Shown piece after piece: positions 1 to 64,000 of a stretch of DNA of 64,000 nt. The translations under genes were made by a program, and so were the position numbers. Numbering within the stretch: the stretch's first letter is position 1; every line of letters starts with the position of its first letter. The DNA is from Rubrivivax sp. (GTDB lineage Bacteria > Pseudomonadota > Gammaproteobacteria > Burkholderiales > Burkholderiaceae_C), in assembly GCA_021297985.1 (NCBI GenBank), contig JAJTGU010000015.1, forward strand, positions 1,083 to 65,082, written 5' to 3'. Below the pieces are notes generated by a model. That model worked only from the letters and a program-made list of their open reading frames with translations. It was not told the DNA's origin and did not search any database.

Positions 1-156
1 GAAGCTCCAGTCGGTGTTGGCGACAAAGACGCCCAGCGCCGCGCCGGCCAGGCCGGTGGCGCCTCCGGCCCAATGCGGCTCGACCCGCGCAAGCAGAAGG
101 ACGGGCTCGGCCTGGGCCTGGTGCAGCAGTTCGACGGCGGGGTTGGCAGCCAGCAT
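1..156 (-). CDS. hypothetical protein, N-terminal part only (runs off the window start)
   Basis: An ATG at 156, 13 nt past the trpD stop, opens a frame with G/C-rich third positions: MLAANPAVELLHQAQAEPVLLLARVEPHWAGGATGLAGAALGVFVANTDWSF. No stop occurs before position 1. It does not look like a TrpC N-terminus. It is under 60 aa in the window, so it is absent from the ORF track. Confidence 0.3.
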   Translation of the reverse strand, partial: MLAANPAVELLHQAQAEPVLLLARVEPHWAGGATGLAGAALGVFVANTDWSF

Positions 157-169
157 GACGAGCGCCGAA

Positions 170-1213
170 TCAGCCGGCCGGCTTCATTTGCTGCGTCAGC
201 GCCACGAACTGCGCCAGCTTGGCCGCCGCCGCGCCCGTCGCCACGGCTTCGCGGGCGCGCTTGACGCCTTCGCCGACGCTCGCCGCGACACCGGCGCAGT
301 ACAGCGCCGCTCCGGCGTTGAGCAGCACCACGTCCCGCACCGGGCCGTCGTCGTTGGCCAAGGCCTGGCGGATGCGCTCGACCGACTCTTCCTTGTTCGC
401 GACCTTCAGCGCGCGGCTGTCGTAGACCGGCAAACCGAAATCGCTGGGGTGCACGGTGTATTCGCGCACCTCGCCGTCCTTCAATTCGCCGACCAGGGTC
501 TCGCCGGACAGCGAGATCTCGTCCATGCCGTTCATGCCGTAGACGACCATCACGTGCTCGGAGCCCAGGCGTTGCAGCACGCGGACCTGGATGCCCACCA
601 GATCGGGATGGAAGACACCGAGCAGTTGGTTGGGGGCACCGGCTGGGTTGGTGAGCGGGCCCAGGATGTTGAAGATCGTGCGCACGCCGAGTTCCTTGCG
701 CACCGGGGCGGCGTGCTTCATCGCCGCATGGTGGTTGGGTGCGAACATGTAGCCGATGCCGGTGGCCGCCAGACATTCGGCGACCTGGGTCGGCGACAGG
801 CCGATGAAGGCGCCCAGCGCTTCCATGACGTCGGCACTGCCGCTGGTCGACGAGACGCTGCGCCCGGCATGCTTGGCCACCCGTGCACCGGCGGCAGCGG
901 CGACGAAGGTCGCCGCGGTCGAGATGTTGAAGGTGTGGCTGGCATCGCCCCCGGTGCCGACGATGTCGACCAGATGCGTCTTGTCGGCCACTTCCACCGG
1001 CGTCGCGAACTCGCGCATCACCTGGGCCGCGGCGGCGATCTCGCCGATCGTCTCCTTCTTGACGCGCAGGCCCATCGCGAAGGCCGCGATCATCACCGGC
1101 GACATCTCGCCGCTCATGATGCGCCGCATCAGCGCCAGCATCTCGTCGTGGAAGATCTCGCGGTGCTCGACGCAGCGCACCAGGGCTTCGGTGTTGGTGA
1201 TGGACATGGGCAT
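170..1213 (-). CDS. trpD: anthranilate phosphoribosyltransferase
   Basis: Family-typical sequence: [71 protein letters not shown]. The start is ATG 1213 (MPMSITN) or 1207; the ORF-track start at 1267 gives an implausible Arg/Pro-rich extension. Confidence 0.95.
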
Positions 1214-1232
1214 TCGGGGTCTCGGTCGGGGG

Positions 1233-2255
1233 TTACAGCACGCGCCGCAGGGCGGCGATCGCGGCATCGATCTGCGCCGCGGAGACGTCGAGATGGGTCA
1301 CGAGCCGAAGCTTGTACAGCCCGGTGACGAGCACGCCGGCCTCGCGCAGCCGCTGCACCGCACCCGTGGCCTTCTCGGGGGCCAGGTCGACGAACACGAT
1401 GTTGGTCTGCGGCGCCAGCACCGCGACGCCGGGCAGCCCGGCCAGGCCATCGGCCAGGCGGCGGGCATGGAGGTGGTCGTCGGTCAGGCGGTCGACGTGG
1501 TGCTCCAGCGCGTGAAGCGCCGCCGCGGCCAGCACGCCGGCCTGGCGCATCCCGCCGCCGAGCATCTTGCGGATCCGGTGGGCACGGGCGATGAGTTCGC
1601 GGCTGCCGACCAGGGCCGAGCCGGCCGGGGCGCCCAGGCCCTTGCTGAAGCAGACCGAGACCGAATTGAAGGGCGCGGCGAGACGGCGCGCCGCGGCAAG
1701 GGCGGATTCGCCGTCGGCGGCGCTGGCGACGGCGGCATTGAACAGCCGTGCGCCGTCCAGATGCGTCGCCAGCCCGCGGCGGTGGGCCAGTGCGCAGGCT
1801 TGATCGACATAGTCCTGCGGCAGGACCTGGCCGCCCCAGGTGTTCTCGAGCGCCAGCAGCCGGCTGCGCGCGAAGTGCGCGTCGTCGGGCTTGATCGCGG
1901 CCTCGATCTCGGCCAGCGCCATGCTGCCGTCGGCGGCCTGTGGCAGGGGCTGCGGCTGGATGCTGCCCAGGACCGCGGCGCCGCCCCCTTCCCAGCGGTA
2001 GGTGTGGGCCATCTGGCCGACCAGGTACTCGTCGCCGCGCTGGCAGTGCGCCATCAGCCCGCACAGGTTGCTCTGCGTTCCGGTGGGCACGAAGATCGCG
2101 GCTTCCTTGCCGAGCAACGCCGCGATGCGTTCCTGCAGCGCATTGACCGTCGGGTCGTCGCCGAAAACGTCATCGCCCAGCGGTGCCGCCAGCATCGCCG
2201 CGCGCATGGCCGGCGTCGGCTGGGTGACGGTGTCGCTGCGAAGGTCGATGATCAT
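1233..2255 (-). CDS. ltaE: low-specificity L-threonine aldolase (PLP-dependent)
   Basis: [36 protein letters not shown]..., LALENTWGG and [14 protein letters not shown] (PLP-Lys region) are typical of beta-eliminating lyase/threonine aldolase. ATG 2255 overlaps the trpG stop (ATGA, 2252-2255). Confidence 0.9.
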
Positions 2256-2851
2256 GGCCGGACCGCCGGGCGGGTGAGGTCGAGGAAGTTCCGCAGCATC
2301 GCGTGGCCGTGTTCGCTGTGGATCGATTCGGGGTGGAACTGCACGCCTTCCATGGGCGCCGCGCTGCCCGCCAGACCGCGGTGGCGCACGCCCATGATCT
2401 CGCCGTCTTCGCTGCGGGCGCTGACCTCGAGCTCGGCCGGCCTGCTCGCCTCTTCGATGACCAGCGAGTGGTAGCGCACGACCGTGAACTTCTGCGGCAG
2501 CCCGGCAAACACACCCGCGCCGTCGTGCTCCAGCGTCGAGGTCTTGCCGTGCATTTGCGTCTTCGCGCGCACGATGCGCCCGCCGAGCGCGGCACCAATG
2601 GCCTGGTGGCCCAGGCACACACCGAGGATCGGCAGCCTGCCGGCAAAGTGCCGGATGGCCGACACGCAGACCCCCGCCTCCGCCGGTGAACACGGCCCGG
2701 GCGACAGCACCAGGCGCTCCGGCGCCAGCGCGGCGATGCCGGGCACGTCGATCTCGTCGTTGCGCAGCACCTTGACCTGCTCGCCGAGCTCGCCGAAGTA
2801 CTGCACGAGGTTGAAGGTGAAGCTGTCGTAGTTGTCGATCATCAGCAGCAT
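2252..2851 (-). CDS. trpG: anthranilate synthase component II (glutamine amidotransferase)
   Basis: [19 protein letters not shown]..., active-site [10 protein letters not shown], and FHPESI. ATG at 2851 lies one nt after the trpE stop. Confidence 0.95.
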
Positions 2852-2852
2852 C

Positions 2853-4349
2853 TCAGAACCCCTCCTCGACCAGTTCGGCAGCGCGGATGAGTGCGCGCGC
2901 CTTGGCTTCGGTTTCCTGCCATTCGAGCTCGGGGACGCTGTCGGCGACGATGCCTGCCGCAGCCTGCACGTACAAGGTGTTGTCCTTGACGATGCCGGTG
3001 CGGATGGCAATGGCGAGATCCATGTCACCGGCGAAGCTGACGTAGCCACAGGCGCCCCCGTAGATGCCGCGCTGCACCGGCTCGAGCTCGTCGATGATCT
3101 CCATCGCCCGCACCTTGGGCGCGCCGCTCAGCGTGCCGGCCGGGAAGGTGGCCCGCAACACGTCGAGCTGCCCCACGCCGGGCTTGAGGATGCCCTCGAC
3201 GTTGCTGACGATGTGCATGACGTGCGAGTAGCGCTCGATCTGGAAAGCCTCCGTCACCCTGACGCTGCCGGTGACGGCGATGCGCCCGATGTCGTTGCGG
3301 GCCAGGTCGATCAGCATCAGGTGCTCGGCGCGCTCCTTCTGATCGGCACGCAGATCGGCTTCGAGCCGCGCGTCGGCTTCGGGCGTGGCGCCGCGCGGGC
3401 GCGTGCCGGCCAGCGGGCGGATGGTCACCTTGCGGCCGCCGCCGGCCAGGTCATCCGAGGGCGGCACACGTTCCTCGCGCACCAGGATCTCGGGGCTGGC
3501 GCCAACGATGTGGAAGTCGCCCATGTCGTAGTAGTACATGTAGGGCGACGGATTCAGCGAACGCAGCGCGCGGTACAGCGACAGCGGGCTTTCGGTGAAG
3601 CGCTTCTTCAGCCGCTGGCCGATGACGACCTGCATGCAGTCGCCGGCGGCGATGTAGTCCTTGGCGCGCTCCACCGCCTGCATCAGCTGGGCCTGCGAGG
3701 TCTCGCGCTCCACGGCGTACGAGACGCCGCGCTTCACGCTGGGCGCGGTGACGCTGTAGCGCAGCCGGTCGGCCAGCTCGCCCAGGCGGCGGCGTGCGCG
3801 GTGGTAGGCCTCGGCCGTGGCCGGGTCGGCCCAGACGATCAGGTACAGCCGGCCCGACAGGTTGTCGATGACGGCGACTTCCTCCGTCAGCAGAAGCTGC
3901 AGGTCGGGCGTGCCGATGCCGCCGGGCTTGCCCACGCGCGCCAGTTTGGGCTCGATGTGACGCACGGTCTCGTAGCCGAAGTACCCGGCCAGCCCGCCGC
4001 AGAAGCGCGGAAGACCGGCGGCGACGGCTGGTTTCAGCCGATCCTGCCAGCGCGCGAGGAAGTCCAGCGGGTTGCCTTCGTCCCGTTCCACCACGACGCC
4101 GTCGGTGACGACCTCGCTGACACGGCCGGTGGCGCGCAGCAGCGTGCGCGCGGGCAGGCCGATGAAGCTGTAGCGGCCGAATCGCTCGCCGCCGACCACG
4201 CTTTCGAGCAGGAAGCTGTGTGCGGCGCCGCCGGCCAGCTTGAGGTACAGCGACAGTGGCGTTTCGAGGTCGGCAAAGGCCTCGGCGATGAGTGGGATTC
4301 GGTTGAAGCCCTCGGCGGCGAGGCTCTTGAACTCAAGTTCCGTGATCAC
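2853..4349 (-). CDS. trpE: anthranilate synthase component I
   Basis: 498 aa from a GTG start. [51 protein letters not shown] and [15 protein letters not shown] are chorismate-binding signatures. Confidence 0.95.
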
Positions 4350-4503
4350 GTGGCGGTCCCGTTCAGGGGGCCGGCGGCGCTGGATCTGGGGTCTGTGCGC
4401 GGCGGGCCGGGTTCAGTCGGCGGGCCTGGGGCGAGCATCGGAGGATCGATGCCGATGCCGTTTGAGGCCAGTGGTAGCGCAAGGACGCGAAGGTGCGTTG
4501 CGC

Positions 4504-4632
4504 TCAGCGTTCGACAGGCCAGCGACGCCAGGGCCAGGCTCCCCGCGCCGACACCGGGGACGGCGCGGCCTTGCACGTCGAAGACGGCGTCTTCACGTTG
4601 CGGGCCACAGGTTGGATGCTTGGGTGCGACAT
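4504..4632 (-). promoter_or_regulatory. candidate trp operon leader peptide ORF (42 aa) with clustered Trp codons
   Basis: Read from the sequence: MSHPSIQPVARNVKTPSSTCKAAPSPVSARGAWPWRRWPVER*. Three TGG codons fall within seven codons near the stop, 154 nt upstream of the trpE start. Hairpins follow at about 4477-4503 and 4435-4458. There is no clear SD and no U-tract. Confidence 0.35.
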
Positions 4633-4793
4633 TTCGGAGCCGAGTTTAGCGTCAGGCCCCATGAACCCGGGCAGGGTTGACGCTGTGGGCAGCGCGCACG
4701 CGTGGCGCGAGACTCGCGCGCCGAAGTTCCCCGTGCCCCGATGTCGCCGTGCCCGCCAGGCCATGCCGCTGGCGACGGCTGAGGAATCCCATC

Positions 4794-5450
4794 ATGTTGC
4801 GCCGAAGTCAAGTCGCTTGCGTCTGCCTCCTGGGCCTCCTGGGCCTCCTGGGCCTCCAGGCCGGTTTCCTGGTCTCTGCGCGTGCCCAGCCGGCGGCCGC
4901 CGGGGTGGAGCTGGCGGGCATCAAATACCCGCCCAGCGTGCGGGTCGGAAACCAGGCCTTGCGCCTGAATGGCGCTGGCATCCGGTACCGCTTCGTCGTC
5001 AAGGTCTACACCGCCGGGCTGTACCTGGCGGCACCGGCCACCACGCCCGAGGCGGTGCTTGCCGCACCCGGGCCGAAGCGCTTGCACGTGGTGATGCTGC
5101 GCGACATCGACGCTTCTGAACTGGGCCGGCTGTTCACCCGCGGCATGCAGGACAACTCGCCGCGCGAGGAGTTCGCCAAGTCGATCCCCGGCACGCTGCG
5201 CATGGCCGACATCTTTTCGGCCAAGAAACGCCTGAAGGAAGGGGAGAACTTTTCAGTCGACTGGGTGCCGGGCGAGGGGACGCAAGTGCTCGTCAACGGC
5301 CGGCCGCAAGGCGAGCCGATCAAGGAGCCTGAGTTCTTCCAGGCCCTGATGCGCATCTGGCTGGGGGCGAACCCGGCGGACAGCGCACTGAAGGAATCGC
5401 TGCTGGGCGCCCCGCCCGCCCGGCCGGTGACCAATCCCGGCCAGCAGTGA
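4794..5450 (+). CDS. chalcone isomerase-like family protein (secreted)
   Basis: ATG 4794 follows GAGGAA at an 8-nt spacing. Signal peptide MLRRSQVACVCLLGLLGLLGLQAGFLVSARA. LRLNGAGIRYRFVVKVYTAGLYL matches the bacterial chalcone-isomerase-like fold family. Confidence 0.8.
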   Translation: MLRRSQVACVCLLGLLGLLGLQAGFLVSARAQPAAAGVELAGIKYPPSVRVGNQALRLNGAGIRYRFVVKVYTAGLYLAAPATTPEAVLAAPGPKRLHVVMLRDIDASELGRLFTRGMQDNSPREEFAKSIPGTLRMADIFSAKKRLKEGENFSVDWVPGEGTQVLVNGRPQGEPIKEPEFFQALMRIWLGANPADSALKESLLGAPPARPVTNPGQQ

Positions 5451-5463
5451 CCGGCTGCCGATT

Positions 5464-6162
5464 TCAGCCGCCCGGGCCGACGCGATCAAGCACGGCGCCG
5501 ATCTCATCAAGCCGGTCCAGGATCGCCAGTGCCCCCAGGCCGGTGAGCGGCGCGCCATGGTTGTAGCCATGGCTGAGCAACACGCAAGCGCAGCCGGCGG
5601 CACCTGAGGCCTCGGCGTCGTTGGCCGAGTCGCCGATGGCCAGCGCTTCGTGCGGCGTGACGCCCAGTGCGGCGCAGGTTTCGAGCATCGGCAGCGGGTC
5701 GGGCTTGCTGCGCGCGAAGCTGTCACCGCCGAACACGGGGCCAAAGCAGTCGCGCAGGCCCTTGGCTTCCAGCAACGGGAGCGCGAAGGCCAGCGGCTTG
5801 TTGGTCAGGCACGCCAGGCGCAGCCCGCGATCGCGCAGTTGTGCCAGCCCTTCGACCACGCCCGGGTAGACGCTGGAGTACCGGCCGTTGATGCGCAGGT
5901 ATTCGCGCTGGTACGCCTGCCACAACGGTTCGAACAACGGCTCGATGCGATCCGCTGCGCCGACTTCGCGCAGGGTCTGGGTCAGCAGGTGGCGCGAACC
6001 CTTGCCCACGGTGCGGGCAATGAAGGCGCGGTCGACCGGCGGCAGGCCGATCTCGCCCAGGGCCGCACCGATCGCGGCCTCGAAGTCGCCGAGCGTTTCG
6101 ACCATCGTGCCGTCGAGGTCGACGATGGCGGCGCGCCAGCGCGTGGAGTGCGTACAGGACAT
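5464..6162 (-). CDS. gph: phosphoglycolate phosphatase (HAD superfamily)
   Basis: HAD motif I IVDLDGTMVET, LTNKP, and GDSANDAEA (motif IV). It sits next to trpE, as in many proteobacteria. ATG at 6162. Confidence 0.85.
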   Translation of the reverse strand: MSCTHSTRWRAAIVDLDGTMVETLGDFEAAIGAALGEIGLPPVDRAFIARTVGKGSRHLLTQTLREVGAADRIEPLFEPLWQAYQREYLRINGRYSSVYPGVVEGLAQLRDRGLRLACLTNKPLAFALPLLEAKGLRDCFGPVFGGDSFARSKPDPLPMLETCAALGVTPHEALAIGDSANDAEASGAAGCACVLLSHGYNHGAPLTGLGALAILDRLDEIGAVLDRVGPGG

Positions 6163-6216
6163 GGCCCACGACTCTATGCGCTGGTGCAGGAGCGTCGCCG
6201 AAGGCACAATAACTGT

Positions 6217-6230
6217 ACAGAACGTTCTGT
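6217..6230. promoter_or_regulatory. perfect 14-bp palindrome ACAGAACGTTCTGT, candidate TetR operator
   Basis: Seen in the 86-nt divergent gph/tetR intergenic region, 19 nt upstream of the tetR ATG. Confidence 0.4.
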
Positions 6231-6248
6231 CAAGTCACTCGCGCCGCC

Positions 6249-6878
6249 ATGCCCCGCCCACCCCACGCCCGCCAGGCCGTGCTCGAAGCCGCCGAAGCCA
6301 TCGTCAAGGAGCTCGGCGCGGCCCACCTGACCTTCGATGCCATCGTGAAGCGCAGCGGCATCACGCGCGGCGGCGTGACCTACCACTTCCCGACCAAGGA
6401 CGCGCTGCTGGCCGCCCTGGTCGAGCACGACATCGGCCGCTGGCAGGAGTGCATCGCCAGGCAGCGCGCACGACGCGCCGCCACGTCGCCGGCCAATGCC
6501 GAGCTTGTGGCCTATCTGGAGTCCGGCTGCGAGCCCGACGAGGAGGTCTCGCGCCTGTGCGCCGGACTGCTTTCGGCGACGAGCACACAAAAGGAGCTGA
6601 CGCAGCGCTGGCGCGCGTTCTTCTCCGAACACCTGGCGCACGCGCGGGCGAGTGGCGATCCGGCACTGGCGATGCTGTTGATGCTGGCGGTGGACGGGCT
6701 GTTCTGGCTCGAGACGCTGGGGCTGTCGACACTCGACACGGGCGAGCGGCAGGCACTGGTCGGGCGCATCGTCGCGTTGGGCGAGGACTTGCCGGTGGCC
6801 ACGACGCCCCGTGTGTCCGACCGTGTGCCAGACCGTGGGCCAGCGCCGCGCCGCAGAGCCCGGGGGACGCGGCCATGA
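6249..6878 (+). CDS. TetR/AcrR family transcriptional regulator
   Basis: N-terminal HTH LTFDAIVKRSGITRGGVTYHFPTKDALLAAL. The stop overlaps the MFS start (ATGA). Confidence 0.9.
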   Translation: MPRPPHARQAVLEAAEAIVKELGAAHLTFDAIVKRSGITRGGVTYHFPTKDALLAALVEHDIGRWQECIARQRARRAATSPANAELVAYLESGCEPDEEVSRLCAGLLSATSTQKELTQRWRAFFSEHLAHARASGDPALAMLLMLAVDGLFWLETLGLSTLDTGERQALVGRIVALGEDLPVATTPRVSDRVPDRGPAPRRRARGTRP

Positions 6879-8116
6879 ACCCCGCCGCCCGCGGTCTCGC
6901 GCCCCCGGCCTCGCGCGTGCTGTGGCTGATCCCGGCGGTCTACTTCCTGTTTGTGACCGGCGAGTTCCTGGCGCTCACGACGCTGGTGCTGACGATCACC
7001 GATCAGGGCGCCAGTGGGCTGCGTGTGGGCGTGCTTGCCTCAGCGCTGTGGCTGGGCATCCTGGGCACCAGCATGGTGGCGCACCGGGTCGTCGCGCGTT
7101 TCGGCCATGCGAGGGTCTTTGTCGCCGGCTCCGTGGTGGCGACGCTGGCCCTGTCCTGCCTGCCTTGGACCGCGGCTTACGCCGTCTGGCTCGCGGCCGC
7201 GGCCGTGCTGGGCATGGCCGGTGGGCTGGTCTGGGTGGCGGGCGAGAGCTGGCTGGCCGAAGCCGCGCCGGCGGCTCGGCGCGGCTTTTATGTCGGCCTC
7301 TTCGAGACCTCGGTCGGCCTGGCGCTGATGACCGGCCCGGCGCTGCTGCCGTTGGCGCTGGCCCTGGGCCTGCCACCCTTGTGGCTGGCGGTGTTGCTGC
7401 TCGCCGCCGGCACCGCCTGCAGCGCACTCCTGCTGGCCGAAGTCCCCCTGGGCGCGGCGGACACGGTGCCGCCTGCTTCCGACCCGCCACCTTTACCGCC
7501 GGCGGCGACTTCGCCGGCAGGCGTCGCGGCCCGCAGCACCGCCGATGCGACCCCGATATGGCGCGTCGTCTGGCCGCTGGTGGCCGTCGCAGCGGCCAGC
7601 GGGGTGCTGGAATCGGGCATCTCGTCGATGCTGCCGTCGATCTCGATGCGGCTGGGCTTCGAGATGCAGCTCGCGGCCTGGCTGGGGGTCGTGATCGGTG
7701 CTGGCAGCGCGCTTCTGCAGCCGCCCTTCGGCGCACTGGCGGACCGCATCGGCATGCCGCGCACGATGGCGCTGGCCTGGGCGCTGGTGCTGGCGACGCT
7801 GGGCTGGCTGTGGCTCGTCGCCGCAGCGCCGCAGGGCAGCCTTTGGGCGGTCGGCTTTGTGCTGGGCGGCGTCGGTGGCGCGGTCTACACCCTGGTCGTG
7901 ATCGAACTCGGCCACCGCTTCACCGGGTCCCGCCTGGTGCAGGCCATGGGAGCGCTCGTCACCGGCTACACCCTCGGGACCGCCGGCGCGCCGATGGCCG
8001 GCGGCTGGCTGTTCGACCATTTCGGCCTCGCCGGCCTCAGCGCTGCGCTGTGGTGCGTGGCTGCCGCCGGCGCGTTTGTTGCCTGGCGGGCGCTGCGCCC
8101 GGCCGGCAGGAACTAG
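6875..8116 (+). CDS. MFS transporter
   Basis: About 12 hydrophobic segments in 413 aa from ATG 6875. The upstream part of ORF 5888..8116 is out-of-context read-through. Confidence 0.9.
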   Translation: MNPAARGLAPPASRVLWLIPAVYFLFVTGEFLALTTLVLTITDQGASGLRVGVLASALWLGILGTSMVAHRVVARFGHARVFVAGSVVATLALSCLPWTAAYAVWLAAAAVLGMAGGLVWVAGESWLAEAAPAARRGFYVGLFETSVGLALMTGPALLPLALALGLPPLWLAVLLLAAGTACSALLLAEVPLGAADTVPPASDPPPLPPAATSPAGVAARSTADATPIWRVVWPLVAVAAASGVLESGISSMLPSISMRLGFEMQLAAWLGVVIGAGSALLQPPFGALADRIGMPRTMALAWALVLATLGWLWLVAAAPQGSLWAVGFVLGGVGGAVYTLVVIELGHRFTGSRLVQAMGALVTGYTLGTAGAPMAGGWLFDHFGLAGLSAALWCVAAAGAFVAWRALRPAGRN

Positions 8117-9207
8117 GAAATGCTCTCCACCTGCCGGCTCTGCTGGTAGGCGCGTCCGAAGCGGTTGGCCAGGAACTCGGGCAGTGCCACCTGCTCCTGT
8201 CGCACGAAGCCGCGCTGCGGCAGCCGGCCCTCGCGGAACAGATCGACCGCGGCGCAGATGCCGGCGGCGGTGGTGATCTGGATCGCCGAGAGCGGCCGCG
8301 GCGCATCACGGTCGGCAAAGATCTTCCGGGCGAAGACCTCCTGCACCAGGCTGCCCTTCTTCATGCCCGAGACGGTCACGAAGACCAGCACCACGTCCTG
8401 CATCGTGCTGGGGATGCTCTTGCGCATGATGTCCTTGAGCGTCTCCTGGTCGTGCTTGAGCTGCAGCTCCTCGAGCAGCAGCTTCATCAGGTTGCGGTGG
8501 CCGGGATAGCGCACGCTCTTGTAGTCCAGGCTTTGCACCCGACCGGCCAGGGTCTCGCACAGGGTGCCCAGGCCGCCGCTGGTGTTGAAGGCCTCGTACT
8601 CGGTGCCGTCCAGGCTGAAGTGCTCCAGGCCCTCGAGCGGCAGGGCCTCGATGGCGTGGCCGTCGCGGATCGCCTCGCAAGGGTGGCAGTACTCGTTGAT
8701 CAGGCCGTCGACGCTCCAGGTCAGGTTGTATTTCAGCGCGTTGGTCGGGAAGGCCGGCAGCGCGCCGACGCGCATCTTCACTTCCTGCAGCGACTCGAAG
8801 CCTTGGGCCAGATGGTGGGCGACGATGCCGATGAAGCCTGGCGCCAGGCCGCACTGCGGCATGAAGGCCGTCGACGCGCCTTCGGCCAGCTGCTTGATGG
8901 CGCGTGTCGCGGCAACGTCCTCGGTCAGGTCGAAGTAATGCACGCCCGCCTCGCGGGCCTGGGTCGCGGCCAGCGTGGCCAGGTGGTAGGGCAGGGCGTT
9001 GACGACGATGTCCTGGCCGCGGAGCACAGCCAGCAGCGAGGCCGCCTCGCCCGTGTCGGCCTGGCGGATGGCGATGCCCGGGCCTGCGGCGTGTTCGAGT
9101 GCCGTGGCGCTCTTGTCGACGACGGTGACTTCGTAGTCGCCGGTGTCGGCGAGCAGCCGGGCGATGGTTTGGCCGATGTGGCCGGCTCCCAGGAGGGCGA
9201 TGCGCAT
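8113..9207 (-). CDS. saccharopine dehydrogenase family protein
   Basis: Rossmann N-terminus MRIALLGAGHIGQTIARLL, plus FMPQCGLAPGF and YNLTWSVDGLINEY, typical of the saccharopine dehydrogenase NADP-binding and C-terminal domains. Confidence 0.85.
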   Translation of the reverse strand: MRIALLGAGHIGQTIARLLADTGDYEVTVVDKSATALEHAAGPGIAIRQADTGEAASLLAVLRGQDIVVNALPYHLATLAATQAREAGVHYFDLTEDVAATRAIKQLAEGASTAFMPQCGLAPGFIGIVAHHLAQGFESLQEVKMRVGALPAFPTNALKYNLTWSVDGLINEYCHPCEAIRDGHAIEALPLEGLEHFSLDGTEYEAFNTSGGLGTLCETLAGRVQSLDYKSVRYPGHRNLMKLLLEELQLKHDQETLKDIMRKSIPSTMQDVVLVFVTVSGMKKGSLVQEVFARKIFADRDAPRPLSAIQITTAAGICAAVDLFREGRLPQRGFVRQEQVALPEFLANRFGRAYQQSRQVESIS

Positions 9208-9329
9208 GAAGAGGACCCCGGTGTGAAAACGATGCTGCGATTGTTCGAGCCGCGACTGTCAGATTCAACGCAAGGTTTGACGAAACAGATGCCTGGATCG
9301 CCGATATGACGCCCCGATCCTGCGAACCG

Positions 9330-9929
9330 TCATCCGCCAGGCTTGGAAACGTCTTCCGGCCCGGCGATCAGCAGCTGGTTCCGAACCGCCCGCAGCTCGC
9401 GACCGGCACGGCGCTTGGCTGCGGTCGCCGCCTTCTCGTACGCCAGCACCGCGGCGTCGCGCAGCGCCACGGCGCGGGCCAGCGCCTGGGCATACCTTTC
9501 CGGCGTGTAGGTGTTTTCAGTGCCGATGTAGACCGTGCGCCGCTGCGGCTTGTCGCCAAACCGCGGCACCAGCACGGTGAAGCTGCAGTCGCGCACCACG
9601 CCGCTGGCGCGCTGGCGCACCACGGGCCCGCTGATCCCGGCCGGAAGCGCGTTCTTCTTGTGTCGGCTCGGGGCCTTTTGCAGCAGCGACGGCGCCGGCT
9701 CGGTGGCAATGCGATGAAGCAGCTCCCGGGTCGCGAGGGTCAACGCGGCGTGCGCCCCGCTGCCGTCCACGCTGTGGTCCGAGAACAGCCGGGTGCCGCG
9801 CCCGTAGCGCAGCTGCCAGCCGTGGGTGCCTCGGTGGTCGATGCGCTGGATGCCTTGCGGCACTCGGAAGCGGTAACCGCAGGGGAGTTCGACCTCGCGG
9901 AACTTCATCGTCGTGGATGAGGATGCCAT
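9330..9929 (-). CDS. hypothetical protein with two AP2/integrase-type-like DNA-binding repeats
   Basis: ATG 9929 has GGAG 9 nt upstream and good GC3 bias. The two repeats are GIQRIDHRGTHGWQLRYGRGTRLFSD... and ...FTVLVPRFGDKPQRRTVYIGTENTYTPERYAQALARAVALRDAAVLAYEKA. The domain call is by eye only. Confidence 0.55.
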   Translation of the reverse strand: MASSSTTMKFREVELPCGYRFRVPQGIQRIDHRGTHGWQLRYGRGTRLFSDHSVDGSGAHAALTLATRELLHRIATEPAPSLLQKAPSRHKKNALPAGISGPVVRQRASGVVRDCSFTVLVPRFGDKPQRRTVYIGTENTYTPERYAQALARAVALRDAAVLAYEKAATAAKRRAGRELRAVRNQLLIAGPEDVSKPGG

Positions 9930-10036
9930 GGCACGGATCTCCAAAGCGGTGGGCCCGGGGCGACGCACTGTAGGCCTGCCGCGGCGCCACGACAATCCTG
10001 CAGCCCTGACCACCGTGAACGGGAGTGAGCGCCAAG

Positions 10037-10474
10037 ATGCCCCGCGACGACCTTGACCGCCGCCTGATCGCGTTGTTGCAAGCCAATGCGCGGCGCAGTA
10101 CCGCCGACCTTGCCCGCGCGCTGGGCGTCGCACGCACGACCGTGCTGGCCCGGCTGAACCGGCTGGAGCACGACGGCGCCATTGCCGGCTACACCGTGCG
10201 GCTGGGGGCCGACGCCGCGCCGGCCGGGGTCGAGGCCTTTGTCGGCATTGCGGTCGAGCCCAAGCAGGCGCGAGCCGCCACCCAGCGCCTGGCCACCTTG
10301 CCGGAGCTGCGCCTGCTGTGCTCGGTCAGCGGTGAATTCGACTGCATCGCGCTCCTGAGGGCGGAGTCGCCGGCGCGGCTGGACGCCCTGCTCGACGAGA
10401 TCGGCGGCTTTGCCGGGGTCCTGAAGACGACGACCTCGGTCGTGCTCGCCCGGCGGATCGACCGCACCACCTGA
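10037..10474 (+). CDS. Lrp/AsnC family transcriptional regulator
   Basis: LDRRLIALLQANARRSTADLARALGVARTTVLARLNRLEHDGAIAGYTV followed by an AsnC-type ligand domain. Start is ATG 10037, or possibly GTG 10025. Confidence 0.9.
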   Translation: MPRDDLDRRLIALLQANARRSTADLARALGVARTTVLARLNRLEHDGAIAGYTVRLGADAAPAGVEAFVGIAVEPKQARAATQRLATLPELRLLCSVSGEFDCIALLRAESPARLDALLDEIGGFAGVLKTTTSVVLARRIDRTT

Positions 10475-10572
10475 ATCGCGGGGTGAGACACCGGGACCCC
10501 CGGGCCGATCTGGAGAGGCCGCCCAGGGAGTACGGTCTATCGTGAGGGTTTCCGATCCACCTCCGACCGACC

Positions 10573-11610
10573 ATGCCCAACCGATTGAAGTCCCTCGTTG
10601 CCGCCGCTCTGCTGCTGGCCGGCGTGGCCCACGCGCAGCAGGTGCTGCTGGGTGTCGACACCCGCTTGAACCGGATCTGGCAGTTGAGCCCGACCGACGG
10701 CTCGGTGCTGAACAACGCCTTCATCGTCGACGCCAACAGCGCCGCGAGCTACGACTTCCAGACCCCGCGCGCCGCGATCCAGGTCGGCAGCCAGATCTGG
10801 GTCAGCGACCAGAGTCCCAGCATCAACGCGATCTACCGCTTCGACCTCACCGGCGCCTATGTCGGCAAGATCGGCGGCAACGTGCCCGGCGGCGGGCTCT
10901 CGAACGTGCGCGGCATGCGCCTGATCGGCGACACGGTCTACGTCGCCAACGCCGGCAACACCAATGGCGCGACCGGGCCGTCGATCGTCAAGTTCGATCT
11001 GTCCGGCAATCTGCTGGGCTCGTTCAGCACCGTCGCCGCCGGTGGCGCGATCGGCAATTCGCCGTGGGACGTGGTGTCCTACGGCGGCCGGCTGCTGGTC
11101 AGCGACGGCACCTCGCGCGCGCTGCAGCTGTACAACCTGGACGGCAGCTACCACGGCGCCTTCAGCGGTGCGATCAACAACATCCCGCAGCAGATGTTCG
11201 TTCGCACCAACGGCAACGTGCTCGTCAGCGCCAACGGGTCGCAGCCCGGTGGCAGCTTCGGCCTGTACGAGCTGAACGGCAACGGCTCGGTCGCCAAGAG
11301 CTGGACCAACACGCCCGGTCTGGGCGTGCGCGGCGTCTACGAGCTGGCCAACGGCCGCTACCTGATCAGCGAGGCCGGCGGCAGCAGTGCCGTGCGCGGC
11401 CTGGGCACGATCAATCCCGACGGTGTTCAGAACAACACCAATTTCAGCCTGATCGCCGGCAACTACAACGGCGGTTGGCTCAGCGTCGCCGTGATTCCCG
11501 AACCCGCCACCGTGCTGCTGTTCGGCGCCGGCCTGGGGCTGGTGGTGCTCCGTCGGCGTCAGGCCGTCCGGGCCAGTTCGGCGCGCATGGCCGAGATCAC
11601 GGCGCGGTAG
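10573..11610 (+). CDS. PEP-CTERM sorting domain-containing protein (beta-propeller-like repeats)
   Basis: Signal peptide [22 protein letters not shown]-terminal [23 protein letters not shown] is a PEP-CTERM anchor. The 3' end overlaps the convergent rpe by about 52 nt. Confidence 0.85.
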
Positions 11611-12269
11611 TCGGGCTGGCCGAAGATCGCGCTGCCGGCGACAAACGCGTCGGCGCCGGCGCTGGCGGCAGCGCGAATGTTGTCGACCTTGATGCCGCCA
11701 TCGACCTGCAACCGGATGCGGCGGCCGGTCTCGCGTTCGTGGGTGTCGATGCGGGCGCGGGCGGCGGCGAGCTTGCGCAGCGCCGCCGGGATGAAGCTCT
11801 GGCCACCGAAGCCGGGGTTGACGCTCATCACCAGGATCAGGTCGACCTTGTCGATGACCCAGTCCAGCACGTCCAGCGGCGTCGCCGGGTTGAAGACCAG
11901 CCCCGGCCGCGCGCCGGCGTCGCGGATCACCTGCAGCGTGCGGTCGACGTGCGTGCTGGCGTCGGGGTGGAAGCTGATCCAGTCGGCGCCGGCCTTGGCG
12001 AACGCGGTCGCCAGGGCATCGACCGGCTGAACCATCAGGTGGACGTCGATCGGCGCGGTGGTGTGCGGCCGCAACGCCTGGCAGATCATCGGGCCGAAGG
12101 TCAGGTTCGGCACGTAATGGTTGTCCATCACGTCGAAGTGGATCCAGTCGGCGCCTGCGGCGACGACGTTGCGGACCTCATCGCCCAGCCGTGCAAAGTC
12201 GGCCGACAGGAGGCTGGGGGCGATGACGAATTCGGCGGCGTTGGCGGTGTCGGTTTCGAGGCTCGGCAC
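11559..12269 (-). CDS. rpe: ribulose-phosphate 3-epimerase
   Basis: [45 protein letters not shown]. No ATG lies upstream. GTG 12269 is chosen as start, because the TTG at 12371 would overlap the divergent apaG. The start is uncertain. Confidence 0.88.
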
Positions 12270-12339
12270 GGTGTTCGACGTGGGGGGGGTGTAGGGAAGC
12301 CGGTCAGTGTAGGCTGCACGGAAACTCCGGAACCCGCCG

Positions 12340-12714
12340 ATGTCCCAGCCCGCCTTTGAGTCCAAGGTCAAGGTCCAGTACCTGCCCGAGCAGTCGCAAC
12401 CGCCCGAAGGCCCGTTTGCCTTTGCCTACACGGTGACCATCGTCAACCGCGGCGACGTCGTCGCGCAGTTGATCGCCCGCCAGTGGCTGGTCAGCAACTC
12501 CCACGGCCAGACCGAAGAGGTACGCGGCCTGGCGGTCGTCGGCCACCAGCCGCTGTTGCAGCCGGGTGAGAGCTTCGAATACACGAGCTGGACCCGCATC
12601 GACACCCCCACCGGGCAGATGCGCGGCACCTTCTTCTGCATGACCGAGGACGCCCGGCCCTTCGAGGCCGAGGTGGCGCCGTTCGAGCTGGTCTATCCGG
12701 GCGCGCTGCACTGA
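12340..12714 (+). CDS. apaG: Co2+/Mg2+ efflux protein ApaG (DUF525)
   Basis: 124 aa with [31 protein letters not shown] and GESFEYTS, typical of ApaG. Confidence 0.9.
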
Positions 12715-12763
12715 GGCGCCGCAAGGCCTCGCTGCATGCCCGCAGCGAGGCTGCGCAGCGCGG

Positions 12764-12877
12764 TCAGCGATCTTCGTCCTGGCGCTCGCCCTTCTTTCGG
12801 CCCGAGAACATCGTCCACCAGACCAGGAAGACCAAAAGCCCCAGCGCCGCAAGCGCCTCGAGGATCAGCAGCCACAT
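12764..12877 (-). CDS. small membrane protein (37 aa), unannotated candidate
   Basis: Read from the sequence: MWLLILEALAALGLLVFLVWWTMFSGRKKGERQDEDR*. GGAG lies 10 nt upstream. The ATG is 7 nt after the EamA stop. One TM helix plus a charged tail. Confidence 0.4.
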   Translation of the reverse strand: MWLLILEALAALGLLVFLVWWTMFSGRKKGERQDEDR

Positions 12878-12884
12878 CGTCGTG

Positions 12885-13817
12885 TCACTCCATCGGCCGA
12901 GCGCTGGCACGCGCCACACGGGCCTGCCAGCGGGGCCACAGCAGGTTCAGGGTCAGGCCTGCGATCACGAGCCCTGCGGCGGCCAGCTTCCAGGTCGGCA
13001 GCGGCTCGCCCCACCAGAGCGCGGCCGACGCCATGCCGAACACCGGCACGCCCAGCGCCAACGGTGCCACGCTGGCCGCGGGGTGGCGCGCCAGCAGCCA
13101 GCCCCAGGCGGCATAGCCGAACAAGGTGTTGCCCACCGCCTGCCAGACCACGGCGGCCCAGGTCGTGGCGTCGGCAGCGGCCAGGCCTTCGGCGATGCGC
13201 GCCGGGCCTTCGAGCCAGAGGCTGAGCAGCAGCAAGGGTGGCAGCGCAAACGCACTGGACCAGACGACGAAGGCCAGCATGTCGACCCGTCCGGCGGCAC
13301 GCGCGGTGTGGTTGCCGGCGGCCCATGACAGGGCGGCGCCGAGCACCATCAGCACGCCGAGCGGCGTCAGTTCGGCCTCGCCGAGCCGCCATGCCATGAA
13401 ACCGATGAACGCGATGCCGCTGCCGGCCAGTGCCAAGGCCAGCCACTGGAACGGCCGCGGCCGCTCGCCCAACGCCAGCATGGCAAAGCCGATCGTGAAG
13501 AAGACCTGCGTCTGCACCACGAGCGACGCCAGACCAGGTGTGATGTGCCCGTCCATCGCGGTGTAGAGCAGCGCAAACTGGCCGGATCCGATGAGCATGC
13601 CGTAACCCGCCAGCACGCTCCACGGCACGGCCGGGCGCTTCAGGAAGAGTGCCGCCGGGACAAAGGCCAGCGCAAACCTCAGCACCGCCAGCGTCAATGG
13701 GGGCAAGGACGTCAGCGCCTGCTTGATGACGACGAAATTGCTGCCCCAGATCGCCACCACCGCCAGTCCGAGCAACAGGTGGCGCAGCGGCAGCGCCGGC
13801 GGCACAGTGGCCGTCAA
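12885..13817 (-). CDS. EamA/DMT family transporter
   Basis: Ten hydrophobic segments with two EamA repeats (AIWGSNFVVIK...). The TTG start overlaps the upstream stop (TTGA); GTG 13805 is an alternative. Confidence 0.9.
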   Translation of the reverse strand: MTATVPPALPLRHLLLGLAVVAIWGSNFVVIKQALTSLPPLTLAVLRFALAFVPAALFLKRPAVPWSVLAGYGMLIGSGQFALLYTAMDGHITPGLASLVVQTQVFFTIGFAMLALGERPRPFQWLALALAGSGIAFIGFMAWRLGEAELTPLGVLMVLGAALSWAAGNHTARAAGRVDMLAFVVWSSAFALPPLLLLSLWLEGPARIAEGLAAADATTWAAVVWQAVGNTLFGYAAWGWLLARHPAASVAPLALGVPVFGMASAALWWGEPLPTWKLAAAGLVIAGLTLNLLWPRWQARVARASARPME

Positions 13818-14920
13818 GCCGACACCACCACCCGGGCGCCACCTTGGGCCTTGGCCTCCAGCAGGGCCCGACGGGCGCGGTCCAGGGTTGCGGCCACGGA
13901 CTCTCCGGCGTGGTGCTCGGCGAGCCCCGCTGACACGGTCACCGCAACCATCGTTTCGCCCTGCACGATGCGCAAACCGCTGACCCGCTGGTGCATGCGC
14001 TCCAGCCCGCCGCGCGCCAGCACCGCGCGGGTGTCGGCCAGCATCAGCACGAACTGTTGGCCGCTCCAGCGCCCCAGCGCGTCCGACACCCGGACGTGAC
14101 GCAGCGCTTCGGCGGAAAAAGCCCGCAGCACCTGGTCCCCGACAGCGTAGCCGTGAGCCTGGTTCACCGGCTTGAGGTGGTCGAGGTCGAGCAGCGCGAG
14201 GCAGAAGCTGTGGCCCGAGCGGATGCAGCGCTGATGCTCCTGCTCCATCAACTCCTGCATGTGGCGGCGATTGGCCAGACCGGTCAACTCGTCGTGGGTC
14301 GCCAGTTCACGGATGTGGGCCAGGGCCTGGGCGAGTTCGGCCCGCTGCAGACGCGCCCGCTGGCGCAACTTGGACAGCCGCCCAGCCAGCACCGACACCG
14401 CCGGCACCATCGTCGCGATCATCAGGAAGTGTCCGACCTCGACCGACCAGGGGTAGGCGTCAGGGTCGTGCCAGGCCATGGCCGCCATGGTGGCGCCAAA
14501 GATCGCGACGCAGAAGATGCTGACGCCGCGCATCTGCGCCGGTGTTGCGACGAACATGCCGAACATCAGGATCGTCATCACGATGGGGAACGCGCCGCCG
14601 CGGCCGGCCCCGAGGATGGCGTATGCCACGGCGCCGCAGGTGATCGCATACAGCATCTGCGGCACTGTCAGCGAAGGCTCCTTGAACCGGCGCGAGAAGC
14701 CGCTGCGGATCAGCGCGAAGAACGCCGCCATGCCGCCCAGCGAGAAGGCCGTCCACAGCAGGACCGGCTGCGCCGGCGCCACGCCGGCCCAGACGAAGAA
14801 GTGCATCGTCAGCACCCCGATGGCGAGCAGCGCCATCGCAAGGCTCGCCTGCGCCAGCCGCACGCGCTGCACGGCGTCGGTCGTCAGGAGCAGGTCAACG
14901 ATGCGGCGGGATGGCGACAC
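13814..14920 (-). CDS. membrane-anchored degenerate GGDEF domain protein (SGQQF instead of GG[DE]EF)
   Basis: A five-to-six TM N-terminal domain is followed by DELTGLANRRHM...LLDLDHLKPVNQAHGYAVGD...RVSDALGRWSGQQFVLML. The start is uncertain: GTG 14920, or TTG 14986. The ORF-track start at 15124 overlaps the lrp gene. Confidence 0.85.
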   Translation of the reverse strand: MSPSRRIVDLLLTTDAVQRVRLAQASLAMALLAIGVLTMHFFVWAGVAPAQPVLLWTAFSLGGMAAFFALIRSGFSRRFKEPSLTVPQMLYAITCGAVAYAILGAGRGGAFPIVMTILMFGMFVATPAQMRGVSIFCVAIFGATMAAMAWHDPDAYPWSVEVGHFLMIATMVPAVSVLAGRLSKLRQRARLQRAELAQALAHIRELATHDELTGLANRRHMQELMEQEHQRCIRSGHSFCLALLDLDHLKPVNQAHGYAVGDQVLRAFSAEALRHVRVSDALGRWSGQQFVLMLADTRAVLARGGLERMHQRVSGLRIVQGETMVAVTVSAGLAEHHAGESVAATLDRARRALLEAKAQGGARVVVSA

Positions 14921-15056
14921 GGCGGCGGCGGTTGAAGCGGCGGCAGGGCGCAGGGCAGGGGCAGGGCGTACAAGTGAAGAAGCCAAGCCGTGGACACCTT
15001 CGGGCAACAAAGGTCCGGACAAATTCGGGACCAAATGCTTAGGGTAACACCGTAGA

Positions 15057-15662
15057 TCAGCGAGCCGACCCCCGTGACCGCAGGTGTCCCAATGGCAAGG
15101 CGCCGCCTGCCTTGACCTCGCCAAGCGAAAAGCTGGTGTGCAGGTCCTTGACGTTCGGCAGCTTGAACAGGGTCTGCATCAGCCAGCGCGAAAACGCATC
15201 GAGGTCGGTGGCGACGACATGCAGTTCCACCGTCCCGGCGCCGCTGATGTAGTGACACGCGACGACCTCGGGCAGGGCGCGGATGGCCGCCTCCAGTGCT
15301 GAGGTGGCATCGGCGTTGTTGCGCTCGGCATCCACACGCACGAAGGCCAGCACCCCCAGGCCGAGCTTCTTGCGGTCGATCTCGGCGCGGTAGCCGGTGA
15401 TGTAGCCCTGTTCCTCGAGCCACTTCACGCGCCGCCAGGTCGGTGCAGCCGACAGGCCGATGCGCGCCGCAAGGTCGGTGTTGCTCAGCCGGGCATCGGC
15501 CTGCAGCGCGTCCAGGATCGCCAGGTCGTAGCGGTCGAGTGCCACGCCTGCCGCCGGCTCGCCGGCCATGACCGGGTCGGTGGCGGGGGCATGGGCCGGC
15601 GGTGGGGCAGCCCCGTCGCGTGAGGTCGAGGTTTTCCCTGATGTCGGCTTCTTCAGCGCCAT
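15057..15662 (-). CDS. Lrp/AsnC family transcriptional regulator
   Basis: LDRYDLAILDALQADARLSNTDLAARIGLSAAPTWRRVKWLEEQGYITGY. ATG 15662 has AAGGA upstream. It is divergent from the IOR gene. Confidence 0.9.
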   Translation of the reverse strand: MALKKPTSGKTSTSRDGAAPPPAHAPATDPVMAGEPAAGVALDRYDLAILDALQADARLSNTDLAARIGLSAAPTWRRVKWLEEQGYITGYRAEIDRKKLGLGVLAFVRVDAERNNADATSALEAAIRALPEVVACHYISGAGTVELHVVATDLDAFSRWLMQTLFKLPNVKDLHTSFSLGEVKAGGALPLGHLRSRGSAR

Positions 15663-15767
15663 TTGATTTCCTTGTGGTTATTTCGAGAAAGGATCATGCG
15701 TCAAGCATGCCGAATCGGGCATCGAAAGAAAAGACATGCGCGGGCGCTTTTCCTACACTGCCCGGCC

Positions 15768-18700
15768 ATGAACGCACCCCTGCCTGAACACATCCGCCGC
15801 GCCCTCGAGACGGTCACGCTCGACGACAAGTACCGACTCGATCGCGGCCGCGCCTTCATGTCGGGCGTCCAGGCCCTGGTCCGCCTGCCGATGCTGCAGC
15901 GCCAACGCGATGCGCTCGCGGGGCTCAACACCGCCGGTTTCATCAGTGGCTACCGCGGCAGCCCTCTGGGCGGTTACGACCAGGCACTGTGGGCGGCGAA
16001 GAAGCATCTGGCGGCCAACCACGTCGTCTTCCAGCCCGGCGTGAACGAGGAACTCGGCGCCACCGCCGTCTGGGGCACGCAGCAGCTCGACCTCTATCCC
16101 AAGGAGGCGAAGTACGACGGCGTCTTCGGCATCTGGTACGGCAAGGGCCCGGGTGTGGACCGCTGTTCCGACGTCTTCAAGCACGCCAACATGGCCGGCA
16201 CCAGCCGCCACGGCGGCGTGATCGCGATCGCCGGTGACGACCACGTCTCCAAGAGCAGCACCGCGCCGCACCAGAGCGACCACATCTTCAAGGCCTGCGG
16301 GTTGCCGGTTTTCTTCCCGAGCGACGTGCAGGGCATCCTGGACATGGGCCTGCACGCGCTGGCGCTGTCGCGCTATTCAGGCGTGTGGGCGGGCATGAAG
16401 ACGATCCAGGAAGTCGTCGAGTCCTCGTCGTCGGTGCTGGTCGACCCGGACCGCGTGAAGATCGTGCTGCCCGAGGACTTCCAGATGCCTCCGGGCGGCC
16501 TGCACATCCGCTGGCCCGACGCCCCGCTGGAGCAGGAAGCGCGGCTGATGGACTACAAGTGGTACGCGGCCCTGGCTTACGTGCGCGCCAACCGCCTGAA
16601 CCACAACGTCATCGAGGGCCCGAACGACCGCTTCGGCATCGTCGCCAGCGGCAAGGCCTTCAACGACACGCGCCAGGCGCTGGCCGATCTGGGCCTGGAC
16701 GACGACACCTGCCGCGCCATCGGCCTGCGGCTGCACAAGGTCAACGTCGTCTGGCCGCTCGAGGCCACGATCACACGCGAGTTCGCGCAGGGGCTGACCG
16801 AGATCCTGGTCGTCGAGGAAAAGCGCCAGGTCATCGAGTACCAGCTGAAGGAAGAGCTCTACAACTGGCGCCCGGACGTGCGGCCCAACGTGCTGGGCAA
16901 GTTCGACGAGCCCGAGGGTGACAACAATGGCGGCGAGTGGAGCCGGCCGAACCCGAGCGAGAACTGGCTGCTGCGCGCCAAGGCCGACCTGACGCCGGCG
17001 ATCATCGGCAAGGCCATCGCCAAGCGGCTGAAGAAGCTCGGCGTGGACCGCGACATCGCGGCCCGCATGGACCAGCGCATTGCCACCATCGAGGCGCGCG
17101 AGCGCCAGCTCGCCGAGCTGAAGACCGACACCGGAGAGCGTGCCCCGTGGTTCTGCTCGGGCTGCCCGCACAACACCAGCACCCGCGTGCCCGAAGGCAG
17201 CCGTGCCGTCGCCGGCATCGGCTGCCACTACATGACCGTGTGGATGGACCGCAGCACCAGCACCTTCACCCAGATGGGCGGCGAGGGCGTGCCCTGGGTC
17301 GGCCAGGCGCCGTTCACGAACGAGAAGCACATCTTCACCAACCTCGGCGACGGCACCTACTTCCACAGCGGCCTGCTCGCGATCCGCCAGAGCATCGCCG
17401 CGGGCGTGAACATCACCTACAAGGTGCTCTACAACGACGCGGTGGCGATGACCGGCGGTCAGCAGGTCGGCGAGCGGCCCGAGGGCCATTCGGTCCTGCA
17501 GATCATGAAGAGCCTGGTCAGCGAGGGCGTCAGAAAGCTGGTCATCGTGACCGACGAGCCCCAGAAGTACGACGGCGTGCCGCTGGAGCCGGGTGTCACG
17601 GTGCATCACCGCGACGAGCTGGACACGATCCAGCGCGGGTTCCGCGAGCTGCCGGGCACCACGGCCATCATCTACGACCAGACCTGCGCCACCGAGAAGC
17701 GCCGGCGGAGGAAGCGCGGCACCATGGCCGTGCCGACCAAGACCGTGGTCATCAACGAGCTGGTCTGCGAAGGCTGCGGCGACTGCGGCGTTCAGAGCAA
17801 CTGCCTGTCGGTCGAGCCGGTGGAAACCGAGTTCGGGCGCAAGCGCCGCATCAACCAGAACACCTGCAACAAGGACTACTCCTGCGTCAAGGGCTTCTGC
17901 CCGAGCTTCGTCACCGTCGAGGGCGGCGTGCTGAAGAAGCCCAAGAAGGCCGAGAAGGGATCGCTGGCGGCGCTGCCGCCGCTGCCCGAGCCGGTGCTGC
18001 CGGTGGCCGAAGAGGCCTGGGGCATCGTCGTCGGCGGGGTCGGTGGCACCGGGGTCATCACCATCGGCCAGCTTCTGGGCATGGCCGCGCACCTCGAGGG
18101 CAAGGGCGTCGTCACGCAGGACGCCGGCGGCCTGGCGCAAAAGGGTGGCGCGACCTGGAGCCACATCCAGATCGCCAACCGGCCCGAGGCCATCCACACC
18201 ACGAAGGTCGACACCGCCAAGGCCGACCTCGTGATCGCCTGCGACTCCATCGTCGGCGCCGCCAAGTACACGTTGACCGTGATGCAGCAGGGCCGTACCT
18301 ACGTCGCGCTGAACACCCATGGCACACCGACCGCGGCCTTCGTGCGGAACGCGGACTGGCAGTTCCCCGGGGGCAACTGCGACACCGTGATCCGCGGCAG
18401 TGTCGGCAGCGAGCTGGTCGGCGCCTTCGACGCCGAGGAAGTGGCCGTGCAGATGCTCGGCGACAGCATCTACACCAACCCGCTGATGATGGGCTTCGCC
18501 TGGCAGCAGGGCCGCGTGCCGCTGTCGTACGCCGCGATCATGCGGGCCATCGAGCTCAACGCGGTGCAGGTCGACAACAACAAGACGGCCTTCGAATGGG
18601 GCCGGCGCTGTGCCCACGACCTGTCCGCAGTGCGGGCGATGTTCAAGGCCCAGCAGGTCATCCAGATCGTCAAGAAGCCGGGCGTGGCCGAATTGGTGTC

Positions 18701-19325
18701 ACGGCGTGTCGAGTTCCTCACCGCCTACCAGGACGGCGCCTACGCCCAGCGCTACAAGGCCTTCGTCGACCAGGTCCAGGCGGCCGAAGGCGCACTCGGC
18801 GGCAGTGGTTCGCCGCTGACCGAGGCCGTCGCCCGATACCTCTTCAAGCTGATGGCCTACAAGGACGAGTACGAGGTCGCCCGCCTGCACACCGACCCCG
18901 GCTTCACGGCCAAGGTCTCGGCGATGTTCGAAGGCGAGGCCGGCCGCGACTACACGCTGGTGCACCACCTGGCGCCACCCGCGATCGCCAGGAAGAACGA
19001 CAAGGGCGAGTTGATCAAGCAGCCTTTCGGCCCCTGGGTCCGCACCGGATTTGCACTGCTCGCGAAGATGAAGGGCCTGCGTGGCGGTGCGTTCGACATC
19101 TTCGGCCGCACCGAGGAGCGGCGCATGGAGCGCGCGTTGATCGACGAGTACCGCAGCTGCATCGCCGAGCTGCTGAAGACCTTGAGCGCCGACAACCGCA
19201 CGCTGGCCGCCGAGATCGCGCGCATCCCTGAAGAGATCCGCGGCTACGGCCACGTCAAGGAGCGCCATGTCAAGGCCGCACGCGCCAAGTGGGATGTCTT
19301 GATGCAGCGCTGGCGCGAAGCCTGA
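15768..19325 (+). CDS. indolepyruvate ferredoxin oxidoreductase family protein (fused alpha/beta)
   Basis: MNAPLPEHIRRALETVTLDDKYRL..., TPP motif GDGTYFHSG, and ferredoxin-type CEGCGDCGVQSNC. 1185 aa from ATG 15768. Confidence 0.95.
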   Translation: MNAPLPEHIRRALETVTLDDKYRLDRGRAFMSGVQALVRLPMLQRQRDALAGLNTAGFISGYRGSPLGGYDQALWAAKKHLAANHVVFQPGVNEELGATAVWGTQQLDLYPKEAKYDGVFGIWYGKGPGVDRCSDVFKHANMAGTSRHGGVIAIAGDDHVSKSSTAPHQSDHIFKACGLPVFFPSDVQGILDMGLHALALSRYSGVWAGMKTIQEVVESSSSVLVDPDRVKIVLPEDFQMPPGGLHIRWPDAPLEQEARLMDYKWYAALAYVRANRLNHNVIEGPNDRFGIVASGKAFNDTRQALADLGLDDDTCRAIGLRLHKVNVVWPLEATITREFAQGLTEILVVEEKRQVIEYQLKEELYNWRPDVRPNVLGKFDEPEGDNNGGEWSRPNPSENWLLRAKADLTPAIIGKAIAKRLKKLGVDRDIAARMDQRIATIEARERQLAELKTDTGERAPWFCSGCPHNTSTRVPEGSRAVAGIGCHYMTVWMDRSTSTFTQMGGEGVPWVGQAPFTNEKHIFTNLGDGTYFHSGLLAIRQSIAAGVNITYKVLYNDAVAMTGGQQVGERPEGHSVLQIMKSLVSEGVRKLVIVTDEPQKYDGVPLEPGVTVHHRDELDTIQRGFRELPGTTAIIYDQTCATEKRRRRKRGTMAVPTKTVVINELVCEGCGDCGVQSNCLSVEPVETEFGRKRRINQNTCNKDYSCVKGFCPSFVTVEGGVLKKPKKAEKGSLAALPPLPEPVLPVAEEAWGIVVGGVGGTGVITIGQLLGMAAHLEGKGVVTQDAGGLAQKGGATWSHIQIANRPEAIHTTKVDTAKADLVIACDSIVGAAKYTLTVMQQGRTYVALNTHGTPTAAFVRNADWQFPGGNCDTVIRGSVGSELVGAFDAEEVAVQMLGDSIYTNPLMMGFAWQQGRVPLSYAAIMRAIELNAVQVDNNKTAFEWGRRCAHDLSAVRAMFKAQQVIQIVKKPGVAELVSRRVEFLTAYQDGAYAQRYKAFVDQVQAAEGALGGSGSPLTEAVARYLFKLMAYKDEYEVARLHTDPGFTAKVSAMFEGEAGRDYTLVHHLAPPAIARKNDKGELIKQPFGPWVRTGFALLAKMKGLRGGAFDIFGRTEERRMERALIDEYRSCIAELLKTLSADNRTLAAEIARIPEEIRGYGHVKERHVKAARAKWDVLMQRWREA

Positions 19326-19352
19326 TCTGCGCTTCCCAAGCGGACCCGCCCC

Positions 19353-19811
19353 ATGTCCCACCCCACCGCGCCCACGGCCTGGCCCGGCCTGGCGCGCCAC
19401 CACCAGATCCACGGCGTGCAGCCGGTGCTGCCGGTGCCCGATGTGCCCGCTGCGGCCGAGTGGTTCTGCCGCGTGCTCGGCTTCGAGCTCGACTTCTTCC
19501 ATGGTGAGCCGGTTTACTACGGCCGCGTCAAGCTCGGTCTGCGGGGCGAGGGCAACTGGGGCGACCCGGTGTTCATCCACCTGCAGCAGACCTGCGAGGC
19601 CATCGTCCCGTGCGGCGAGGTTCGGCTGCACATCGGACACGACATCGATGGCCTGCACGCCCATGCGCTGGCACAAGGCGCCGAGGTGCTGGAGCCGCCC
19701 GCCGACCAGCCCTGGGGCCTGCGCGACATGACGCTTCGGGCTCCGGGAGGACACCTGCTTGTCCTCGGCGCCGAAATCGTCGGAGAAGGCGACGGAGAAG
19801 GCGAGGCTTGA
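19353..19811 (+). CDS. VOC (glyoxalase/bleomycin-resistance) family protein
   Basis: 152 aa with WFCRVLGFELDFFHGEPVYYGRV and QPWGLRDMTLRAPGGHLLVLG, typical of the VOC fold. Confidence 0.8.
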   Translation: MSHPTAPTAWPGLARHHQIHGVQPVLPVPDVPAAAEWFCRVLGFELDFFHGEPVYYGRVKLGLRGEGNWGDPVFIHLQQTCEAIVPCGEVRLHIGHDIDGLHAHALAQGAEVLEPPADQPWGLRDMTLRAPGGHLLVLGAEIVGEGDGEGEA

Positions 19812-20623
19812 GCGCTGCGGCCATTTTTGCCGCGGCGAGCCGGCGCGACCCGGCGCTGCGGGTGCCGCTGTTCTGCCGGGGCCATCCGGTCGGCTCGGTG
19901 GCGCGCGCGCACCTGCCTGTGCTCGAGTCCTGGCCCCGGGCCATCGCGTTGCGCGACGACGGCGTGCACTGGATCGCTGCCGATCTTGAGGCGGCTTTGG
20001 TCGGCATCGATGCCGCGCTTCGCGACCTGGGACACATCCACGGTTGGCGCGACGAGTGGTTTGCGGTGCACTCGCTGGTGGACGGCAGTCGCGCCGTGCG
20101 CATCGAACGCGCCGCGGCGCGCTTCTGGGGCACGCTGACCCTGGGGGCGCATTGCAATGGTTTTGTTGCCGACGGTTCCGGCCGCCCGGTGCGGCTGTGG
20201 ATCGCCCGCCGGGCAATGAGCAAAGCCACCGACCCTGGGCGGCTGGACAACCTGATCGGCGGAGGCGTGCCCGACGGCCAGACCCCGCATGAGACGGTCG
20301 TGCGGGAAGGTCTCGAAGAAGCCGGCCTTCGTCCCAGCCAGATGCGCGGGCTGAAGTCCGCCCGCGTGCTGCGCCTGCACCGTGACATCCCCGAGGGCCT
20401 GCAGCTCGAGGACCTTCACAGCTTCGACCTGGAATTGCCGTCCGATTGGCAGCCCCAGAACCAGGACGGCGAGGTCGCCGGTTTCGACTGCCTGCCACTG
20501 GACGACGCGGTCCAGCTGGCGTTGGGTGGCGCGATGACACTGGACGCCGCGTTGGTGACGCTGGACTTCGCGGCCCGTCATGGCCGCCTCGGGCCGATCG
20601 AGACGGCTGCTCACAATTTCTGA
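19808..20623 (+). CDS. NUDIX hydrolase
   Basis: Nudix box GGGVPDGQTPHETVVREGLEEAGL. The TTG start overlaps the VOC stop (TTGA). The upstream part of ORF 19610..20623 is Arg-rich shadow. Confidence 0.75.
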   Translation: MSAAAIFAAASRRDPALRVPLFCRGHPVGSVARAHLPVLESWPRAIALRDDGVHWIAADLEAALVGIDAALRDLGHIHGWRDEWFAVHSLVDGSRAVRIERAAARFWGTLTLGAHCNGFVADGSGRPVRLWIARRAMSKATDPGRLDNLIGGGVPDGQTPHETVVREGLEEAGLRPSQMRGLKSARVLRLHRDIPEGLQLEDLHSFDLELPSDWQPQNQDGEVAGFDCLPLDDAVQLALGGAMTLDAALVTLDFAARHGRLGPIETAAHNF

Positions 20624-20680
20624 ACCTGATCGTCAAGCGACTTCAATCGCGACCGCTGGCCGGTGGACAGAATTCCTTGC

Positions 20681-21226
20681 ATGACGACCCGCGAGCGCTA
20701 CACCACCCCGGCCATTGCGTTGCACTGGCTGCTGGCGCTGATGATCCTTGGTGCCCTGGGCATGGGGCTCTACATGACCGGACTGCCGTTTTCGATGCAG
20801 CGGCTCAAGCTCTACAACTGGCACAAATGGGCCGGTGTCACGATCCTGGTGTTGTCCGCCGCCCGGTTGCTGTGGCGACTGACCCACCGTCCGCCGACCG
20901 ACCCGCCGGGCATGCCGGCCTGGCAGGTGCGGGTGGCGCACGCCGTCCACATCGCGCTTTATGGCGTCTTCTTTGCCGTTCCGCTCTCGGGCTGGGCCTA
21001 CAGCTCGGCTTCGGGCTTTCCCATCGTGTGGTTTGCGGTGCTGCCCTTGCCTGACTTTGTGCCGGTGGACCGTGATCTGGCCGATACGCTGAAGCTTGTC
21101 CACCACTGGCTGGCCTACGCACTGGCAGCGCTGGTGGCACTGCACGTGGCGGCGGCGCTGAAGCATCAGTTCATCGACCGCGATGGCCTTCTGCGCCGCA
21201 TGTGGCCACAACCCCACCGAACCTGA
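20681..21226 (+). CDS. cytochrome b561 family protein
   Basis: MTTRERYTTPAIALHWLLALMILG... with four TM helices and conserved His residues (HW, HKW, HxxLY, HxxxAL). Confidence 0.9.
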   Translation: MTTRERYTTPAIALHWLLALMILGALGMGLYMTGLPFSMQRLKLYNWHKWAGVTILVLSAARLLWRLTHRPPTDPPGMPAWQVRVAHAVHIALYGVFFAVPLSGWAYSSASGFPIVWFAVLPLPDFVPVDRDLADTLKLVHHWLAYALAALVALHVAAALKHQFIDRDGLLRRMWPQPHRT

Positions 21227-21247
21227 GCCCCCGAAAGGCTGCCTGCC

Positions 21248-21862
21248 ATGACCATCTTCCGATTCACCGGCCTGGCGCTTGTCTGCGGCGCGATGGGCCT
21301 GTGGGCCGGCGTCTGCCTGGCCCAGGCCAAGCCCGCCGCGTCGCCCCCTGCGGCGCTGCCCGTGGCCCAGCTGGTCAGCGCGGGCAGCGAGATCGTCTTC
21401 ACCACGCGCCAGCTCGGCGTTCCGGTGGAAGGCAAGTTCCAGCGCTTCACGGCGCAGATCGCGCTCGACCCGAAGAAGCCCGAGACCGGCAGCGTCGCCT
21501 TTGCCATCGACACCACCAGCACGCGCTTCGGCAGCGCCGAACTCGATGCCGAGGTGCCCAAGGCGATCTGGCTCGACACCAAGCGTTTCCCGCAGGCGAG
21601 CTTTGCCAGCAAGTCCGTCAAGGGCCTCGGGGGCGGCCGGTTCGAGGTCGCCGGTGCATTGACGATCAAGGGCAACACCCGAGATCTGCTGGTGCCGGTG
21701 CAACTCGTGCAGGCCGGCGGCAGCAGCACGGCCAGCGGCAGCTTCACGATCAAGCGCATCGACTTCAAGGTCGGCGAAGGCGAGTGGACCGACACCTCGA
21801 TGCTCGCCAACGACGTTGTCGTGCGCTTCAAGCTCCAGCTCACCGGAGTACCCGCGCTCTGA
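21248..21862 (+). CDS. YceI family periplasmic protein
   Basis: Signal peptide, then SEIVFTTRQLGVPVEGKFQRF and LTIKGNTRDL, typical of YceI. Confidence 0.9.
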   Translation: MTIFRFTGLALVCGAMGLWAGVCLAQAKPAASPPAALPVAQLVSAGSEIVFTTRQLGVPVEGKFQRFTAQIALDPKKPETGSVAFAIDTTSTRFGSAELDAEVPKAIWLDTKRFPQASFASKSVKGLGGGRFEVAGALTIKGNTRDLLVPVQLVQAGGSSTASGSFTIKRIDFKVGEGEWTDTSMLANDVVVRFKLQLTGVPAL

Positions 21863-21911
21863 CGGCGCAATCCCCTCGACCCGATCCTTCTTCTCCACCT
21901 CACCCATCGAC

Positions 21912-22493
21912 ATGAACAAGTCCCTCATTGCCGCGGCGCTCGTTTCGTCCACCCTGCTCGTCGCCACCGGCGCAGCCCAGGCCCAGCCCACGACCTACGC
22001 CATCGACCCGACGCACACCTTCGTCACCTGGGAGGCGATGCACTTCGGCACCAGCACCAGCCGTGGCCGCTTCGACAAGAAGGAAGGCACGGTGCAGTTC
22101 GACCGTGCCGGCAAGTCGGCCAAGGTCGACATCACCATCGACATGGCCAGTATCAGCACCGGCGTCGCACCGTTCGACCGCCACCTGCGCAGCGCCGATT
22201 TCTTCGACGCCGAGAAGAACCCGCAGGCCCGCTTCGTTGGCGAACAGGCCACGTTCAATGGCAACAACGTCGCCGCCATCGCCGGCACGCTGACCTTGCG
22301 CGGTGTCGCCCGACCGGTGACGCTGACCGCCACCCGCTTCAACTGCTACGACAACCCGATCCTCAAGCGCGAGGTCTGCGGCGGCGACTTCGAAGCGACG
22401 ATCCAGCGCAGCCAGTTCGGCATGACCTACGGCCTGCCCGGCATCCCGGACAACATCCGGCTGCTGATCCAGGTCGAAGCCGTCAAGCAGTAA
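21912..22493 (+). CDS. YceI family periplasmic protein
   Basis: MNKSLIAAALVSSTLLVATGAAQA signal, then YAIDPTHTFVTWEAMHFGTSTSRGRF and LTLRGVARPVTL. Confidence 0.9.
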   Translation: MNKSLIAAALVSSTLLVATGAAQAQPTTYAIDPTHTFVTWEAMHFGTSTSRGRFDKKEGTVQFDRAGKSAKVDITIDMASISTGVAPFDRHLRSADFFDAEKNPQARFVGEQATFNGNNVAAIAGTLTLRGVARPVTLTATRFNCYDNPILKREVCGGDFEATIQRSQFGMTYGLPGIPDNIRLLIQVEAVKQ

Positions 22494-22497
22494 ACCG

Positions 22498-23079
22498 GTG
22501 AGGCTTTCCGCCTGGGCGTGGCTCGCGGCTTGCGCCGCGGCATGGTCGGCCCAGGCGGCGGAGCTGCCGCGCTACACGCTCGACAGCGAACGCAGCTTCG
22601 TCCACTGGGAGGTCGTGCACTTCTCGACTTCGACGATGCGCGGGCGTTTCGGCCCGCTGGCCGGAGAGGTCCGCTACGACCCCGCCAGCGGGCGCGGCAG
22701 CCTCGGCCTCGTCATCGACACCACGACGCTGAGCACGGGCTTTCGCATCTTCGACAGCCGTCTGCGCCAGCCGGATCTCTTTTCGACCGAGGCCTATCCA
22801 CAGGCGTTTTTCAGCGCCGGGGCCTTTCGCCTCGTCCCGGGCGCGGCCGCGCCACAAGAGCTGCGCGGCGAGGTGACGATCAAGGGCAGCAGTGCGCCGC
22901 TGGCCCTGCGTGCGATCCGCTTCTCGTGTCGGCCCGCGACCGCCACGACCGCTGAAGTCTGTGGCGGTGACTTCGAGGCCCAGCTGCTGCGCAGCGACTT
23001 CGGCATGAGCTTCGGCCTGCCGTTCATCGCCGACGCGGTGCGACTGGTGATCCAGGTCGAGGCGCGGCGCGAGCCCTGA
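22498..23079 (+). CDS. YceI family periplasmic protein
   Basis: GTG start. YTLDSERSFVHWEVVHFSTSTMRGRF and VTIKGSSAPLAL. It is a paralogue of the preceding gene. Confidence 0.85.
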   Translation: MRLSAWAWLAACAAAWSAQAAELPRYTLDSERSFVHWEVVHFSTSTMRGRFGPLAGEVRYDPASGRGSLGLVIDTTTLSTGFRIFDSRLRQPDLFSTEAYPQAFFSAGAFRLVPGAAAPQELRGEVTIKGSSAPLALRAIRFSCRPATATTAEVCGGDFEAQLLRSDFGMSFGLPFIADAVRLVIQVEARREP

Positions 23080-23265
23080 TTGGCATCCGGATTCGCACAA
23101 CGGCTTTGCCCCGGGTTGACCCGAGTTGCCTGATCAAACAACGCTCGCGATAGTTGTCCTGTTGTATCTGCCCGGGCTTTGTCCTGGACATATCCACTGA
23201 TGCCAAGGGGCCAATCGAGCCTCGGAGCCCTTTCTTTCGCTCAGCCCTACAGGAGACAAATCCAC

Positions 23266-24408
23266 ATGTCCAAGACTCCGTCCGTTCCTGGCGCGCCTGC
23301 CGTTCGCCGCCGATTCCTGAAGTCCGCCGCCGCTGCCGGCGTCGGCACCGCGGCGATGACCGCACCGATGGTGTCGATGGCCCAGACCACGACCTTCCGG
23401 TTCCAGAGCACCTGGCCGGCCAAGGACATCTTCCACGAGTACGCCAACGACTTCGCCAAGAAGGTCAACGACATGGCGGGCAACCGCCTGAAGATCGAAG
23501 TCCTGCCTTCGGGCTCGGTCGTGCCGGCCTTCCAGTTGCTGGACGCGGTCAACAAGGGCACGCTCGACGGCGGCCACGGGGTCGTCGCCTACCACTACGG
23601 CAAGGCCAACTCCCTCGCGCTGTGGGGGTCCGGCCCGGCCTTCGGCATGGACCCGAACATGGTGCTGGCCTGGCACTACTACGGTGGCGGCAAGGCGCTG
23701 CTCGAAGAGATCTACAAGTCGCTGAACATCGACGTCGTGTCGTTCCTCTACGGTCCGATGCCGACCCAGCCGCTGGGCTGGTTCAAGAAGCCGATCGCCA
23801 AGGCCGACGACCTGAAGGGCCTGAAGTTCCGGACCGTGGGCCTCGCCGTCGACGTGTTCAAGGAACTCGGCGCCGCCGTCAACCCGCTGCCTGGCGGCGA
23901 GATCGTTCCGGCCCTGGACCGTGGCCTGATCGACGCGGCGGAGTTCAACAACGCCTCCAGCGACCGCCTGCTCGGCTTCCCGGACGTGGTCAAGAACTGC
24001 ATGCTGCAGAGCTTCCACCAGAGCGGCGAGCAGTTCGAGATCCTGTTCAACAAGGACAAGTACAACGCGCTGCCGGGTGAACTCAAGTCGGTGATCGATT
24101 ACGCGGTTCAGGCGGCCAGTGCCGACATGTCCTGGAAGGCGATCCAGCGCAACAGCGCCGACTACATCGAACTGAAGACCAAGGACAAGGTCAACTTCTA
24201 CAAGACGCCCGACAGCGTGTTGCGCGCGCAGTTGGCCGCCTGGGACAAGGTCACCAAGGCGAAATCGGCCGAGCAGCCGCTGTTCGCCAAGGTCATGGAC
24301 AGCCAGCGTGCCTTCGCCCAGCGCGCCGGCGCCTGGCAGAACGACTACATGGTCGACTTCAAGATGGCCTGGAACCACTACTTCCGCGCGCCGGCCAAGA
24401 GGGCCTGA
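23266..24408 (+). CDS. TRAP transporter substrate-binding protein (Tat signal)
   Basis: AGGAGA lies 9 nt upstream of ATG 23266. Twin-arginine signal VRRRFLKSAAAAGVGTAAMTAPMVSMA. Body is DctP-like (FRFQSTWPAKDIFHE...). Confidence 0.9.
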   Translation: MSKTPSVPGAPAVRRRFLKSAAAAGVGTAAMTAPMVSMAQTTTFRFQSTWPAKDIFHEYANDFAKKVNDMAGNRLKIEVLPSGSVVPAFQLLDAVNKGTLDGGHGVVAYHYGKANSLALWGSGPAFGMDPNMVLAWHYYGGGKALLEEIYKSLNIDVVSFLYGPMPTQPLGWFKKPIAKADDLKGLKFRTVGLAVDVFKELGAAVNPLPGGEIVPALDRGLIDAAEFNNASSDRLLGFPDVVKNCMLQSFHQSGEQFEILFNKDKYNALPGELKSVIDYAVQAASADMSWKAIQRNSADYIELKTKDKVNFYKTPDSVLRAQLAAWDKVTKAKSAEQPLFAKVMDSQRAFAQRAGAWQNDYMVDFKMAWNHYFRAPAKRA

Positions 24409-24430
24409 CCCCCGAACCGCCCTTGTGCCA

Positions 24431-24466
24431 GGGCCACCGCTGCCGAAAGGCCGGTGGCCCTTTTTG
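24431..24466 (+). terminator. intrinsic terminator-like hairpin between the TRAP SBP and permease genes
   Basis: GGGCCACCG-12 nt loop-CGGTGGCCC followed by TTTTT, starting 23 nt after the SBP stop. Confidence 0.5.
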
Positions 24467-24505
24467 CGCACCGATCGCCCTGTTTTCGTTCTGGAGATTG
24501 CTGCG

Positions 24506-25126
24506 ATGCAAAGCCTGCTGTTGCGGGTAGACCGCCTGTCCACCTGGCTGGGCCAGCTTTTCTCCTGGCTCATCGTGGCACTGACGCTGATGATCACCTG
24601 GGAGGTGTTCTCGCGCTACGTCCTGAACACCCCACACGACTGGGCGCTCGACGTGCAGATCATCCTGTACGGCACCATCTTCATGATGGCCGGCGCCTAC
24701 ACGCTGGCCAAGAATGGCCATGTGCGCGGCGACGTGCTCTACAGCTTCTTCAAGCCGAGCACGCAGGCCAAATGGGACCTGCTGTTGTACTTCGTCTTCT
24801 TCATGCCCGGCGTGGTGGCCATGACCTGGGCCGGCTGGACCTTCGCCAACGAGTCGATGGCGATCCGCGAGAACACCTTCAGCGCCACGCCGATCCCCAT
24901 CTACCCCTTCAAGTTCGTGATCCCGCTGGCAGGCGGCATGCTGCTGCTGCAGGGCATCGTCGAAATCGTGCGCTGCATCGTGTGCATCCGCGACGGCGCC
25001 TGGCCCTCGCGCGAACAAGACGTGGAAGAAGTCGACGTCGAGAAACTCAAGGCCCTGGTGCATGTCAAGGACGAAGACATCGCCAAACTCGACCAGTTGC
25101 TGGTCAAGCAGGAGTCGGCCAAATGA
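24506..25126 (+). CDS. TRAP transporter small permease subunit
   Basis: GGAG upstream of ATG 24506. Four TM helices, DctQ-like, 206 aa. Confidence 0.9.
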   Translation: MQSLLLRVDRLSTWLGQLFSWLIVALTLMITWEVFSRYVLNTPHDWALDVQIILYGTIFMMAGAYTLAKNGHVRGDVLYSFFKPSTQAKWDLLLYFVFFMPGVVAMTWAGWTFANESMAIRENTFSATPIPIYPFKFVIPLAGGMLLLQGIVEIVRCIVCIRDGAWPSREQDVEEVDVEKLKALVHVKDEDIAKLDQLLVKQESAK

Positions 25127-27132
25127 AGGTCCGCAAGGAACTCTGGTTCGGCTTCATCATCATGGGGCTGATCATCGCCGGCACGCTGTTCATGCTTCTG
25201 TCGGCGCCCAAGATCACCAACGGCCACCTCGGCCTGATGATGCTGGGGCTGGTGGTGGTGGCCATCATGCTGGGCTTCCCGACGGCGTTCACGCTGATGG
25301 GCATGGGCATGATCTTCACCTGGGTCGCCTATGAGGAAGACACCTCCAAGACGCTGACCCTGATGGTGCAGAGCGCCTTCAAGGTGATGGGCAACGACGT
25401 GCTCATCTCGATCCCGCTGTTCGTGTTCATGGGCTACCTGGTCGAACGCGCCAACCTGATCGAGAAACTGTTCAAGAGCCTGCACCTGGCGATGGCGCGC
25501 GTGCCGGGGTCCTTGGCCGTGGCCACCATCTTCACCTGCGCGGTGTTCGCCACCGCCACCGGCATCGTCGGCGCGGTGGTCACGCTGATGGGCCTGCTGG
25601 CCTTCCCGCAGATGATCAAGGGCGGCTACGACGTGCGCGTCGGCGCCGGCGCCATCACGGCCGGCGGCTGCCTGGGCATCCTGATCCCGCCCTCGGTGAT
25701 GTTGATCGTGTATGGCGCCACCGCCGGGGTGTCCGTGGTGCAGCTCTATGCGGGCGCCCTGTTTCCCGGCTTGATGCTGGCCGGGCTTTACGTCATCTAC
25801 ATCGTCCTGCTGGCCAAGCTCAAGCCCAACCTGATGCCGCCGCTGTCGATGGCAGACCGCTTCGTGCCGCTGCCCAGCGGCACGGCACAAGTCTCGCAGC
25901 AGATCTCCAACACCGCGCTGCCGGCGTTGCTGCGGGCGCTGACGGGCGGCCTGAAGGGCCCTGCGAACCAGGCCGTGCCCACGGGCTACCTGCTGCAGCA
26001 GTTGGGCGTCGCGCTGCTGCCGCTGCTGGTGTTTGCTGCGGTGAGTGCATTCAGCTGGCACCTGAACACGCGCGCCCCGGAGCCTTTGGCGACGATGGCC
26101 CCCATCGGCAGCGAGATGGCCGAGCCGGCTGGCGCCGAGGCAGCCGAGAGCTCGTCGGGTGGTGGCTTGCAGGAGCCCCCGTCGGGCGGCTTGCAGGAAC
26201 CTCCCGCCACCAGTGGCGGCCTGCAGGAGCCGCCCACCGCTGGCGGCAGCCTGCAGGAGCCCCCGGCCAGCGGCTTGCAGGAACCTGGCGCCGCCTCGGC
26301 ACCACCGCCCAGTGGCCTGCAGGAGCCCGCGGCGGCGATCGCCAGCGCCACGCCAGACGCGGCCGTTGCAGAGCGCACGCCGCCCACCCGCGGCTTCTGG
26401 ATCGGCCTGGGTGTCGGCGCGCTGGCGATGGTCGCGTTCTACGCGATGCTCAGTTTCCAGCGGCTCGAGATCTTCAAGATGCTTCTGGCGAGCTTTTTCC
26501 CGCTGGTCGTGCTGATCCTGTCCGTGCTGGGCAGCATCGTGCTGGGCCTGGCCACGCCGACCGAGGCGGCGGCGGTGGGGGCCTTCGGCGGCTTCCTGCT
26601 GGCGGTGGCTTACCGGCAGTTCAATCTGGCGATGCTGAAGGAAAGTGTCTTTCTCACCGCCAAGACCAGCGCCATGGTGTGCTGGCTGTTCGTGGGCAGC
26701 GCCATCTTCTCGGCGGCGTTTGCGTTGCTCGGCGGACAGGAACTGGTCGAGACCTGGGTCATGTCGATGAACCTGACCAAGACCGAGTTCCTGGTCTTGA
26801 GCCAGGTGATCATCTTCATCCTGGGGTGGCCGCTGGAGTGGACCGAGATCATCGTGATCTTCATGCCCATCTTCATTCCGCTGCTCGACAACTTCGGCGT
26901 CGACCCGCTGTTCTTCGGCCTGCTGGTGGCGTTGAACCTGCAGACCGCCTTCCTGAGCCCGCCGGTGGCGATGGCGGCCTTCTACCTGAAGGGTGTGAGC
27001 CCACCGCATGTGACGCTGAATCAGATCTTCGCTGGCATGCTGCCCTTCATGGGCATCCAGGACATTGCCATCGTGCTGCTCTTCAACTTCCCGGCGATCG
27101 GCCTTTGGCTTCCCGAAGTGCTCTACAAATAG
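25123..27132 (+). CDS. TRAP transporter large permease subunit with a repeat-containing insertion
   Basis: ATGA overlap with the small permease gene. DctM-like polytopic protein of 669 aa, carrying a roughly 190-aa non-membrane insertion (about residues 235-425). Confidence 0.9.
   Translation: MKVRKELWFGFIIMGLIIAGTLFMLLSAPKITNGHLGLMMLGLVVVAIMLGFPTAFTLMGMGMIFTWVAYEEDTSKTLTLMVQSAFKVMGNDVLISIPLFVFMGYLVERANLIEKLFKSLHLAMARVPGSLAVATIFTCAVFATATGIVGAVVTLMGLLAFPQMIKGGYDVRVGAGAITAGGCLGILIPPSVMLIVYGATAGVSVVQLYAGALFPGLMLAGLYVIYIVLLAKLKPNLMPPLSMADRFVPLPSGTAQVSQQISNTALPALLRALTGGLKGPANQAVPTGYLLQQLGVALLPLLVFAAVSAFSWHLNTRAPEPLATMAPIGSEMAEPAGAEAAESSSGGGLQEPPSGGLQEPPATSGGLQEPPTAGGSLQEPPASGLQEPGAASAPPPSGLQEPAAAIASATPDAAVAERTPPTRGFWIGLGVGALAMVAFYAMLSFQRLEIFKMLLASFFPLVVLILSVLGSIVLGLATPTEAAAVGAFGGFLLAVAYRQFNLAMLKESVFLTAKTSAMVCWLFVGSAIFSAAFALLGGQELVETWVMSMNLTKTEFLVLSQVIIFILGWPLEWTEIIVIFMPIFIPLLDNFGVDPLFFGLLVALNLQTAFLSPPVAMAAFYLKGVSPPHVTLNQIFAGMLPFMGIQDIAIVLLFNFPAIGLWLPEVLYK
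26161..26328 (+). repeat. six imperfect in-frame repeats encoding (S)GGLQEP(P) inside the DctM gene
   Basis: The core GGCYTGCAGGARCC recurs six times at variable spacing. Translation: GGLQEPPSGGLQEPPATSGGLQEPPTAGGSLQEPPASGLQEPGAASAPPPSGLQEP. Confidence 0.85.
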
Positions 27133-27142
27133 CCGAATCGTC

Positions 27143-27180
27143 GAAAAAAAAGAGCCGGCTCGGGTCTGACCCGGCCGGCC
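27143..27180 (-). terminator. intrinsic terminator for the minus-strand Rrf2 gene
   Basis: GCCGGCTCGGG-TCTGA-CCCGGCCGGC hairpin (10 bp with one bulge). It is preceded on the plus strand by A8, which is a U-run after the hairpin on the minus strand. Confidence 0.55.
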
Positions 27181-27227
27181 GATGAAGCACAGAGAGAGAG
27201 AAAAAGGATCGAAATCGCGCCCGGGAT

Positions 27228-27746
27228 TCAGCCCGCGAAGCTTCGGCCGAAGGCAAACACCGAGTTCGGCGCCGTGGTCCGCAGCGGCTTGACCACCGGC
27301 TGGTTGGTGATGGCGCGTCGTGTCGGCTTGGCCTCGACGGTCACGCCCTTGGCAACTTGTTCGTCGACCAGCGACTTCAGCGAAATCGTGCCCATGTGGG
27401 CCAGCATCACGGCGTTCAGACGCTGCCAGAGCTCCCGGCTCATCCCGTCGGCGGCGGCGCTGCCCTCGGCGTCCCCGGCTTCATCCAGCGGTTCGTCGAC
27501 GGCGCTGACGATGTCCGCCACCGAGATGTCGGTCGCCTGGCGACCCAGCGTGTAGCCGCCTCCCGGGCCCCGGGTGGAGGCCACCACGCCGTTGCGGCGC
27601 AGCCGGGAGAACATCTGCTCCAGGTACGACAGCGAGATCTGCTGGCGGGCACTGATGCTGGCCAGCGCGACAGGGCCGGCCGGCTCGCGCAGGGCGAGGT
27701 CGATCATCGCGTTGACCGCAAAGCGGCCTTTGGTGCTCATGCGCAT
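27228..27746 (-). CDS. Rrf2 family transcriptional regulator (no cysteines)
   Basis: MRMSTKGRFAVNAMIDLALREPAGPVALASISARQQISLSYLEQMFSRLRRNGVVASTRGPGGGYTL is an IscR-like wHTH. The usual Cys-rich loop is replaced by DEAGDAEGSAAADG. No isc genes are adjacent. Confidence 0.9.
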   Translation of the reverse strand: MRMSTKGRFAVNAMIDLALREPAGPVALASISARQQISLSYLEQMFSRLRRNGVVASTRGPGGGYTLGRQATDISVADIVSAVDEPLDEAGDAEGSAAADGMSRELWQRLNAVMLAHMGTISLKSLVDEQVAKGVTVEAKPTRRAITNQPVVKPLRTTAPNSVFAFGRSFAG

Positions 27747-27830
27747 GGTGTCCGGACTCCGAAGACGAAAGTGGGCCAAAAGGGAAGCAACAACACCGTG
27801 CAGTCTAGGGACGAATTCACTTCGCGTAAA

Positions 27831-27843
27831 TTCGATAATCGAA
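27831..27843. promoter_or_regulatory. 13-bp palindrome TTCGATAATCGAA (T-N11-A), candidate LysR-type box
   Basis: It lies in the AT-rich divergent rrf2/lysR intergenic region and is flanked by direct repeats TCACTTCGCGTAAA (27817-27830) and TCACTTCGGTAAAA (27849-27862). Confidence 0.35.
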
Positions 27844-27890
27844 CAATCTCACTTCGGTAAAAACTTACGGTCAAGGAATATGCCGCGGCC

Positions 27891-28790
27891 ATGAACTTCA
27901 AGCACCTGCACTATTTCTGGGTCACCGCCAAGGCCGGCGGCGTGATGCGTGCGGGTGAACAGCTGCACACGACGCCCCAGACGCTGTCGGCGCAGATCAA
28001 GCTGCTCGAAGACCGGCTGGGCCGGAAGCTGTTCCGCAAGGCCGGGCGCGGCCTGGAGCTGACCGACGACGGCCGTGTCGCGCTGACCTACGCCGACGAG
28101 ATCTTCAACCTCGGCAGTGAGCTCGAAACGGCCATGCGCGCCCACCGCGTGGGTGGAGAAAAAGTTCTCGAATTCCGGGTCGGCGTGGCCGATTCGGTGG
28201 CCAAGTCGGTGGCCTACCGGCTGCTCGAGCCGGCACTGAACCTGCCCGACCGGGTGCGCATGATCTGCAGCGAAGGCAAGTTCGCCGACCATCTGGCCGA
28301 CTTGGCGCTGCACCGGCTGGACCTCGTGATCGCCGACGAGCCGCTGTCCAAGCGGGTCAGCGTCAAGGCCTTCAACCATGCGCTGGGCAGCTCGACCATG
28401 AGCTTCTACTGCGCGCCGTCGCTGCGGCCGCGGCTCCGGGGCCCGTTTCCGCAGTGCCTCAACGACGTGCCCATGCTCGTCCATGGCAGCGCCTCGCCCG
28501 TGCGCTTGCAGTTCGAGGCCTGGCTGACCCGCCACCAGCTCAGCCCGCGCATCGTCGGCGAGTTCGACGACGGTGCCCTGATGAAGGCCTTCGGCCGCGA
28601 AGGCCGTGGCGTCTTCCTCGGCCCGCAGGTGCTGGAGGCAGAAACCGCGCAGCAATACGCGGTGCAGGTCATCGGCCACAGCGACGAGATCGTCGAGGAC
28701 TTTTTCGCCATCTCGGTCGAACGGCGCCTGACGCACCCCTGCGTCGTGGCCATCACCCACGCGGCGCGCGGCGCGCTCTTCGGTGCCTGA
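27891..28790 (+). CDS. LysR family transcriptional regulator (NhaR-like)
   Basis: MNFKHLHYFWVTAKAGGVMRAGEQLHTTPQTLSAQIKLLEDRLGRKLF followed by a LysR substrate-binding domain. Confidence 0.9.
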   Translation: MNFKHLHYFWVTAKAGGVMRAGEQLHTTPQTLSAQIKLLEDRLGRKLFRKAGRGLELTDDGRVALTYADEIFNLGSELETAMRAHRVGGEKVLEFRVGVADSVAKSVAYRLLEPALNLPDRVRMICSEGKFADHLADLALHRLDLVIADEPLSKRVSVKAFNHALGSSTMSFYCAPSLRPRLRGPFPQCLNDVPMLVHGSASPVRLQFEAWLTRHQLSPRIVGEFDDGALMKAFGREGRGVFLGPQVLEAETAQQYAVQVIGHSDEIVEDFFAISVERRLTHPCVVAITHAARGALFGA

Positions 28791-31700
28791 GCCCGTGCCG
28801 CCGCCTGCAGGCGTCGTCAGGCTGGGCCTGACTGCGGCACCGCACTGGCAGCTCGGCGACGGGCCGGTGCACGCGCTGGCGCCTGTCGATGCCTTGCTGC
28901 TTGCCTGGCTGGCGATCGAAGGCCCGACGCCCCGCGAGCAGATGGCGTCACTGCTCTGGCCCGACAGCCCGGCGGCTGCGGCGCGCAACACCCTGCGCCA
29001 GCGCCTGTTCCGGATGCGTCGCGCCGCCGGGCTGGACCTCGTGGCCGGCAGCGCGGTCCTGTCGCTGGCTGACGGCCTGCAGCATGACCTGGTGGCCGAC
29101 TCCGGCGTGCTTTCGGGCCTGGGCAGCGGTGCCGAGGCGGCCTCGGCGCCGCTGGGTGGGTGGTTGGCCCAGCAGCGTCGGCAACGCGCCGCACACCGCC
29201 GTCAAGGGCTGCTCGAACGGCTGGATGCGCTGGAATCCGGTGGGGACCTGGCCTCGGCGCTGCCGCTGGCGCAGGATCTGCTGGCGCTCGATCCGCTGGC
29301 CGAGGACAGCCACCGTCGTGTCATGCGCCTTCACTACCTGCAAGGCGACCGCGCTGCGGCGCTGCTGTCCTTTGACCGCCTGGAGCAGCAGCTCAAGCAC
29401 GAGGTCGGCACCCGGCCATCGGCCGAGACGCTGGCCCTGCTGGCGACGATCGAGGCCGCCGGCGACCCCTTGGCCGCATCCGGACTCGCGCTCGATGCCG
29501 TGGCCGAGCCGGCTTTCATGCGTCAGCGCCCGCTGCCGGTGGCGGTCCTGCGGCCACCCCGCCTGGTCGGGCGCGACGGCGAGCTGGCACTGCTGCGCGA
29601 GTCCTGGTGGCTGGCGCCACCGGGGCTGGCCCTGGTGGTCGGCGAGGCCGGGATGGGCAAGTCGCGCCTGCTGGGAACGCTGCTGACCCGTCTGGTCGGT
29701 GCCGCGCCGGATGCCCATGCGGCGGTGCTGGCGTCGGCACGGCCGGGTGACACCCTGGTTCCATACGCCAGTTTTGCGCGACTGCTGCGTGCCTGGTGGC
29801 CGCAAGCCGGCACCGAGCTGGCTGCGCTGGCCCCGGAGCACCGCTCGGCGCTGGCCCCTCTGGTGCCTGAGTGGGTCGCGGCTCCGGGTGCGGCACCGAC
29901 ACGGGCCAGCGAATCGCCTGCTGCCGCCTTGCGGGCGCTGTTCCTGGCCGCCGCAGCGTCCGGGGGTCAGACGCCCAGCCTGCTTCTCGACGATCTGCAC
30001 TTTGCCGATGCGGCGACCCTGGCCTTGCTGCCGGGCCTGGTGAGCGGCTCCGAGCCGGCGCTGCGCCTGGCGCTGGGCAGCCGGCCGGCCTCGCCGGGCA
30101 GTGCGCTTGATGCTGCCCTGACCGCGCTGCGTACCGCCGCCCCCGAGGCGCTGATCGTCGAGCTGCAACCGCTGAGCCCGGCGCAACTGGCGGAGTTGGT
30201 CGATTCGCTGGGACTGCCCCAGGCGCGTGGTGTGGAGCTGGCACCGCTGCTGCGCCAGCACAGCGGCGGCAACCCGCTGTTTGCGCTGGAAACCCTGAAG
30301 GCGGCGCTGAAGGCCGGCCTGGGCGGTGCCGCCTGGACGCTGGCCACCGCCTTGCCCAAGCCCGAGTCCTTGCGCCAGCTCATCGCGCAGCAGCTCGCGC
30401 GGCTGAGCCCGGGCGCCGCCATGCTCGCCCGGCTGGCGGCACTGGCGGGCGTCGACTTCGACCTGCACCTGGCCTGCGCCGTGCTCGGCCAGCACGCGCT
30501 GCAACTGGCCGACCCCTGGGCCGAGCTGGAAGCGCAGCAGGTGCTGCTGGACGATGGCTCGTTTGCCCACGACCTGGTCTTCGAAGCCGTGCTCGCGGCG
30601 GTGCCGGGGGCGATCGCACGCCACCTGCATGGCCGCATCGCCGAGGTGCTGGAGGCCGGCGACACCGAGCCGGCGCGCCTGGCCCACCACTGGGAGGCCG
30701 CCGGCCAGCCACAACGCGCGCTGCGCCACTGGCGGGCCGCGGCGGAGCGCGCGCACCGCGCCTGGCGCGAGGACGAGCGCATCGCCTGTCTGCTCCGGGC
30801 GGCCGATATCGCCGAGGCTGCGGGGGACCGCGACAGCGCCTTCGACAGCGTTGCGCGCGCCGTCGACGCCCACATGGACGTGCTGCGCGACGACCGCGGC
30901 TACGCCTTGCTCGACCGCCTGGACCGTCTGGCCGAAGGCCCGCACCCGCGGGCGATCGCCCTGGGCAAACGCGCCTGGTACCTCAGCCAGCTGCCCGACC
31001 ATGGTCAGGCGGTGCAGGTTGGCCAGGCCGCGCTGGCCCTGGCCGAGGCCGGCAGCGATCGCGCGCTGACCGAGCTGATCCGCCAGCGCCTGGCGACGTC
31101 GCTGTCGCTTCTGGGCCGCTTCGACGAGGCGCTGGCGCACCTGGACGCCACGCGGCCCTGGGCCGAGTCCCACCTGCGTGACGACGACCTGGCCTCGTAC
31201 CACGGCAACACCGCGGTCGTCCTCGACAACCTGGGCCGGCCCGAACCCGCGCTGGAGCACCACCGCCGAGCCCAGGCGGCATCGCTGGCCATCGGCGACC
31301 ACTCGCAACTCGTCACCCACCTGAGCAACCACGCGGTCAACCGCCTCAATGCCGGCGACGCCGGTGCGGCTCTGGCCTTGGCAGAAGAGGGCCAGCGCCA
31401 GGTCGCCCAATGGGGACTCACGGGTGGCAGTGTCGCGTTCTTGTGCCTGGTGCAATCCCAGGCGGCGCGGGCCCTCGGAGCCTGGCGTCTGGCGCGACAA
31501 GGCGCCGAACATGCGCTGGCACTGCTGGAGCAGAGCAACCCCGCGCGCCGTCCCATGGTCTGGCTGCATCGAGCACTGATCGAGCTCGAACTCGGCCAGC
31601 ACCAGGCCGCGATGCAGGACCTTCAGCGCGTCGCCGATGTCGCCCCCGGCCTGCCACCGCACCTGCGTGCCCGCCACGCCACACTGCTGGCGCGCTGGCA

Positions 31701-32235
31701 GCATGAACGTGGCCTGGACAGCCGGGCTGCCGCCACCGAAGCCGTGGCCCTTGCACCGCGCAACGGCTGGCCCGAGGTCCTGATGACCGCCGAGCTGCAG
31801 GCCGCCGTGGCCAGCGGCGACGACACCGAGCGCACCGCCGTGGCGGCACGGGTGCGCGAGACCGCCGCGTCCATGGGCCTGGCGGGCTCGGTGCTGGCCG
31901 CCGCGGTGCTCGAAGCCGAGGTGCTGCATCGTCATGCCGCCGACGCCGGGCGCACCGGATCGGCAATCGCACTGTTGCCGAGCCTGCTCCGCCACATGGA
32001 CCGCACCGTGCCGACGCTGCGTCCGCGGGCCGAGGCCTGGCTGGCGTTGGCTCGTCTGCACCTGGCGGCTGGCAACCCGGCGGCAGCCGCCGTCGCGGCC
32101 TCGGCCGGCCGGAACTGGCTCCTGCAACGCCTGGCCGACGATCTCGATGGCGACGCCGAACGCGAATCAGCGCTGCACCGCGTGCCGTCCCACCGCGCCT
32201 TGTGCGAACTGGCCGAGCGACTGGCCGCGGCGTGA
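28783..32235 (+). CDS. large BTAD (SARP-like) / AAA ATPase / TPR-rich regulatory protein (STAND-type)
   Basis: Winged-helix-like N-terminus. BTAD signature HRRVMRLHYLQGDRAAALLSFDRLEQQLKHEVGTRPSAETLALLATIE. Walker A LVVGEAGMGKSRLLG. Long Ala/Leu-rich helical-repeat C-terminus. The GTG start overlaps the lysR 3' end by 8 nt. Confidence 0.85.
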   Translation: MPEPVPPPAGVVRLGLTAAPHWQLGDGPVHALAPVDALLLAWLAIEGPTPREQMASLLWPDSPAAAARNTLRQRLFRMRRAAGLDLVAGSAVLSLADGLQHDLVADSGVLSGLGSGAEAASAPLGGWLAQQRRQRAAHRRQGLLERLDALESGGDLASALPLAQDLLALDPLAEDSHRRVMRLHYLQGDRAAALLSFDRLEQQLKHEVGTRPSAETLALLATIEAAGDPLAASGLALDAVAEPAFMRQRPLPVAVLRPPRLVGRDGELALLRESWWLAPPGLALVVGEAGMGKSRLLGTLLTRLVGAAPDAHAAVLASARPGDTLVPYASFARLLRAWWPQAGTELAALAPEHRSALAPLVPEWVAAPGAAPTRASESPAAALRALFLAAAASGGQTPSLLLDDLHFADAATLALLPGLVSGSEPALRLALGSRPASPGSALDAALTALRTAAPEALIVELQPLSPAQLAELVDSLGLPQARGVELAPLLRQHSGGNPLFALETLKAALKAGLGGAAWTLATALPKPESLRQLIAQQLARLSPGAAMLARLAALAGVDFDLHLACAVLGQHALQLADPWAELEAQQVLLDDGSFAHDLVFEAVLAAVPGAIARHLHGRIAEVLEAGDTEPARLAHHWEAAGQPQRALRHWRAAAERAHRAWREDERIACLLRAADIAEAAGDRDSAFDSVARAVDAHMDVLRDDRGYALLDRLDRLAEGPHPRAIALGKRAWYLSQLPDHGQAVQVGQAALALAEAGSDRALTELIRQRLATSLSLLGRFDEALAHLDATRPWAESHLRDDDLASYHGNTAVVLDNLGRPEPALEHHRRAQAASLAIGDHSQLVTHLSNHAVNRLNAGDAGAALALAEEGQRQVAQWGLTGGSVAFLCLVQSQAARALGAWRLARQGAEHALALLEQSNPARRPMVWLHRALIELELGQHQAAMQDLQRVADVAPGLPPHLRARHATLLARWQHERGLDSRAAATEAVALAPRNGWPEVLMTAELQAAVASGDDTERTAVAARVRETAASMGLAGSVLAAAVLEAEVLHRHAADAGRTGSAIALLPSLLRHMDRTVPTLRPRAEAWLALARLHLAAGNPAAAAVAASAGRNWLLQRLADDLDGDAERESALHRVPSHRALCELAERLAAA

Positions 32236-32338
32236 CAGCGTCGGCGCGACCCGATGCGGCCGCGTAACGCGGGCATAACGGGGGTCTGTCTAAAACCTCG
32301 CTCCAGCAGCCCCCGTGTCGGGGGCCAGGAGCAAGACA

Positions 32339-32545
32339 ATGAACTGGACTGCAAACCACTCCGACGCCTCGGCGGCCGTGTCGACCTTCGGTTCCTCGGC
32401 CTTGGCGGCACCCGGAGATTCGCTTCAAGAACTGCTGGAAGACCTCGCCGAAGCCGACCGCGCCGACAACCGCCTGCTCAGCCTGGTGCTGAGCGCGGCA
32501 GCGGCAACGCTGCTGCTGGCGGCGGCGAGCAGCCTGGGCCTGTGA
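32339..32545 (+). CDS. small hypothetical protein (68 aa) with a hydrophobic C-terminal tail
   Basis: GGAG lies 7 nt upstream of the ATG. Sequence: MNWTANHSDASAAVSTFGSSALAAPGDSLQELLEDLAEADRADNRLLSLVLSAAAATLLLAAASSLGL. A GCCCCC-GTGTC-GGGGGC hairpin sits just upstream. Confidence 0.4.
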   Translation: MNWTANHSDASAAVSTFGSSALAAPGDSLQELLEDLAEADRADNRLLSLVLSAAAATLLLAAASSLGL

Positions 32546-32570
32546 GGCCGGCGTTCGAGGCCGGCGCGGG

Positions 32571-33629
32571 TCACCCCCGGCCCGGCTCGCGGCGCTCCTC
32601 GCGCCGCTCGTGCATCCGCTCTTCGATGCGCCCGATCTGGCGATAGTCCGCCGGCACCTTGAACAGCGCCGCATCCGGCTCGCTGCGCTGGACGTTGCGC
32701 AGTCGGTAGAGGGTCTCGCAACTGCGCGGATCAAAGTCGCGGCTTTGCACCGTGAGCATCAGATCCGGCGAGGTCCAGACCTCGCGCACGATCTGGAACG
32801 GTTTTTCGTTGCCGAAGCGCCCGGCCTCGATCGGCCAGACCGTGCGTTCGCCGTTGACTCTCAGGCCCTCGATGTCGCGTGGCGGCAGCGCCGACACCTG
32901 GCCCGGGCCGCGTGGAGCCAGGTTCAGCGAATTCAGCATGACCGGGGCCGAGGCGTCGCCCAGCGCCATCGCCCAGGAGGCCTGGGCCTCCTGGCCCAGG
33001 CGCAGCAGGGTGACTTCGGACTCGCCGCTGCGCACGCTGACGTTGCCGTCATCGCCGCGGCTGATCAGCACCGCAGTCGGCGCGGGTGCCGCCGGCGGGA
33101 CGGCTGTGGGGTGCGCTGGGGGCGGTCCCGGCGGGGTCGGCGCCACGGGTGGCGCGGCAGAGTGGCCCGTGCGCACACGCTCGCCCAGCTGGCGGGCCCA
33201 GTCGCGCATGCGTTCGGCGTAGTCCCGCCAGGCCGCCTGGTCGGTCTCGCTCCAGCCCCCGTGCGAGGTCCAGCCGATCTGGCGCGTCCGGATTGCCAAC
33301 CGGGTGGCGGTCTTGCGGCTGGTGTCGAGCATCCAGCTTTCGCCGGCTACCGGGTCGCGCAGAAAGACGCGCTTGACCCCGCCGCGTTCGATCTCCTGTC
33401 GCGTGCGGCCTTCGCTGTCGCGGCACAGGCGCGAGACCTGCTGGCGCACGATGCGGTTGCCACCCGCGCCGCCCGGGTCGGCCAGCCACTGCACGGTCTC
33501 GTGCACGGACTCGGCGCAGTAGGGCGCGCCCTTCACCGTGCGCTCGGGCGCGGCCTGGGCCCCGGCCACGGTAGACGCAGGGACCAGCGACAGCGCGGCG
33601 ATGGCCAGCACGAAAGGGTTCGGTTTCAT
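32571..33629 (-). CDS. secreted hypothetical protein (third gene of the ECF operon)
   Basis: AGGAGA lies 6 nt upstream of ATG 33629. Signal peptide MKPNPFVLAIAALSLVPASTVAGAQA. Two domains are joined by a Pro/Ala linker. I recognise no family. Confidence 0.75.
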   Translation of the reverse strand: MKPNPFVLAIAALSLVPASTVAGAQAAPERTVKGAPYCAESVHETVQWLADPGGAGGNRIVRQQVSRLCRDSEGRTRQEIERGGVKRVFLRDPVAGESWMLDTSRKTATRLAIRTRQIGWTSHGGWSETDQAAWRDYAERMRDWARQLGERVRTGHSAAPPVAPTPPGPPPAHPTAVPPAAPAPTAVLISRGDDGNVSVRSGESEVTLLRLGQEAQASWAMALGDASAPVMLNSLNLAPRGPGQVSALPPRDIEGLRVNGERTVWPIEAGRFGNEKPFQIVREVWTSPDLMLTVQSRDFDPRSCETLYRLRNVQRSEPDAALFKVPADYRQIGRIEERMHERREERREPGRG

Positions 33630-33663
33630 CAGGGGTCTCCTGTGGGCTCGAGGGCCACGGGTT

Positions 33664-34155
33664 TCAGGGCAGGACACGCACGGCCAGCACCTCGCCGCTG
33701 GCATCCATCAGCAGTTCGGCCGGCACTCGCGCCGCAGCGCGCCCGGGGTCGTAGGGAAGGCCCAGGCTGACCAGGCGTTCGGCCGGCAACTCGGTGCGCA
33801 CCAGCCAGCCGCGGCTGACGCCCTGGTCGGGCTGGACCCAGCGCTCGGCGCTGGCGACCGGCACGAAACCGACCGGTGCCAGCTCGGCCAGGGCCGGTTG
33901 CGAAGGACCGGGGCGCCAGGGCTGCAGCGTCAGCGTCAACGACAGCAGCACCACGCCCAGGCAGGCGGCCAGTCGCCAGCGGCCACCGCCGGTGTTGGCC
34001 GAGACGCCTCGGGAAACGGGTCGACCGGGGTGGGGTGCAGCCGCGGGCCAAAAGCTCTGGAAGGGGGGTGGCGACTGGCGCCTGAGGTCGTCGCCGACCT
34101 GTTGCAGCGCGTCGGCGAGCGTGCGGCTTTCGCCCGCTTGCGGTTCATGTGTCAT
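33664..34155 (-). CDS. putative membrane-anchored anti-sigma factor
   Basis: The call rests on position: its start overlaps the ECF sigma stop (ATGA). It has one TM helix (WRLAACLGVVLLSLTLTL). No HxxxCxxC zinc motif was seen. Confidence 0.55.
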   Translation of the reverse strand: MTHEPQAGESRTLADALQQVGDDLRRQSPPPFQSFWPAAAPHPGRPVSRGVSANTGGGRWRLAACLGVVLLSLTLTLQPWRPGPSQPALAELAPVGFVPVASAERWVQPDQGVSRGWLVRTELPAERLVSLGLPYDPGRAAARVPAELLMDASGEVLAVRVLP

Positions 34156-34763
34156 CGGTCATGGTCCTGCAACAAGGCGGCCAACCGTTGCCGGCCGCGG
34201 TGCAATCGGGTGCGCAGGGTGTTCAGCGGCACGCCGGCGATGGCGGCGGCCTCTTCATAGCTGCGGTCCTGCAGGTCGACCAGGACCACGGCTTCACCGA
34301 ACGGAAGGGGCAGGCGACGCAGCGCGGCCCACACCTGCTCGGTGCTCTGGGCGCGGACCATCAACAGGGCCGGGTCAGGCATTGCCTCGAAAGCCTGCGG
34401 GCGGCTTGTCAGCTCGGAGACGTCCCCGTCCGGGTGGTCGTCGTCCAGGCCGGTCTCGTGACGCGACTGATGCCAGCGCCGCAACAGGCTGTGGCGCGCA
34501 ACACCGGCCAGCCAGGCGCCCAGGCTTCCAAGGGCGAGGTTCACGCCTTCGGGGCGTTGAACCAGCGCCAGAAAGGCGTCCTGTGTCGCATCGGCGGCCC
34601 AGGCGGTGTTGCCGCACAAGGCCAGCGCGTAGCGATAGACCGGTCCGGATTCACGCCGGTAGAGCGGCTCCAGCGCTGACCGGTCGCCGCCCACGAGTTG
34701 CGCCAGCAACTGCGGCGTCGCAGGCTCGGAGGCGCCTGGGCGCCAGGGCAGGAACGACAGCAT
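34152..34763 (-). CDS. ECF-type RNA polymerase sigma-70 family factor
   Basis: Region 2 (VYRYALALCGNTAWAADATQDAFLAL) and region 4 HTH (SYEEAAAIAGVPLNTLRTRLHRGRQRL). ATG at 34763. Confidence 0.9.
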   Translation of the reverse strand: MLSFLPWRPGASEPATPQLLAQLVGGDRSALEPLYRRESGPVYRYALALCGNTAWAADATQDAFLALVQRPEGVNLALGSLGAWLAGVARHSLLRRWHQSRHETGLDDDHPDGDVSELTSRPQAFEAMPDPALLMVRAQSTEQVWAALRRLPLPFGEAVVLVDLQDRSYEEAAAIAGVPLNTLRTRLHRGRQRLAALLQDHDR

Positions 34764-34933
34764 CGGCGACAGCAGCGTGGTGGGGCTCGTGGGCAGAAGA
34801 GGCTTGTGATCGGGTCTCACGTCCAAGGTGATTGCCGCCAGGCCGCTTCGAGTTCCCAACGGTGTGACCTTCAAGGCCCCGGACAAACCCGCAGACGGCG
34901 TGCGGTGCGGCTCGGCCAGCCTGTCCGGATTCG

Positions 34934-36487
34934 ATGCAGCCTGTCCGTACCACCGGGCGTTGCGTCGCGTTCGGTTGGCGGCCGCCGAAGGGGGCTGCGT
35001 ACAGTGCAGACTCGACAACACCGAAGCCCCCCGCTGTGAGTCCCGCCGTGCCGCCATCGCCCCCCGTCTTGCCAACCGCCGAGCGCTGGCGCCAGCGCTG
35101 GCAATGGTTTTCCGGGGCCAGCGTGCGCACGTTCAATGCCTATGCCAACTGGCTGCTGACGATCAGCTGGCGGCGCTTCATCGTCTACGGCATCCTGCTC
35201 ATCGTCGGCGTTGCGATCGTTCACGATTCGCCGCCATTGACCTGGCGCACGACCGAGGTCATCCAGCACGAGCGACCCAAGGTCGTGATGGTGCAGCGCC
35301 CGCCGGCACCGCCGGCAGCACCTGCGCCGCCAGCCAACCGCAGCCGCGACATCCCGATCCGCATCGAGGGTGGCAAGGACGGCGAGGGCGTGCAGATCAG
35401 CATCGGCAAGGACGGCATCAAGATCAACGCCGGGCGGCCCGCCAGTGCGGCCGAAGGCGCCGAGGCGGCGGTCCCGGCATCGCCGGCCGCGTCAGCCGCG
35501 GTCCCGGCAGGACTCAGCGCCGAGTTGCGGATCGCGATCGAGCAGGTCAAGCGCGAGTACGAAGCCGCGGCCGAGCAGGCACGGGCCGACGCCGCCGAAG
35601 CGTTGCGCGACGCCGAGGAGGCCCGGCGCGACGCCGAGCATGCGCTCGAGAAGCTCACCGAAGCGAGCGAGCCCCATACCGAGTTCCGCGAGACGCGCTG
35701 GGGCATCGGCGACGCGCTGCTGCAGTTCGTGTCGGTGTTTGTCGTCGCGTCGGCGGTGCTGAAGTACACCTGGAAGGGCACCCAGCAGGCCACGGTCAAG
35801 GCGGCCAAGGCCACACAGACGGCCGAGGCCGAATCACTGAAGCGCCAGGTCGTCGAGGCGCGAATGGCGGCGATGCAGGCGCAGATCGAGCCGCACTTCC
35901 TGTTCAACACGCTGGCCTCGATCGACCACTTGATCGAGACCGATCCGCCACGGGCCAGCCTGATGCAGAAGAACCTGATCGCGCTGCTGCGCGCCAGCAT
36001 GCCGACGATGCGCGAGGCCAGTGGCAACGGCGGCAACGGGGGCAATGCCGGCGTGCGCGAACTGGGGCGCGAGATCGCCGTGATCCGGCCCTACCTCGAG
36101 ATCCTGAAGGTCCGGATGGAAGAACGCCTGACGACCGAGATCGCGGTGCCCGAGGGCCTGAACTCGGCCGAGTTCCCGCCGATGATGATCCAGACCCTGG
36201 TCGAAAACGCGATCAAGCATGGCCTGGAACCCAAGGCCGAAGGTGGTCATCTGCGTGTGGTGGCCGAGGTCGTGCACGGCAAGCTGCAGGTGACCGTGGC
36301 CGACACCGGACTGGGCTTCGGCAAGGCCGCGACCGCCGGCACCGGCGTCGGCCTGGCCAACGTGCGCGAGCGCCTGCAGATGCTGTATGGGCCGCGGGCC
36401 GTCTTGACGGTCGCCGAAAACTCCCCGAGCGGCACCGTCGTGTCGATCACCGTCCCCTACAAGAGCCTGGAAGGAGCCGCCGCATGA
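34934..36487 (+). CDS. sensor histidine kinase, LytS/YehU-type (His_kinase + HATPase_c) with an atypical N-terminal region
   Basis: QIEPHFLFNTLASIDHLIETDP, LVENAIKHGL, DTGLGF..GVGLANVRERL. Two TM helices flank about 190 aa of Pro/Ala-rich and charged coiled-coil sequence. The start is uncertain: ATG 34934, or GTG 35036/35048. Confidence 0.85.
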   Translation: MQPVRTTGRCVAFGWRPPKGAAYSADSTTPKPPAVSPAVPPSPPVLPTAERWRQRWQWFSGASVRTFNAYANWLLTISWRRFIVYGILLIVGVAIVHDSPPLTWRTTEVIQHERPKVVMVQRPPAPPAAPAPPANRSRDIPIRIEGGKDGEGVQISIGKDGIKINAGRPASAAEGAEAAVPASPAASAAVPAGLSAELRIAIEQVKREYEAAAEQARADAAEALRDAEEARRDAEHALEKLTEASEPHTEFRETRWGIGDALLQFVSVFVVASAVLKYTWKGTQQATVKAAKATQTAEAESLKRQVVEARMAAMQAQIEPHFLFNTLASIDHLIETDPPRASLMQKNLIALLRASMPTMREASGNGGNGGNAGVRELGREIAVIRPYLEILKVRMEERLTTEIAVPEGLNSAEFPPMMIQTLVENAIKHGLEPKAEGGHLRVVAEVVHGKLQVTVADTGLGFGKAATAGTGVGLANVRERLQMLYGPRAVLTVAENSPSGTVVSITVPYKSLEGAAA

Positions 36488-36960
36488 GCAATCCCGCACT
36501 GACCCTGGACGGCGCAGAACGGTCGGCGCCCCTGCCGCCCGCGCCTGCGCCACGCCGGCCTCGCCGCTGGGCACGCTGGCTGCTGGCGGCGGCCGTGCTT
36601 TCGGTCTTGCTGCTGGTGGCCTTGGGCCTCGGTCTCGCGGCCCTGGTCGACGGAGCGCGCGACGGGCTGCACCTGTCGGTGGACGACGCGCATGGGCAGC
36701 TGTCGGAGTTCGGCTGGGCCGAGTGGGGCATCTCGACCGGGGTCATGATGGCGGTTGGCGGCGTGCTGCTGGCGGTGGTGCTGGGCGTGCTGGCCCTGGG
36801 CGCGCTGCTGCTGGTGGGCGTGCCGCTGCTGGTCGGCTTCGTGCTCGTCGTCGTGCTCGGCAGTCTGGCGCTGTCGCTGGGTGTCGTCGGGCTCGTGCTG
36901 CTGCTGGTGACGCTGCCGCTGTGGCTGCCCTTGCTGCTTCTGTTCAAGCTGCTGGCCTGA
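36484..36960 (+). CDS. polytopic membrane protein (158 aa) between the HK and RR genes
   Basis: ATGA overlap with the HK stop. A very Leu/Val/Gly-rich protein with four or five TM segments. No family recognised. Confidence 0.7.
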   Translation: MSNPALTLDGAERSAPLPPAPAPRRPRRWARWLLAAAVLSVLLLVALGLGLAALVDGARDGLHLSVDDAHGQLSEFGWAEWGISTGVMMAVGGVLLAVVLGVLALGALLLVGVPLLVGFVLVVVLGSLALSLGVVGLVLLLVTLPLWLPLLLLFKLLA

Positions 36961-36997
36961 GCCCCGGCGACAAGCCCAAGCCGTAGCATCACCGACG

Positions 36998-37855
36998 ATG
37001 AACACCGCCACCGCCCCCCGCGCCATCCTCGCCGACGACGAGCGCCTGATGCGCGAGCAACTGCGTGCCCGGCTGGCCGAAGTCTGGCCCGAGCTCCAGA
37101 TCGTCGCCGAGGCCAAGAACGGTCTTGAAGCGGTCGAGCTGGTCAAGGCCCACCGGCCCGACATCGTGTTCCTGGACATCCGCATGCCCGGACTCACCGG
37201 CGTCGAGGCGGCGCGCCAGATCGCGCAGCTGGCGTTGGACGATGACTCGGATGGCGAGGGGGATGGCGAGCACGACGAGGTGCTTCTGCCGGAGATCGTG
37301 TTCATCACCGCCTACGACCAGTACGCGGTCGAGGCCTTCGAGCAAGGGGTTGCCGACTATGTGCTCAAGCCGGCCGAACGGGCACGGCTCGAAGTCACGG
37401 TCGGCCGCATCAAGAAGCGCTTGGCAGCGCGCGCCGAAGGACGCGATGCGCCGGCCGACGTCGCACCCGCGCAGCCGCTGCAGCAGATCCTGCACCAGCT
37501 GCAGGCGCGGATGAGCGGCCAGGCACCGCAGTACCTGAAGTGGATCCAGGCCAACGTCGGCAGCACGATCCAGATGATCGCCACCGACGAGGTGCTGTTC
37601 TTCGTCAGCGACGAGAAGTACACCCGGGTCCAGACCGCAGGCGTCGAAGCGCTGATCCGCAAGCCGATCAAGGAACTCGTCGACGAGCTCGACCCGGCCA
37701 GGTTCTGGCAGATCCACCGCAGCACCCTGGTCAACGTCAACGCCGTGGCCAGCGTCGTGCGCGACTACCGCGGCCGCCAGATCGTCAGCGTCAAGGGCAG
37801 CAACGAGAAGCTTGAAGTCAGCCGCAGCTACACGGGCCTGTTCAAGGGCATGTGA
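36998..37855 (+). CDS. LytR/AlgR (LytTR) family response regulator
   Basis: Receiver domain (ILADDERLMREQL...DIVFLDIRMPGLTG) plus LytTR domain (EVLFFVSDEKYTRVQT...FWQIHRSTLVNVNAV). The receiver carries an acidic insert, LALDDDSDGEGDGEHDE. Confidence 0.92.
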   Translation: MNTATAPRAILADDERLMREQLRARLAEVWPELQIVAEAKNGLEAVELVKAHRPDIVFLDIRMPGLTGVEAARQIAQLALDDDSDGEGDGEHDEVLLPEIVFITAYDQYAVEAFEQGVADYVLKPAERARLEVTVGRIKKRLAARAEGRDAPADVAPAQPLQQILHQLQARMSGQAPQYLKWIQANVGSTIQMIATDEVLFFVSDEKYTRVQTAGVEALIRKPIKELVDELDPARFWQIHRSTLVNVNAVASVVRDYRGRQIVSVKGSNEKLEVSRSYTGLFKGM

Positions 37856-38124
37856 GGCGTGCGCCGTCATGGCGCCGGTCTGTCGTGGGCGACGGGCCCC
37901 TGAACATCGGGGCGGCCAAAGCGTGACGAATTACCGGTCTTCGGCCGAGTTGTAACAGCGGCGGGTCCTCCCCTCTACAACTGAAGCAACTGCATGCAGA
38001 CGGGCACCAAGGCTCACTGCGACAGTTCACCGAGCCGGCTACCGTCGGTTCCCAGATGCTGAAAGGTCGTGTGCCCCAGGGCCTGCCGCTCAGCCCCAAG
38101 AACGAATCCGCTCCTCGCCCCGCC

Positions 38125-39243
38125 ATGTTCTTTTCCCGTCCACGAGATCCGGCCCAGCGCCGCCTGCCGTTGTTCGGATCGGCCAAGGCGCCTCCCTGCG
38201 TCGGCGGCTGGCTCGAACGCGAAGGCGTGTGCATGGGCACCGCGATCGTGCTGAAGTGGTGGAGCGCGCTGCCCTCCCGCACCGCGCACGACATCGCCCA
38301 GGCCGACGCCGCCTGGGCGCTGACGATGGCCGAGATGCGGCGCATCGACGAGTTGCTGTCGCCGCACAAGGCCACCAGCGAGCTGTCGCGCATCAACCGC
38401 GAGGCCGGCAGCCACGCGGTCGCGCTGAGCGAAGAGGTCTGCGGCCTGCTGGCCCAGGCGCTGGCGTTTTCAGCCGCCACGGACGGCGCCTTCGACATCA
38501 GCTATGCCGCTGCCGGTCAGCACTACGACTACCGGGCCGGCATCGCACCCGACATGGTGACGCTGCGCCGTGCCCGCGAATCCATCGGCTGGCGCGAATT
38601 GCATCTCGACCCGGTGCGCGGCACCTTGCGTTTTGGCCGCCCGGGCATGCGCATCGACCTCGGCGGTTTTGCCAAGGGTCATGCGGTGGACTGCGCCGCG
38701 GCTGCCCTGCAGCGTCACGGCGTGCAGCACGCCTGGTTGTCCGCAGGGGGCGACAGCCGCGTCATCGGCGACCGCCGAGGACGGCCCTGGAGCGTTGCCG
38801 TGCGCGACCCCAGGGTCGAGGGCGCGGCCGCAACCGCCGCGACCGCCGAACCCATTGCCGTGCTGCCGTTGGTGGACTGCGCGGTGTCGACCTCGGGCGA
38901 CTACGAGCGTGCCTTCGTCAAGGACGGCGTGCGCCACCACCACCTGCTGGACCCCGCAACCGGCAGTGCCGCCATCGGCGCGCGCAGCGTGACGACGATC
39001 GCCGATGCGTCGGCCCACGCCGGCCTCGCCACCGAGGCCTGGAGCAAGGCGCTGTTCGTGCTCGGGCCACAGCGCGGCATGCCGCTGCTGGCGCACAACG
39101 CGCCTGGACTCGACGCCGTGCTGGTCGACGCGGCTGGCAGGCTGCATTACTCGCGGGGCCTGGCGCAGGCGCTGCGGCCAGCGGTCGCCCTTCCCGAATC
39201 GAGCTCACCGCTGGTCTCGCGACCTGCCGCCGCGGTGGCCTGA
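38125..39243 (+). CDS. apbE: FAD:protein FMN transferase (ApbE family)
   Basis: CMGTAIVL..., SELSRINREAG, AFDISY, IDLGGFAKGHAVD, VSTSGDYERAF..HHHLLDP. The start is uncertain: ATG 38125 or ATG 38056. Neither gives a convincing signal peptide. Confidence 0.85.
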   Translation: MFFSRPRDPAQRRLPLFGSAKAPPCVGGWLEREGVCMGTAIVLKWWSALPSRTAHDIAQADAAWALTMAEMRRIDELLSPHKATSELSRINREAGSHAVALSEEVCGLLAQALAFSAATDGAFDISYAAAGQHYDYRAGIAPDMVTLRRARESIGWRELHLDPVRGTLRFGRPGMRIDLGGFAKGHAVDCAAAALQRHGVQHAWLSAGGDSRVIGDRRGRPWSVAVRDPRVEGAAATAATAEPIAVLPLVDCAVSTSGDYERAFVKDGVRHHHLLDPATGSAAIGARSVTTIADASAHAGLATEAWSKALFVLGPQRGMPLLAHNAPGLDAVLVDAAGRLHYSRGLAQALRPAVALPESSSPLVSRPAAAVA

Positions 39244-39285
39244 GCCGGCACCGTGTCCCAGAACGAACCCCAGAAAGTCTCCGGC

Positions 39286-42200
39286 ATGTCCATGACCTCA
39301 GGTTTGAATCGCACGCTGATCGCCGCGCTGGGCGGCCTGGCCGTGGCGGCCACCATCGCCGGCTGCCTGGGCGGCAGCGGAGATGGCGATACGCGCGACA
39401 CGGTCGTCGTGCAGGGCGACGTGCCCATCGTCTATGCCAAGCGCGCCACCACGCTGGGCATGAACCCCACCGACGGCACGCCCACCGCACCGGGCGGCGA
39501 CCTGCTGCTGCGCGAGAAGAGCAGCCCCAGCGCCCGCGAGCACAACCTGACGGCGCGCTTCACGCAGGGCGTCGGCGATGTGTCCGACCCCGAGGCCAGC
39601 CCGGACGGCAGGAAGGTCGTCTTCGCGATGCGCTGCCCGGCGAGCAACACCGCCACCGTGGACGGCACGGCCACGGGCGCGCGGGCCTGCACGGGTCGCT
39701 GGAACCTCTGGGAGTACGAAATGCGCGCGCTCGAAGGCGACGCGCTGATCCAGGGCACGTTCCGCCGTCTCACGGCAAGCAACCAGCACGATGACGTCGA
39801 CCCGGCCTACCTGCCGGCCAACCGGGGCGTGGTCTTCGCGAGCAACCGACAGCACTTCAGCAGCACCGACACCCGCTTCGGTCGCGCGTACCACACGCTG
39901 GACGAGTACGAACGCGAGCGGGTGCTGAACCTGCACACCATCAACGCCACGGGCGGCGACCTGAAGCAGATCAGCTTCAACATGAGCCATGAGCGCAACC
40001 CGGTCGTGCGCGCCAACGGCGACATCCTGTTCTCGCGCTGGGAGCACGTCGGCGACCGCAACCGCTTCGCGATCTTCAAGGCCAAGCCCGACGGCACCGA
40101 CATGTTCGTGCTCTACGGCGCACACAGCCCGGGCAACAGCTACCTGCACCCGCGCGAGATGGACCCGCGTGGCAAGTACAAGGGCTTCCTGGCCAGCACG
40201 CTGATGTCGCTGTCGGGCACCCAGGAAGGCGGCTCGCTGGAGTTCATCGACGCCGCGAACTACAGCGAGTTCAACACCCCGGCCTCGCGCAACGTGCCTG
40301 CCGCCGGCGGCCAGCGCCAGGGCACCGACCGGCAACTGTCCGACGGTCGCGGGCTGTCGACCTTCGGCCGCGTGACGACGCCGTTCCCGCTGTGGGACGG
40401 CACGGATCGCATCCTGCTGTCGTACCGCCCCTGCGAGGTGACCCGCAACGGCGTCGTCACCGCCTGCGCCAACCTCACCACCGACGAGATCGCGCGCGTT
40501 CAGACCGCCAACCGCTCGATGGCCGACCGTGCTGCCGATCCGATCCAGGACAACGCGCCGGCGGCCTACGCGGTGTGGATGTTCGACCCCGGCCCCCAGA
40601 CCTGGACCCTGGTCGCGGCGCCGCCACCGGGCTTCATGTACGTCGACCCGATCGCGCTGCAACCGCGCACCGAGCCCAGCGCCGCCCAGCCGACGACGGT
40701 GGACGATGCGCTGGCCGCGCGCGGCATGGCGCTGATCGAGGTCCGCAGCGTCTACGACACCGACGGCCTGAACCGGATGTCCGAGAACATGCTCGTCGCG
40801 GCCGACCGCCGCGCCGGCTGTGACCGCGCCATCGCGATGCGGGCGGTCGCCAACGCCGACCCGACCGAGACGCGCAGCCAGGTCGCCGATCTGGTGCGCA
40901 TGAAGGACCCGGCCGACCCGGCCTATGGCTGCGCGCCGGTGCGCTTCGTGCGGGCCATCCGCGCCGTCGGGCCGCCCTCCGGCATGACCGGCACCCGTGG
41001 CGCCATCGGCGAGACCGATTTCGAGCAGCAGCAGATCATCGGTTATGCGCCGATCGAACCCGACGGTTCGTTCAAGCTCGAGGTGCCGGCCGACATTCCG
41101 CTGGCGCTGTCCGTGGTCGACGAACAGGGCCGCGCGTTCCAGACCCACACCAACTGGATCCAGGTCCGCCCCGGCGAGCGTCGCACCTGTGATGGCTGCC
41201 ACAGCCCGCGTCGCGGTGCGGCGCTGAATGCCGGTTCGGTCGTCAACACCATGCCCGCGGCGCTGATGCCGTCGATGGCCTCGCAGCACCAGAGCGGCGA
41301 GACGCTCGCCAGCCTGCGCACCCGGCTCGACCCGGCGGCGCTGCTGCTGGCCGCCAGCCCGGTGTTCAGCGACGTGTGGGCCGACACCACCCGGGCCGGC
41401 GTGCAGGCCCGGCCGACCCTCGCGTTGCGCTACGCCGGCAACGTCGACCCGGCCGACGACCTGACGACGCCCGTGCCGCAGCGCGGCTACGTCAACTACC
41501 CGGACCACATCCAGCCGATCTGGGAAAAGGTGCGCGGACCTGGCGGCAGCCACACCTGCGTCGCCTGCCACGGCGAGACGGCGCGCACCAACCTGCTGGG
41601 CACGGTCTCGGGCACCGGTCGCATCGTCAGCTACGAAGAGCTGCTGATGGGCGAGCCGCAACTCGACGCGGCCACGGGCCAGCCTCGCATCCGGGTCGTC
41701 AACGGCGTGCCGGAAGTCATCCGCGGCCCGGCCCTGGTCAACACCAGTTCGGGCGCCATGAGCACCGCCGGCCAGACGCGCAAGAGCCGGCTCGGCGAGA
41801 TCCTGTTCGGCCAGAGCCTGCTCGCCGGCGCCGACAGCCGCGTCGCGTATCCGGCGCCACCGGCCTCGACGCCGACGCTGGTTTCGGTGCCCGACCACTC
41901 GATGCTGCTGAACAAGGCGGAGAAGCGCCTGGTGTCGGAATGGATGGATCTGGGCGGCCAGTACGTCAACGACCCGTTCACCGCTGCCGGCAACCTGCGC
42001 ACGGTGACCGCGCTGTCGCAGACCAGCTTCGAGGCCGAGGTGCAGCCGACGCTGCGTGCGCTGTGCGTCAACTGTCACACCCCGGGTGCCGGGTTCCAGC
42101 GCAATCGCTTCGTGCTCACCGGCAGTCCCGAGGGCGACTACGGTGCGACGCTGTCGATGGTCAGCGACACTTGCCGCCCTGAACGCAACCCGCTGCTTGC

Positions 42201-42324
42201 GCGGCCCTCGACCATTCCGCACCCCAATGGGGCCCTGACGCAGACCGAAGCCCTGCTGCCGGCGACCGGTGACGCCTACCGCCGCATCTCGCAGTGGATC
42301 GCGCGCGGCTGCAGCAACAACTGA
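39286..42324 (+). CDS. lipoprotein with TolB/PD40-like beta-propeller and three CXXCH heme-binding motifs (hydrazine-synthase-alpha-like architecture)
   Basis: Signal plus lipobox MSMTSGLNRTLIAALGGLAVAATIAGC. Propeller-like repeats (SPDGRKVVFA, ANRGVVFASNR, ANGDILFSRWE). CDGCH at 41188-41202, CVACH at 41557-41571, CVNCH at 42064-42078. Confidence 0.85.
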   Translation: MSMTSGLNRTLIAALGGLAVAATIAGCLGGSGDGDTRDTVVVQGDVPIVYAKRATTLGMNPTDGTPTAPGGDLLLREKSSPSAREHNLTARFTQGVGDVSDPEASPDGRKVVFAMRCPASNTATVDGTATGARACTGRWNLWEYEMRALEGDALIQGTFRRLTASNQHDDVDPAYLPANRGVVFASNRQHFSSTDTRFGRAYHTLDEYERERVLNLHTINATGGDLKQISFNMSHERNPVVRANGDILFSRWEHVGDRNRFAIFKAKPDGTDMFVLYGAHSPGNSYLHPREMDPRGKYKGFLASTLMSLSGTQEGGSLEFIDAANYSEFNTPASRNVPAAGGQRQGTDRQLSDGRGLSTFGRVTTPFPLWDGTDRILLSYRPCEVTRNGVVTACANLTTDEIARVQTANRSMADRAADPIQDNAPAAYAVWMFDPGPQTWTLVAAPPPGFMYVDPIALQPRTEPSAAQPTTVDDALAARGMALIEVRSVYDTDGLNRMSENMLVAADRRAGCDRAIAMRAVANADPTETRSQVADLVRMKDPADPAYGCAPVRFVRAIRAVGPPSGMTGTRGAIGETDFEQQQIIGYAPIEPDGSFKLEVPADIPLALSVVDEQGRAFQTHTNWIQVRPGERRTCDGCHSPRRGAALNAGSVVNTMPAALMPSMASQHQSGETLASLRTRLDPAALLLAASPVFSDVWADTTRAGVQARPTLALRYAGNVDPADDLTTPVPQRGYVNYPDHIQPIWEKVRGPGGSHTCVACHGETARTNLLGTVSGTGRIVSYEELLMGEPQLDAATGQPRIRVVNGVPEVIRGPALVNTSSGAMSTAGQTRKSRLGEILFGQSLLAGADSRVAYPAPPASTPTLVSVPDHSMLLNKAEKRLVSEWMDLGGQYVNDPFTAAGNLRTVTALSQTSFEAEVQPTLRALCVNCHTPGAGFQRNRFVLTGSPEGDYGATLSMVSDTCRPERNPLLARPSTIPHPNGALTQTEALLPATGDAYRRISQWIARGCSNN

Positions 42325-42326
42325 CG

Positions 42327-42950
42327 ATGCCACGACGATCTTCGATCCCTTCCGCGCTGTGGCCTGCGCTGCTGGCCCTGGCCCTGGCCCTTGGCCTGTC
42401 GGCCTGCGGCGGTGGTGACAGCGCGCTGGACAACCCGCCGCAGGTCGCCAACCCGCCGGTGGCGGACAACAACGCCGGCCGGCTGTCGTTCGTCTACTTC
42501 CAGCGCTGCATCCAGCCGGTGCTGAACACGCCGCTGCGGGTCGTGATCAACGGCGTTCCGTCGATCAACACCTGCGCCAGTGCGGGGTGCCACGACAACG
42601 CGAGCGGCACCGGCGGTGCCCTGCGCCTGGTGGGCAGCGCGCTGCCGGCCGATCTGACGCTGACCCCGGCGCAGATCCGCAACACCGAGATGTACCGCAA
42701 CTACTTCTCGTCGGCCGGCGAGGTGGCCATCGGCCAGCCGCTGCAGAGCCGGCTGCTGAACAAGCCCCTGGTGCGCAACGTGCTTCACGGCGGCGGCCTG
42801 ATCTTCGAGTCGCCTGACGATCCCGCGGCCCGGCTGATCCGATACTGGATCGAACGGCCGATGCCGCAGGGCCAGGACGAGTTCAGCCCCGCCGCAGCGG
42901 CCTTGTTCACACCGGCAGATCTGAACACGGGGGCTTGCAACACCCAATGA
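42327..42950 (+). CDS. lipoprotein with a cytochrome-c-like module carrying CX4CH (CASAGCH)
   Basis: The ATG lies 2 nt after the upstream stop. Lipobox LALGLSAC. FVYFQRCIQPVLNTPL...CASAGCHDNASGTGGALRL resembles the F..V.P.L...C..CH modules in the upstream protein. Confidence 0.75.
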   Translation: MPRRSSIPSALWPALLALALALGLSACGGGDSALDNPPQVANPPVADNNAGRLSFVYFQRCIQPVLNTPLRVVINGVPSINTCASAGCHDNASGTGGALRLVGSALPADLTLTPAQIRNTEMYRNYFSSAGEVAIGQPLQSRLLNKPLVRNVLHGGGLIFESPDDPAARLIRYWIERPMPQGQDEFSPAAAALFTPADLNTGACNTQ

Positions 42951-42960
42951 CCCCGACCCA

Positions 42961-43045
42961 GGGCCCGCATGAGCGGGCCGTGACGGCTCTATCGCCCGCA
43001 TGAGTGGGCCACAAGACAACACCACGAGGGCGCGCATGACGCGAG
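42961..43045 (+). repeat. three tandem small hairpins with CATGA-containing loops in an intergenic spacer
   Basis: GGCCCGC-ATGA-GCGGGCC (about 42962-42979), GCCCGC-ATGA-GTGGGC (about 42993-43008) and CGCG-CATGA-CGCG (about 43030-43042). The CCCGCATG core recurs at the 43081 start codon. Confidence 0.45.
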
Positions 43046-43080
43046 GGACACAGAGGACAGGCACGACGGCGACAGCCCGC

Positions 43081-43851
43081 ATGGCGCCAGCACACGGTGG
43101 CGTGGCGGCGTTGCTGTTGCTGCTGCTGGCCCTGCCCAGCCAGGCGCAGATCCTGCCGGCCACGCCGGGCGTGGACCGCCCGGTGCCGGACGGCCACCTG
43201 ACCGTCGAGGACCCCTTCCTGGAACTGCACAGCGGCCCGGGGCGTGGCTTCCCGGTGTTCTTTGTCGTCGAACGCGGGCGTTGGATTGCCATCGAGATGC
43301 GGCGCACGGACTGGTTCCTGGTCCGCACGCAGGAAGGTGCTCGCGGCTGGGTGCCGCGGGCGCAGATCGAACGCACGCTGGCCGGGGGTGCCACTTCGTT
43401 GCGTGATCTGATGGTCGACGGCCTGCTCGCCCGTCGTGTCGAGATGGGGGGCAGCTGGGGACGTTTCGACGGCGAGAGCATGCTCAAGCTCTGGGCCCAT
43501 GTGCGCGCGAGCGAGATCTTCGGTGTCGAACTCGCCACCGGTCAGGTCCAGGGCGTGTTCTCGGGGACCGATTTCTGGCACGCCTCGCTGGTCGCCGAGC
43601 CCTGGGGCCAGGCGGCGTGGTCGCCCTTTGCCAGTGTCGGCCTCGGGCAGTTCCGCAACTTCCCGAACACGAGCCTCGTCGGCGCGAAGTTCACCGACGC
43701 GCGGCTCGCCAGCGCCAGCATCGGCCTGCGCTGGCGCGCCGGCCCCCGCCTGATCGTGCGCGCCGACTGGACCCTGTACACCGCCTTCGTGGCCGACGAC
43801 CGCAGCCCCGAGTACCGGGCGCTCACCGCCGGCCTGGCGTTTTCGTTCTGA
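43081..43851 (+). CDS. SH3-like domain + outer-membrane beta-barrel protein
   Basis: Signal MAPAHGGVAALLLLLLALPSQAQ. SH3_3-like GPGRGFPVFFVVERGRWIAIEMRRTDWFLVRTQEGARGWVPRAQI. C-terminal OMP signature YRALTAGLAFSF. Confidence 0.75.
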   Translation: MAPAHGGVAALLLLLLALPSQAQILPATPGVDRPVPDGHLTVEDPFLELHSGPGRGFPVFFVVERGRWIAIEMRRTDWFLVRTQEGARGWVPRAQIERTLAGGATSLRDLMVDGLLARRVEMGGSWGRFDGESMLKLWAHVRASEIFGVELATGQVQGVFSGTDFWHASLVAEPWGQAAWSPFASVGLGQFRNFPNTSLVGAKFTDARLASASIGLRWRAGPRLIVRADWTLYTAFVADDRSPEYRALTAGLAFSF

Positions 43852-43869
43852 TCCTCCTCGAACACCTCC

Positions 43870-44520
43870 ATGTCATCGATCCGCCTGTTCGCTGCCCTCG
43901 CCCTGATGGCGACCGTTTCGGCTCACGGCCAGACGGCGGCGTCTTCGCCAGTACCCGCCGCCGCCTCGCCCCAGCCCATCGAACCGCGGGTCGTGCGGCG
44001 CGAGGTCAAGCTGCCGCGGTTCCCGAGCCGCGACTTCGAGGTCTCGGCCTTTGCCGGTAGCTATTCGACACAGAACTTTGGCAATGGCAACGTTTCCGGC
44101 TTCAAGCTGGGCTACCACATCACCGAAGACTTCTTCGTGCTCGCGACGGTCGGCCAGACCACCGTCAGCGACGAAAACTTCCGCCGCGTGCTGCCGGGCG
44201 GCCTGTTCGCCAAACCGGAGCAGAAACTGGACTACGCCAACGTCGCGGCCGGCTGGAACATCCTGCCCGGCGAGGTGTTCCTCGGCGGCAAGCGCGCGAT
44301 GCCGGCAGCGCTGTATCTCCTGGGCGGAATCGGCACGACCAAGTTCGCCGACCAGCGCAAGCAGACCGTGCACTACGGCTTCGGCTACCGCGTCTTCGTC
44401 TGGAATCGCTTTGCGATCAGCGCCGACGTTCGCCAGCACCACTTCGCGCTCGACCTGCTGGGTCGGCGCGAGACCACCCGCAATCCCGAGCTGAGCCTGA
44501 CCGCCAGCGTCTTCTTCTGA
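43870..44520 (+). CDS. outer-membrane beta-barrel protein
   Basis: Signal MSSIRLFAALALMATVSAHG. Alternating-hydrophobicity strands. Terminal ...LSLTASVFF. Confidence 0.8.
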   Translation: MSSIRLFAALALMATVSAHGQTAASSPVPAAASPQPIEPRVVRREVKLPRFPSRDFEVSAFAGSYSTQNFGNGNVSGFKLGYHITEDFFVLATVGQTTVSDENFRRVLPGGLFAKPEQKLDYANVAAGWNILPGEVFLGGKRAMPAALYLLGGIGTTKFADQRKQTVHYGFGYRVFVWNRFAISADVRQHHFALDLLGRRETTRNPELSLTASVFF

Positions 44521-44530
44521 CCCTGCCGCC

Positions 44531-45076
44531 ATGATGTCGACGCCCGATCTCGACCCGGCCCGCCGCACCTTTGCCGGCACCGTCGCCGCTGGCCTCACCG
44601 CCAGCCTGGTGGCGCCCTGGTTTGCCGGCGTGGCCCACGCCACAAGCGTCAAGCCCAAGGCGCTGCCGCCGGACTTCACGCTGCCCAGCAGCCTGGGGGG
44701 CAACCTGCGCCTGGCCGAGCAGCGCGGCCAGGTCGTGCTCGTGAACTTCTGGGCCACCTGGTGCGGCCCGTGCCTGATCGAGTTGCCGCACCTGAACCGG
44801 CTGCACGACAAGTACCGCAGCGCCGGCGTGCTGCTGCTGGGCGTTTCGGTGGACAACGACGCCAAGGCCGCCGCGGCGATGGCCAAGAAGCTCGACCTGC
44901 GCTTTGCCACGCTGTTCGACACCGCCAAGACCGTGAGCCGGGCCTGGGACCTGGACGCCATGCCCTCGACCGTGCTGCTGGACCGCGACGGCCGTGTCCG
45001 CCACATCCACCTCGGCTACCGCGACGGCCTGGAGAAGACCTACGAAGCCCAGCTCCGCGAGCTGGTCAAGGAGTGA
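44531..45076 (+). CDS. TlpA family thiol:disulfide oxidoreductase (Tat-like signal)
   Basis: ARRTFAG twin-arginine-like signal. Thioredoxin fold with VLVNFWATWCGPCLIELP. Confidence 0.9.
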   Translation: MMSTPDLDPARRTFAGTVAAGLTASLVAPWFAGVAHATSVKPKALPPDFTLPSSLGGNLRLAEQRGQVVLVNFWATWCGPCLIELPHLNRLHDKYRSAGVLLLGVSVDNDAKAAAAMAKKLDLRFATLFDTAKTVSRAWDLDAMPSTVLLDRDGRVRHIHLGYRDGLEKTYEAQLRELVKE

Positions 45077-45081
45077 GCGCG

Positions 45082-45327
45082 ATGCGACCAGAACGCGGCT
45101 TCGTCGGCACCTCGTTGGCGCTCGTGCTGGCGCTGCTCGGCAGCGGCTGCGCGATCAAGCCCATCGAGCCCTGGGTCAAGCCCTACGAGCGGGAGCGGCT
45201 CACCGACCCGGTGATGCAGTGGTCGCGCGCCAGCCTGGCCGACCGCCACCGCGAGCACATCCATTCGGTGCGCGAGGGCGCCCGCGGCGCGGTGGGCGTG
45301 CAAGGGGGCGGCTGTGGCTGCAACTGA
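45082..45327 (+). CDS. DUF4266 family small lipoprotein
   Basis: 81 aa. LALLGSGCAIKPIEPWVKPYERERL... ending in GGGCGCN, which I recall as the DUF4266 hallmark. The ATG lies 5 nt after the tlpA stop. Confidence 0.8.
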   Translation: MRPERGFVGTSLALVLALLGSGCAIKPIEPWVKPYERERLTDPVMQWSRASLADRHREHIHSVREGARGAVGVQGGGCGCN

Positions 45328-45340
45328 AGCCGGGACTTCT

Positions 45341-45487
45341 CCCACCCTCACCCCAGCCCTCTCCCGCCCTGCGGGAGAGGGGGCCGGAGAGCTTTCCCCA
45401 GAATTGGCAGGAGAGGGGGCCGTGGGACTGTGGCGCTGGCTGTCGAACTCCCTCTCCCGCTGGCGGGAGAGGGCAGGGGTGAGGGGG
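45341..45487. repeat. inverted pair of REP-like palindromic elements plus one partial copy
   Basis: Copy A is CCCTCACCCCAG + CCCTCTCCCGC-CCT-GCGGGAGAGGG (about 45345-45381). Copy B is CCCTCTCCCGC-TG-GCGGGAGAGGG + CAGGGGTGAGGG (about 45450-45485), the inverse of A. A partial copy GGCAGGAGAGGGGGCCG lies at about 45407-45422. Confidence 0.75.
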
Positions 45488-46561
45488 CTGTTCAGCGGAT
45501 TGGCGGCCGCTGGCGCGGCAACTGTCGCCCCGGCCGCGGTGCTGCCCGACGACAAGGCCGAGGCGATGTTCCACGTCTACGACGGCGGCGGGGTCAAGGC
45601 CGACGGCCCGGCTTTCCTGGTGCGCAAGAAGCTCGGCGAGCGGGTGTCGCTGTCGGCGGGCTACTACATCGACGCGGTCAGCAATGCCTCGATCGACGTC
45701 GTCACCACGGCCAGTCCGTTCAAGGAGAAGCGCACCGCCTGGGATTTCGGCGCCGACTGGCTGGTCGGCAACAGCGTGCTGACGCTGTCGGGCTCGACCA
45801 GCCGCGAGCCCGACTACGAGGCCAACGCCGTCAATGCCGATGTCGCGGCCGATGTCTTCGGTGGCATGACGACGCTCTCGCTCGGCTTCACGCGCGGCAG
45901 CGACCGGGTCGGACGGACCGACCGCCGCGAGGTGTTCTTCGACGACGTGCGGCGCTGGCAGTACCGCGCCGGCGTGACCCAGATCCTGTCGCCGCGCTGG
46001 CTGATGAGCCTGAACGCCGAGGCGATCTCCGAAGACGGCTACCTCGGCAGTCCGTATCGCGCGGCGCGCGTGTTCGGCGCCTTCGTGCCCGAACGGCTGC
46101 CACGCACGCGCACCGGCCGGGCCGTCAAGCTGCGCAGCCTGGCCGAGGTGCTGCCCGACACCGCGCTGCGGATCGAGGCGCGCGCCTACTGGGACACGTG
46201 GGATGTTCGCGGCCGCACGATCGAGATCGCCGGCACGCGAAAGTTCGGCCCGCAGTGGCTGCTCGACGTCTCGCTGCGCAGCCACAAGCAGACGGCGGCG
46301 CTGTTCTACGCCGACAACGCCCAGGTCGACACCGTCTTCGTGACACGCAACCGGCAGTTGTCGGCCTTCAACTCGCTGGGCCTGGGCGCCAAGCTGACCT
46401 GGAAGCCGGCCGCCGCCTGGGCCGAGCGCTACGGCGTGCAGGTCACCGGCGTGTTCGAGCGCAAGCGTTTCCGCTTCCCCGAGTTCATCGACCTGCGCAA
46501 CCAGCGACCCTACGCGTACGACGCCAACGTCATGCAAGTGGTGCTGGCCGGCCGCTTCTAG
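45479..46561 (+). CDS. DUF3570 family protein (putative OM beta-barrel)
   Basis: FHVYDGGGVKADGPAFLVRKKL...YYIDAVSNASIDVVTTASP..., with terminal ...VVLAGRF. GTG 45479 gives signal MRGLFSGLAAAGAATVAPAA. The ORF-track GTG 45314 would add a repeat-encoded N-terminus. The start is uncertain. Confidence 0.8.
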   Translation: MRGLFSGLAAAGAATVAPAAVLPDDKAEAMFHVYDGGGVKADGPAFLVRKKLGERVSLSAGYYIDAVSNASIDVVTTASPFKEKRTAWDFGADWLVGNSVLTLSGSTSREPDYEANAVNADVAADVFGGMTTLSLGFTRGSDRVGRTDRREVFFDDVRRWQYRAGVTQILSPRWLMSLNAEAISEDGYLGSPYRAARVFGAFVPERLPRTRTGRAVKLRSLAEVLPDTALRIEARAYWDTWDVRGRTIEIAGTRKFGPQWLLDVSLRSHKQTAALFYADNAQVDTVFVTRNRQLSAFNSLGLGAKLTWKPAAAWAERYGVQVTGVFERKRFRFPEFIDLRNQRPYAYDANVMQVVLAGRF

Positions 46562-46585
46562 ATTTCGCACCCCGAGGACCTTGCC

Positions 46586-47341
46586 ATGCATGGCCTGCTC
46601 GACACCTCGTTCGACACCACGATCGGCGAGCCGCCCGAAAGCGGTCGCCGCCGAACCCACTGGCTGAGCCGGCTGCTGGGCGTTGCCCTCGCGGTGGCGA
46701 TGCTGCTGCCGCTGCTGCTGGCGCTCTGGGCCTTGCCGGCCGGTGCGCAGGACAAGCCCGTGGCGCCCGCGGCCCCTGCCGCTGCCGCCGCGTCTGCTCC
46801 TGCAAGCGCGGCCTCCGCGCCGGAAGTCGCGGCGAGCGTGGCGAGTGCCGCGAGCGTTGCGAGCGCTGCCGCACCCGCAACGCCGCCCCCACCCCCAGCG
46901 CCGCTGGAAACCCGCATCCAGCAGCTCAAGGCCGATCTGATCCAGCTCAACCGCGACCTGCTGATCCTCGAAGAGGAGCTGCTGTTCCCGGCCGGCACCC
47001 AGGTCGCGATCTTCGTGTCGATGGACGTCGGCCGGCTGTTCGAGCTGGAGTCGGTGCGGGTCGTGCTCGACGACAAGGTCGTCGCCCAGCATCTGTACTC
47101 ACCGCTCGAGGTTCAGGCCCTGCACCGCGGTGGCGTGCAGCGCCTGGTGCTGGCCAACGTGAAGAGCGGCGAGCACCGGATCGATGCGTTCTTCACCGGC
47201 CGCGGCCCGCACGAGCGCGACTACAAGCGCGGCACCACGGTCAAGTTCGACAAGGGCAGCGAGCCGCGCTACATCGAGCTGCGCATCCGCGACGTGCAGG
47301 CCAAGCTGCAGCCCGAGTTCGAGGTCAAGGTTTGGCAGTGA
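46586..47341 (+). CDS. membrane-anchored or secreted coiled-coil protein, unknown function
   Basis: TM or signal segment WLSRLLGVALAVAMLLPLLLALWALPAGA. Ala/Pro/Ser-rich linker. Coiled coil LETRIQQLKADLIQLNRDLLILEEELL. Beta-rich C-terminal domain. Confidence 0.75.
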   Translation: MHGLLDTSFDTTIGEPPESGRRRTHWLSRLLGVALAVAMLLPLLLALWALPAGAQDKPVAPAAPAAAAASAPASAASAPEVAASVASAASVASAAAPATPPPPPAPLETRIQQLKADLIQLNRDLLILEEELLFPAGTQVAIFVSMDVGRLFELESVRVVLDDKVVAQHLYSPLEVQALHRGGVQRLVLANVKSGEHRIDAFFTGRGPHERDYKRGTTVKFDKGSEPRYIELRIRDVQAKLQPEFEVKVWQ

Positions 47342-49260
47342 TGCGCATCTGGCGCTGTTCTCGCGGGTTCATCGTCGCGGCCATGGGGTCGCTGGCGAGC
47401 CTGGCCGGCGCGCAGACGCTGCCGGCGGTGGAAGTGCGCGCGCCGCACTGGGGCGAGGTGCTGTTCCAGCACCACCAGGAACGCACGCTGGACACGCTGA
47501 TGGCGATCGGCGTGTCGCAGAACTTCGCCCGCCTGGCGCCGCACGCCGCCGAGGCCGAGCTGCTGCGGGGCGGCGTGCTGCTGGCCTGGGGCCAGCACGA
47601 CGACGCGGCCGCGGTCTTCGAGCGTGTGCTCGCCGATCCGGCCCTTCAGGCGGTGCACGACCGCGCCTGGTACCACCTCGCGCGGGTGCGTCACGAGCGC
47701 GGCGAGACGGCGGCGGCCGAAGCCGCGCTCGCGCGCATCGGCAGCCGCGAGCTGGCCAAGCCGCTGCAGATCGAACGGGTGCTGCTCGGCGCGCAATTGC
47801 GGCTCCTGCAGGGCGACGCCACCGGTTCGGCCGCGATCCTGAACACCTTGCCGCCCGGCGCTCCGACCGAAGCGACGCTGACGGCGCGCTTCAACCTCGG
47901 CGTCGCGCTGCTGCGCCAAGGTGACCGCGAAGGCGCGATCCGCTGGCTGCAGCTGGTGGGGCTGCACGGCCCGGCGCGCAACGACGAAGAGAAGGCCCTG
48001 CGCGACCGCGCCAACCTGGCGCTTGGCCTCGTTGCGCTGCGGGCCGGCGAGGGCACTGCGGCGGAGCTGGCGCTGAACCGAATCCGGCTGCAGGGGCCCG
48101 AGGCCGGGCGCGCGCTGCTGGCCCTGGGCTGGGCGCAGACGGTCGCCGGCCGGCCGCGCCAGGCGCTGGTGGCCTGGCGCACGCTGCTGTCGCCGGCGGG
48201 CTCGCCGGCCGTCGGCGACGGTGCCGTGCTCGAGGCCCACATCGCGCTGCCGCACGCACTGGCCGACCTGGGCGCGCCGACCCAGGCGCTGTCCGCCTAC
48301 GAGCAGGCCATCGCGCACTACGACCGCGAGCAGGGCGCACTGGCCAGCGCCGCCAAGGCGGTGGCCGACGGCAGCTTCATTCAGGCGCTGCTGGCGGCCA
48401 ACGCCGCGCCCGCGCTGCACGCCTGGGCCAGCGCGAGTGCATTGCCCGCGTCGCCGCCGCCGTACGCCGCGCAGCTGGCGCCGCTGATCGCCGAACACGC
48501 CTTCCAGGCCGGCTGGCGCCACCTGCGCGACCTGCGCCACTTCGATGGCCGCCTGGTCGATGCAAAAGCCCAACTCCAGATCTACGTGACCATGCTCGAC
48601 GAGCGGCGCGGCGCCTTCGAGCGCAAGCTGTCGCCCACGCGCGAGGCCGCCGCAGCGCGCTCGCCGGCACCGCTGCGCGAACGGCTCGCCGCGCTGAAGG
48701 TTGAACTCGACCGCGCCCAGGCCGAAGGCGACTGGGCCATGCTCGCCGACGCGCCGCTGCGTGCCTATGGCGAGCGCATCGAACGGTCACGCCGCACGCT
48801 GGCCGCGGCCGAACTGCCGCTGGACGCCGCGGCGCGGGACGAACTCACCGAGCGGCTGCGCCGAGCCGAAGGCGCGTGGACCTTTGCGCTGGCGCAGGGC
48901 CATGCCGATCGCGCCTGGCAGGCCACGAAGGCGCTGCGCGACGGCGAGCGCCAGCTCGTCGAGGCCGAGCGTCGCGACGCGTCTCTGGCGGCGGCCCAGG
49001 TCGACGAGCCCCGGCGGCTGGCCGCGCTGGCCGCGCGCATTGCCGCGCTGCAAACCCGCATCGACGGCCTTCAACCGAGGCTGGTCGCGCTGGCCAGCGA
49101 GCAGCAGGCGGTGCTGCAGACGGCACTCGGCGCCGAGATCGCGCAGCTCCAGGACAAGCTCGGTGGCTGGGCGCTGCAAGCCCGGTTTGCCAGCGCCCAG
49201 CTGCTCGACCAGGCGCAGCAGGCGCAGGCGGCCGGCAGCCCTGCGGGGAGCTTGCGGTGA
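47341..49260 (+). CDS. secreted TPR + long coiled-coil protein
   Basis: The ATG shares one nt with the upstream TGA. Signal MRIWRCSRGFIVAAMGSLASLAGAQ. TPR-like helical pairs are followed by an Ala/Leu/Arg/Gln-rich coiled coil. The 5' 1.9 kb of ORF 45430..49260 is shadow. Confidence 0.8.
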   Translation: MRIWRCSRGFIVAAMGSLASLAGAQTLPAVEVRAPHWGEVLFQHHQERTLDTLMAIGVSQNFARLAPHAAEAELLRGGVLLAWGQHDDAAAVFERVLADPALQAVHDRAWYHLARVRHERGETAAAEAALARIGSRELAKPLQIERVLLGAQLRLLQGDATGSAAILNTLPPGAPTEATLTARFNLGVALLRQGDREGAIRWLQLVGLHGPARNDEEKALRDRANLALGLVALRAGEGTAAELALNRIRLQGPEAGRALLALGWAQTVAGRPRQALVAWRTLLSPAGSPAVGDGAVLEAHIALPHALADLGAPTQALSAYEQAIAHYDREQGALASAAKAVADGSFIQALLAANAAPALHAWASASALPASPPPYAAQLAPLIAEHAFQAGWRHLRDLRHFDGRLVDAKAQLQIYVTMLDERRGAFERKLSPTREAAAARSPAPLRERLAALKVELDRAQAEGDWAMLADAPLRAYGERIERSRRTLAAAELPLDAAARDELTERLRRAEGAWTFALAQGHADRAWQATKALRDGERQLVEAERRDASLAAAQVDEPRRLAALAARIAALQTRIDGLQPRLVALASEQQAVLQTALGAEIAQLQDKLGGWALQARFASAQLLDQAQQAQAAGSPAGSLR

Positions 49261-52200
49261 CCCGTCGGCCCTTTGCTGCGCGGCGCACGCCGGCTCTTCT
49301 GGTCCTGGCCGCCACGGTGGCGGCGCTGCCCGGCTGCGGCCTGTTTCGCAGCAGCGAGCTCAAGCGGGCCGAGGCCACCGACACCGCGCCGACGCTGGCC
49401 TCGCTGGGCCAGCATGGCTCGACGGTGCTGCCCGACACGCGACTGCCGGTCACGCCGGCCAGCGAGGCCGCCGCCATCGCCGCCTGGCAGTCCTACCTGA
49501 AGGCCGCACCGGCCACCCCGGCAGAAGCTGCACGCCGCGCCGAGGCGCTGCGCCGCCTGGGCGACCTGGGCATGCTGCAGGCCGATCGCAAGGCGGCCGA
49601 GGCGCCGACGGTGGCCGCCGCCCCGGCCGCGTCACCCAGCCCCAGCCCTGCCGTGGTCGCAGCCGCCGCCGGGCCTGCAGCCGACGAACCCGACTACCGC
49701 GCCGCCGCCGCGCGCTACGAGGAGCGGCTGCGCCTGTTCCCTGGCGCGCCAGGTGAAGACACCGTGTTGTACCAGCTGGCGCGGGCCCAGGAGCAGGCGG
49801 CGTCGCTGCCCGGTGCGCCGGCCAATGCCCTGGACGTGCCGCTGGCCACGCTGACCCGCCTGGTCCAGCAGCACCCCGGCAGCGTGCATGCCGAAGAGGC
49901 GCAGTTCCGCCGTGGCGAGATCCTGTTCTCCAGCAGCCGCTGGGCGCAGGCCGAACGTGCTTACGCCGCGGTGCTGGCAACCACCGCGACGCAGCCGACC
50001 CGCGAGCCGTCGCCCCTGCGCGAACGGGCGCTCTACATGCAGGGCTGGTCGCTCTACAAGAGCAACCGCAGCGAAGAAGGCCTGCAGCCCTTCATGACCG
50101 TACTCGACCGGCTGATCGGCAGCGCGCCCGAGGCCGGCCGCGACCCGAGCCAGGACCCGGTGGCCGCCGCGCTGCCGGCACCGGCCAGTGCCGCGGCCGA
50201 CCCCTTGTCGCGTGCCGAGCGCGAGTTGCTGGCCGACACGCTGCGCATCGTCGGCATCACCCTGGCCGGGCTGCAGGGCACGAACAGCATCGCGCCTCTG
50301 GTGACGACGCCGATGCGCCGCGGCTACGAACACCGCCTGCACCAGGAGCTTGCGGCCTTGTACCTGCGCCAGGAGCGTGTCAAGGACGCGACCGACACCT
50401 TGACCGCCTTTGCCGCCGCGCAGCCGCTGCACCCGCAAGCGCCGGCGATGCTGTCGCAGAGCATCGCGGTGCTCGAGGCGGCGGGCTTCCAGACCCCGGC
50501 GCTGGCGGCCAAGCGCGACTTCGTGGCCCGCTACGGCGCCGGCAGCGCACTGCGCCAGCCGCACCCGGAGGTCTGGACCCAGGCCCAGCCGCTGGTCAAG
50601 GCGCACCTGCTGACGCTGGCCCGCCACCACCACGCCACGGCGCAGCAGACCGCGGGGGGGCCGAAGGCCGCCGCCGCAGCCGACGATGTCGCCCAGGCAC
50701 GGCGCTGGTACGGCGAGTTCATCGCGTCGTACCCGCAGGATGCGGCCACCCCGGGTCAGCACTTCCTGCTGGCCGAGCTGCTGCAGGACGCCGGCGCGGC
50801 GGCCGAGGCGGCGGTCGCGTTCGAGCAGGTCGCCTACCGCTACCCCAGCCATGCCCGCAGTGCCGATGCCGGCTACGCCGCGCTGCTGCTCGCACCGGCT
50901 GGCGACGCCGCCGGCCAGCGCCGTTTCGCCGAGCAGGCGGACCGCTTCGCCCAGACCTTCGAGCGCGACGGCCGCGCCGCCAGCGTGCTGGTCCGTGCCG
51001 CCGAGCTGCGCCTGGGCCTGGGCGACGCCACTGCGGCCACCACCACCGCCAAGGCGGCACTGGCCCGCGGTGGTGCCAGCGCAGCCGAGCAGCGCACCGC
51101 CTGGACGACCATCGCCCAGGCCGCGTTCGACGGCCGCGCCTACGCCGACGCCGAGGCCGCCTACACCGCGGCGCTGGCGGTCAATGTCACCGCCGTTGCG
51201 GGTGCTGCGGGTGCTGCCGGCGCTGCCGCTGCCGCGGGTCCCACCGCCTTGGGCGAACGCCGCGCGGCTGCCGTCTACCAGCAGGGCGACGAGGCCCGCC
51301 GCGCCAACCGCCTGAACGACGCGCTGGTGCACTTCGAGCGCCTGGCCGGCCTGACGCAGGACAGCACGCTGCTGGCGACCGCGGCCTTCGACGCCGCCAG
51401 CACCCGCGTCGCCTTGCGCGACTGGCCGGGCGCGGCCACGGCGCTGGTGGCCTTCCGCGAGCGTCACCGTGGCTCGCCCCTGGTGGCGCGCGTCACACCG
51501 CTGCTGGCCAATGCCTGGCTGCAGCAGGAGCGCTGGCTGCCCGCGGCGCAGGAGTTCGAGCGCCTGGCCGCTGAAGCCAGCGGCCCCGACGGCCCCGATC
51601 AGCGCCGGGCCGCGTTGTTCCAGGCCGCGACGCTGCACCAGCGCACGCTCGACGGCCTGAGCCGCCGCGGCCTGCTGCTGAGTTCGCAGACTGCGGTGAC
51701 GCAGCGCGCCTGGGAGCGTGTCCTGCGCGAGCCCGGCACGCCGGCGACGACCGCGACCCAGGTGCGCTGGGCACTGGCCGATCTGGCCGCCCGGCAAGGC
51801 GATGCGCCGCGTGAGCAGCAACTGCTGCAGGCGCTGCGTCGCGCCGAGGCTGCTGCGCCCGAGGCCGAGCGCAGCAGCGTCAGTCGCGATCTGGCGGCGC
51901 TGGCCACCATCCGCCTGGCCGAACCGCTGGCCGCCAGCTACCGACGCATCCCGCTGTCCGAACCGCTGCAACGCCAGTTCAAGCGCAAGAAGGCGGCACT
52001 GGACGAGGTGCTGGCGGCGTACCGACAAGCCGCCGACCTGGGCAGCAGTGGCGCGGTCAGCGCGGCCACCTTCCACACCGCGGCGCTGGTGCAGGACTTC
52101 GGCCAGGCCTTGATCAAGAGCGAGCGCCCGCGCCAGCTGAAGGGTGCAGCCCTGGAGCAGTACACCGTGATGCTGGAGGAACAGGCCTTCCCGTTCGAGG

Positions 52201-52358
52201 AACAGGCCATCGGCCTGCACGAGGCCAACGCCGCCCGTGCCCGCCAGGCCGGTGCCGACGAGTGGATGCGCAGGAGCCTGACCGAGCTCGCGCGGCTGAA
52301 GCCCGGCCGCTGGGCGCGCAACGAGATCGTCGAGGAGGTGATCGATGTCGCGCGCTGA
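49257..52358 (+). CDS. large TPR-repeat lipoprotein (1033 aa)
   Basis: The GTG start overlaps the upstream stop (GTGA). Lipobox LAATVAALPGC. TPR-like repeats run throughout. Confidence 0.8.
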   Translation: MTRRPFAARRTPALLVLAATVAALPGCGLFRSSELKRAEATDTAPTLASLGQHGSTVLPDTRLPVTPASEAAAIAAWQSYLKAAPATPAEAARRAEALRRLGDLGMLQADRKAAEAPTVAAAPAASPSPSPAVVAAAAGPAADEPDYRAAAARYEERLRLFPGAPGEDTVLYQLARAQEQAASLPGAPANALDVPLATLTRLVQQHPGSVHAEEAQFRRGEILFSSSRWAQAERAYAAVLATTATQPTREPSPLRERALYMQGWSLYKSNRSEEGLQPFMTVLDRLIGSAPEAGRDPSQDPVAAALPAPASAAADPLSRAERELLADTLRIVGITLAGLQGTNSIAPLVTTPMRRGYEHRLHQELAALYLRQERVKDATDTLTAFAAAQPLHPQAPAMLSQSIAVLEAAGFQTPALAAKRDFVARYGAGSALRQPHPEVWTQAQPLVKAHLLTLARHHHATAQQTAGGPKAAAAADDVAQARRWYGEFIASYPQDAATPGQHFLLAELLQDAGAAAEAAVAFEQVAYRYPSHARSADAGYAALLLAPAGDAAGQRRFAEQADRFAQTFERDGRAASVLVRAAELRLGLGDATAATTTAKAALARGGASAAEQRTAWTTIAQAAFDGRAYADAEAAYTAALAVNVTAVAGAAGAAGAAAAAGPTALGERRAAAVYQQGDEARRANRLNDALVHFERLAGLTQDSTLLATAAFDAASTRVALRDWPGAATALVAFRERHRGSPLVARVTPLLANAWLQQERWLPAAQEFERLAAEASGPDGPDQRRAALFQAATLHQRTLDGLSRRGLLLSSQTAVTQRAWERVLREPGTPATTATQVRWALADLAARQGDAPREQQLLQALRRAEAAAPEAERSSVSRDLAALATIRLAEPLAASYRRIPLSEPLQRQFKRKKAALDEVLAAYRQAADLGSSGAVSAATFHTAALVQDFGQALIKSERPRQLKGAALEQYTVMLEEQAFPFEEQAIGLHEANAARARQAGADEWMRRSLTELARLKPGRWARNEIVEEVIDVAR

Positions 52359-52398
52359 TTCGCCCTCGCAGGCCATCGCGCAGGCCATCGCTCAGGTG

Positions 52399-53157
52399 AT
52401 GCGCCGCGGCATCGTCGCTTTCGCGGTGGGCATGCTGGGCCTGTTCGCGGGTTGCGCGATGTTCGCCAAGCCGGCTGCGCCGCCGCCGGCCGCGGTGGCG
52501 GCAGTCTCGGCTCCCGCGCCCGCGGCATCGGCGCCGGACATCGCCCGCATCGTCGCGGCCTTGCCCGAGCCCGAACCCCGCGCAGCACCGGCGCAGGCCA
52601 GCCCCGGCGCCGAGCCCCAGCAGCCACCGCCGGCGCCGCCATTGCCACCGTTGCCGGCGGCCGTGCAGCAGGCCTTTGCTGCGGCCGTGACGTTGCAACG
52701 TGCCGGCCGTGCCGACGAGGCCGCATCGGCCTGGAAGGCCCTGCTGCGCGAGCAACCCGAGTTGGCCGGCGCACACGCCAACCTCGGCCTGCTGCACCGC
52801 AAGGCCGGACGCCTCGACGAGGCCATCGTGGCGCTCGAGCGCGCGGTGCAACTGAGCCCGCGGCAGGCGGCTTTCAGCAACCAGTTCGGCATCGCGCTGC
52901 GCCAGGCCGGTCGGTTCGCCCAGGCCCGCCAGGCCTATGAACAAGGCCTGGCGGCGCAGCCCGAGCACGCGGCCAGCCACTTCAATCTGGCGATCCTGCT
53001 GGACCTGTACCTCGGCGACCGCGACGCGGCACTGACGCACTACCAGCGGGCCCAGGTCCTGCTGCCCGAGCAGGCGCCGCAGGTCCAGCGCTGGGTCGCG
53101 GAGCTGAAGAACCGCAAACCCGACGCGCCGCTCGCGTTGCGCAAGGAGAAGGAGTGA
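52399..53157 (+). CDS. TPR-repeat lipoprotein
   Basis: MRRGIVAFAVGMLGLFAGC signal plus lipobox; ATG 52345 is an alternative start. Pro-rich linker. Three or four TPRs (AGRADEAASAWKALL..., AGRLDEAIVALERAV..., AGRFAQARQAYEQGL...). Confidence 0.8.
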   Translation: MRRGIVAFAVGMLGLFAGCAMFAKPAAPPPAAVAAVSAPAPAASAPDIARIVAALPEPEPRAAPAQASPGAEPQQPPPAPPLPPLPAAVQQAFAAAVTLQRAGRADEAASAWKALLREQPELAGAHANLGLLHRKAGRLDEAIVALERAVQLSPRQAAFSNQFGIALRQAGRFAQARQAYEQGLAAQPEHAASHFNLAILLDLYLGDRDAALTHYQRAQVLLPEQAPQVQRWVAELKNRKPDAPLALRKEKE

Positions 53158-53555
53158 TGGTGTCGCTGCCCTTCACCCCACACGCCCTCGGTGTGGCCTG
53201 TCTGGTGTTCGCGACCGGTGCATTGGCACAGACGCGGACCGCGCGTCCTGCCGCCGCCGCGCCGTCGGCTCCTGTGGCGGCCGTGGCTGGGGCCGCGTCC
53301 GCTGCCGAACCCGCGTCGCCCGACCGCGCCGAGCTCGAACGCACCCAGATCACCGGCAGCCGCGAGCTGCCCAAGGTGCTGTACATCGTGCCCTGGAAGA
53401 AGCCGCCACCCGGCCAGCCCATCGCGCGGCCCGAGCGCAGCGTGATCGATGACGCGTTGTTGCCCATCGAGCGCGCGGTGCTGCAACGCCAGATCGGATA
53501 TCACCGGCAACTCGCCACACCGGCCGCCGGCGGCACCGCTGCACTGCGGCCCTGA
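53154..53555 (+). CDS. small secreted protein, unknown function
   Basis: ATGA overlap. Signal MMVSLPFTPHALGVACLVFATGALA. Conserved-looking ELPKVLYIVPWKKP block. Confidence 0.7.
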   Translation: MMVSLPFTPHALGVACLVFATGALAQTRTARPAAAAPSAPVAAVAGAASAAEPASPDRAELERTQITGSRELPKVLYIVPWKKPPPGQPIARPERSVIDDALLPIERAVLQRQIGYHRQLATPAAGGTAALRP

Positions 53556-53620
53556 GTCCACGTTCCGCCCCATTCCGAACCTCTACCAAACGCTGCCCGA
53601 AAGCCCATCGAAAGCCTGCC

Positions 53621-54280
53621 ATGAACACGCTGCAAACCGTCATCAAGTTCTTCCAGGACTGCGGACCCTTTCTCTACCCCAGCCTGATCCTGATGACCCT
53701 GGGCCTGGCGATCGCCATCGAGCGCTGGATCTTCCTGCGCCGCGCGCGCAGCGAGAACCGCGAGCTGTGGGACCGCATGCTGCCGCTGCTGCAAGGGGGC
53801 AAGCTCGACGAGGTCGGCAAGCTCGCGTCGGCCAGCCCGGCCGCGGTCGGCCGCATCGTCGCCAACGGCCTCGAGCGGCTGCCCAGCGCCCGCAAGCGCG
53901 AGGACATCGACGCCGCGATGGAAGAAGGAATGATGGAGATCGTGCCGCGCCTTGAGAAGCGCACCCACTACATCGCCACCTTCGCCAACGTCGTCACCCT
54001 GGTCGGCCTGCTGGGCACCATCATCGGGCTGATCAAGGGCTTCACGGCGGTGGCGTCGGTCAACCCGGCCGAAAAGGCCGAGATGCTGTCGGCCAGCATC
54101 TCGATCGCGATGAACAACACCGCGTTTGCGCTGATGGTCGCGATCCCCTTCCTGCTGATACACGCCTTCCTGCAGGCCCGCGCGAGCGAGATCGTCGACA
54201 GCCTCGAAGCCGCCAAGATCACCTTCCTGAACCTGGTGCAGCGCCTGGCGGCGGAGCGTCAGCAGCCGACCGCCCGTTGA
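53621..54280 (+). CDS. MotA/TolQ/ExbB proton-channel family protein
   Basis: Three TM helices and TLVGLLGTIIGLIKGF...AMNNTAFALMVAIPFLLIH, typical of ExbB/TolQ. Confidence 0.92.
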   Translation: MNTLQTVIKFFQDCGPFLYPSLILMTLGLAIAIERWIFLRRARSENRELWDRMLPLLQGGKLDEVGKLASASPAAVGRIVANGLERLPSARKREDIDAAMEEGMMEIVPRLEKRTHYIATFANVVTLVGLLGTIIGLIKGFTAVASVNPAEKAEMLSASISIAMNNTAFALMVAIPFLLIHAFLQARASEIVDSLEAAKITFLNLVQRLAAERQQPTAR

Positions 54281-54317
54281 TCGGCGTGTCGACCGCCCAC
54301 CCGAACCGACCCGCGCC

Positions 54318-54821
54318 ATGAAACGCAGACGCTTGAAGCGAACCGCCGCGCATCTGGAGATCACGGCGTTCATCAACCTGATCGTCGTGCTCGTGCCCTT
54401 CTTGCTGTCCACCGCGGTGTTCTCGCGCCTGGCGGTGATGGAGCTGAAGCTGCCCGCACCCAGCACCGCCGAAGGCCCGCTCGCGGCCGAAGACCTGAAG
54501 CTCGAGGTCGTGATCCGCAAGAACAGCTTTGAAGTCGGCGACCGCATCGGCGGCCTGTTCGCGACCGTGCAGCGCACGGCCACGGGCGGCGATGCCGCGG
54601 CGTTGAAGGAGCTGAACGGCGTGCTCGTGCAGGTCAAGGCGCGCTGGCCGCAGGCCCGCGAGGCGACCGTGCTGTCCGAGCCCGACACGCCTTACGACCA
54701 CGTCGTGCAGGTGATGGAGCAGCTGCGCAGCACCGTCACCGTGCACGAGGGTAAGCCGATGCGGGCCGAGCTGTTCCCGCTGATCGCGGTCGGCGACGCG
54801 CCGCTGCGCGCCAGGAGCTGA
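54318..54821 (+). CDS. ExbD/TolR family biopolymer transport protein (paralogue 1)
   Basis: N-terminal basic segment plus TM (LEITAFINLIVVLVPFLL). Periplasmic ExbD-like domain. Confidence 0.9.
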   Translation: MKRRRLKRTAAHLEITAFINLIVVLVPFLLSTAVFSRLAVMELKLPAPSTAEGPLAAEDLKLEVVIRKNSFEVGDRIGGLFATVQRTATGGDAAALKELNGVLVQVKARWPQAREATVLSEPDTPYDHVVQVMEQLRSTVTVHEGKPMRAELFPLIAVGDAPLRARS

Positions 54822-54826
54822 TCGCC

Positions 54827-55315
54827 ATGCTGACGCCCCGCCAACGTCGCAGCGAACACAAGAAGCGCCATGGCGACATGGTCGACATGAACCTGGTGTC
54901 GCTGATCGACGTGTTCACGATCCTGATCTTCTTCCTGCTGTTCAGCGCCAGCGGTGTCGAGGTGCTGACCACGCCCAAGGCGGTGAAGCTGCCGGTCGCC
55001 GAGAGCGAGGAGGTCCCCAAGCCGACACTGGTGCTGGTCATCTCCAACGAGGACATCCTGGTCGACGGCCGGCTCGTGATGTCGCTGCGCGACGCGATGG
55101 CCGCCGAGGGCGACGTGCTCGCGCCGCTGAAGGCCGCGCTCGACGTGCAGTCCCAGCGCGTGGCCATCAAGGCCGATGCCTCGCCGACCCAGGCCATCAC
55201 GATCATGGGTGACCGCAGCATCCCCTGGGCGGTGCTCAAGCGCGTGATGGCCAGCTGCGCCGCGGCGAACTACGCCGATGTGTCGCTGGCCCTCAGCAAG
55301 CGGGACGGCGTATGA
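54827..55315 (+). CDS. ExbD/TolR family biopolymer transport protein (paralogue 2)
   Basis: DMNLVSLIDVFTILIFFLL carries the conserved Asp in the TM helix. Periplasmic ExbD-like domain. Confidence 0.9.
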   Translation: MLTPRQRRSEHKKRHGDMVDMNLVSLIDVFTILIFFLLFSASGVEVLTTPKAVKLPVAESEEVPKPTLVLVISNEDILVDGRLVMSLRDAMAAEGDVLAPLKAALDVQSQRVAIKADASPTQAITIMGDRSIPWAVLKRVMASCAAANYADVSLALSKRDGV

Positions 55316-56466
55316 CGGCCGCCAGCATCTCCATGGGTGAGGGCTTCGGTGGCCGGGCCCGGCGCGAGCGTGCCGGCGAGTTCTCGAGCCGCGTGCTGCC
55401 CTGGGCGACCTCGGCCGCCGACGAACAGCGCTTCTGGCGCATCGCCCGCCGCATCGGCATCCTGATGCTGGTGCTCGGCGTGGCGCTGCCCTTCCTGCCG
55501 CGGCCTGAGAAGTCGCTGGACCGCATCGAGCCATTGCCGGCACCGATGGCGCGGCTGCTGCTCGAAGGCCAGAAACCGCCGCCTCCGCCACCGCCCAAGC
55601 CGGTGGCCGAGACCCCGCCGCCGCCGCAAGCGACGGCCGCCGCCAAGCCCGAGCCGCGTGCCACGCGGCCCGAGGACCGCAAGGCCGCGCGCGTGCCCGA
55701 GGCGCGCAACCCGGTCGAAGGCAAGCCCCCGGGCGAGGCCGCGATCGAAGTCGCGCGTCGCCAGGCCATGGGCGTCGGCCTGCTCGCCATGAAGGCCGAG
55801 CTGTCGCAGATGGCCGCCGGCGCGCCGCTGGCCGCGCAGCTGAAGAAGGACATCCCCCCCGGGCCGGGCGTCGGCACCGGCCAGGGACCCGGCGTGGGCA
55901 TGGGCAGCGACCCGGGCCTGCCGGCGCGTGCGCTGCTGACCGCGGCCGGAGGCCGGCCCTCGGGCAGCGGCGGCATCAACACCGCCGCCTACAGCCGCGA
56001 CACCGGCGGCGGAGGCCTGGCCGGGCGCAGCAGCACGCTGGTCGAAGGTGTCGCCTCGGGCGGTGGTGGGGGCGGCCCGGGCGGCGGCGGTGGCGGGCGA
56101 ACCGGCGGCACCGGGGTCGGCGGCGGCAGTGCGGGGGCCGCCAACACCGCGGTCGCCAAGGGCGGCAGTGGCAAGGCGAGCCGCTCGATCGAGGAGATCA
56201 AGCTCGTCTTCGAACGCCACAAGGGCGCGATCTACGCGCTGTACCAGCGCGCGCTGCGCGACGATCCGGCCTTGCAGGGCAAGGTCGTGCTCGAACTCAA
56301 GATCGCCCCCAGCGGCGAGGTGCTGGCCTGCCGCGTGCTGTCCAGCGAGCTGAAGTCACCGGAGCTGGAGAACAAGCTGCGCGCCCGCGTGCAGGGCTTC
56401 GACTTCGGCGCCAAGGACGTTGCCGAGATCGTGGTCTCGTGGCCGGTGGACTTCTTGCCGAGCTGA
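55312..56466 (+). CDS. TonB-like energy-transducer protein with an AgmX/PglI-type C-terminal domain
   Basis: ATGA overlap. One TM (IARRIGILMLVLGVALPFL). Pro-rich (KPPPPPPPKP) and Gly-rich (GGGGGGPGGGGGG) linkers. C-terminal IKLVFERHKGAIYALYQRALRDDPALQGKVVLELKIAPSGEVLACRVL. Confidence 0.85.
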   Translation: MTAASISMGEGFGGRARRERAGEFSSRVLPWATSAADEQRFWRIARRIGILMLVLGVALPFLPRPEKSLDRIEPLPAPMARLLLEGQKPPPPPPPKPVAETPPPPQATAAAKPEPRATRPEDRKAARVPEARNPVEGKPPGEAAIEVARRQAMGVGLLAMKAELSQMAAGAPLAAQLKKDIPPGPGVGTGQGPGVGMGSDPGLPARALLTAAGGRPSGSGGINTAAYSRDTGGGGLAGRSSTLVEGVASGGGGGGPGGGGGGRTGGTGVGGGSAGAANTAVAKGGSGKASRSIEEIKLVFERHKGAIYALYQRALRDDPALQGKVVLELKIAPSGEVLACRVLSSELKSPELENKLRARVQGFDFGAKDVAEIVVSWPVDFLPS

Positions 56467-56495
56467 GCGATCGACGCGCGCCATCCCGCACGCCG

Positions 56496-58574
56496 TCACC
56501 ACACCGCGATCGGCTCGCTGGCCATCATCGGCTCGCCGGGCTTGCAGCCGAAGGCCTGGCCGAAAGCGGGCAGGTTGGACAGCGGGCCGCGGACGCGGAA
56601 CGGCCCCGGCGAGTGCTGGCCGGTGCGGATCTGGCTGATCAGCGCCTCGTCGCGGTAACGGGTGCGCCAGATCGCGGCGTTGGCGACGAAGAACCGCTGC
56701 TCCGGCGACAGGCCGTCGATCGGCGCCACCGGCTTGCCCTGCGCCCGCTGGCGCGCCAGCAGCAGCTGCAGGCCGTCGTAGGCGATGCGGATGCCGGCGA
56801 CGTCGGAGATGTTCTCGCCCAGCGTCTGGCGGCCGTTCAGGAACTGTCCGGGCAGTGGCTGATAACTGCCATACAAGGTGGCCACACGGTCGGCGCGGGC
56901 GCGGTAGGCGGCGGCGTCCTCCGGGGTCCACCAGTCCTTGAGGTTGCCGTCGGCGTCGAACTGGCGCCCGCGGTCGTCGAAGTGGTGCGTGATCTCGTGG
57001 CCGATGACGCTGCCGATGGCGCCGTAGTTCACCGCGTCGTCGGCACGCTCATCGAAAAGCGGCGGCTGCAGGATGCCGGCCGGGAAGACGATGCGGTTCG
57101 GGGATCCGGCAAAGGCGTTGACGATGTGCGGCGCCGTGGTCCAGCGGTTTCGGTCCACCGGGCGGTCGAGGTCGGCGATGCGCCGGGCCTGGTCCCAGGC
57201 CGACAGGCGAAGCTGGTTGCCGGCGTAGTCGTCGGCCTTCAGCTCCAGCCCCGGGTAGCGTGGCCATTCCGACGGGCCGCCGATCTGCAAAGCCATCGCG
57301 TCGAGCTTGGCCAGCGCCTTGGTGCGCGTGGCCGGGGCCATCCAGTCCAGGCCGCGGATTCGCTGGCGCATCGCTTCCTTGACGTCGTCCACCATCGCAC
57401 TGGCCTTGGCCTGGGCGGTGGCCGAAAACGCGCGGCTGACGTAGAGCTCGCCGATCGCCAGGCCCAGCGGCTCGCCGCCGGTGCGCCCACCCAGCTCCCA
57501 GACGACCTGCTCGGACCGCGGTGGTGCCCGCCGGATGCCGCGCACCGCGGTCTCGTGGTACGCGAAGTGGCTGCCGGCCAGAGCCTTGGGCAACTGCGGC
57601 GCCAGGTCGTCGAGCAGGCGCACCCGCAGGTAGCGCTGCCAGTCCGCCAGCGGTGCCTGCTGCACCAGCCGGGCCATCGCGGTCGCGAACGCGGGTTGCG
57701 ACAGCACGAAGCGGCGCTGATCCGGCGGCGTGTTGGCGCTCGTGCCTTGCAGAACCGCGCCCAGGTAGGCCGACCAGTCGAAGCCCGGGGCGCGTTCTGC
57801 CAGCGCCTTCAGGTCGCTGCGGTTGTTGGTGGCCTGCGGGTCGCGCCGTTGCACGCGCGTCAGGGTTGCGTCGGCGAGCTGTCGTTCGAAGGCCAGCAGT
57901 GCGTCGATCGCGGCCTCGTCGTGCGCGGCACCGGCGGCACGCAGCAGGTTCGCGGCGTGCACACGGTAGGCGGCCGTCACGCGCTGCGTCGTCGTGTCGG
58001 TCTTGAAGTAGTCGTCACGGTCGGGCAGGCCCAGGCCTTCGTTGCCCAGATAAAGCTCATGGCGACGCGTGTCTTCGGTGTCCGGGCTGACCCACGCCGT
58101 CAGCGGCGCGGCGATGCGGTGGCGGGCCAGGTCCGCCAGCAGCGCCGGCAGCTCGGCCGTGCTCTTCAGCGCCGCGATGCGCGCCAGCCAGGGTGCCACT
58201 GCGGCCAGGCCCGCGCGTTCGATGCCGGCTTCGTCCATCGCGGCGCGGTAGGCGCTGGCAAGCAGCTTGAGCCCCGGCGACGTGGCGCGGGCCGGGTCGG
58301 CCAGCAGCTCGGCCAGAGCCGTTTCGAGCAGGCGGCTGTTGGCGATGCGCAGCTCGTCGAAGCTGCCGATGCGGCCGCGGTCTTCGGGCAGCACGGTGCG
58401 CGCCAGCCAGCCGGCGTTGACGTGGGTGTAGAAGTCCTGGCAGGCGCTGGTGGCCAGGTCGCGTCCGGCGAGGTCGAGCACCGGTGCCTGCGCCGGTGCA
58501 GCGGCTGCACTGCACGCGGCGGCCAGCGCCAAGGCCGCGAAGGCGGCGTGGGGGTTGCGGTCAGACATGGGCAC
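56496..58574 (-). CDS. M13 family zinc metallopeptidase (PepO/endothelin-converting-enzyme-like)
   Basis: HEITHHFD zinc motif, ENISDVAG, and an N-terminal signal/lipobox-like ALALAAAC. Start is ATG 58574 or 58568. Confidence 0.92.
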   Translation of the reverse strand: MPMSDRNPHAAFAALALAAACSAAAAPAQAPVLDLAGRDLATSACQDFYTHVNAGWLARTVLPEDRGRIGSFDELRIANSRLLETALAELLADPARATSPGLKLLASAYRAAMDEAGIERAGLAAVAPWLARIAALKSTAELPALLADLARHRIAAPLTAWVSPDTEDTRRHELYLGNEGLGLPDRDDYFKTDTTTQRVTAAYRVHAANLLRAAGAAHDEAAIDALLAFERQLADATLTRVQRRDPQATNNRSDLKALAERAPGFDWSAYLGAVLQGTSANTPPDQRRFVLSQPAFATAMARLVQQAPLADWQRYLRVRLLDDLAPQLPKALAGSHFAYHETAVRGIRRAPPRSEQVVWELGGRTGGEPLGLAIGELYVSRAFSATAQAKASAMVDDVKEAMRQRIRGLDWMAPATRTKALAKLDAMALQIGGPSEWPRYPGLELKADDYAGNQLRLSAWDQARRIADLDRPVDRNRWTTAPHIVNAFAGSPNRIVFPAGILQPPLFDERADDAVNYGAIGSVIGHEITHHFDDRGRQFDADGNLKDWWTPEDAAAYRARADRVATLYGSYQPLPGQFLNGRQTLGENISDVAGIRIAYDGLQLLLARQRAQGKPVAPIDGLSPEQRFFVANAAIWRTRYRDEALISQIRTGQHSPGPFRVRGPLSNLPAFGQAFGCKPGEPMMASEPIAVW

Positions 58575-60705
58575 GGTGGTCTCCGGTGTTTGGCGCGCCG
58601 GGGCTCGACTCGGCCGGCGCGGAAGGCGCGGAAGGCGCAGAGGAGGCGCCGAGGGCGGCCTTCAGGCGCTTGATGCGGTCGAGCGGATTCTCCTTGGGCA
58701 CCTGCTCTTCGAGCTTCATCTCGGCGATGAAGCGGCTCGGCGTCGCGGCGACAAAACCGTCGCGCCCACGCTTGCGCCGCTTGAGCGTGCTGACCAGCAG
58801 GGTTTTCTGCGCGCGTGTGATGCCGACGTACATCAGCCGCCGTTCTTCGGCCAGGCGCTCGGCGGTCATCGCCTCGTCGTCGCTCTTGAACGGCAGCACG
58901 CCCTCGTTGACGCCGACCAGCATCACGTGCGGCCACTCCAGGCCCTTGGCCGCGTGCAGGGTCGACAGGGTCACGACATCGGTGTCCTCGCCGCGTTCGG
59001 CCAGGCTGATGATGACGCTGATGGTCTGCGCCACCTGCCAGACGCTCTGGCGCTCGGTCTCGAAGGTGGCGGTGTCCTGCTCGATCTCGCCGCCGCAGCG
59101 CCGTGCGATCCAGTCGCAGAAGTCGAGCACGTTCTTCCAGCGCGCCGCGGCGAGCTTGTCGCTGTCTTCGCTGTCGTAGAGGTGCTGCTCGTAGGCGATG
59201 TCCTTGAGCCAGCCCATCAGCAGCGCGTGCGCATCCTCGCGGCCGGTGGTGGTGCGGGCGCGGTGTTCGAGCTCGTTGACCTCGCGTGCAAACTGCTCCA
59301 GGCCGTCGAGCGCGCGACCCTTGAGCACCGCACCGACGCTGGGCGCGAAGATGGCGTCGAACAGGCTCAGCCGGCCCTTGGACGCGAACTCGCCGAGTGT
59401 CGCCAGCGTCGTCGCGCCGATGCCGCGCTTGGGCGTGGCGATGGCGCGCATGAAGGCCGGATCGTCGTCGGCGTTGACCAGCAGGCGCAGCCAGGCGCAG
59501 AGGTCGCGGATCTCGGTGCGGTCGAAGAAGCTGGTGCCACCCGACACCTTGTACGGGATCTGTGCCGCACGCAGCTTCTGCTCGAGCACGCGCGACTGGT
59601 GGTTGGCGCGGTACAGGACGGCCACGTCCTTGAAGCTCGCGCCGGCGTTTCCGCGCAGTGCCTGCACGCGCGCGACCGCACGTTCGGCCTCGTGCTCCTC
59701 GCTGTCGGCCTCAAGCACGCGCACGGGCTCGCCCTCGCCGAGTTCGCTCCAGAGCTTCTTCTCGAACAGCTTGGGGTTGTGCGCGATCACCGCATTGGCC
59801 GCGCGCAGGATGTGGCCGGTCGAGCGGTAGTTCTGCTCCAGCGCGATGACCTTCAGCTCCGGGAAGTCCGCCGGCAGCTGCTTGAGGTTGTCCAGCGTCG
59901 CGCCGCGCCAGCCGTAGATGCTCTGGTCGTCGTCGCCCACGGCCGTGAAGCGGCGGTGCCGGCCGACCAGTTCCTTCAGCAAGGCGTACTGCACGGCGTT
60001 GGTGTCCTGCACCTCGTCGACCAGCACGTGCTCGAACTGCGCCTGCCACTTGGCGCGCGACTCGGCGTCGCGCTGCAACAGCTTCAGCGGCAGCACCAGC
60101 AGGTCGTCGAAGTCCACCGCCTGGAAGGCCGCCAGGCGCTCGTGGTACAGGCGCATCACCCGCGCGGCGACGCGCCCTTCGTCGTCGCCTGCAGCGCGTT
60201 CGGCGGCATCGGCATCCAGCCCCTGGTTCTTCCAGAGGCTGATCGCCCACTGGCTGCGCCGCGCCGCGGCGTTGTCGCTGTGGCCTCCGACCTCACGCAG
60301 CACGCCGAGCACGTCGTCGCTGTCGAGGATGCTGAAGTTCGGCTTCAGGCCGATGCGCTCGCCATCCTCGCGCAGCATGCGCACGCCCAGCGAGTGGAAG
60401 GTGCTGACGACCAGCGCCTTGGCCGCGCGCGGCCCGCAGACCGTGCGCGAACGCTCGCGCATCTCGGCCGCGGCCTTGTTGGTGAACGTGATCGCCGCGA
60501 TGCGCGCCGGCGCCAGCCCGTGCTGCAGCAGCCGCGCGATCTTGTGCACGATGACGCGCGTCTTGCCCGACCCGGCACCGGCGAGCACCAGGCAAGGCCC
60601 GCCCAGGTGGTGCACCGCTTCCATCTGGGCGCGGTTCAGGGTCGTGGCAGCAGGGTCGGGCAGGCTCAAGGGCGGCAGTCGGCGGGCAGCGGAACCCGCG
60701 ATCAT
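58561..60705 (-). CDS. ATP-dependent DNA helicase, UvrD/Rep family
   Basis: LNRAQMEAVHHLGGPCLVLAGAGSGKTRV (Walker A), ITFTNKAAAEMRER, LVDEVQDTN, and the VTLSTLHAAKGLEWPHV..GITRA motifs. The 3' end overlaps the peptidase start by 14 nt. Confidence 0.92.
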   Translation of the reverse strand: MIAGSAARRLPPLSLPDPAATTLNRAQMEAVHHLGGPCLVLAGAGSGKTRVIVHKIARLLQHGLAPARIAAITFTNKAAAEMRERSRTVCGPRAAKALVVSTFHSLGVRMLREDGERIGLKPNFSILDSDDVLGVLREVGGHSDNAAARRSQWAISLWKNQGLDADAAERAAGDDEGRVAARVMRLYHERLAAFQAVDFDDLLVLPLKLLQRDAESRAKWQAQFEHVLVDEVQDTNAVQYALLKELVGRHRRFTAVGDDDQSIYGWRGATLDNLKQLPADFPELKVIALEQNYRSTGHILRAANAVIAHNPKLFEKKLWSELGEGEPVRVLEADSEEHEAERAVARVQALRGNAGASFKDVAVLYRANHQSRVLEQKLRAAQIPYKVSGGTSFFDRTEIRDLCAWLRLLVNADDDPAFMRAIATPKRGIGATTLATLGEFASKGRLSLFDAIFAPSVGAVLKGRALDGLEQFAREVNELEHRARTTTGREDAHALLMGWLKDIAYEQHLYDSEDSDKLAAARWKNVLDFCDWIARRCGGEIEQDTATFETERQSVWQVAQTISVIISLAERGEDTDVVTLSTLHAAKGLEWPHVMLVGVNEGVLPFKSDDEAMTAERLAEERRLMYVGITRAQKTLLVSTLKRRKRGRDGFVAATPSRFIAEMKLEEQVPKENPLDRIKRLKAALGASSAPSAPSAPAESSPGAPNTGDHRAHV

Positions 60706-60762
60706 CGCCCAGCAGCGCGGCAGAATCCGGGCGATCCACAACACCCGGACAGGGGGAGCACG

Positions 60763-61920
60763 ATGAAGCGGAGATCGTGGTGGCGTGCGGGAGCCGTGCT
60801 GGCCCTCGCCTTCTTTGGTGTCTCGGGCACGGGCCGTGCCAGCCCGGAAACGGAGAGCGCCGTTTCCTGGGCTCACGATTGGATGAAGTCGCGCTACCAG
60901 CTGCAGCAGGGCTGGCCACTGTCGCCCGGGCTGCGCGAAGCCGGCGAAGCCATGGCCAGGCAGCATCTTGAGCGCATTCGGCCGGTGCTGCATCGCTGGG
61001 TCCACGACGAATACGCACGCATCACCGCGGACGCGACCATCGCGGCCAACTCAAGAGCCGGTCCCCTCAGGGCGGCCTTGTACCTGCGAATGCAAAACGA
61101 ACAGGCGCTGGCCCTGATGGATGCTGCCAGTCCCGAACATGACGCCTGGCGCCTGCGTGTTGTGTCCCAGCCCGGGGTCTGCCGATACTTCTGGAATGCC
61201 CACTTCTGGGGCGAGGCGCTGTTGTGGATCGAGCGTCTGCCGGAGTCGGAACGGGCTGCGGCCCTGGCCCATGAACGCACATTGCTCGAGCGCTGGGGCG
61301 CGACCCGGCCCGCGGTGCCGGGGCGGCCAGCTTTCGACCTCGACGCCTACGGCCAGGTCTTGGTCGACCGTTTGCGCGCCGACCCACCCGGCGCGAGGCC
61401 GCCGCATGCGATGGTGCCCGCGGTGGCCCAGAAGCTCCTGGTCGAGGAACCCCGGCCGCTGGCCGGCAGCGAGGCGAAGGCCCCACCGGCCCGCAACTTC
61501 CGTTGCGCGGCACTGCAATGGGCCTTGGCGAATGCACGCGAGGAGCGGGCAGCCGAGCCCGCGGTGCTGTGGTCGGCGTTCCGTCACGCGCTGATCGAGC
61601 GCGCCGAAGACGCTGCCGGGTACCGGTGGCGACAGAGCAATGATTGGGTTCCGGCGAAAATCGAAGACGGCGAATACCCTCGCGTCGCGCAACGCCTTGA
61701 AGTGACTGGAACGGTGCGCGTCGAGGTTCGTTTCGACGCGGCGGGCAAAGTCGTCGCGGCCAAGGTCGTCGGGCGCAAGCTGGGTGCTCCGGGGCTTTCG
61801 GGCGTGCGTCCTCTCTTTGTCGAGACGACACTGGACGAGGGCTCGTTGATGCGCGCCCGCGGTCTCAAGAACGAGGGTGCTGGCACCCGGATCGTGGAGT
61901 TCGTATGGAAACTCTCGTGA
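60763..61920 (+). CDS. secreted protein with a TonB_C-like C-terminal domain
   Basis: GGGGGAG lies upstream of ATG 60763. Signal MKRRSWWRAGAVLALAFFGVSGTGRA. C-terminal YPRVAQRLEVTGTVRVEVRFDAAGKVVAAKVV. The rest of ORF 58450..61920 is the antisense shadow of the helicase. Confidence 0.7.
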   Translation: MKRRSWWRAGAVLALAFFGVSGTGRASPETESAVSWAHDWMKSRYQLQQGWPLSPGLREAGEAMARQHLERIRPVLHRWVHDEYARITADATIAANSRAGPLRAALYLRMQNEQALALMDAASPEHDAWRLRVVSQPGVCRYFWNAHFWGEALLWIERLPESERAAALAHERTLLERWGATRPAVPGRPAFDLDAYGQVLVDRLRADPPGARPPHAMVPAVAQKLLVEEPRPLAGSEAKAPPARNFRCAALQWALANAREERAAEPAVLWSAFRHALIERAEDAAGYRWRQSNDWVPAKIEDGEYPRVAQRLEVTGTVRVEVRFDAAGKVVAAKVVGRKLGAPGLSGVRPLFVETTLDEGSLMRARGLKNEGAGTRIVEFVWKLS

Positions 61921-62948
61921 ACGTCTGTCCATGGCTACGCGATGGGTTCTGGCGTACAGCCTGTGGGCTGGCGTTTGCGTTTGCCACCGTATCGGCCTTT
62001 GCCCAGGCCCCAGCGGCCCCGGCGCCCACGCTTGACGACCAGGCGGCCACCCATCTCTGGTGGGGCGATTTCGAGGCGCTGGAAAAGCTCCGCCGCGAGA
62101 TCGACGGTCCCGGCAAGCGCGACGCCAACGGTTTGGCGCTGATCCAGACCTTTCGGTCAGGCGTGGGCCGCGTGATCGCCGATCAGGAGGGCAGCGGCGA
62201 CCGCTATCTGATCGAACTGGACGCGCTGACCTTGCAATGGGCCACCGAGCGGCCGATGTCGCCGCTGGCGCACGTGCTGCACGCCAGGACTTTGGCGGCG
62301 CGGGCCTGGGCCTATCGCGGCGATGGTTTCGCCAACACAGTGGCGCCCGAGAACTTGAAGCTGTTTCGTCTTTACCTTGAGCGCGCGGCGCAGCACCTCT
62401 CGTCGGTTGACGCTGTGATTCAAGGGGACTCGTCCGGCCATCGTGAACTCCTGGTGGTGGCACGCGGCCTGAGCCTGGACCTCGAACAGCAGTGGCGCAT
62501 CGCCGAACGCGGCTTGCGCGCCAATCCCGACGACATCGGCCTGTGGAGCCAGTTGCTCACTGCAACGTTGCCCAAGTGGCTGGGCGACGCCGACGAGGTC
62601 GACCGTCTGATCAAGCGTGCGGTGCAGGCCACCCGGGCCCAGCGCGGCGAAGATCTGTATGCGCGCCTGTATGCCGACGCTGCCGACGAGGAGTTTTCGC
62701 GTGGGTTGTTCGAAGACTCCCGCGCCGATTGGACACGCATGAAGAAGGGCTTCCGCGACATGCTCGAGCGGTGGCCGAGTTCGGCCTACAACTGGAATCG
62801 ATTCGCGTACATGGCCTGCCTCGCGCAGGACCGCGAGGCCTTGTCCGAAGCGCTGGACAAGGTCGGCGACAAACCGCAACTGGGTGCCTGGGGCAGCAAC
62901 GCCCGTCGCACCTTCGAAGGCTGTCAGAAGCTGGCGCGTCGGACTTGA
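61905..62948 (+). CDS. secreted helical-repeat hypothetical protein
   Basis: Signal-like ...GLAFAFATVSAFAQA. Alpha-helical composition. No family recognised with confidence. Confidence 0.65.
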   Translation: METLVNVCPWLRDGFWRTACGLAFAFATVSAFAQAPAAPAPTLDDQAATHLWWGDFEALEKLRREIDGPGKRDANGLALIQTFRSGVGRVIADQEGSGDRYLIELDALTLQWATERPMSPLAHVLHARTLAARAWAYRGDGFANTVAPENLKLFRLYLERAAQHLSSVDAVIQGDSSGHRELLVVARGLSLDLEQQWRIAERGLRANPDDIGLWSQLLTATLPKWLGDADEVDRLIKRAVQATRAQRGEDLYARLYADAADEEFSRGLFEDSRADWTRMKKGFRDMLERWPSSAYNWNRFAYMACLAQDREALSEALDKVGDKPQLGAWGSNARRTFEGCQKLARRT

Positions 62949-62973
62949 ACCCGACGCGTTGCCTGCGCCCGCC

Positions 62974-64000
62974 TCAGGCGTTCATGAACCCCAGGTTGCG
63001 CCGGCCCGCGTCGAATTGCGCCAGCGCGGGGAAGATCTCCAGCAGCTGGCTGTCGGTCAGGCCGAACCAGCGGCCCATCGTCGCCGCGAACTGATCGACC
63101 GAGGTCTCGGGCAGCAGGGCGCCGTTGCCGAGCTGGTCGGGGCTGGAGTCGAAGTTGTTGTTGTTGGCGTTCTTGGTGCCCAGGGTCGGGAAGCGGCCGT
63201 ACAGGTCGCGTCCGCGCACGGCGCCGCCCATCACGAAATGGTGCGCGCCCCAGCCGTGATCGGTGCCGTCGCCGTTGCTCGTGAAGGTGCGTCCGAAGTC
63301 GCTCGCGGTGAAGGTGGTGACGTTGTTGCGCGCGCCGATCGCGCCGAGCGCGGTGTCGAAGTAGCGCATCGCCTGCGCCATCTGGGCCATCAGCCGGCCG
63401 TGGTTGCGGTTCTGCAGGTCGTGGGTGTCGAAGCCGCCGAGGCTGACGAAGAACACCTGCCGACGCGCTCCGGTGGCACCGGTCATGCCGGCGTCGACCA
63501 TGCGGGCGACCACCTGGAGCTGCTGCGCCAGCGGGTTGAAGGCGTTGCTGCCGGTCAGCGGGTTCAGGTACTGCAGCTTGGGGTCGTTGTTCGCGTTGTA
63601 GTTGCCGGTCGGCGGCGCGGTGCCGAAGGCCGCGTCGCTGGGCGCGCGCAAGGCCGTGCGCAGGGTTGTTTCGGCGTCGATCGAGCGCTGGCCGATGGCG
63701 GCCAGGTCGGCTTCGAGCACATGGGTGCCACGGCTGCTGCCGATGATGCGCTGCAGCGCAGACGCCACGGTGGTGGAGTTGTAGACGCGGCCATTGGCGT
63801 CGGCACCGGCGCGGATCGCGCCGTTGGGACCGACCTGGTACTGCTGCACGTTGCGGCCGGCCAGCCAGACCGCGTTGCCCGCCGCGGACACCGAGGTGAA
63901 CACCGCGCGTCCGTTGGCCGCGACCATCGCGTCGCCCATGCGTCCACCCCAGCCGGTGGTCGCACCTTCCGGCGCCAGCGCCATCCAGGTGTTCTGCTGG
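62974..64000 (-). CDS. DUF1501 domain-containing protein (sulfatase-like), 5' end outside the window
   Basis: VFFVSLGGFDTHD, TASDFGRT..SNGDGTDHGWGAHHFVMGGAVRG, and a C-terminal ...FDAGRRNLGFMNA. The frame stays open to position 64000. Confidence 0.85.
   Translation of the reverse strand, partial: QQNTWMALAPEGATTGWGGRMGDAMVAANGRAVFTSVSAAGNAVWLAGRNVQQYQVGPNGAIRAGADANGRVYNSTTVASALQRIIGSSRGTHVLEADLAAIGQRSIDAETTLRTALRAPSDAAFGTAPPTGNYNANNDPKLQYLNPLTGSNAFNPLAQQLQVVARMVDAGMTGATGARRQVFFVSLGGFDTHDLQNRNHGRLMAQMAQAMRYFDTALGAIGARNNVTTFTASDFGRTFTSNGDGTDHGWGAHHFVMGGAVRGRDLYGRFPTLGTKNANNNNFDSSPDQLGNGALLPETSVDQFAATMGRWFGLTDSQLLEIFPALAQFDAGRRNLGFMNA

Follow-up and report, generated by a model that had tools for sequence, protein, structure and literature searches.

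Nine genes on the same strand (g2 to g10), delimited by GC3 frame analysis and ORF calling, exactly fill positions 46586-56466 (+) of the window, the 64,000-nucleotide stretch of a Rubrivivax sp. contig analysed here (Table 1). Five of the eight gene junctions overlap, g2 and g3 sharing 1 base and the other four pairs 4 to 14 bases, and the non-overlapping ones leave gaps of 5 to 65 nt. The products were assigned to families by Pfam and NCBIfam profile searches. The cluster is preceded by genes for a thioredoxin, a DUF4266 lipoprotein and a DUF3570 protein, and followed, on the opposite strand, by an M13 peptidase and a UvrD helicase; as the original prediction stated, no TonB-dependent receptor gene is adjacent.

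Table 1 Features of the cluster and of its upstream region.
Feature	Position	Strand	Description
ApbE gene	37927-39243	+	part of flavinylation-associated redox module
SH3-plus-barrel protein	42973-43851	+	small outer-membrane beta-barrel
TIGR04565 barrel	43870-44520	+	OMP_myx_plus 119 bits, cutoff 60
Thioredoxin (TlpA/ResA-like)	44531-45076	+	Pfam
DUF4266 lipoprotein	45079-45327	+	Pfam
DUF3570	about 45479-46561	+	Pfam
g2	46586-47341	+	251 aa; secreted coiled-coil/beta-sandwich protein
g3	47341-49260	+	639 aa; type I signal peptide; periplasmic TPR/coiled-coil; GltC position
g4	49257-52358	+	1033 aa; lipobox LPGC; TPR lipoprotein; GltD position
g5	52345-53157	+	270 aa; lipobox FAGC; TPR lipoprotein; GltE position
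g6	53154-53555	+	133 aa; signal peptide; small secreted protein
g7	53621-54280	+	219 aa; ExbB/TolQ/MotA family, AglR-type
g8	54318-54821	+	167 aa; first ExbD/TolR paralogue, AglQ position
g9	54827-55315	+	162 aa; second ExbD/TolR paralogue, AglS position
g10	55312-56466	+	384 aa; GltG-type TonB/TolA-like transducer
Poly-Gly tract	56059-56127	+	g10 residues 250-272

A Ton-like motor with one ExbB and two ExbD subunits had been proposed for this locus, and the Pfam searches bore this out: g7 matched MotA_ExbB (PF01618) with 92.5 bits, and g8 and g9 matched ExbD (PF02472) with 52 and 54.8 bits, respectively. g7 stayed under every TolQ and ExbB equivalog cutoff (NCBIfam), and its best PDB matches were ExbB and TolQ at ~29 bits. 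Its identity to TolQ and ExbB of E. coli was 21-22%, against 36% (E 9e-41) for the AglR encoded in L085, a Glt-type cluster of Bacteriovoracaceae; L085 also has a TIGR04565 barrel, a GltC-like protein (99 bits) and an FHA-bearing GltG (NF033760, 125 bits). Presumed to form a pentamer, g7 keeps the TM2 and TM3 threonines (T133, T167) but has Ile at the position of TolQ E173/ExbB E176. When g8 was aligned to its E. coli counterparts TolR and ExbD, Asn20 (codon 54375-54377) fell at the place of TolR D23/ExbD D25, while g9 keeps its transmembrane Asp28 (codon 54908-54910). The same split runs through the family: where the proton-binding Asp is expected, 71/75 g8 orthologues have Asn and four have Asp (the Nevskia group and L067), and g9 orthologues have Asp in 75/75 cases; g8 also carries a C-terminal LFPxIxxGDAP motif. 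In Myxococcus, the Asp to Asn change in AglQ paralyses the motor; g8 bears this very change, so its motor may have a mode of action other than that of AglRQS.

The transducer g10 starts with ~47 cytoplasmic residues containing a conserved LPW..RFRR motif, followed by a TM helix (~residues 48-62), a Pro-rich spacer, the conserved segments AR..A..GLL and SGGINTA..SR.TGG.GLAGR.TT.V, a Gly-rich linker and, at residues 293-381 (56188-56454), an AgmX/PglI C-terminal domain (CTD). Consistently with the claim that this tail is of AgmX/PglI type and not a classic TonB one, g10 passed the NF033768 cutoff (61 bits, cutoff 40) and fell under those of Pfam TonB_C (15.7 bits, cutoff 24.6) and TIGR01352 (24.1 bits, cutoff 27.1), and all 63 of 63 g10 orthologues matched NF033768 at E <= 0.001. 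The GltG equivalog scored 39 bits on g10, aligning residues 229-378 with model positions 496-642, a span of 150 residues that includes the segment before the CTD. Myxococcus GltG has been modelled gripping AglR through FHA domains, whereas Pfam and NCBIfam found no FHA domain in g10. The poly-Gly tract (GGGGGGPGGGGGGRTGGTGVGGG), placed at about 56050-56120 and called unusual by the original prediction, is present. Gly makes up mostly 32-50% of the 80 residues before the CTD, with typical runs of 7, in orthologues from Burkholderiales and Thioalkalivibrio XN8, and 5-28%, with runs of 1-5, in most gammaproteobacterial orthologues. The orthologue alignment is gapped at the tract, which is a lineage-specific variable flexible linker just ahead of the CTD.

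TPR repeats were found in g3, g4 and g5, with strong hits in g5 (Pfam/NCBIfam). g3 has a signal peptide cleavage site, AGA|Q, read from the sequence, with its TPR region at the N-terminus and a coiled coil at the C-terminus, while Gly at position +2 of the g4 lipobox predicts sorting to the outer membrane; g5 may start at an internal Met at 52399 (MRRGIVAF...), and its Rubrivivax rivuli counterpart seems to be fused with the GltD-like ORF. The suggested resemblance of these proteins to GltD, GltE and GltC held for position, TPR content, lipoboxes and one profile match: the g4 family matched the one encoded at the GltD position in Glt-type clusters of Bacteriovoracaceae (profile-profile, Prob 82%, E 1e-5) over 118 columns at equivalent N-terminal positions. 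It did not extend to GltC and GltE profile matches, since the NF033756 GltC model gave g3 just 16 bits and matched 2 of 24 orthologues, the NF033758 GltE model gave g5 36.5 bits, far under its cutoff of 225, and generic TPR families outscored both models. The putative assignments of g3 to GltC and of g5 to GltE rely on where the genes lie, how large they are, their localisation signals and the phylogeny of the 2011 study discussed below.

Of the two small secreted products, g6 is the one that had been anticipated. Its N-terminal half is disordered and Ala/Pro-rich, and its conserved motif, GN.ELPKVLYIVPWK...P..S.LDE.LAP.DR.VFRRQ..Y, corresponds to one strand and one helix. No Pfam or NCBIfam family matched g6 or 26 of its orthologues, and no significant match was obtained with its 85-aa positional counterpart in the Bacteriovoracaceae cluster; by tblastn, g6 was present in 76 of 81 loci searched. 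g2 opens with a signal/TM segment, continues through an Ala/Pro-rich linker into a coiled-coil helix and ends in a beta-sandwich (AF2 pLDDT 71 overall, 80-90 in the beta-sandwich); it matched no Pfam or NCBIfam family, and its Foldseek matches were all to generic beta-sandwiches with E above 0.001. It has 6683 database homologues, the named ones among the matches listed being nearly all "hypothetical protein". In nearly all loci with enough flank, a g2 tblastn match lies directly 5' of the GltC-like gene, and g2 is thus the conserved first gene of the cluster.

Full colinearity of the nine genes was observed in 37 of the 42 related loci with enough flank, from Burkholderiales and diverse Gammaproteobacteria, and this conserved order is beyond chance. 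The comparative work referred to in the original prediction is that of Luciano et al. (2011). They defined an ancestral Agl/Glt "core complex" (GltC-GltD-GltE-extra gene-AglR-AglQ-AglS-GltG), found its genes clustered in Geobacter, in Fibrobacter, in several gammaproteobacteria and in a single betaproteobacterium, and assigned it no function; Wartel (2013) regarded the core as a probable basal transport machinery. The betaproteobacterial example in their Table S3 (Luciano et al., 2011) is Methylibium petroleiphilum Mpe_A1224-A1231 (634, 941, 243, [A1227 unlisted], 217, 170, 163 and 371 aa), whose listed genes are assigned to GltC, GltD, GltE, AglR, AglQ, AglS and GltG. Genes g3 to g10 (639, 1033, 270, 133, 219, 167, 162 and 384 aa) parallel this set one for one in order and size, so that g3 corresponds to Mpe_A1224 (mapped to GltC/MXAN_2541), g4 to Mpe_A1225 (GltD), g5 to Mpe_A1226 (GltE) and g6 probably to the unlisted Mpe_A1227, while g2 may be distinct from the single "extra gene" of the 2011 core. 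The localisation signals of the Myxococcus proteins are likewise compatible with g4 and g5 as lipoproteins, g3 as a soluble periplasmic protein and g10 as a bitopic one. From size, order, the published table and a related "uncultured Methylibium" locus (L026), we consider it likely that the cluster is an operon for a stand-alone core Agl/Glt-type envelope machine orthologous to Mpe_A1224-A1231. Both the interpretation in the original prediction and its account of the comparative work were correct, because the cluster matches Mpe_A1224-A1231 gene for gene. The gliding (Agl-Glt) and spore-coat (Agl-Nfs) machines of Myxococcus are considered to descend from this core; literature searches returned no experiment on any member of a stand-alone core.

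A possible cargo for such a machine, rather than another machine, is an outer-membrane redox assembly built from the upstream genes (the TIGR04565 barrel pair, flavinylated DUF3570, DUF4266, thioredoxin, ApbE and a 1023-aa HZS-alpha-like haem protein), which the motor would energise or position. From ApbE (37927) to g10 (56466), the genes form one co-directional, tightly spaced array, and the redox module, described as flavinylation-associated by Meheust et al. 2021 (PMC8238504), is a conserved neighbour of the motor cluster. DUF3570, DUF4266 and the TIGR04565 barrel each occur in 17/18 Burkholderiales (beta-type) loci, and likewise in Thioalkalivibrio XN8, L062, L075 and L077; the SH3-barrel occurs in 16/18 beta-type loci, and a thioredoxin within 2.5 kb 5' of g2 in 17/18 beta-type and 13/25 gamma-type loci. 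Comparison with hhalign shows the two upstream barrels to be paralogues (Prob 86.7%, E 4.4e-6), the paralogous Myxococcus barrels GltA and GltB bind GltC, and in L085 a TIGR04565 barrel adjoins GltC, so that the pair is a possible outer-membrane partner of the motor. However, a search with the barrel family of the window missed the Bacteriovoracaceae barrel at E < 1e-3, which leaves homology to GltA/B unproven. Moreover, DUF3570 adjoins only 1/25 gamma-type loci and is absent, with the barrels, within 10 kb in most of them, the ApbE/DUF3570/DUF4266/thioredoxin module is widespread without Agl/Glt genes (PMC8238504), and the adjacency may be lineage-specific gene order alone. We therefore find this cargo rather improbable.

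Even less probable is a second Tol-Pal-like system, with g7/g8/g9 as TolQR, g10 as TolA and the TPR proteins as CpoB/YbgF-like coordinators, acting in outer-membrane tethering, lipid homeostasis or septal constriction. TolQ was the top NCBIfam match of g7 (62 bits), g9 matched TolR with 29.7 bits and g10 weakly matched TolA (21 bits), the YbgF/CpoB TPR model scored 26.7 bits on g3 and 51.4 bits on g4, and Agl and Tol have been described as evolutionarily related motors sharing the same logic. Nevertheless, every Tol match lay far under its equivalog cutoff (221, 127.3, 59.45 and 90.1 bits), the cluster neither contains nor adjoins a TolB, Pal or YbgC gene, and canonical Tol uses an Asp-carrying TolR homodimer; the nearness of g7 to a Glt-cluster AglR and the AgmX/PglI tail of g10 also argue against it.

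A classical TonB-ExbB-ExbD energiser, with ExbD duplicated as in Xanthomonas exbD1/exbD2 and serving receptors encoded elsewhere, is very unlikely. It would fit the Pfam families of g7 to g9, the TIGR01352 TonB_Cterm matches of 62/63 g10 orthologues at E <= 0.001 and the nearest, non-significant, PDB sequence matches of the g10 CTD, which are TonB chains (E 0.57). Against it stand the threshold pattern of g10, tiny equivalog scores (ExbB 32.8 versus 206, ExbD 20.8 versus 216), the lack of an adjoining receptor gene, the absence of the TonB SHLS motif in g10, whose TM helix contains no His, and the invariable linkage of the motor genes to three TPR and two small secreted proteins that are absent from classical Ton. 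Profile searches thus placed these products with neither classical ExbBD-TonB nor TolQRA, and the g10 CTD was not canonical TonB_C only. A working gliding-motility or spore-coat machine is the least credible reading, since the locus shares core parts with Agl-Glt and Agl-Nfs but has no GltI, GltJ (ZnR-GYF), GltH, GltK, CglB or FHA-bearing GltG, and g8 carries the Asn that paralyses AglQ.

For the core Agl/Glt-type machine, we infer a working model, including its stoichiometry, contacts, force direction and cargo, from the analogous workings of TolQRA, of ExbBD-TonB and of Agl-Glt as modelled with AlphaFold in 2025 (PMC11761067), where AglR5-AglQ-AglS-GltG is assembled, GltG is wrapped on GltD and GltF adds a strand to the GltG CTD. 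In the inner membrane, a pentamer of AglR-like g7 would enclose a g8/g9 heterodimer with a single protonatable Asp (g9 Asp28, the g8 equivalent being Asn), through which proton flow would drive a rotation or conformational stroke. The stroke would pass to the TM helix of the GltG-like g10, whose long Pro-/Gly-rich periplasmic arm would cross the peptidoglycan, and the TonB-CTD-like AgmX/PglI domain, with the conserved segments preceding it, would dock on the outer-membrane-anchored, GltD-like g4, which would also hold the GltE-like g5 and the soluble GltC-like g3. The small secreted g6, and possibly g2, would serve as adaptors, g6 perhaps by beta-strand addition to the g10 CTD in the way modelled for GltF and GltG; a chimera model of g6 with the g10 CTD reached a pLDDT of only 44. 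Overall, the machine would use the PMF to pull or position a partner in the outer membrane or periplasm rather than to import nutrients.

This type of machine has been known since 2011 and is widespread in beta- and gammaproteobacteria. What is new here is its nine-gene colinearity, the split between Asn in g8 and Asp in g9, the FHA-less GltG-like protein, the identification of the poly-Gly tract as a lineage-specific linker, and the conservation, upstream of the cluster in Burkholderiales, of the ApbE/DUF3570 module and the barrel pair.

Raw ORF lists were crowded with spurious frames because of the high G+C content of the window (~70%); gene calls were obtained from codon-position GC analysis and start-site inspection, and show that 46586-56466 contains nine genes, g2 to g10, all read from the + strand. 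All the elements that the original prediction had placed in this interval were present there according to gene calls and domain scans. Five of the eight junctions overlap (by one shared base between g2 and g3 and by 4–14 bases in the rest) and the other gaps measure 5–65 nt, and because of these junctions g2–g10 looks, on sequence grounds, like a single operon. The array of + strand genes is itself longer, since every gene between 34868 and 56466 has this orientation. Predicted promoters and terminators between 37000 and 56900 were no more numerous than in shuffled sequence. For g5, two start sites are available in 52345-52399, of which the one giving the shorter protein is more plausible; the long form adds 18 residues (MSRADSPSQAIAQAIAQV) ahead of a typical lipoprotein signal (MRRGIVAFAVGMLGLFAGC).

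Genes and elements of the co-directional array and its surroundings (window positions), with the counterparts of g3–g10 in Methylibium petroleiphilum PM1 and their assignment in Luciano et al. 2011
Feature	Position	Strand	Description	PM1 counterpart
LytS-type histidine kinase	34868-36487	+		
LytTR response regulator	36911-37855	+		
ApbE	37927-39243	+		
1023-aa secreted protein	39253-42324	+	HZS-alpha middle domain (68.5 bits), C-terminal CXXCH haem motif	
218-aa protein	42294-42950	+		
SH3-plus-barrel protein	42973-43851	+	N-terminal SH3 domain	
TIGR04565 (OMP_myx_plus) outer-membrane barrel	43870-44520	+	119 bits	
TlpA/ResA-like thioredoxin	44531-45076	+	Tat-like RR signal	
DUF4266 lipoprotein	45079-45327	+	ends GGGCGCN	
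Inverted-repeat element	45340-45490		~150 nt, structured	
DUF3570	~45479-46561	+		
g2	46586-47341	+	251 aa; cleavable N-terminal signal/TM (read from sequence)	
g3	47341-49260	+	639 aa; type I signal peptide (read from sequence)	Mpe_A1224, 634 aa, GltC
g4	49257-52358	+	1033 aa; lipobox LPGC, +2 = Gly	Mpe_A1225, 941 aa, GltD
g5	52345-53157	+	270 aa; lipobox FAGC, +2 = Ala	Mpe_A1226, 243 aa, GltE
g6	53154-53555	+	133 aa; type I signal peptide (read from sequence)	A1227, size unlisted
g7	53621-54280	+	219 aa	Mpe_A1228, 217 aa, AglR
g8	54318-54821	+	167 aa	Mpe_A1229, 170 aa, MXAN_6861 (AglQ)
g9	54827-55315	+	162 aa	Mpe_A1230, 163 aa, MXAN_6860 (AglS)
g10	55312-56466	+	384 aa; single TM helix, residues ~48-62	Mpe_A1231, 371 aa, GltG
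M13 peptidase and UvrD helicase	downstream of g10	opposite		

The ancestral core in beta- and gammaproteobacteria, of unknown function, to which the original prediction had referred is that of Luciano et al. 2011, who found its genes grouped together in Geobacter, Fibrobacter, one betaproteobacterium and several gammaproteobacteria, in hosts not known to glide, and proposed it as the ancestor of the Myxococcus gliding and spore-coat machines. Their betaproteobacterial example is M. petroleiphilum PM1, whose genes are mapped to M. xanthus in their Table S3. Compared with PM1 by size and order, the window cluster has the identical sequence of GltC-, GltD- and GltE-like genes, a small extra gene, AglR, and AglQ-, AglS- and GltG-like genes, with products of nearly the same size, in a host from the same Rubrivivax-Methylibium group of Burkholderiales. 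It differs in belonging to another species, in a g4 product ~90 aa longer, in a longer Gly linker in g10 and in an extra conserved 5' gene, g2, Luciano et al. 2011 mentioning one extra gene. Judged by sequence, the gene content, the gene order and the arrangement in a single co-directional cluster are those of the core complex. The original observation is thus confirmed, and its interpretation, that the locus belongs to this known kind, is supported. The core has since been described as a probable "basal transport machinery" (Wartel et al. 2013), and in the literature we found no later paper testing its function outside Myxococcus and Bdellovibrio.

We explored the conservation of the cluster in a synteny scan based on an AglR-type alignment of 10 sequences, with one genome per species, which yielded at least 80 loci. 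Those listed came from Burkholderiales and Gammaproteobacteria only, with no Myxococcus, Geobacter or M. petroleiphilum PM1 among them. AglR identity was 68-83% in Burkholderiales (the Rubrivivax/Aquabacterium/Rhizobacter/Methylibium/Piscinibacter group), where a locus labelled "uncultured Methylibium sp." (L026) carries the same cluster with 75% identity, and 50-61% in many Gammaproteobacteria, whose hosts include Woeseiaceae, Thioalkalivibrio, Nevskia, Fontimonas, Steroidobacteraceae, Acidiferrobacterales, Lentisalinibacter and Maricurvus. When window proteins were searched by tblastn, g2–g10 were all colinear in 37 of the 42 loci with enough flank, and the remaining five each missed a single gene at the detection threshold. 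Two loci bore the labels "Acidobacteriota bacterium" (L015, JBLNAI010000015.1, 699 kb) and "uncultured Enterobacteriaceae" (L069); the first has a Burkholderiales-type cluster (AglR identity 74%) and the second a gamma-type one, which suggests that the MAGs were mislabelled or misbinned, or that the cluster was transferred horizontally.

A motor with one ExbB and two ExbD subunits, as in AglR/AglQ/AglS, had been predicted, and Pfam identified g7 as MotA_ExbB (92.5 bits) and both g8 and g9 as ExbD (52 and 54.8 bits). As a comparator we used L085, a Glt-type cluster from a Bacteriovoracaceae genome that was one of the representatives in an exhaustive search with g7. Besides AglR and two ExbD genes, L085 has a TIGR04565 barrel, a GltC-like protein that scores 99 bits on NF033756, proteins of 85 and 954 aa, a 282-aa TPR protein and an FHA-bearing GltG (NF033760, 125 bits; NF033768, 63.5 bits). 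The g7 protein was 36% identical to the AglR of this cluster (E 9e-41) vs 21-22% to E. coli TolQ and ExbB; by pairwise identity, with the Bacteriovoracaceae AglR as reference, g7 would therefore group with AglR and not with TolQ/ExbB. AglR was the only protein with a significant pairwise BLAST match between the two clusters. Profiles of the window families aligned weakly with single Bacteriovoracaceae sequences (hhalign probabilities of 12.8% for the GltD-position protein, 6.6% for the GltC-position protein, and 0.2% for both the small protein and the barrel).

The two ExbD paralogues are not equivalent. In an alignment with the E. coli proteins, the position of TolR D23 and ExbD D25 is occupied by Asn20 in g8, and by Asn in 71 of 75 g8 orthologues, the other four (the Nevskia group and L067) having Asp. 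The proton-binding position of g9 holds Asp28, and Asp was found in all 75 orthologues. Both ExbD paralogues of L085 carry Asp, as do, according to a review, M. xanthus AglQ and AglS; AglQ D28 is essential, and the D28N substitution paralyses the Myxococcus machine (Wartel et al. 2013). The loci that keep Asp in the first paralogue (L061, L065 and L066 from Nevskia, and L067), where all other loci have Asn, also have the most divergent GltG-like and g2 proteins, and may preserve the core motor in its ancestral form.

Consistently with the predicted AgmX/PglI-type rather than classic TonB C-terminus, g10 passed the NCBIfam model NF033768, "AgmX/PglI C-terminal domain" (61 bits vs a cutoff of 40), which all 63 g10 orthologues matched at E <= 0.001, and stayed under the TonB thresholds (Pfam TonB_C PF03544, 15.7 vs 24.6 bits; TIGR01352, 24.1 vs 27.1 bits). 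The likeness to GltG reaches ~60 residues upstream of this C-terminal domain (CTD), since positions 496-642 of the GltG equivalog align to g10 residues 229-378. Homologues of g10 numbered 3171 at E <= 1e-5, those with a name being called "AgmX/PglI C-terminal domain-containing protein" in NCBI and coming mostly from Rubrivivax. The cytoplasmic part of ~47 residues contains a conserved LPW..RFRR motif, no FHA domain was matched by Pfam or NCBIfam, and the TM helix (IGILMLVLGVALPFL) has no His, so that the SHLS/His motif of TonB is missing. A PDB sequence search returned only Gly-linker artefacts for g10 and TonB chains at E 0.57 for its CTD, and found no AglR or GltG structure. The poly-Gly tract, singled out earlier as unusual, is indeed present (g10 residues 250-272, 56059-56127), but we rejected it as a functional peculiarity: it falls where the alignment is gapped and the linker varies, and only high-GC lineages have it. 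The 80 aa preceding the CTD are mostly 32-50% Gly, with runs of typically 7, in Burkholderiales and Thioalkalivibrio XN8, and 5-28% Gly, with runs of 1-5, in most Gammaproteobacteria.

The expected TPR proteins and lipoproteins were recovered as g3, g4 and g5, all with TPR repeats in Pfam and the last two with a lipobox, and the expected small secreted protein as g6, which has a signal peptide. The comparison with Glt profiles, which the original prediction had called for, gave a divided result, NF033768 being passed by g10 and the GltC and GltE models remaining below their cutoffs: NF033756 scored 16 bits on g3 (cutoff 450) and was matched by 2 of 24 orthologues, NF033758 scored 36.5 bits on g5 (cutoff 225), and generic TPR families outscored both models. 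The equation of g3 with GltC and of g5 with GltE, which the profiles do not support, draws on their place in the cluster, their size and localisation, and the phylogeny published in 2011. For g4, which fits GltD in lipobox, TPR repeats, size and position, profile–profile comparison with the family of the Bacteriovoracaceae 954-aa protein gave a Prob of 82% (E 1e-5) over only 118 columns, at equivalent N-terminal positions, which was the one usable signal among the profile comparisons with Bacteriovoracaceae. Neither g4 nor the GltD-position protein of L085 matched a GltD model, so the profile scan is blind to GltD homology. In Rubrivivax rivuli (L001), the GltD-like and GltE-like proteins are called as one 1137-aa ORF (4458-7871 of that locus), with the match to window g5 falling inside it at 7590; either the two are naturally fused, or the ORF is an artefact of gene calling or sequencing.

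Neither g2 nor g6 matched a family in Pfam or NCBIfam. The first gene of the cluster is constantly g2, a fifth conserved periplasmic gene; in its product, the signal peptide and an Ala/Pro linker are followed by a coiled-coil helix and a beta-sandwich (AF2 model, pLDDT 71), for which a fold search gave generic beta-sandwich matches only (cytolysin domain 4, the HGSNAT luminal domain and the PepT2 extracellular domain), none at E <= 0.001. In g6, a strongly conserved short motif, GN.ELPKVLYIVPWK, is followed by a helix. The 2025 AlphaFold model of Agl-Glt has GltF giving a strand to the GltG CTD and a helix to GltC (PMC11761067), and the disordered N-terminus, single strand and single helix of g6 recall GltF by analogy, suggesting an adaptor-like protein. 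Homology between g6 and the small protein of the Bacteriovoracaceae Glt cluster was not demonstrated by hhalign, and a chimera of g6 with the g10 linker and CTD, modelled as a strand-addition test, reached a single-sequence AF2 pLDDT of 44, too low to inform.

Among the characterised machines, the gliding machine Agl-Glt of M. xanthus and its paralogue Agl-Nfs, which serves spore-coat assembly, are close in layout: they share a channel of AglR type, paired with two distinct ExbD/TolR paralogues, and a TonB-like transducer with an AgmX/PglI CTD. Also common to them are three TPR proteins, of which two are lipoproteins (a large one in the GltD/NfsD position, the other GltE/NfsE) and one is soluble (GltC/NfsC), with a small secreted protein beside them. 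The full gliding-machine set (GltA, B, H, K, I, J, F, CglB and FHA-bearing GltG) was not found at the window locus. GltG has two FHA domains, one of them modelled gripping AglR (PMC11761067), in contrast to the FHA-less GltG-like protein of the window; GltJ, GltI, GltH, GltK, CglB and the link to a cytoplasmic platform are missing, and no ZnR-GYF (GltJ) or giant TPR (GltI) protein is encoded in the cluster. Moreover, one operon in the window corresponds to three loci in Myxococcus, and Asn replaces the essential Asp in the paralogue at the AglQ position.

Tol-Pal resembles the window system in its 5:2-type proton channel, its bitopic transducer, which has a small CTD and a long arm in the periplasm, and its TPR accessory proteins, and both probably exert a PMF-dependent action on outer-membrane lipoproteins. 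However, the Tol plug is homodimeric and that of the window cluster would be heterodimeric with one Asp, no TolB or Pal domain occurs among the neighbouring genes, g7 is 21% identical to TolQ, and the Tol equivalogs remained below cutoff (TolQ 62.2 vs 221, TolR 29.7 vs 127.3, TolA 21 vs 59.45 bits). ExbB-ExbD-TonB systems, including those with two ExbD, and Vibrio TonB2 share the motor superfamilies and the CTD fold class, and TonB2 also has a motor-linked TPR protein, TtpD. Against these systems stand the missed TonB_C thresholds and the lack, already remarked in the original prediction, of a TonB-dependent receptor among the neighbouring genes, together with the NCBIfam scores (exbB 32.8 vs 206.2 bits, ExbD 20.8 vs 216 bits, exbB2 37.6 vs 135.35 bits, ExbD_2 20.6 vs 123.45 bits); neither DUF3450/TtpB nor a second MotA_ExbB protein of the long TtpC type was found at the locus. 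In annotation, the genes of this core are not to be named as TonB/ExbBD components of iron uptake. A Zorya or flagellar stator identity was rejected, the ZorA and MotA models scoring 13-18 bits.

The LytS/LytTR pair, with which the co-directional array begins, is a possible regulator of the genes that follow it. ApbE, the thioredoxin, DUF4266 and DUF3570 correspond to a flavinylation-associated module (Meheust et al. 2021, PMC8238504); the window DUF3570 has SNAS, within its first 120 residues, where the published flavinylation motif [S/T]GA[S/T] sits, and this was the sole match of the search, no exact [S/T]GA[S/T] occurring in the whole protein. At least one relative (L008) also has the 1023-aa HZS-alpha protein upstream of its cluster. 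The two upstream barrels are paralogous (hhalign 86.7%), and the TIGR04565 family also flanks GltC in L085. By analogy, the pair recalls the GltB/GltA paralogues that bind GltC in Myxococcus and offers a lead for GltA/B-like parts, homology not being demonstrated (hhalign vs the Bacteriovoracaceae barrel 0.2%). Gene by gene, the upstream block is kept in 16-17 of 18 Burkholderiales-type loci; a few gamma-type loci also have it, and in many Gammaproteobacteria the thioredoxin alone precedes g2. A functional link of the block to the motor is possible. The inverted-repeat element between DUF4266 and DUF3570 has two palindromic cores (CCCTCTCCCGC..GCGGGAGAGGG), a predicted RNA fold of -114.8 kcal/mol (z = -5.9) and a translation as a "LTPALSRPAGEGA"-type peptide that forms the apparent N-terminus of the DUF3570 ORF. 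It looks like a REP/MITE-like insertion, because DUF4266 and DUF3570 overlap without an insert in R. rivuli (L001), and DUF3570 probably starts near 45479.

By analogy with TolQ5R2-TolA, ExbB5D2-TonB and the AglR5QS-GltG model, a g7 pentamer would surround a g8/g9 heterodimer, with the proton path running via g9 Asp28, and movement would be passed on to the g10 TM helix. The Pro-/Gly-rich arm of g10 would cross the periplasm, and its conserved pre-CTD segments and AgmX/PglI domain would dock on outer-membrane-anchored g4, which might serve as a scaffold for g5 and g3, with g6 and g2 as adaptors. As output, the machine would use the PMF to pull or position a partner associated with the outer membrane, for which the barrel pair and the redox module are candidates in Burkholderiales.

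A more far-reaching reading, which we consider improbable, is that the core constitutes a distinct asymmetric motor, in which the AglQ-position Asp has been permanently lost, with a Burkholderiales output coupled to a dedicated outer-membrane module. If this were true, the core would not simply be a reduced AglRQS-Glt machine, and only one of the two plug helices would conduct protons; the outer-membrane module would consist of the GltA/B-like TIGR04565 barrel pair and the flavinylated DUF3570/DUF4266/thioredoxin/haem redox set, and the whole would be a PMF-powered device positioning or gating an extracytoplasmic redox assembly.

As a member of the core-complex kind, the locus holds no surprise for a Myxococcus motility specialist. 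Experimental handles come from the Asn/Asp asymmetry and from the conserved partners: the natural Asp-to-Asn change in one plug subunit gives access to the use of proton sites by heterodimeric 5:2 motors, and the conserved upstream barrels and redox genes are candidate partners. Rather than being the oddity of a single genome, the core occurs regularly in the Rubrivivax/Methylibium group of Burkholderiales and in many environmental Gammaproteobacteria. The locus thus bears on the 15-year-old question, raised in 2011, of what the core does, which is testable because some members of these host groups are culturable and genetically manipulable.
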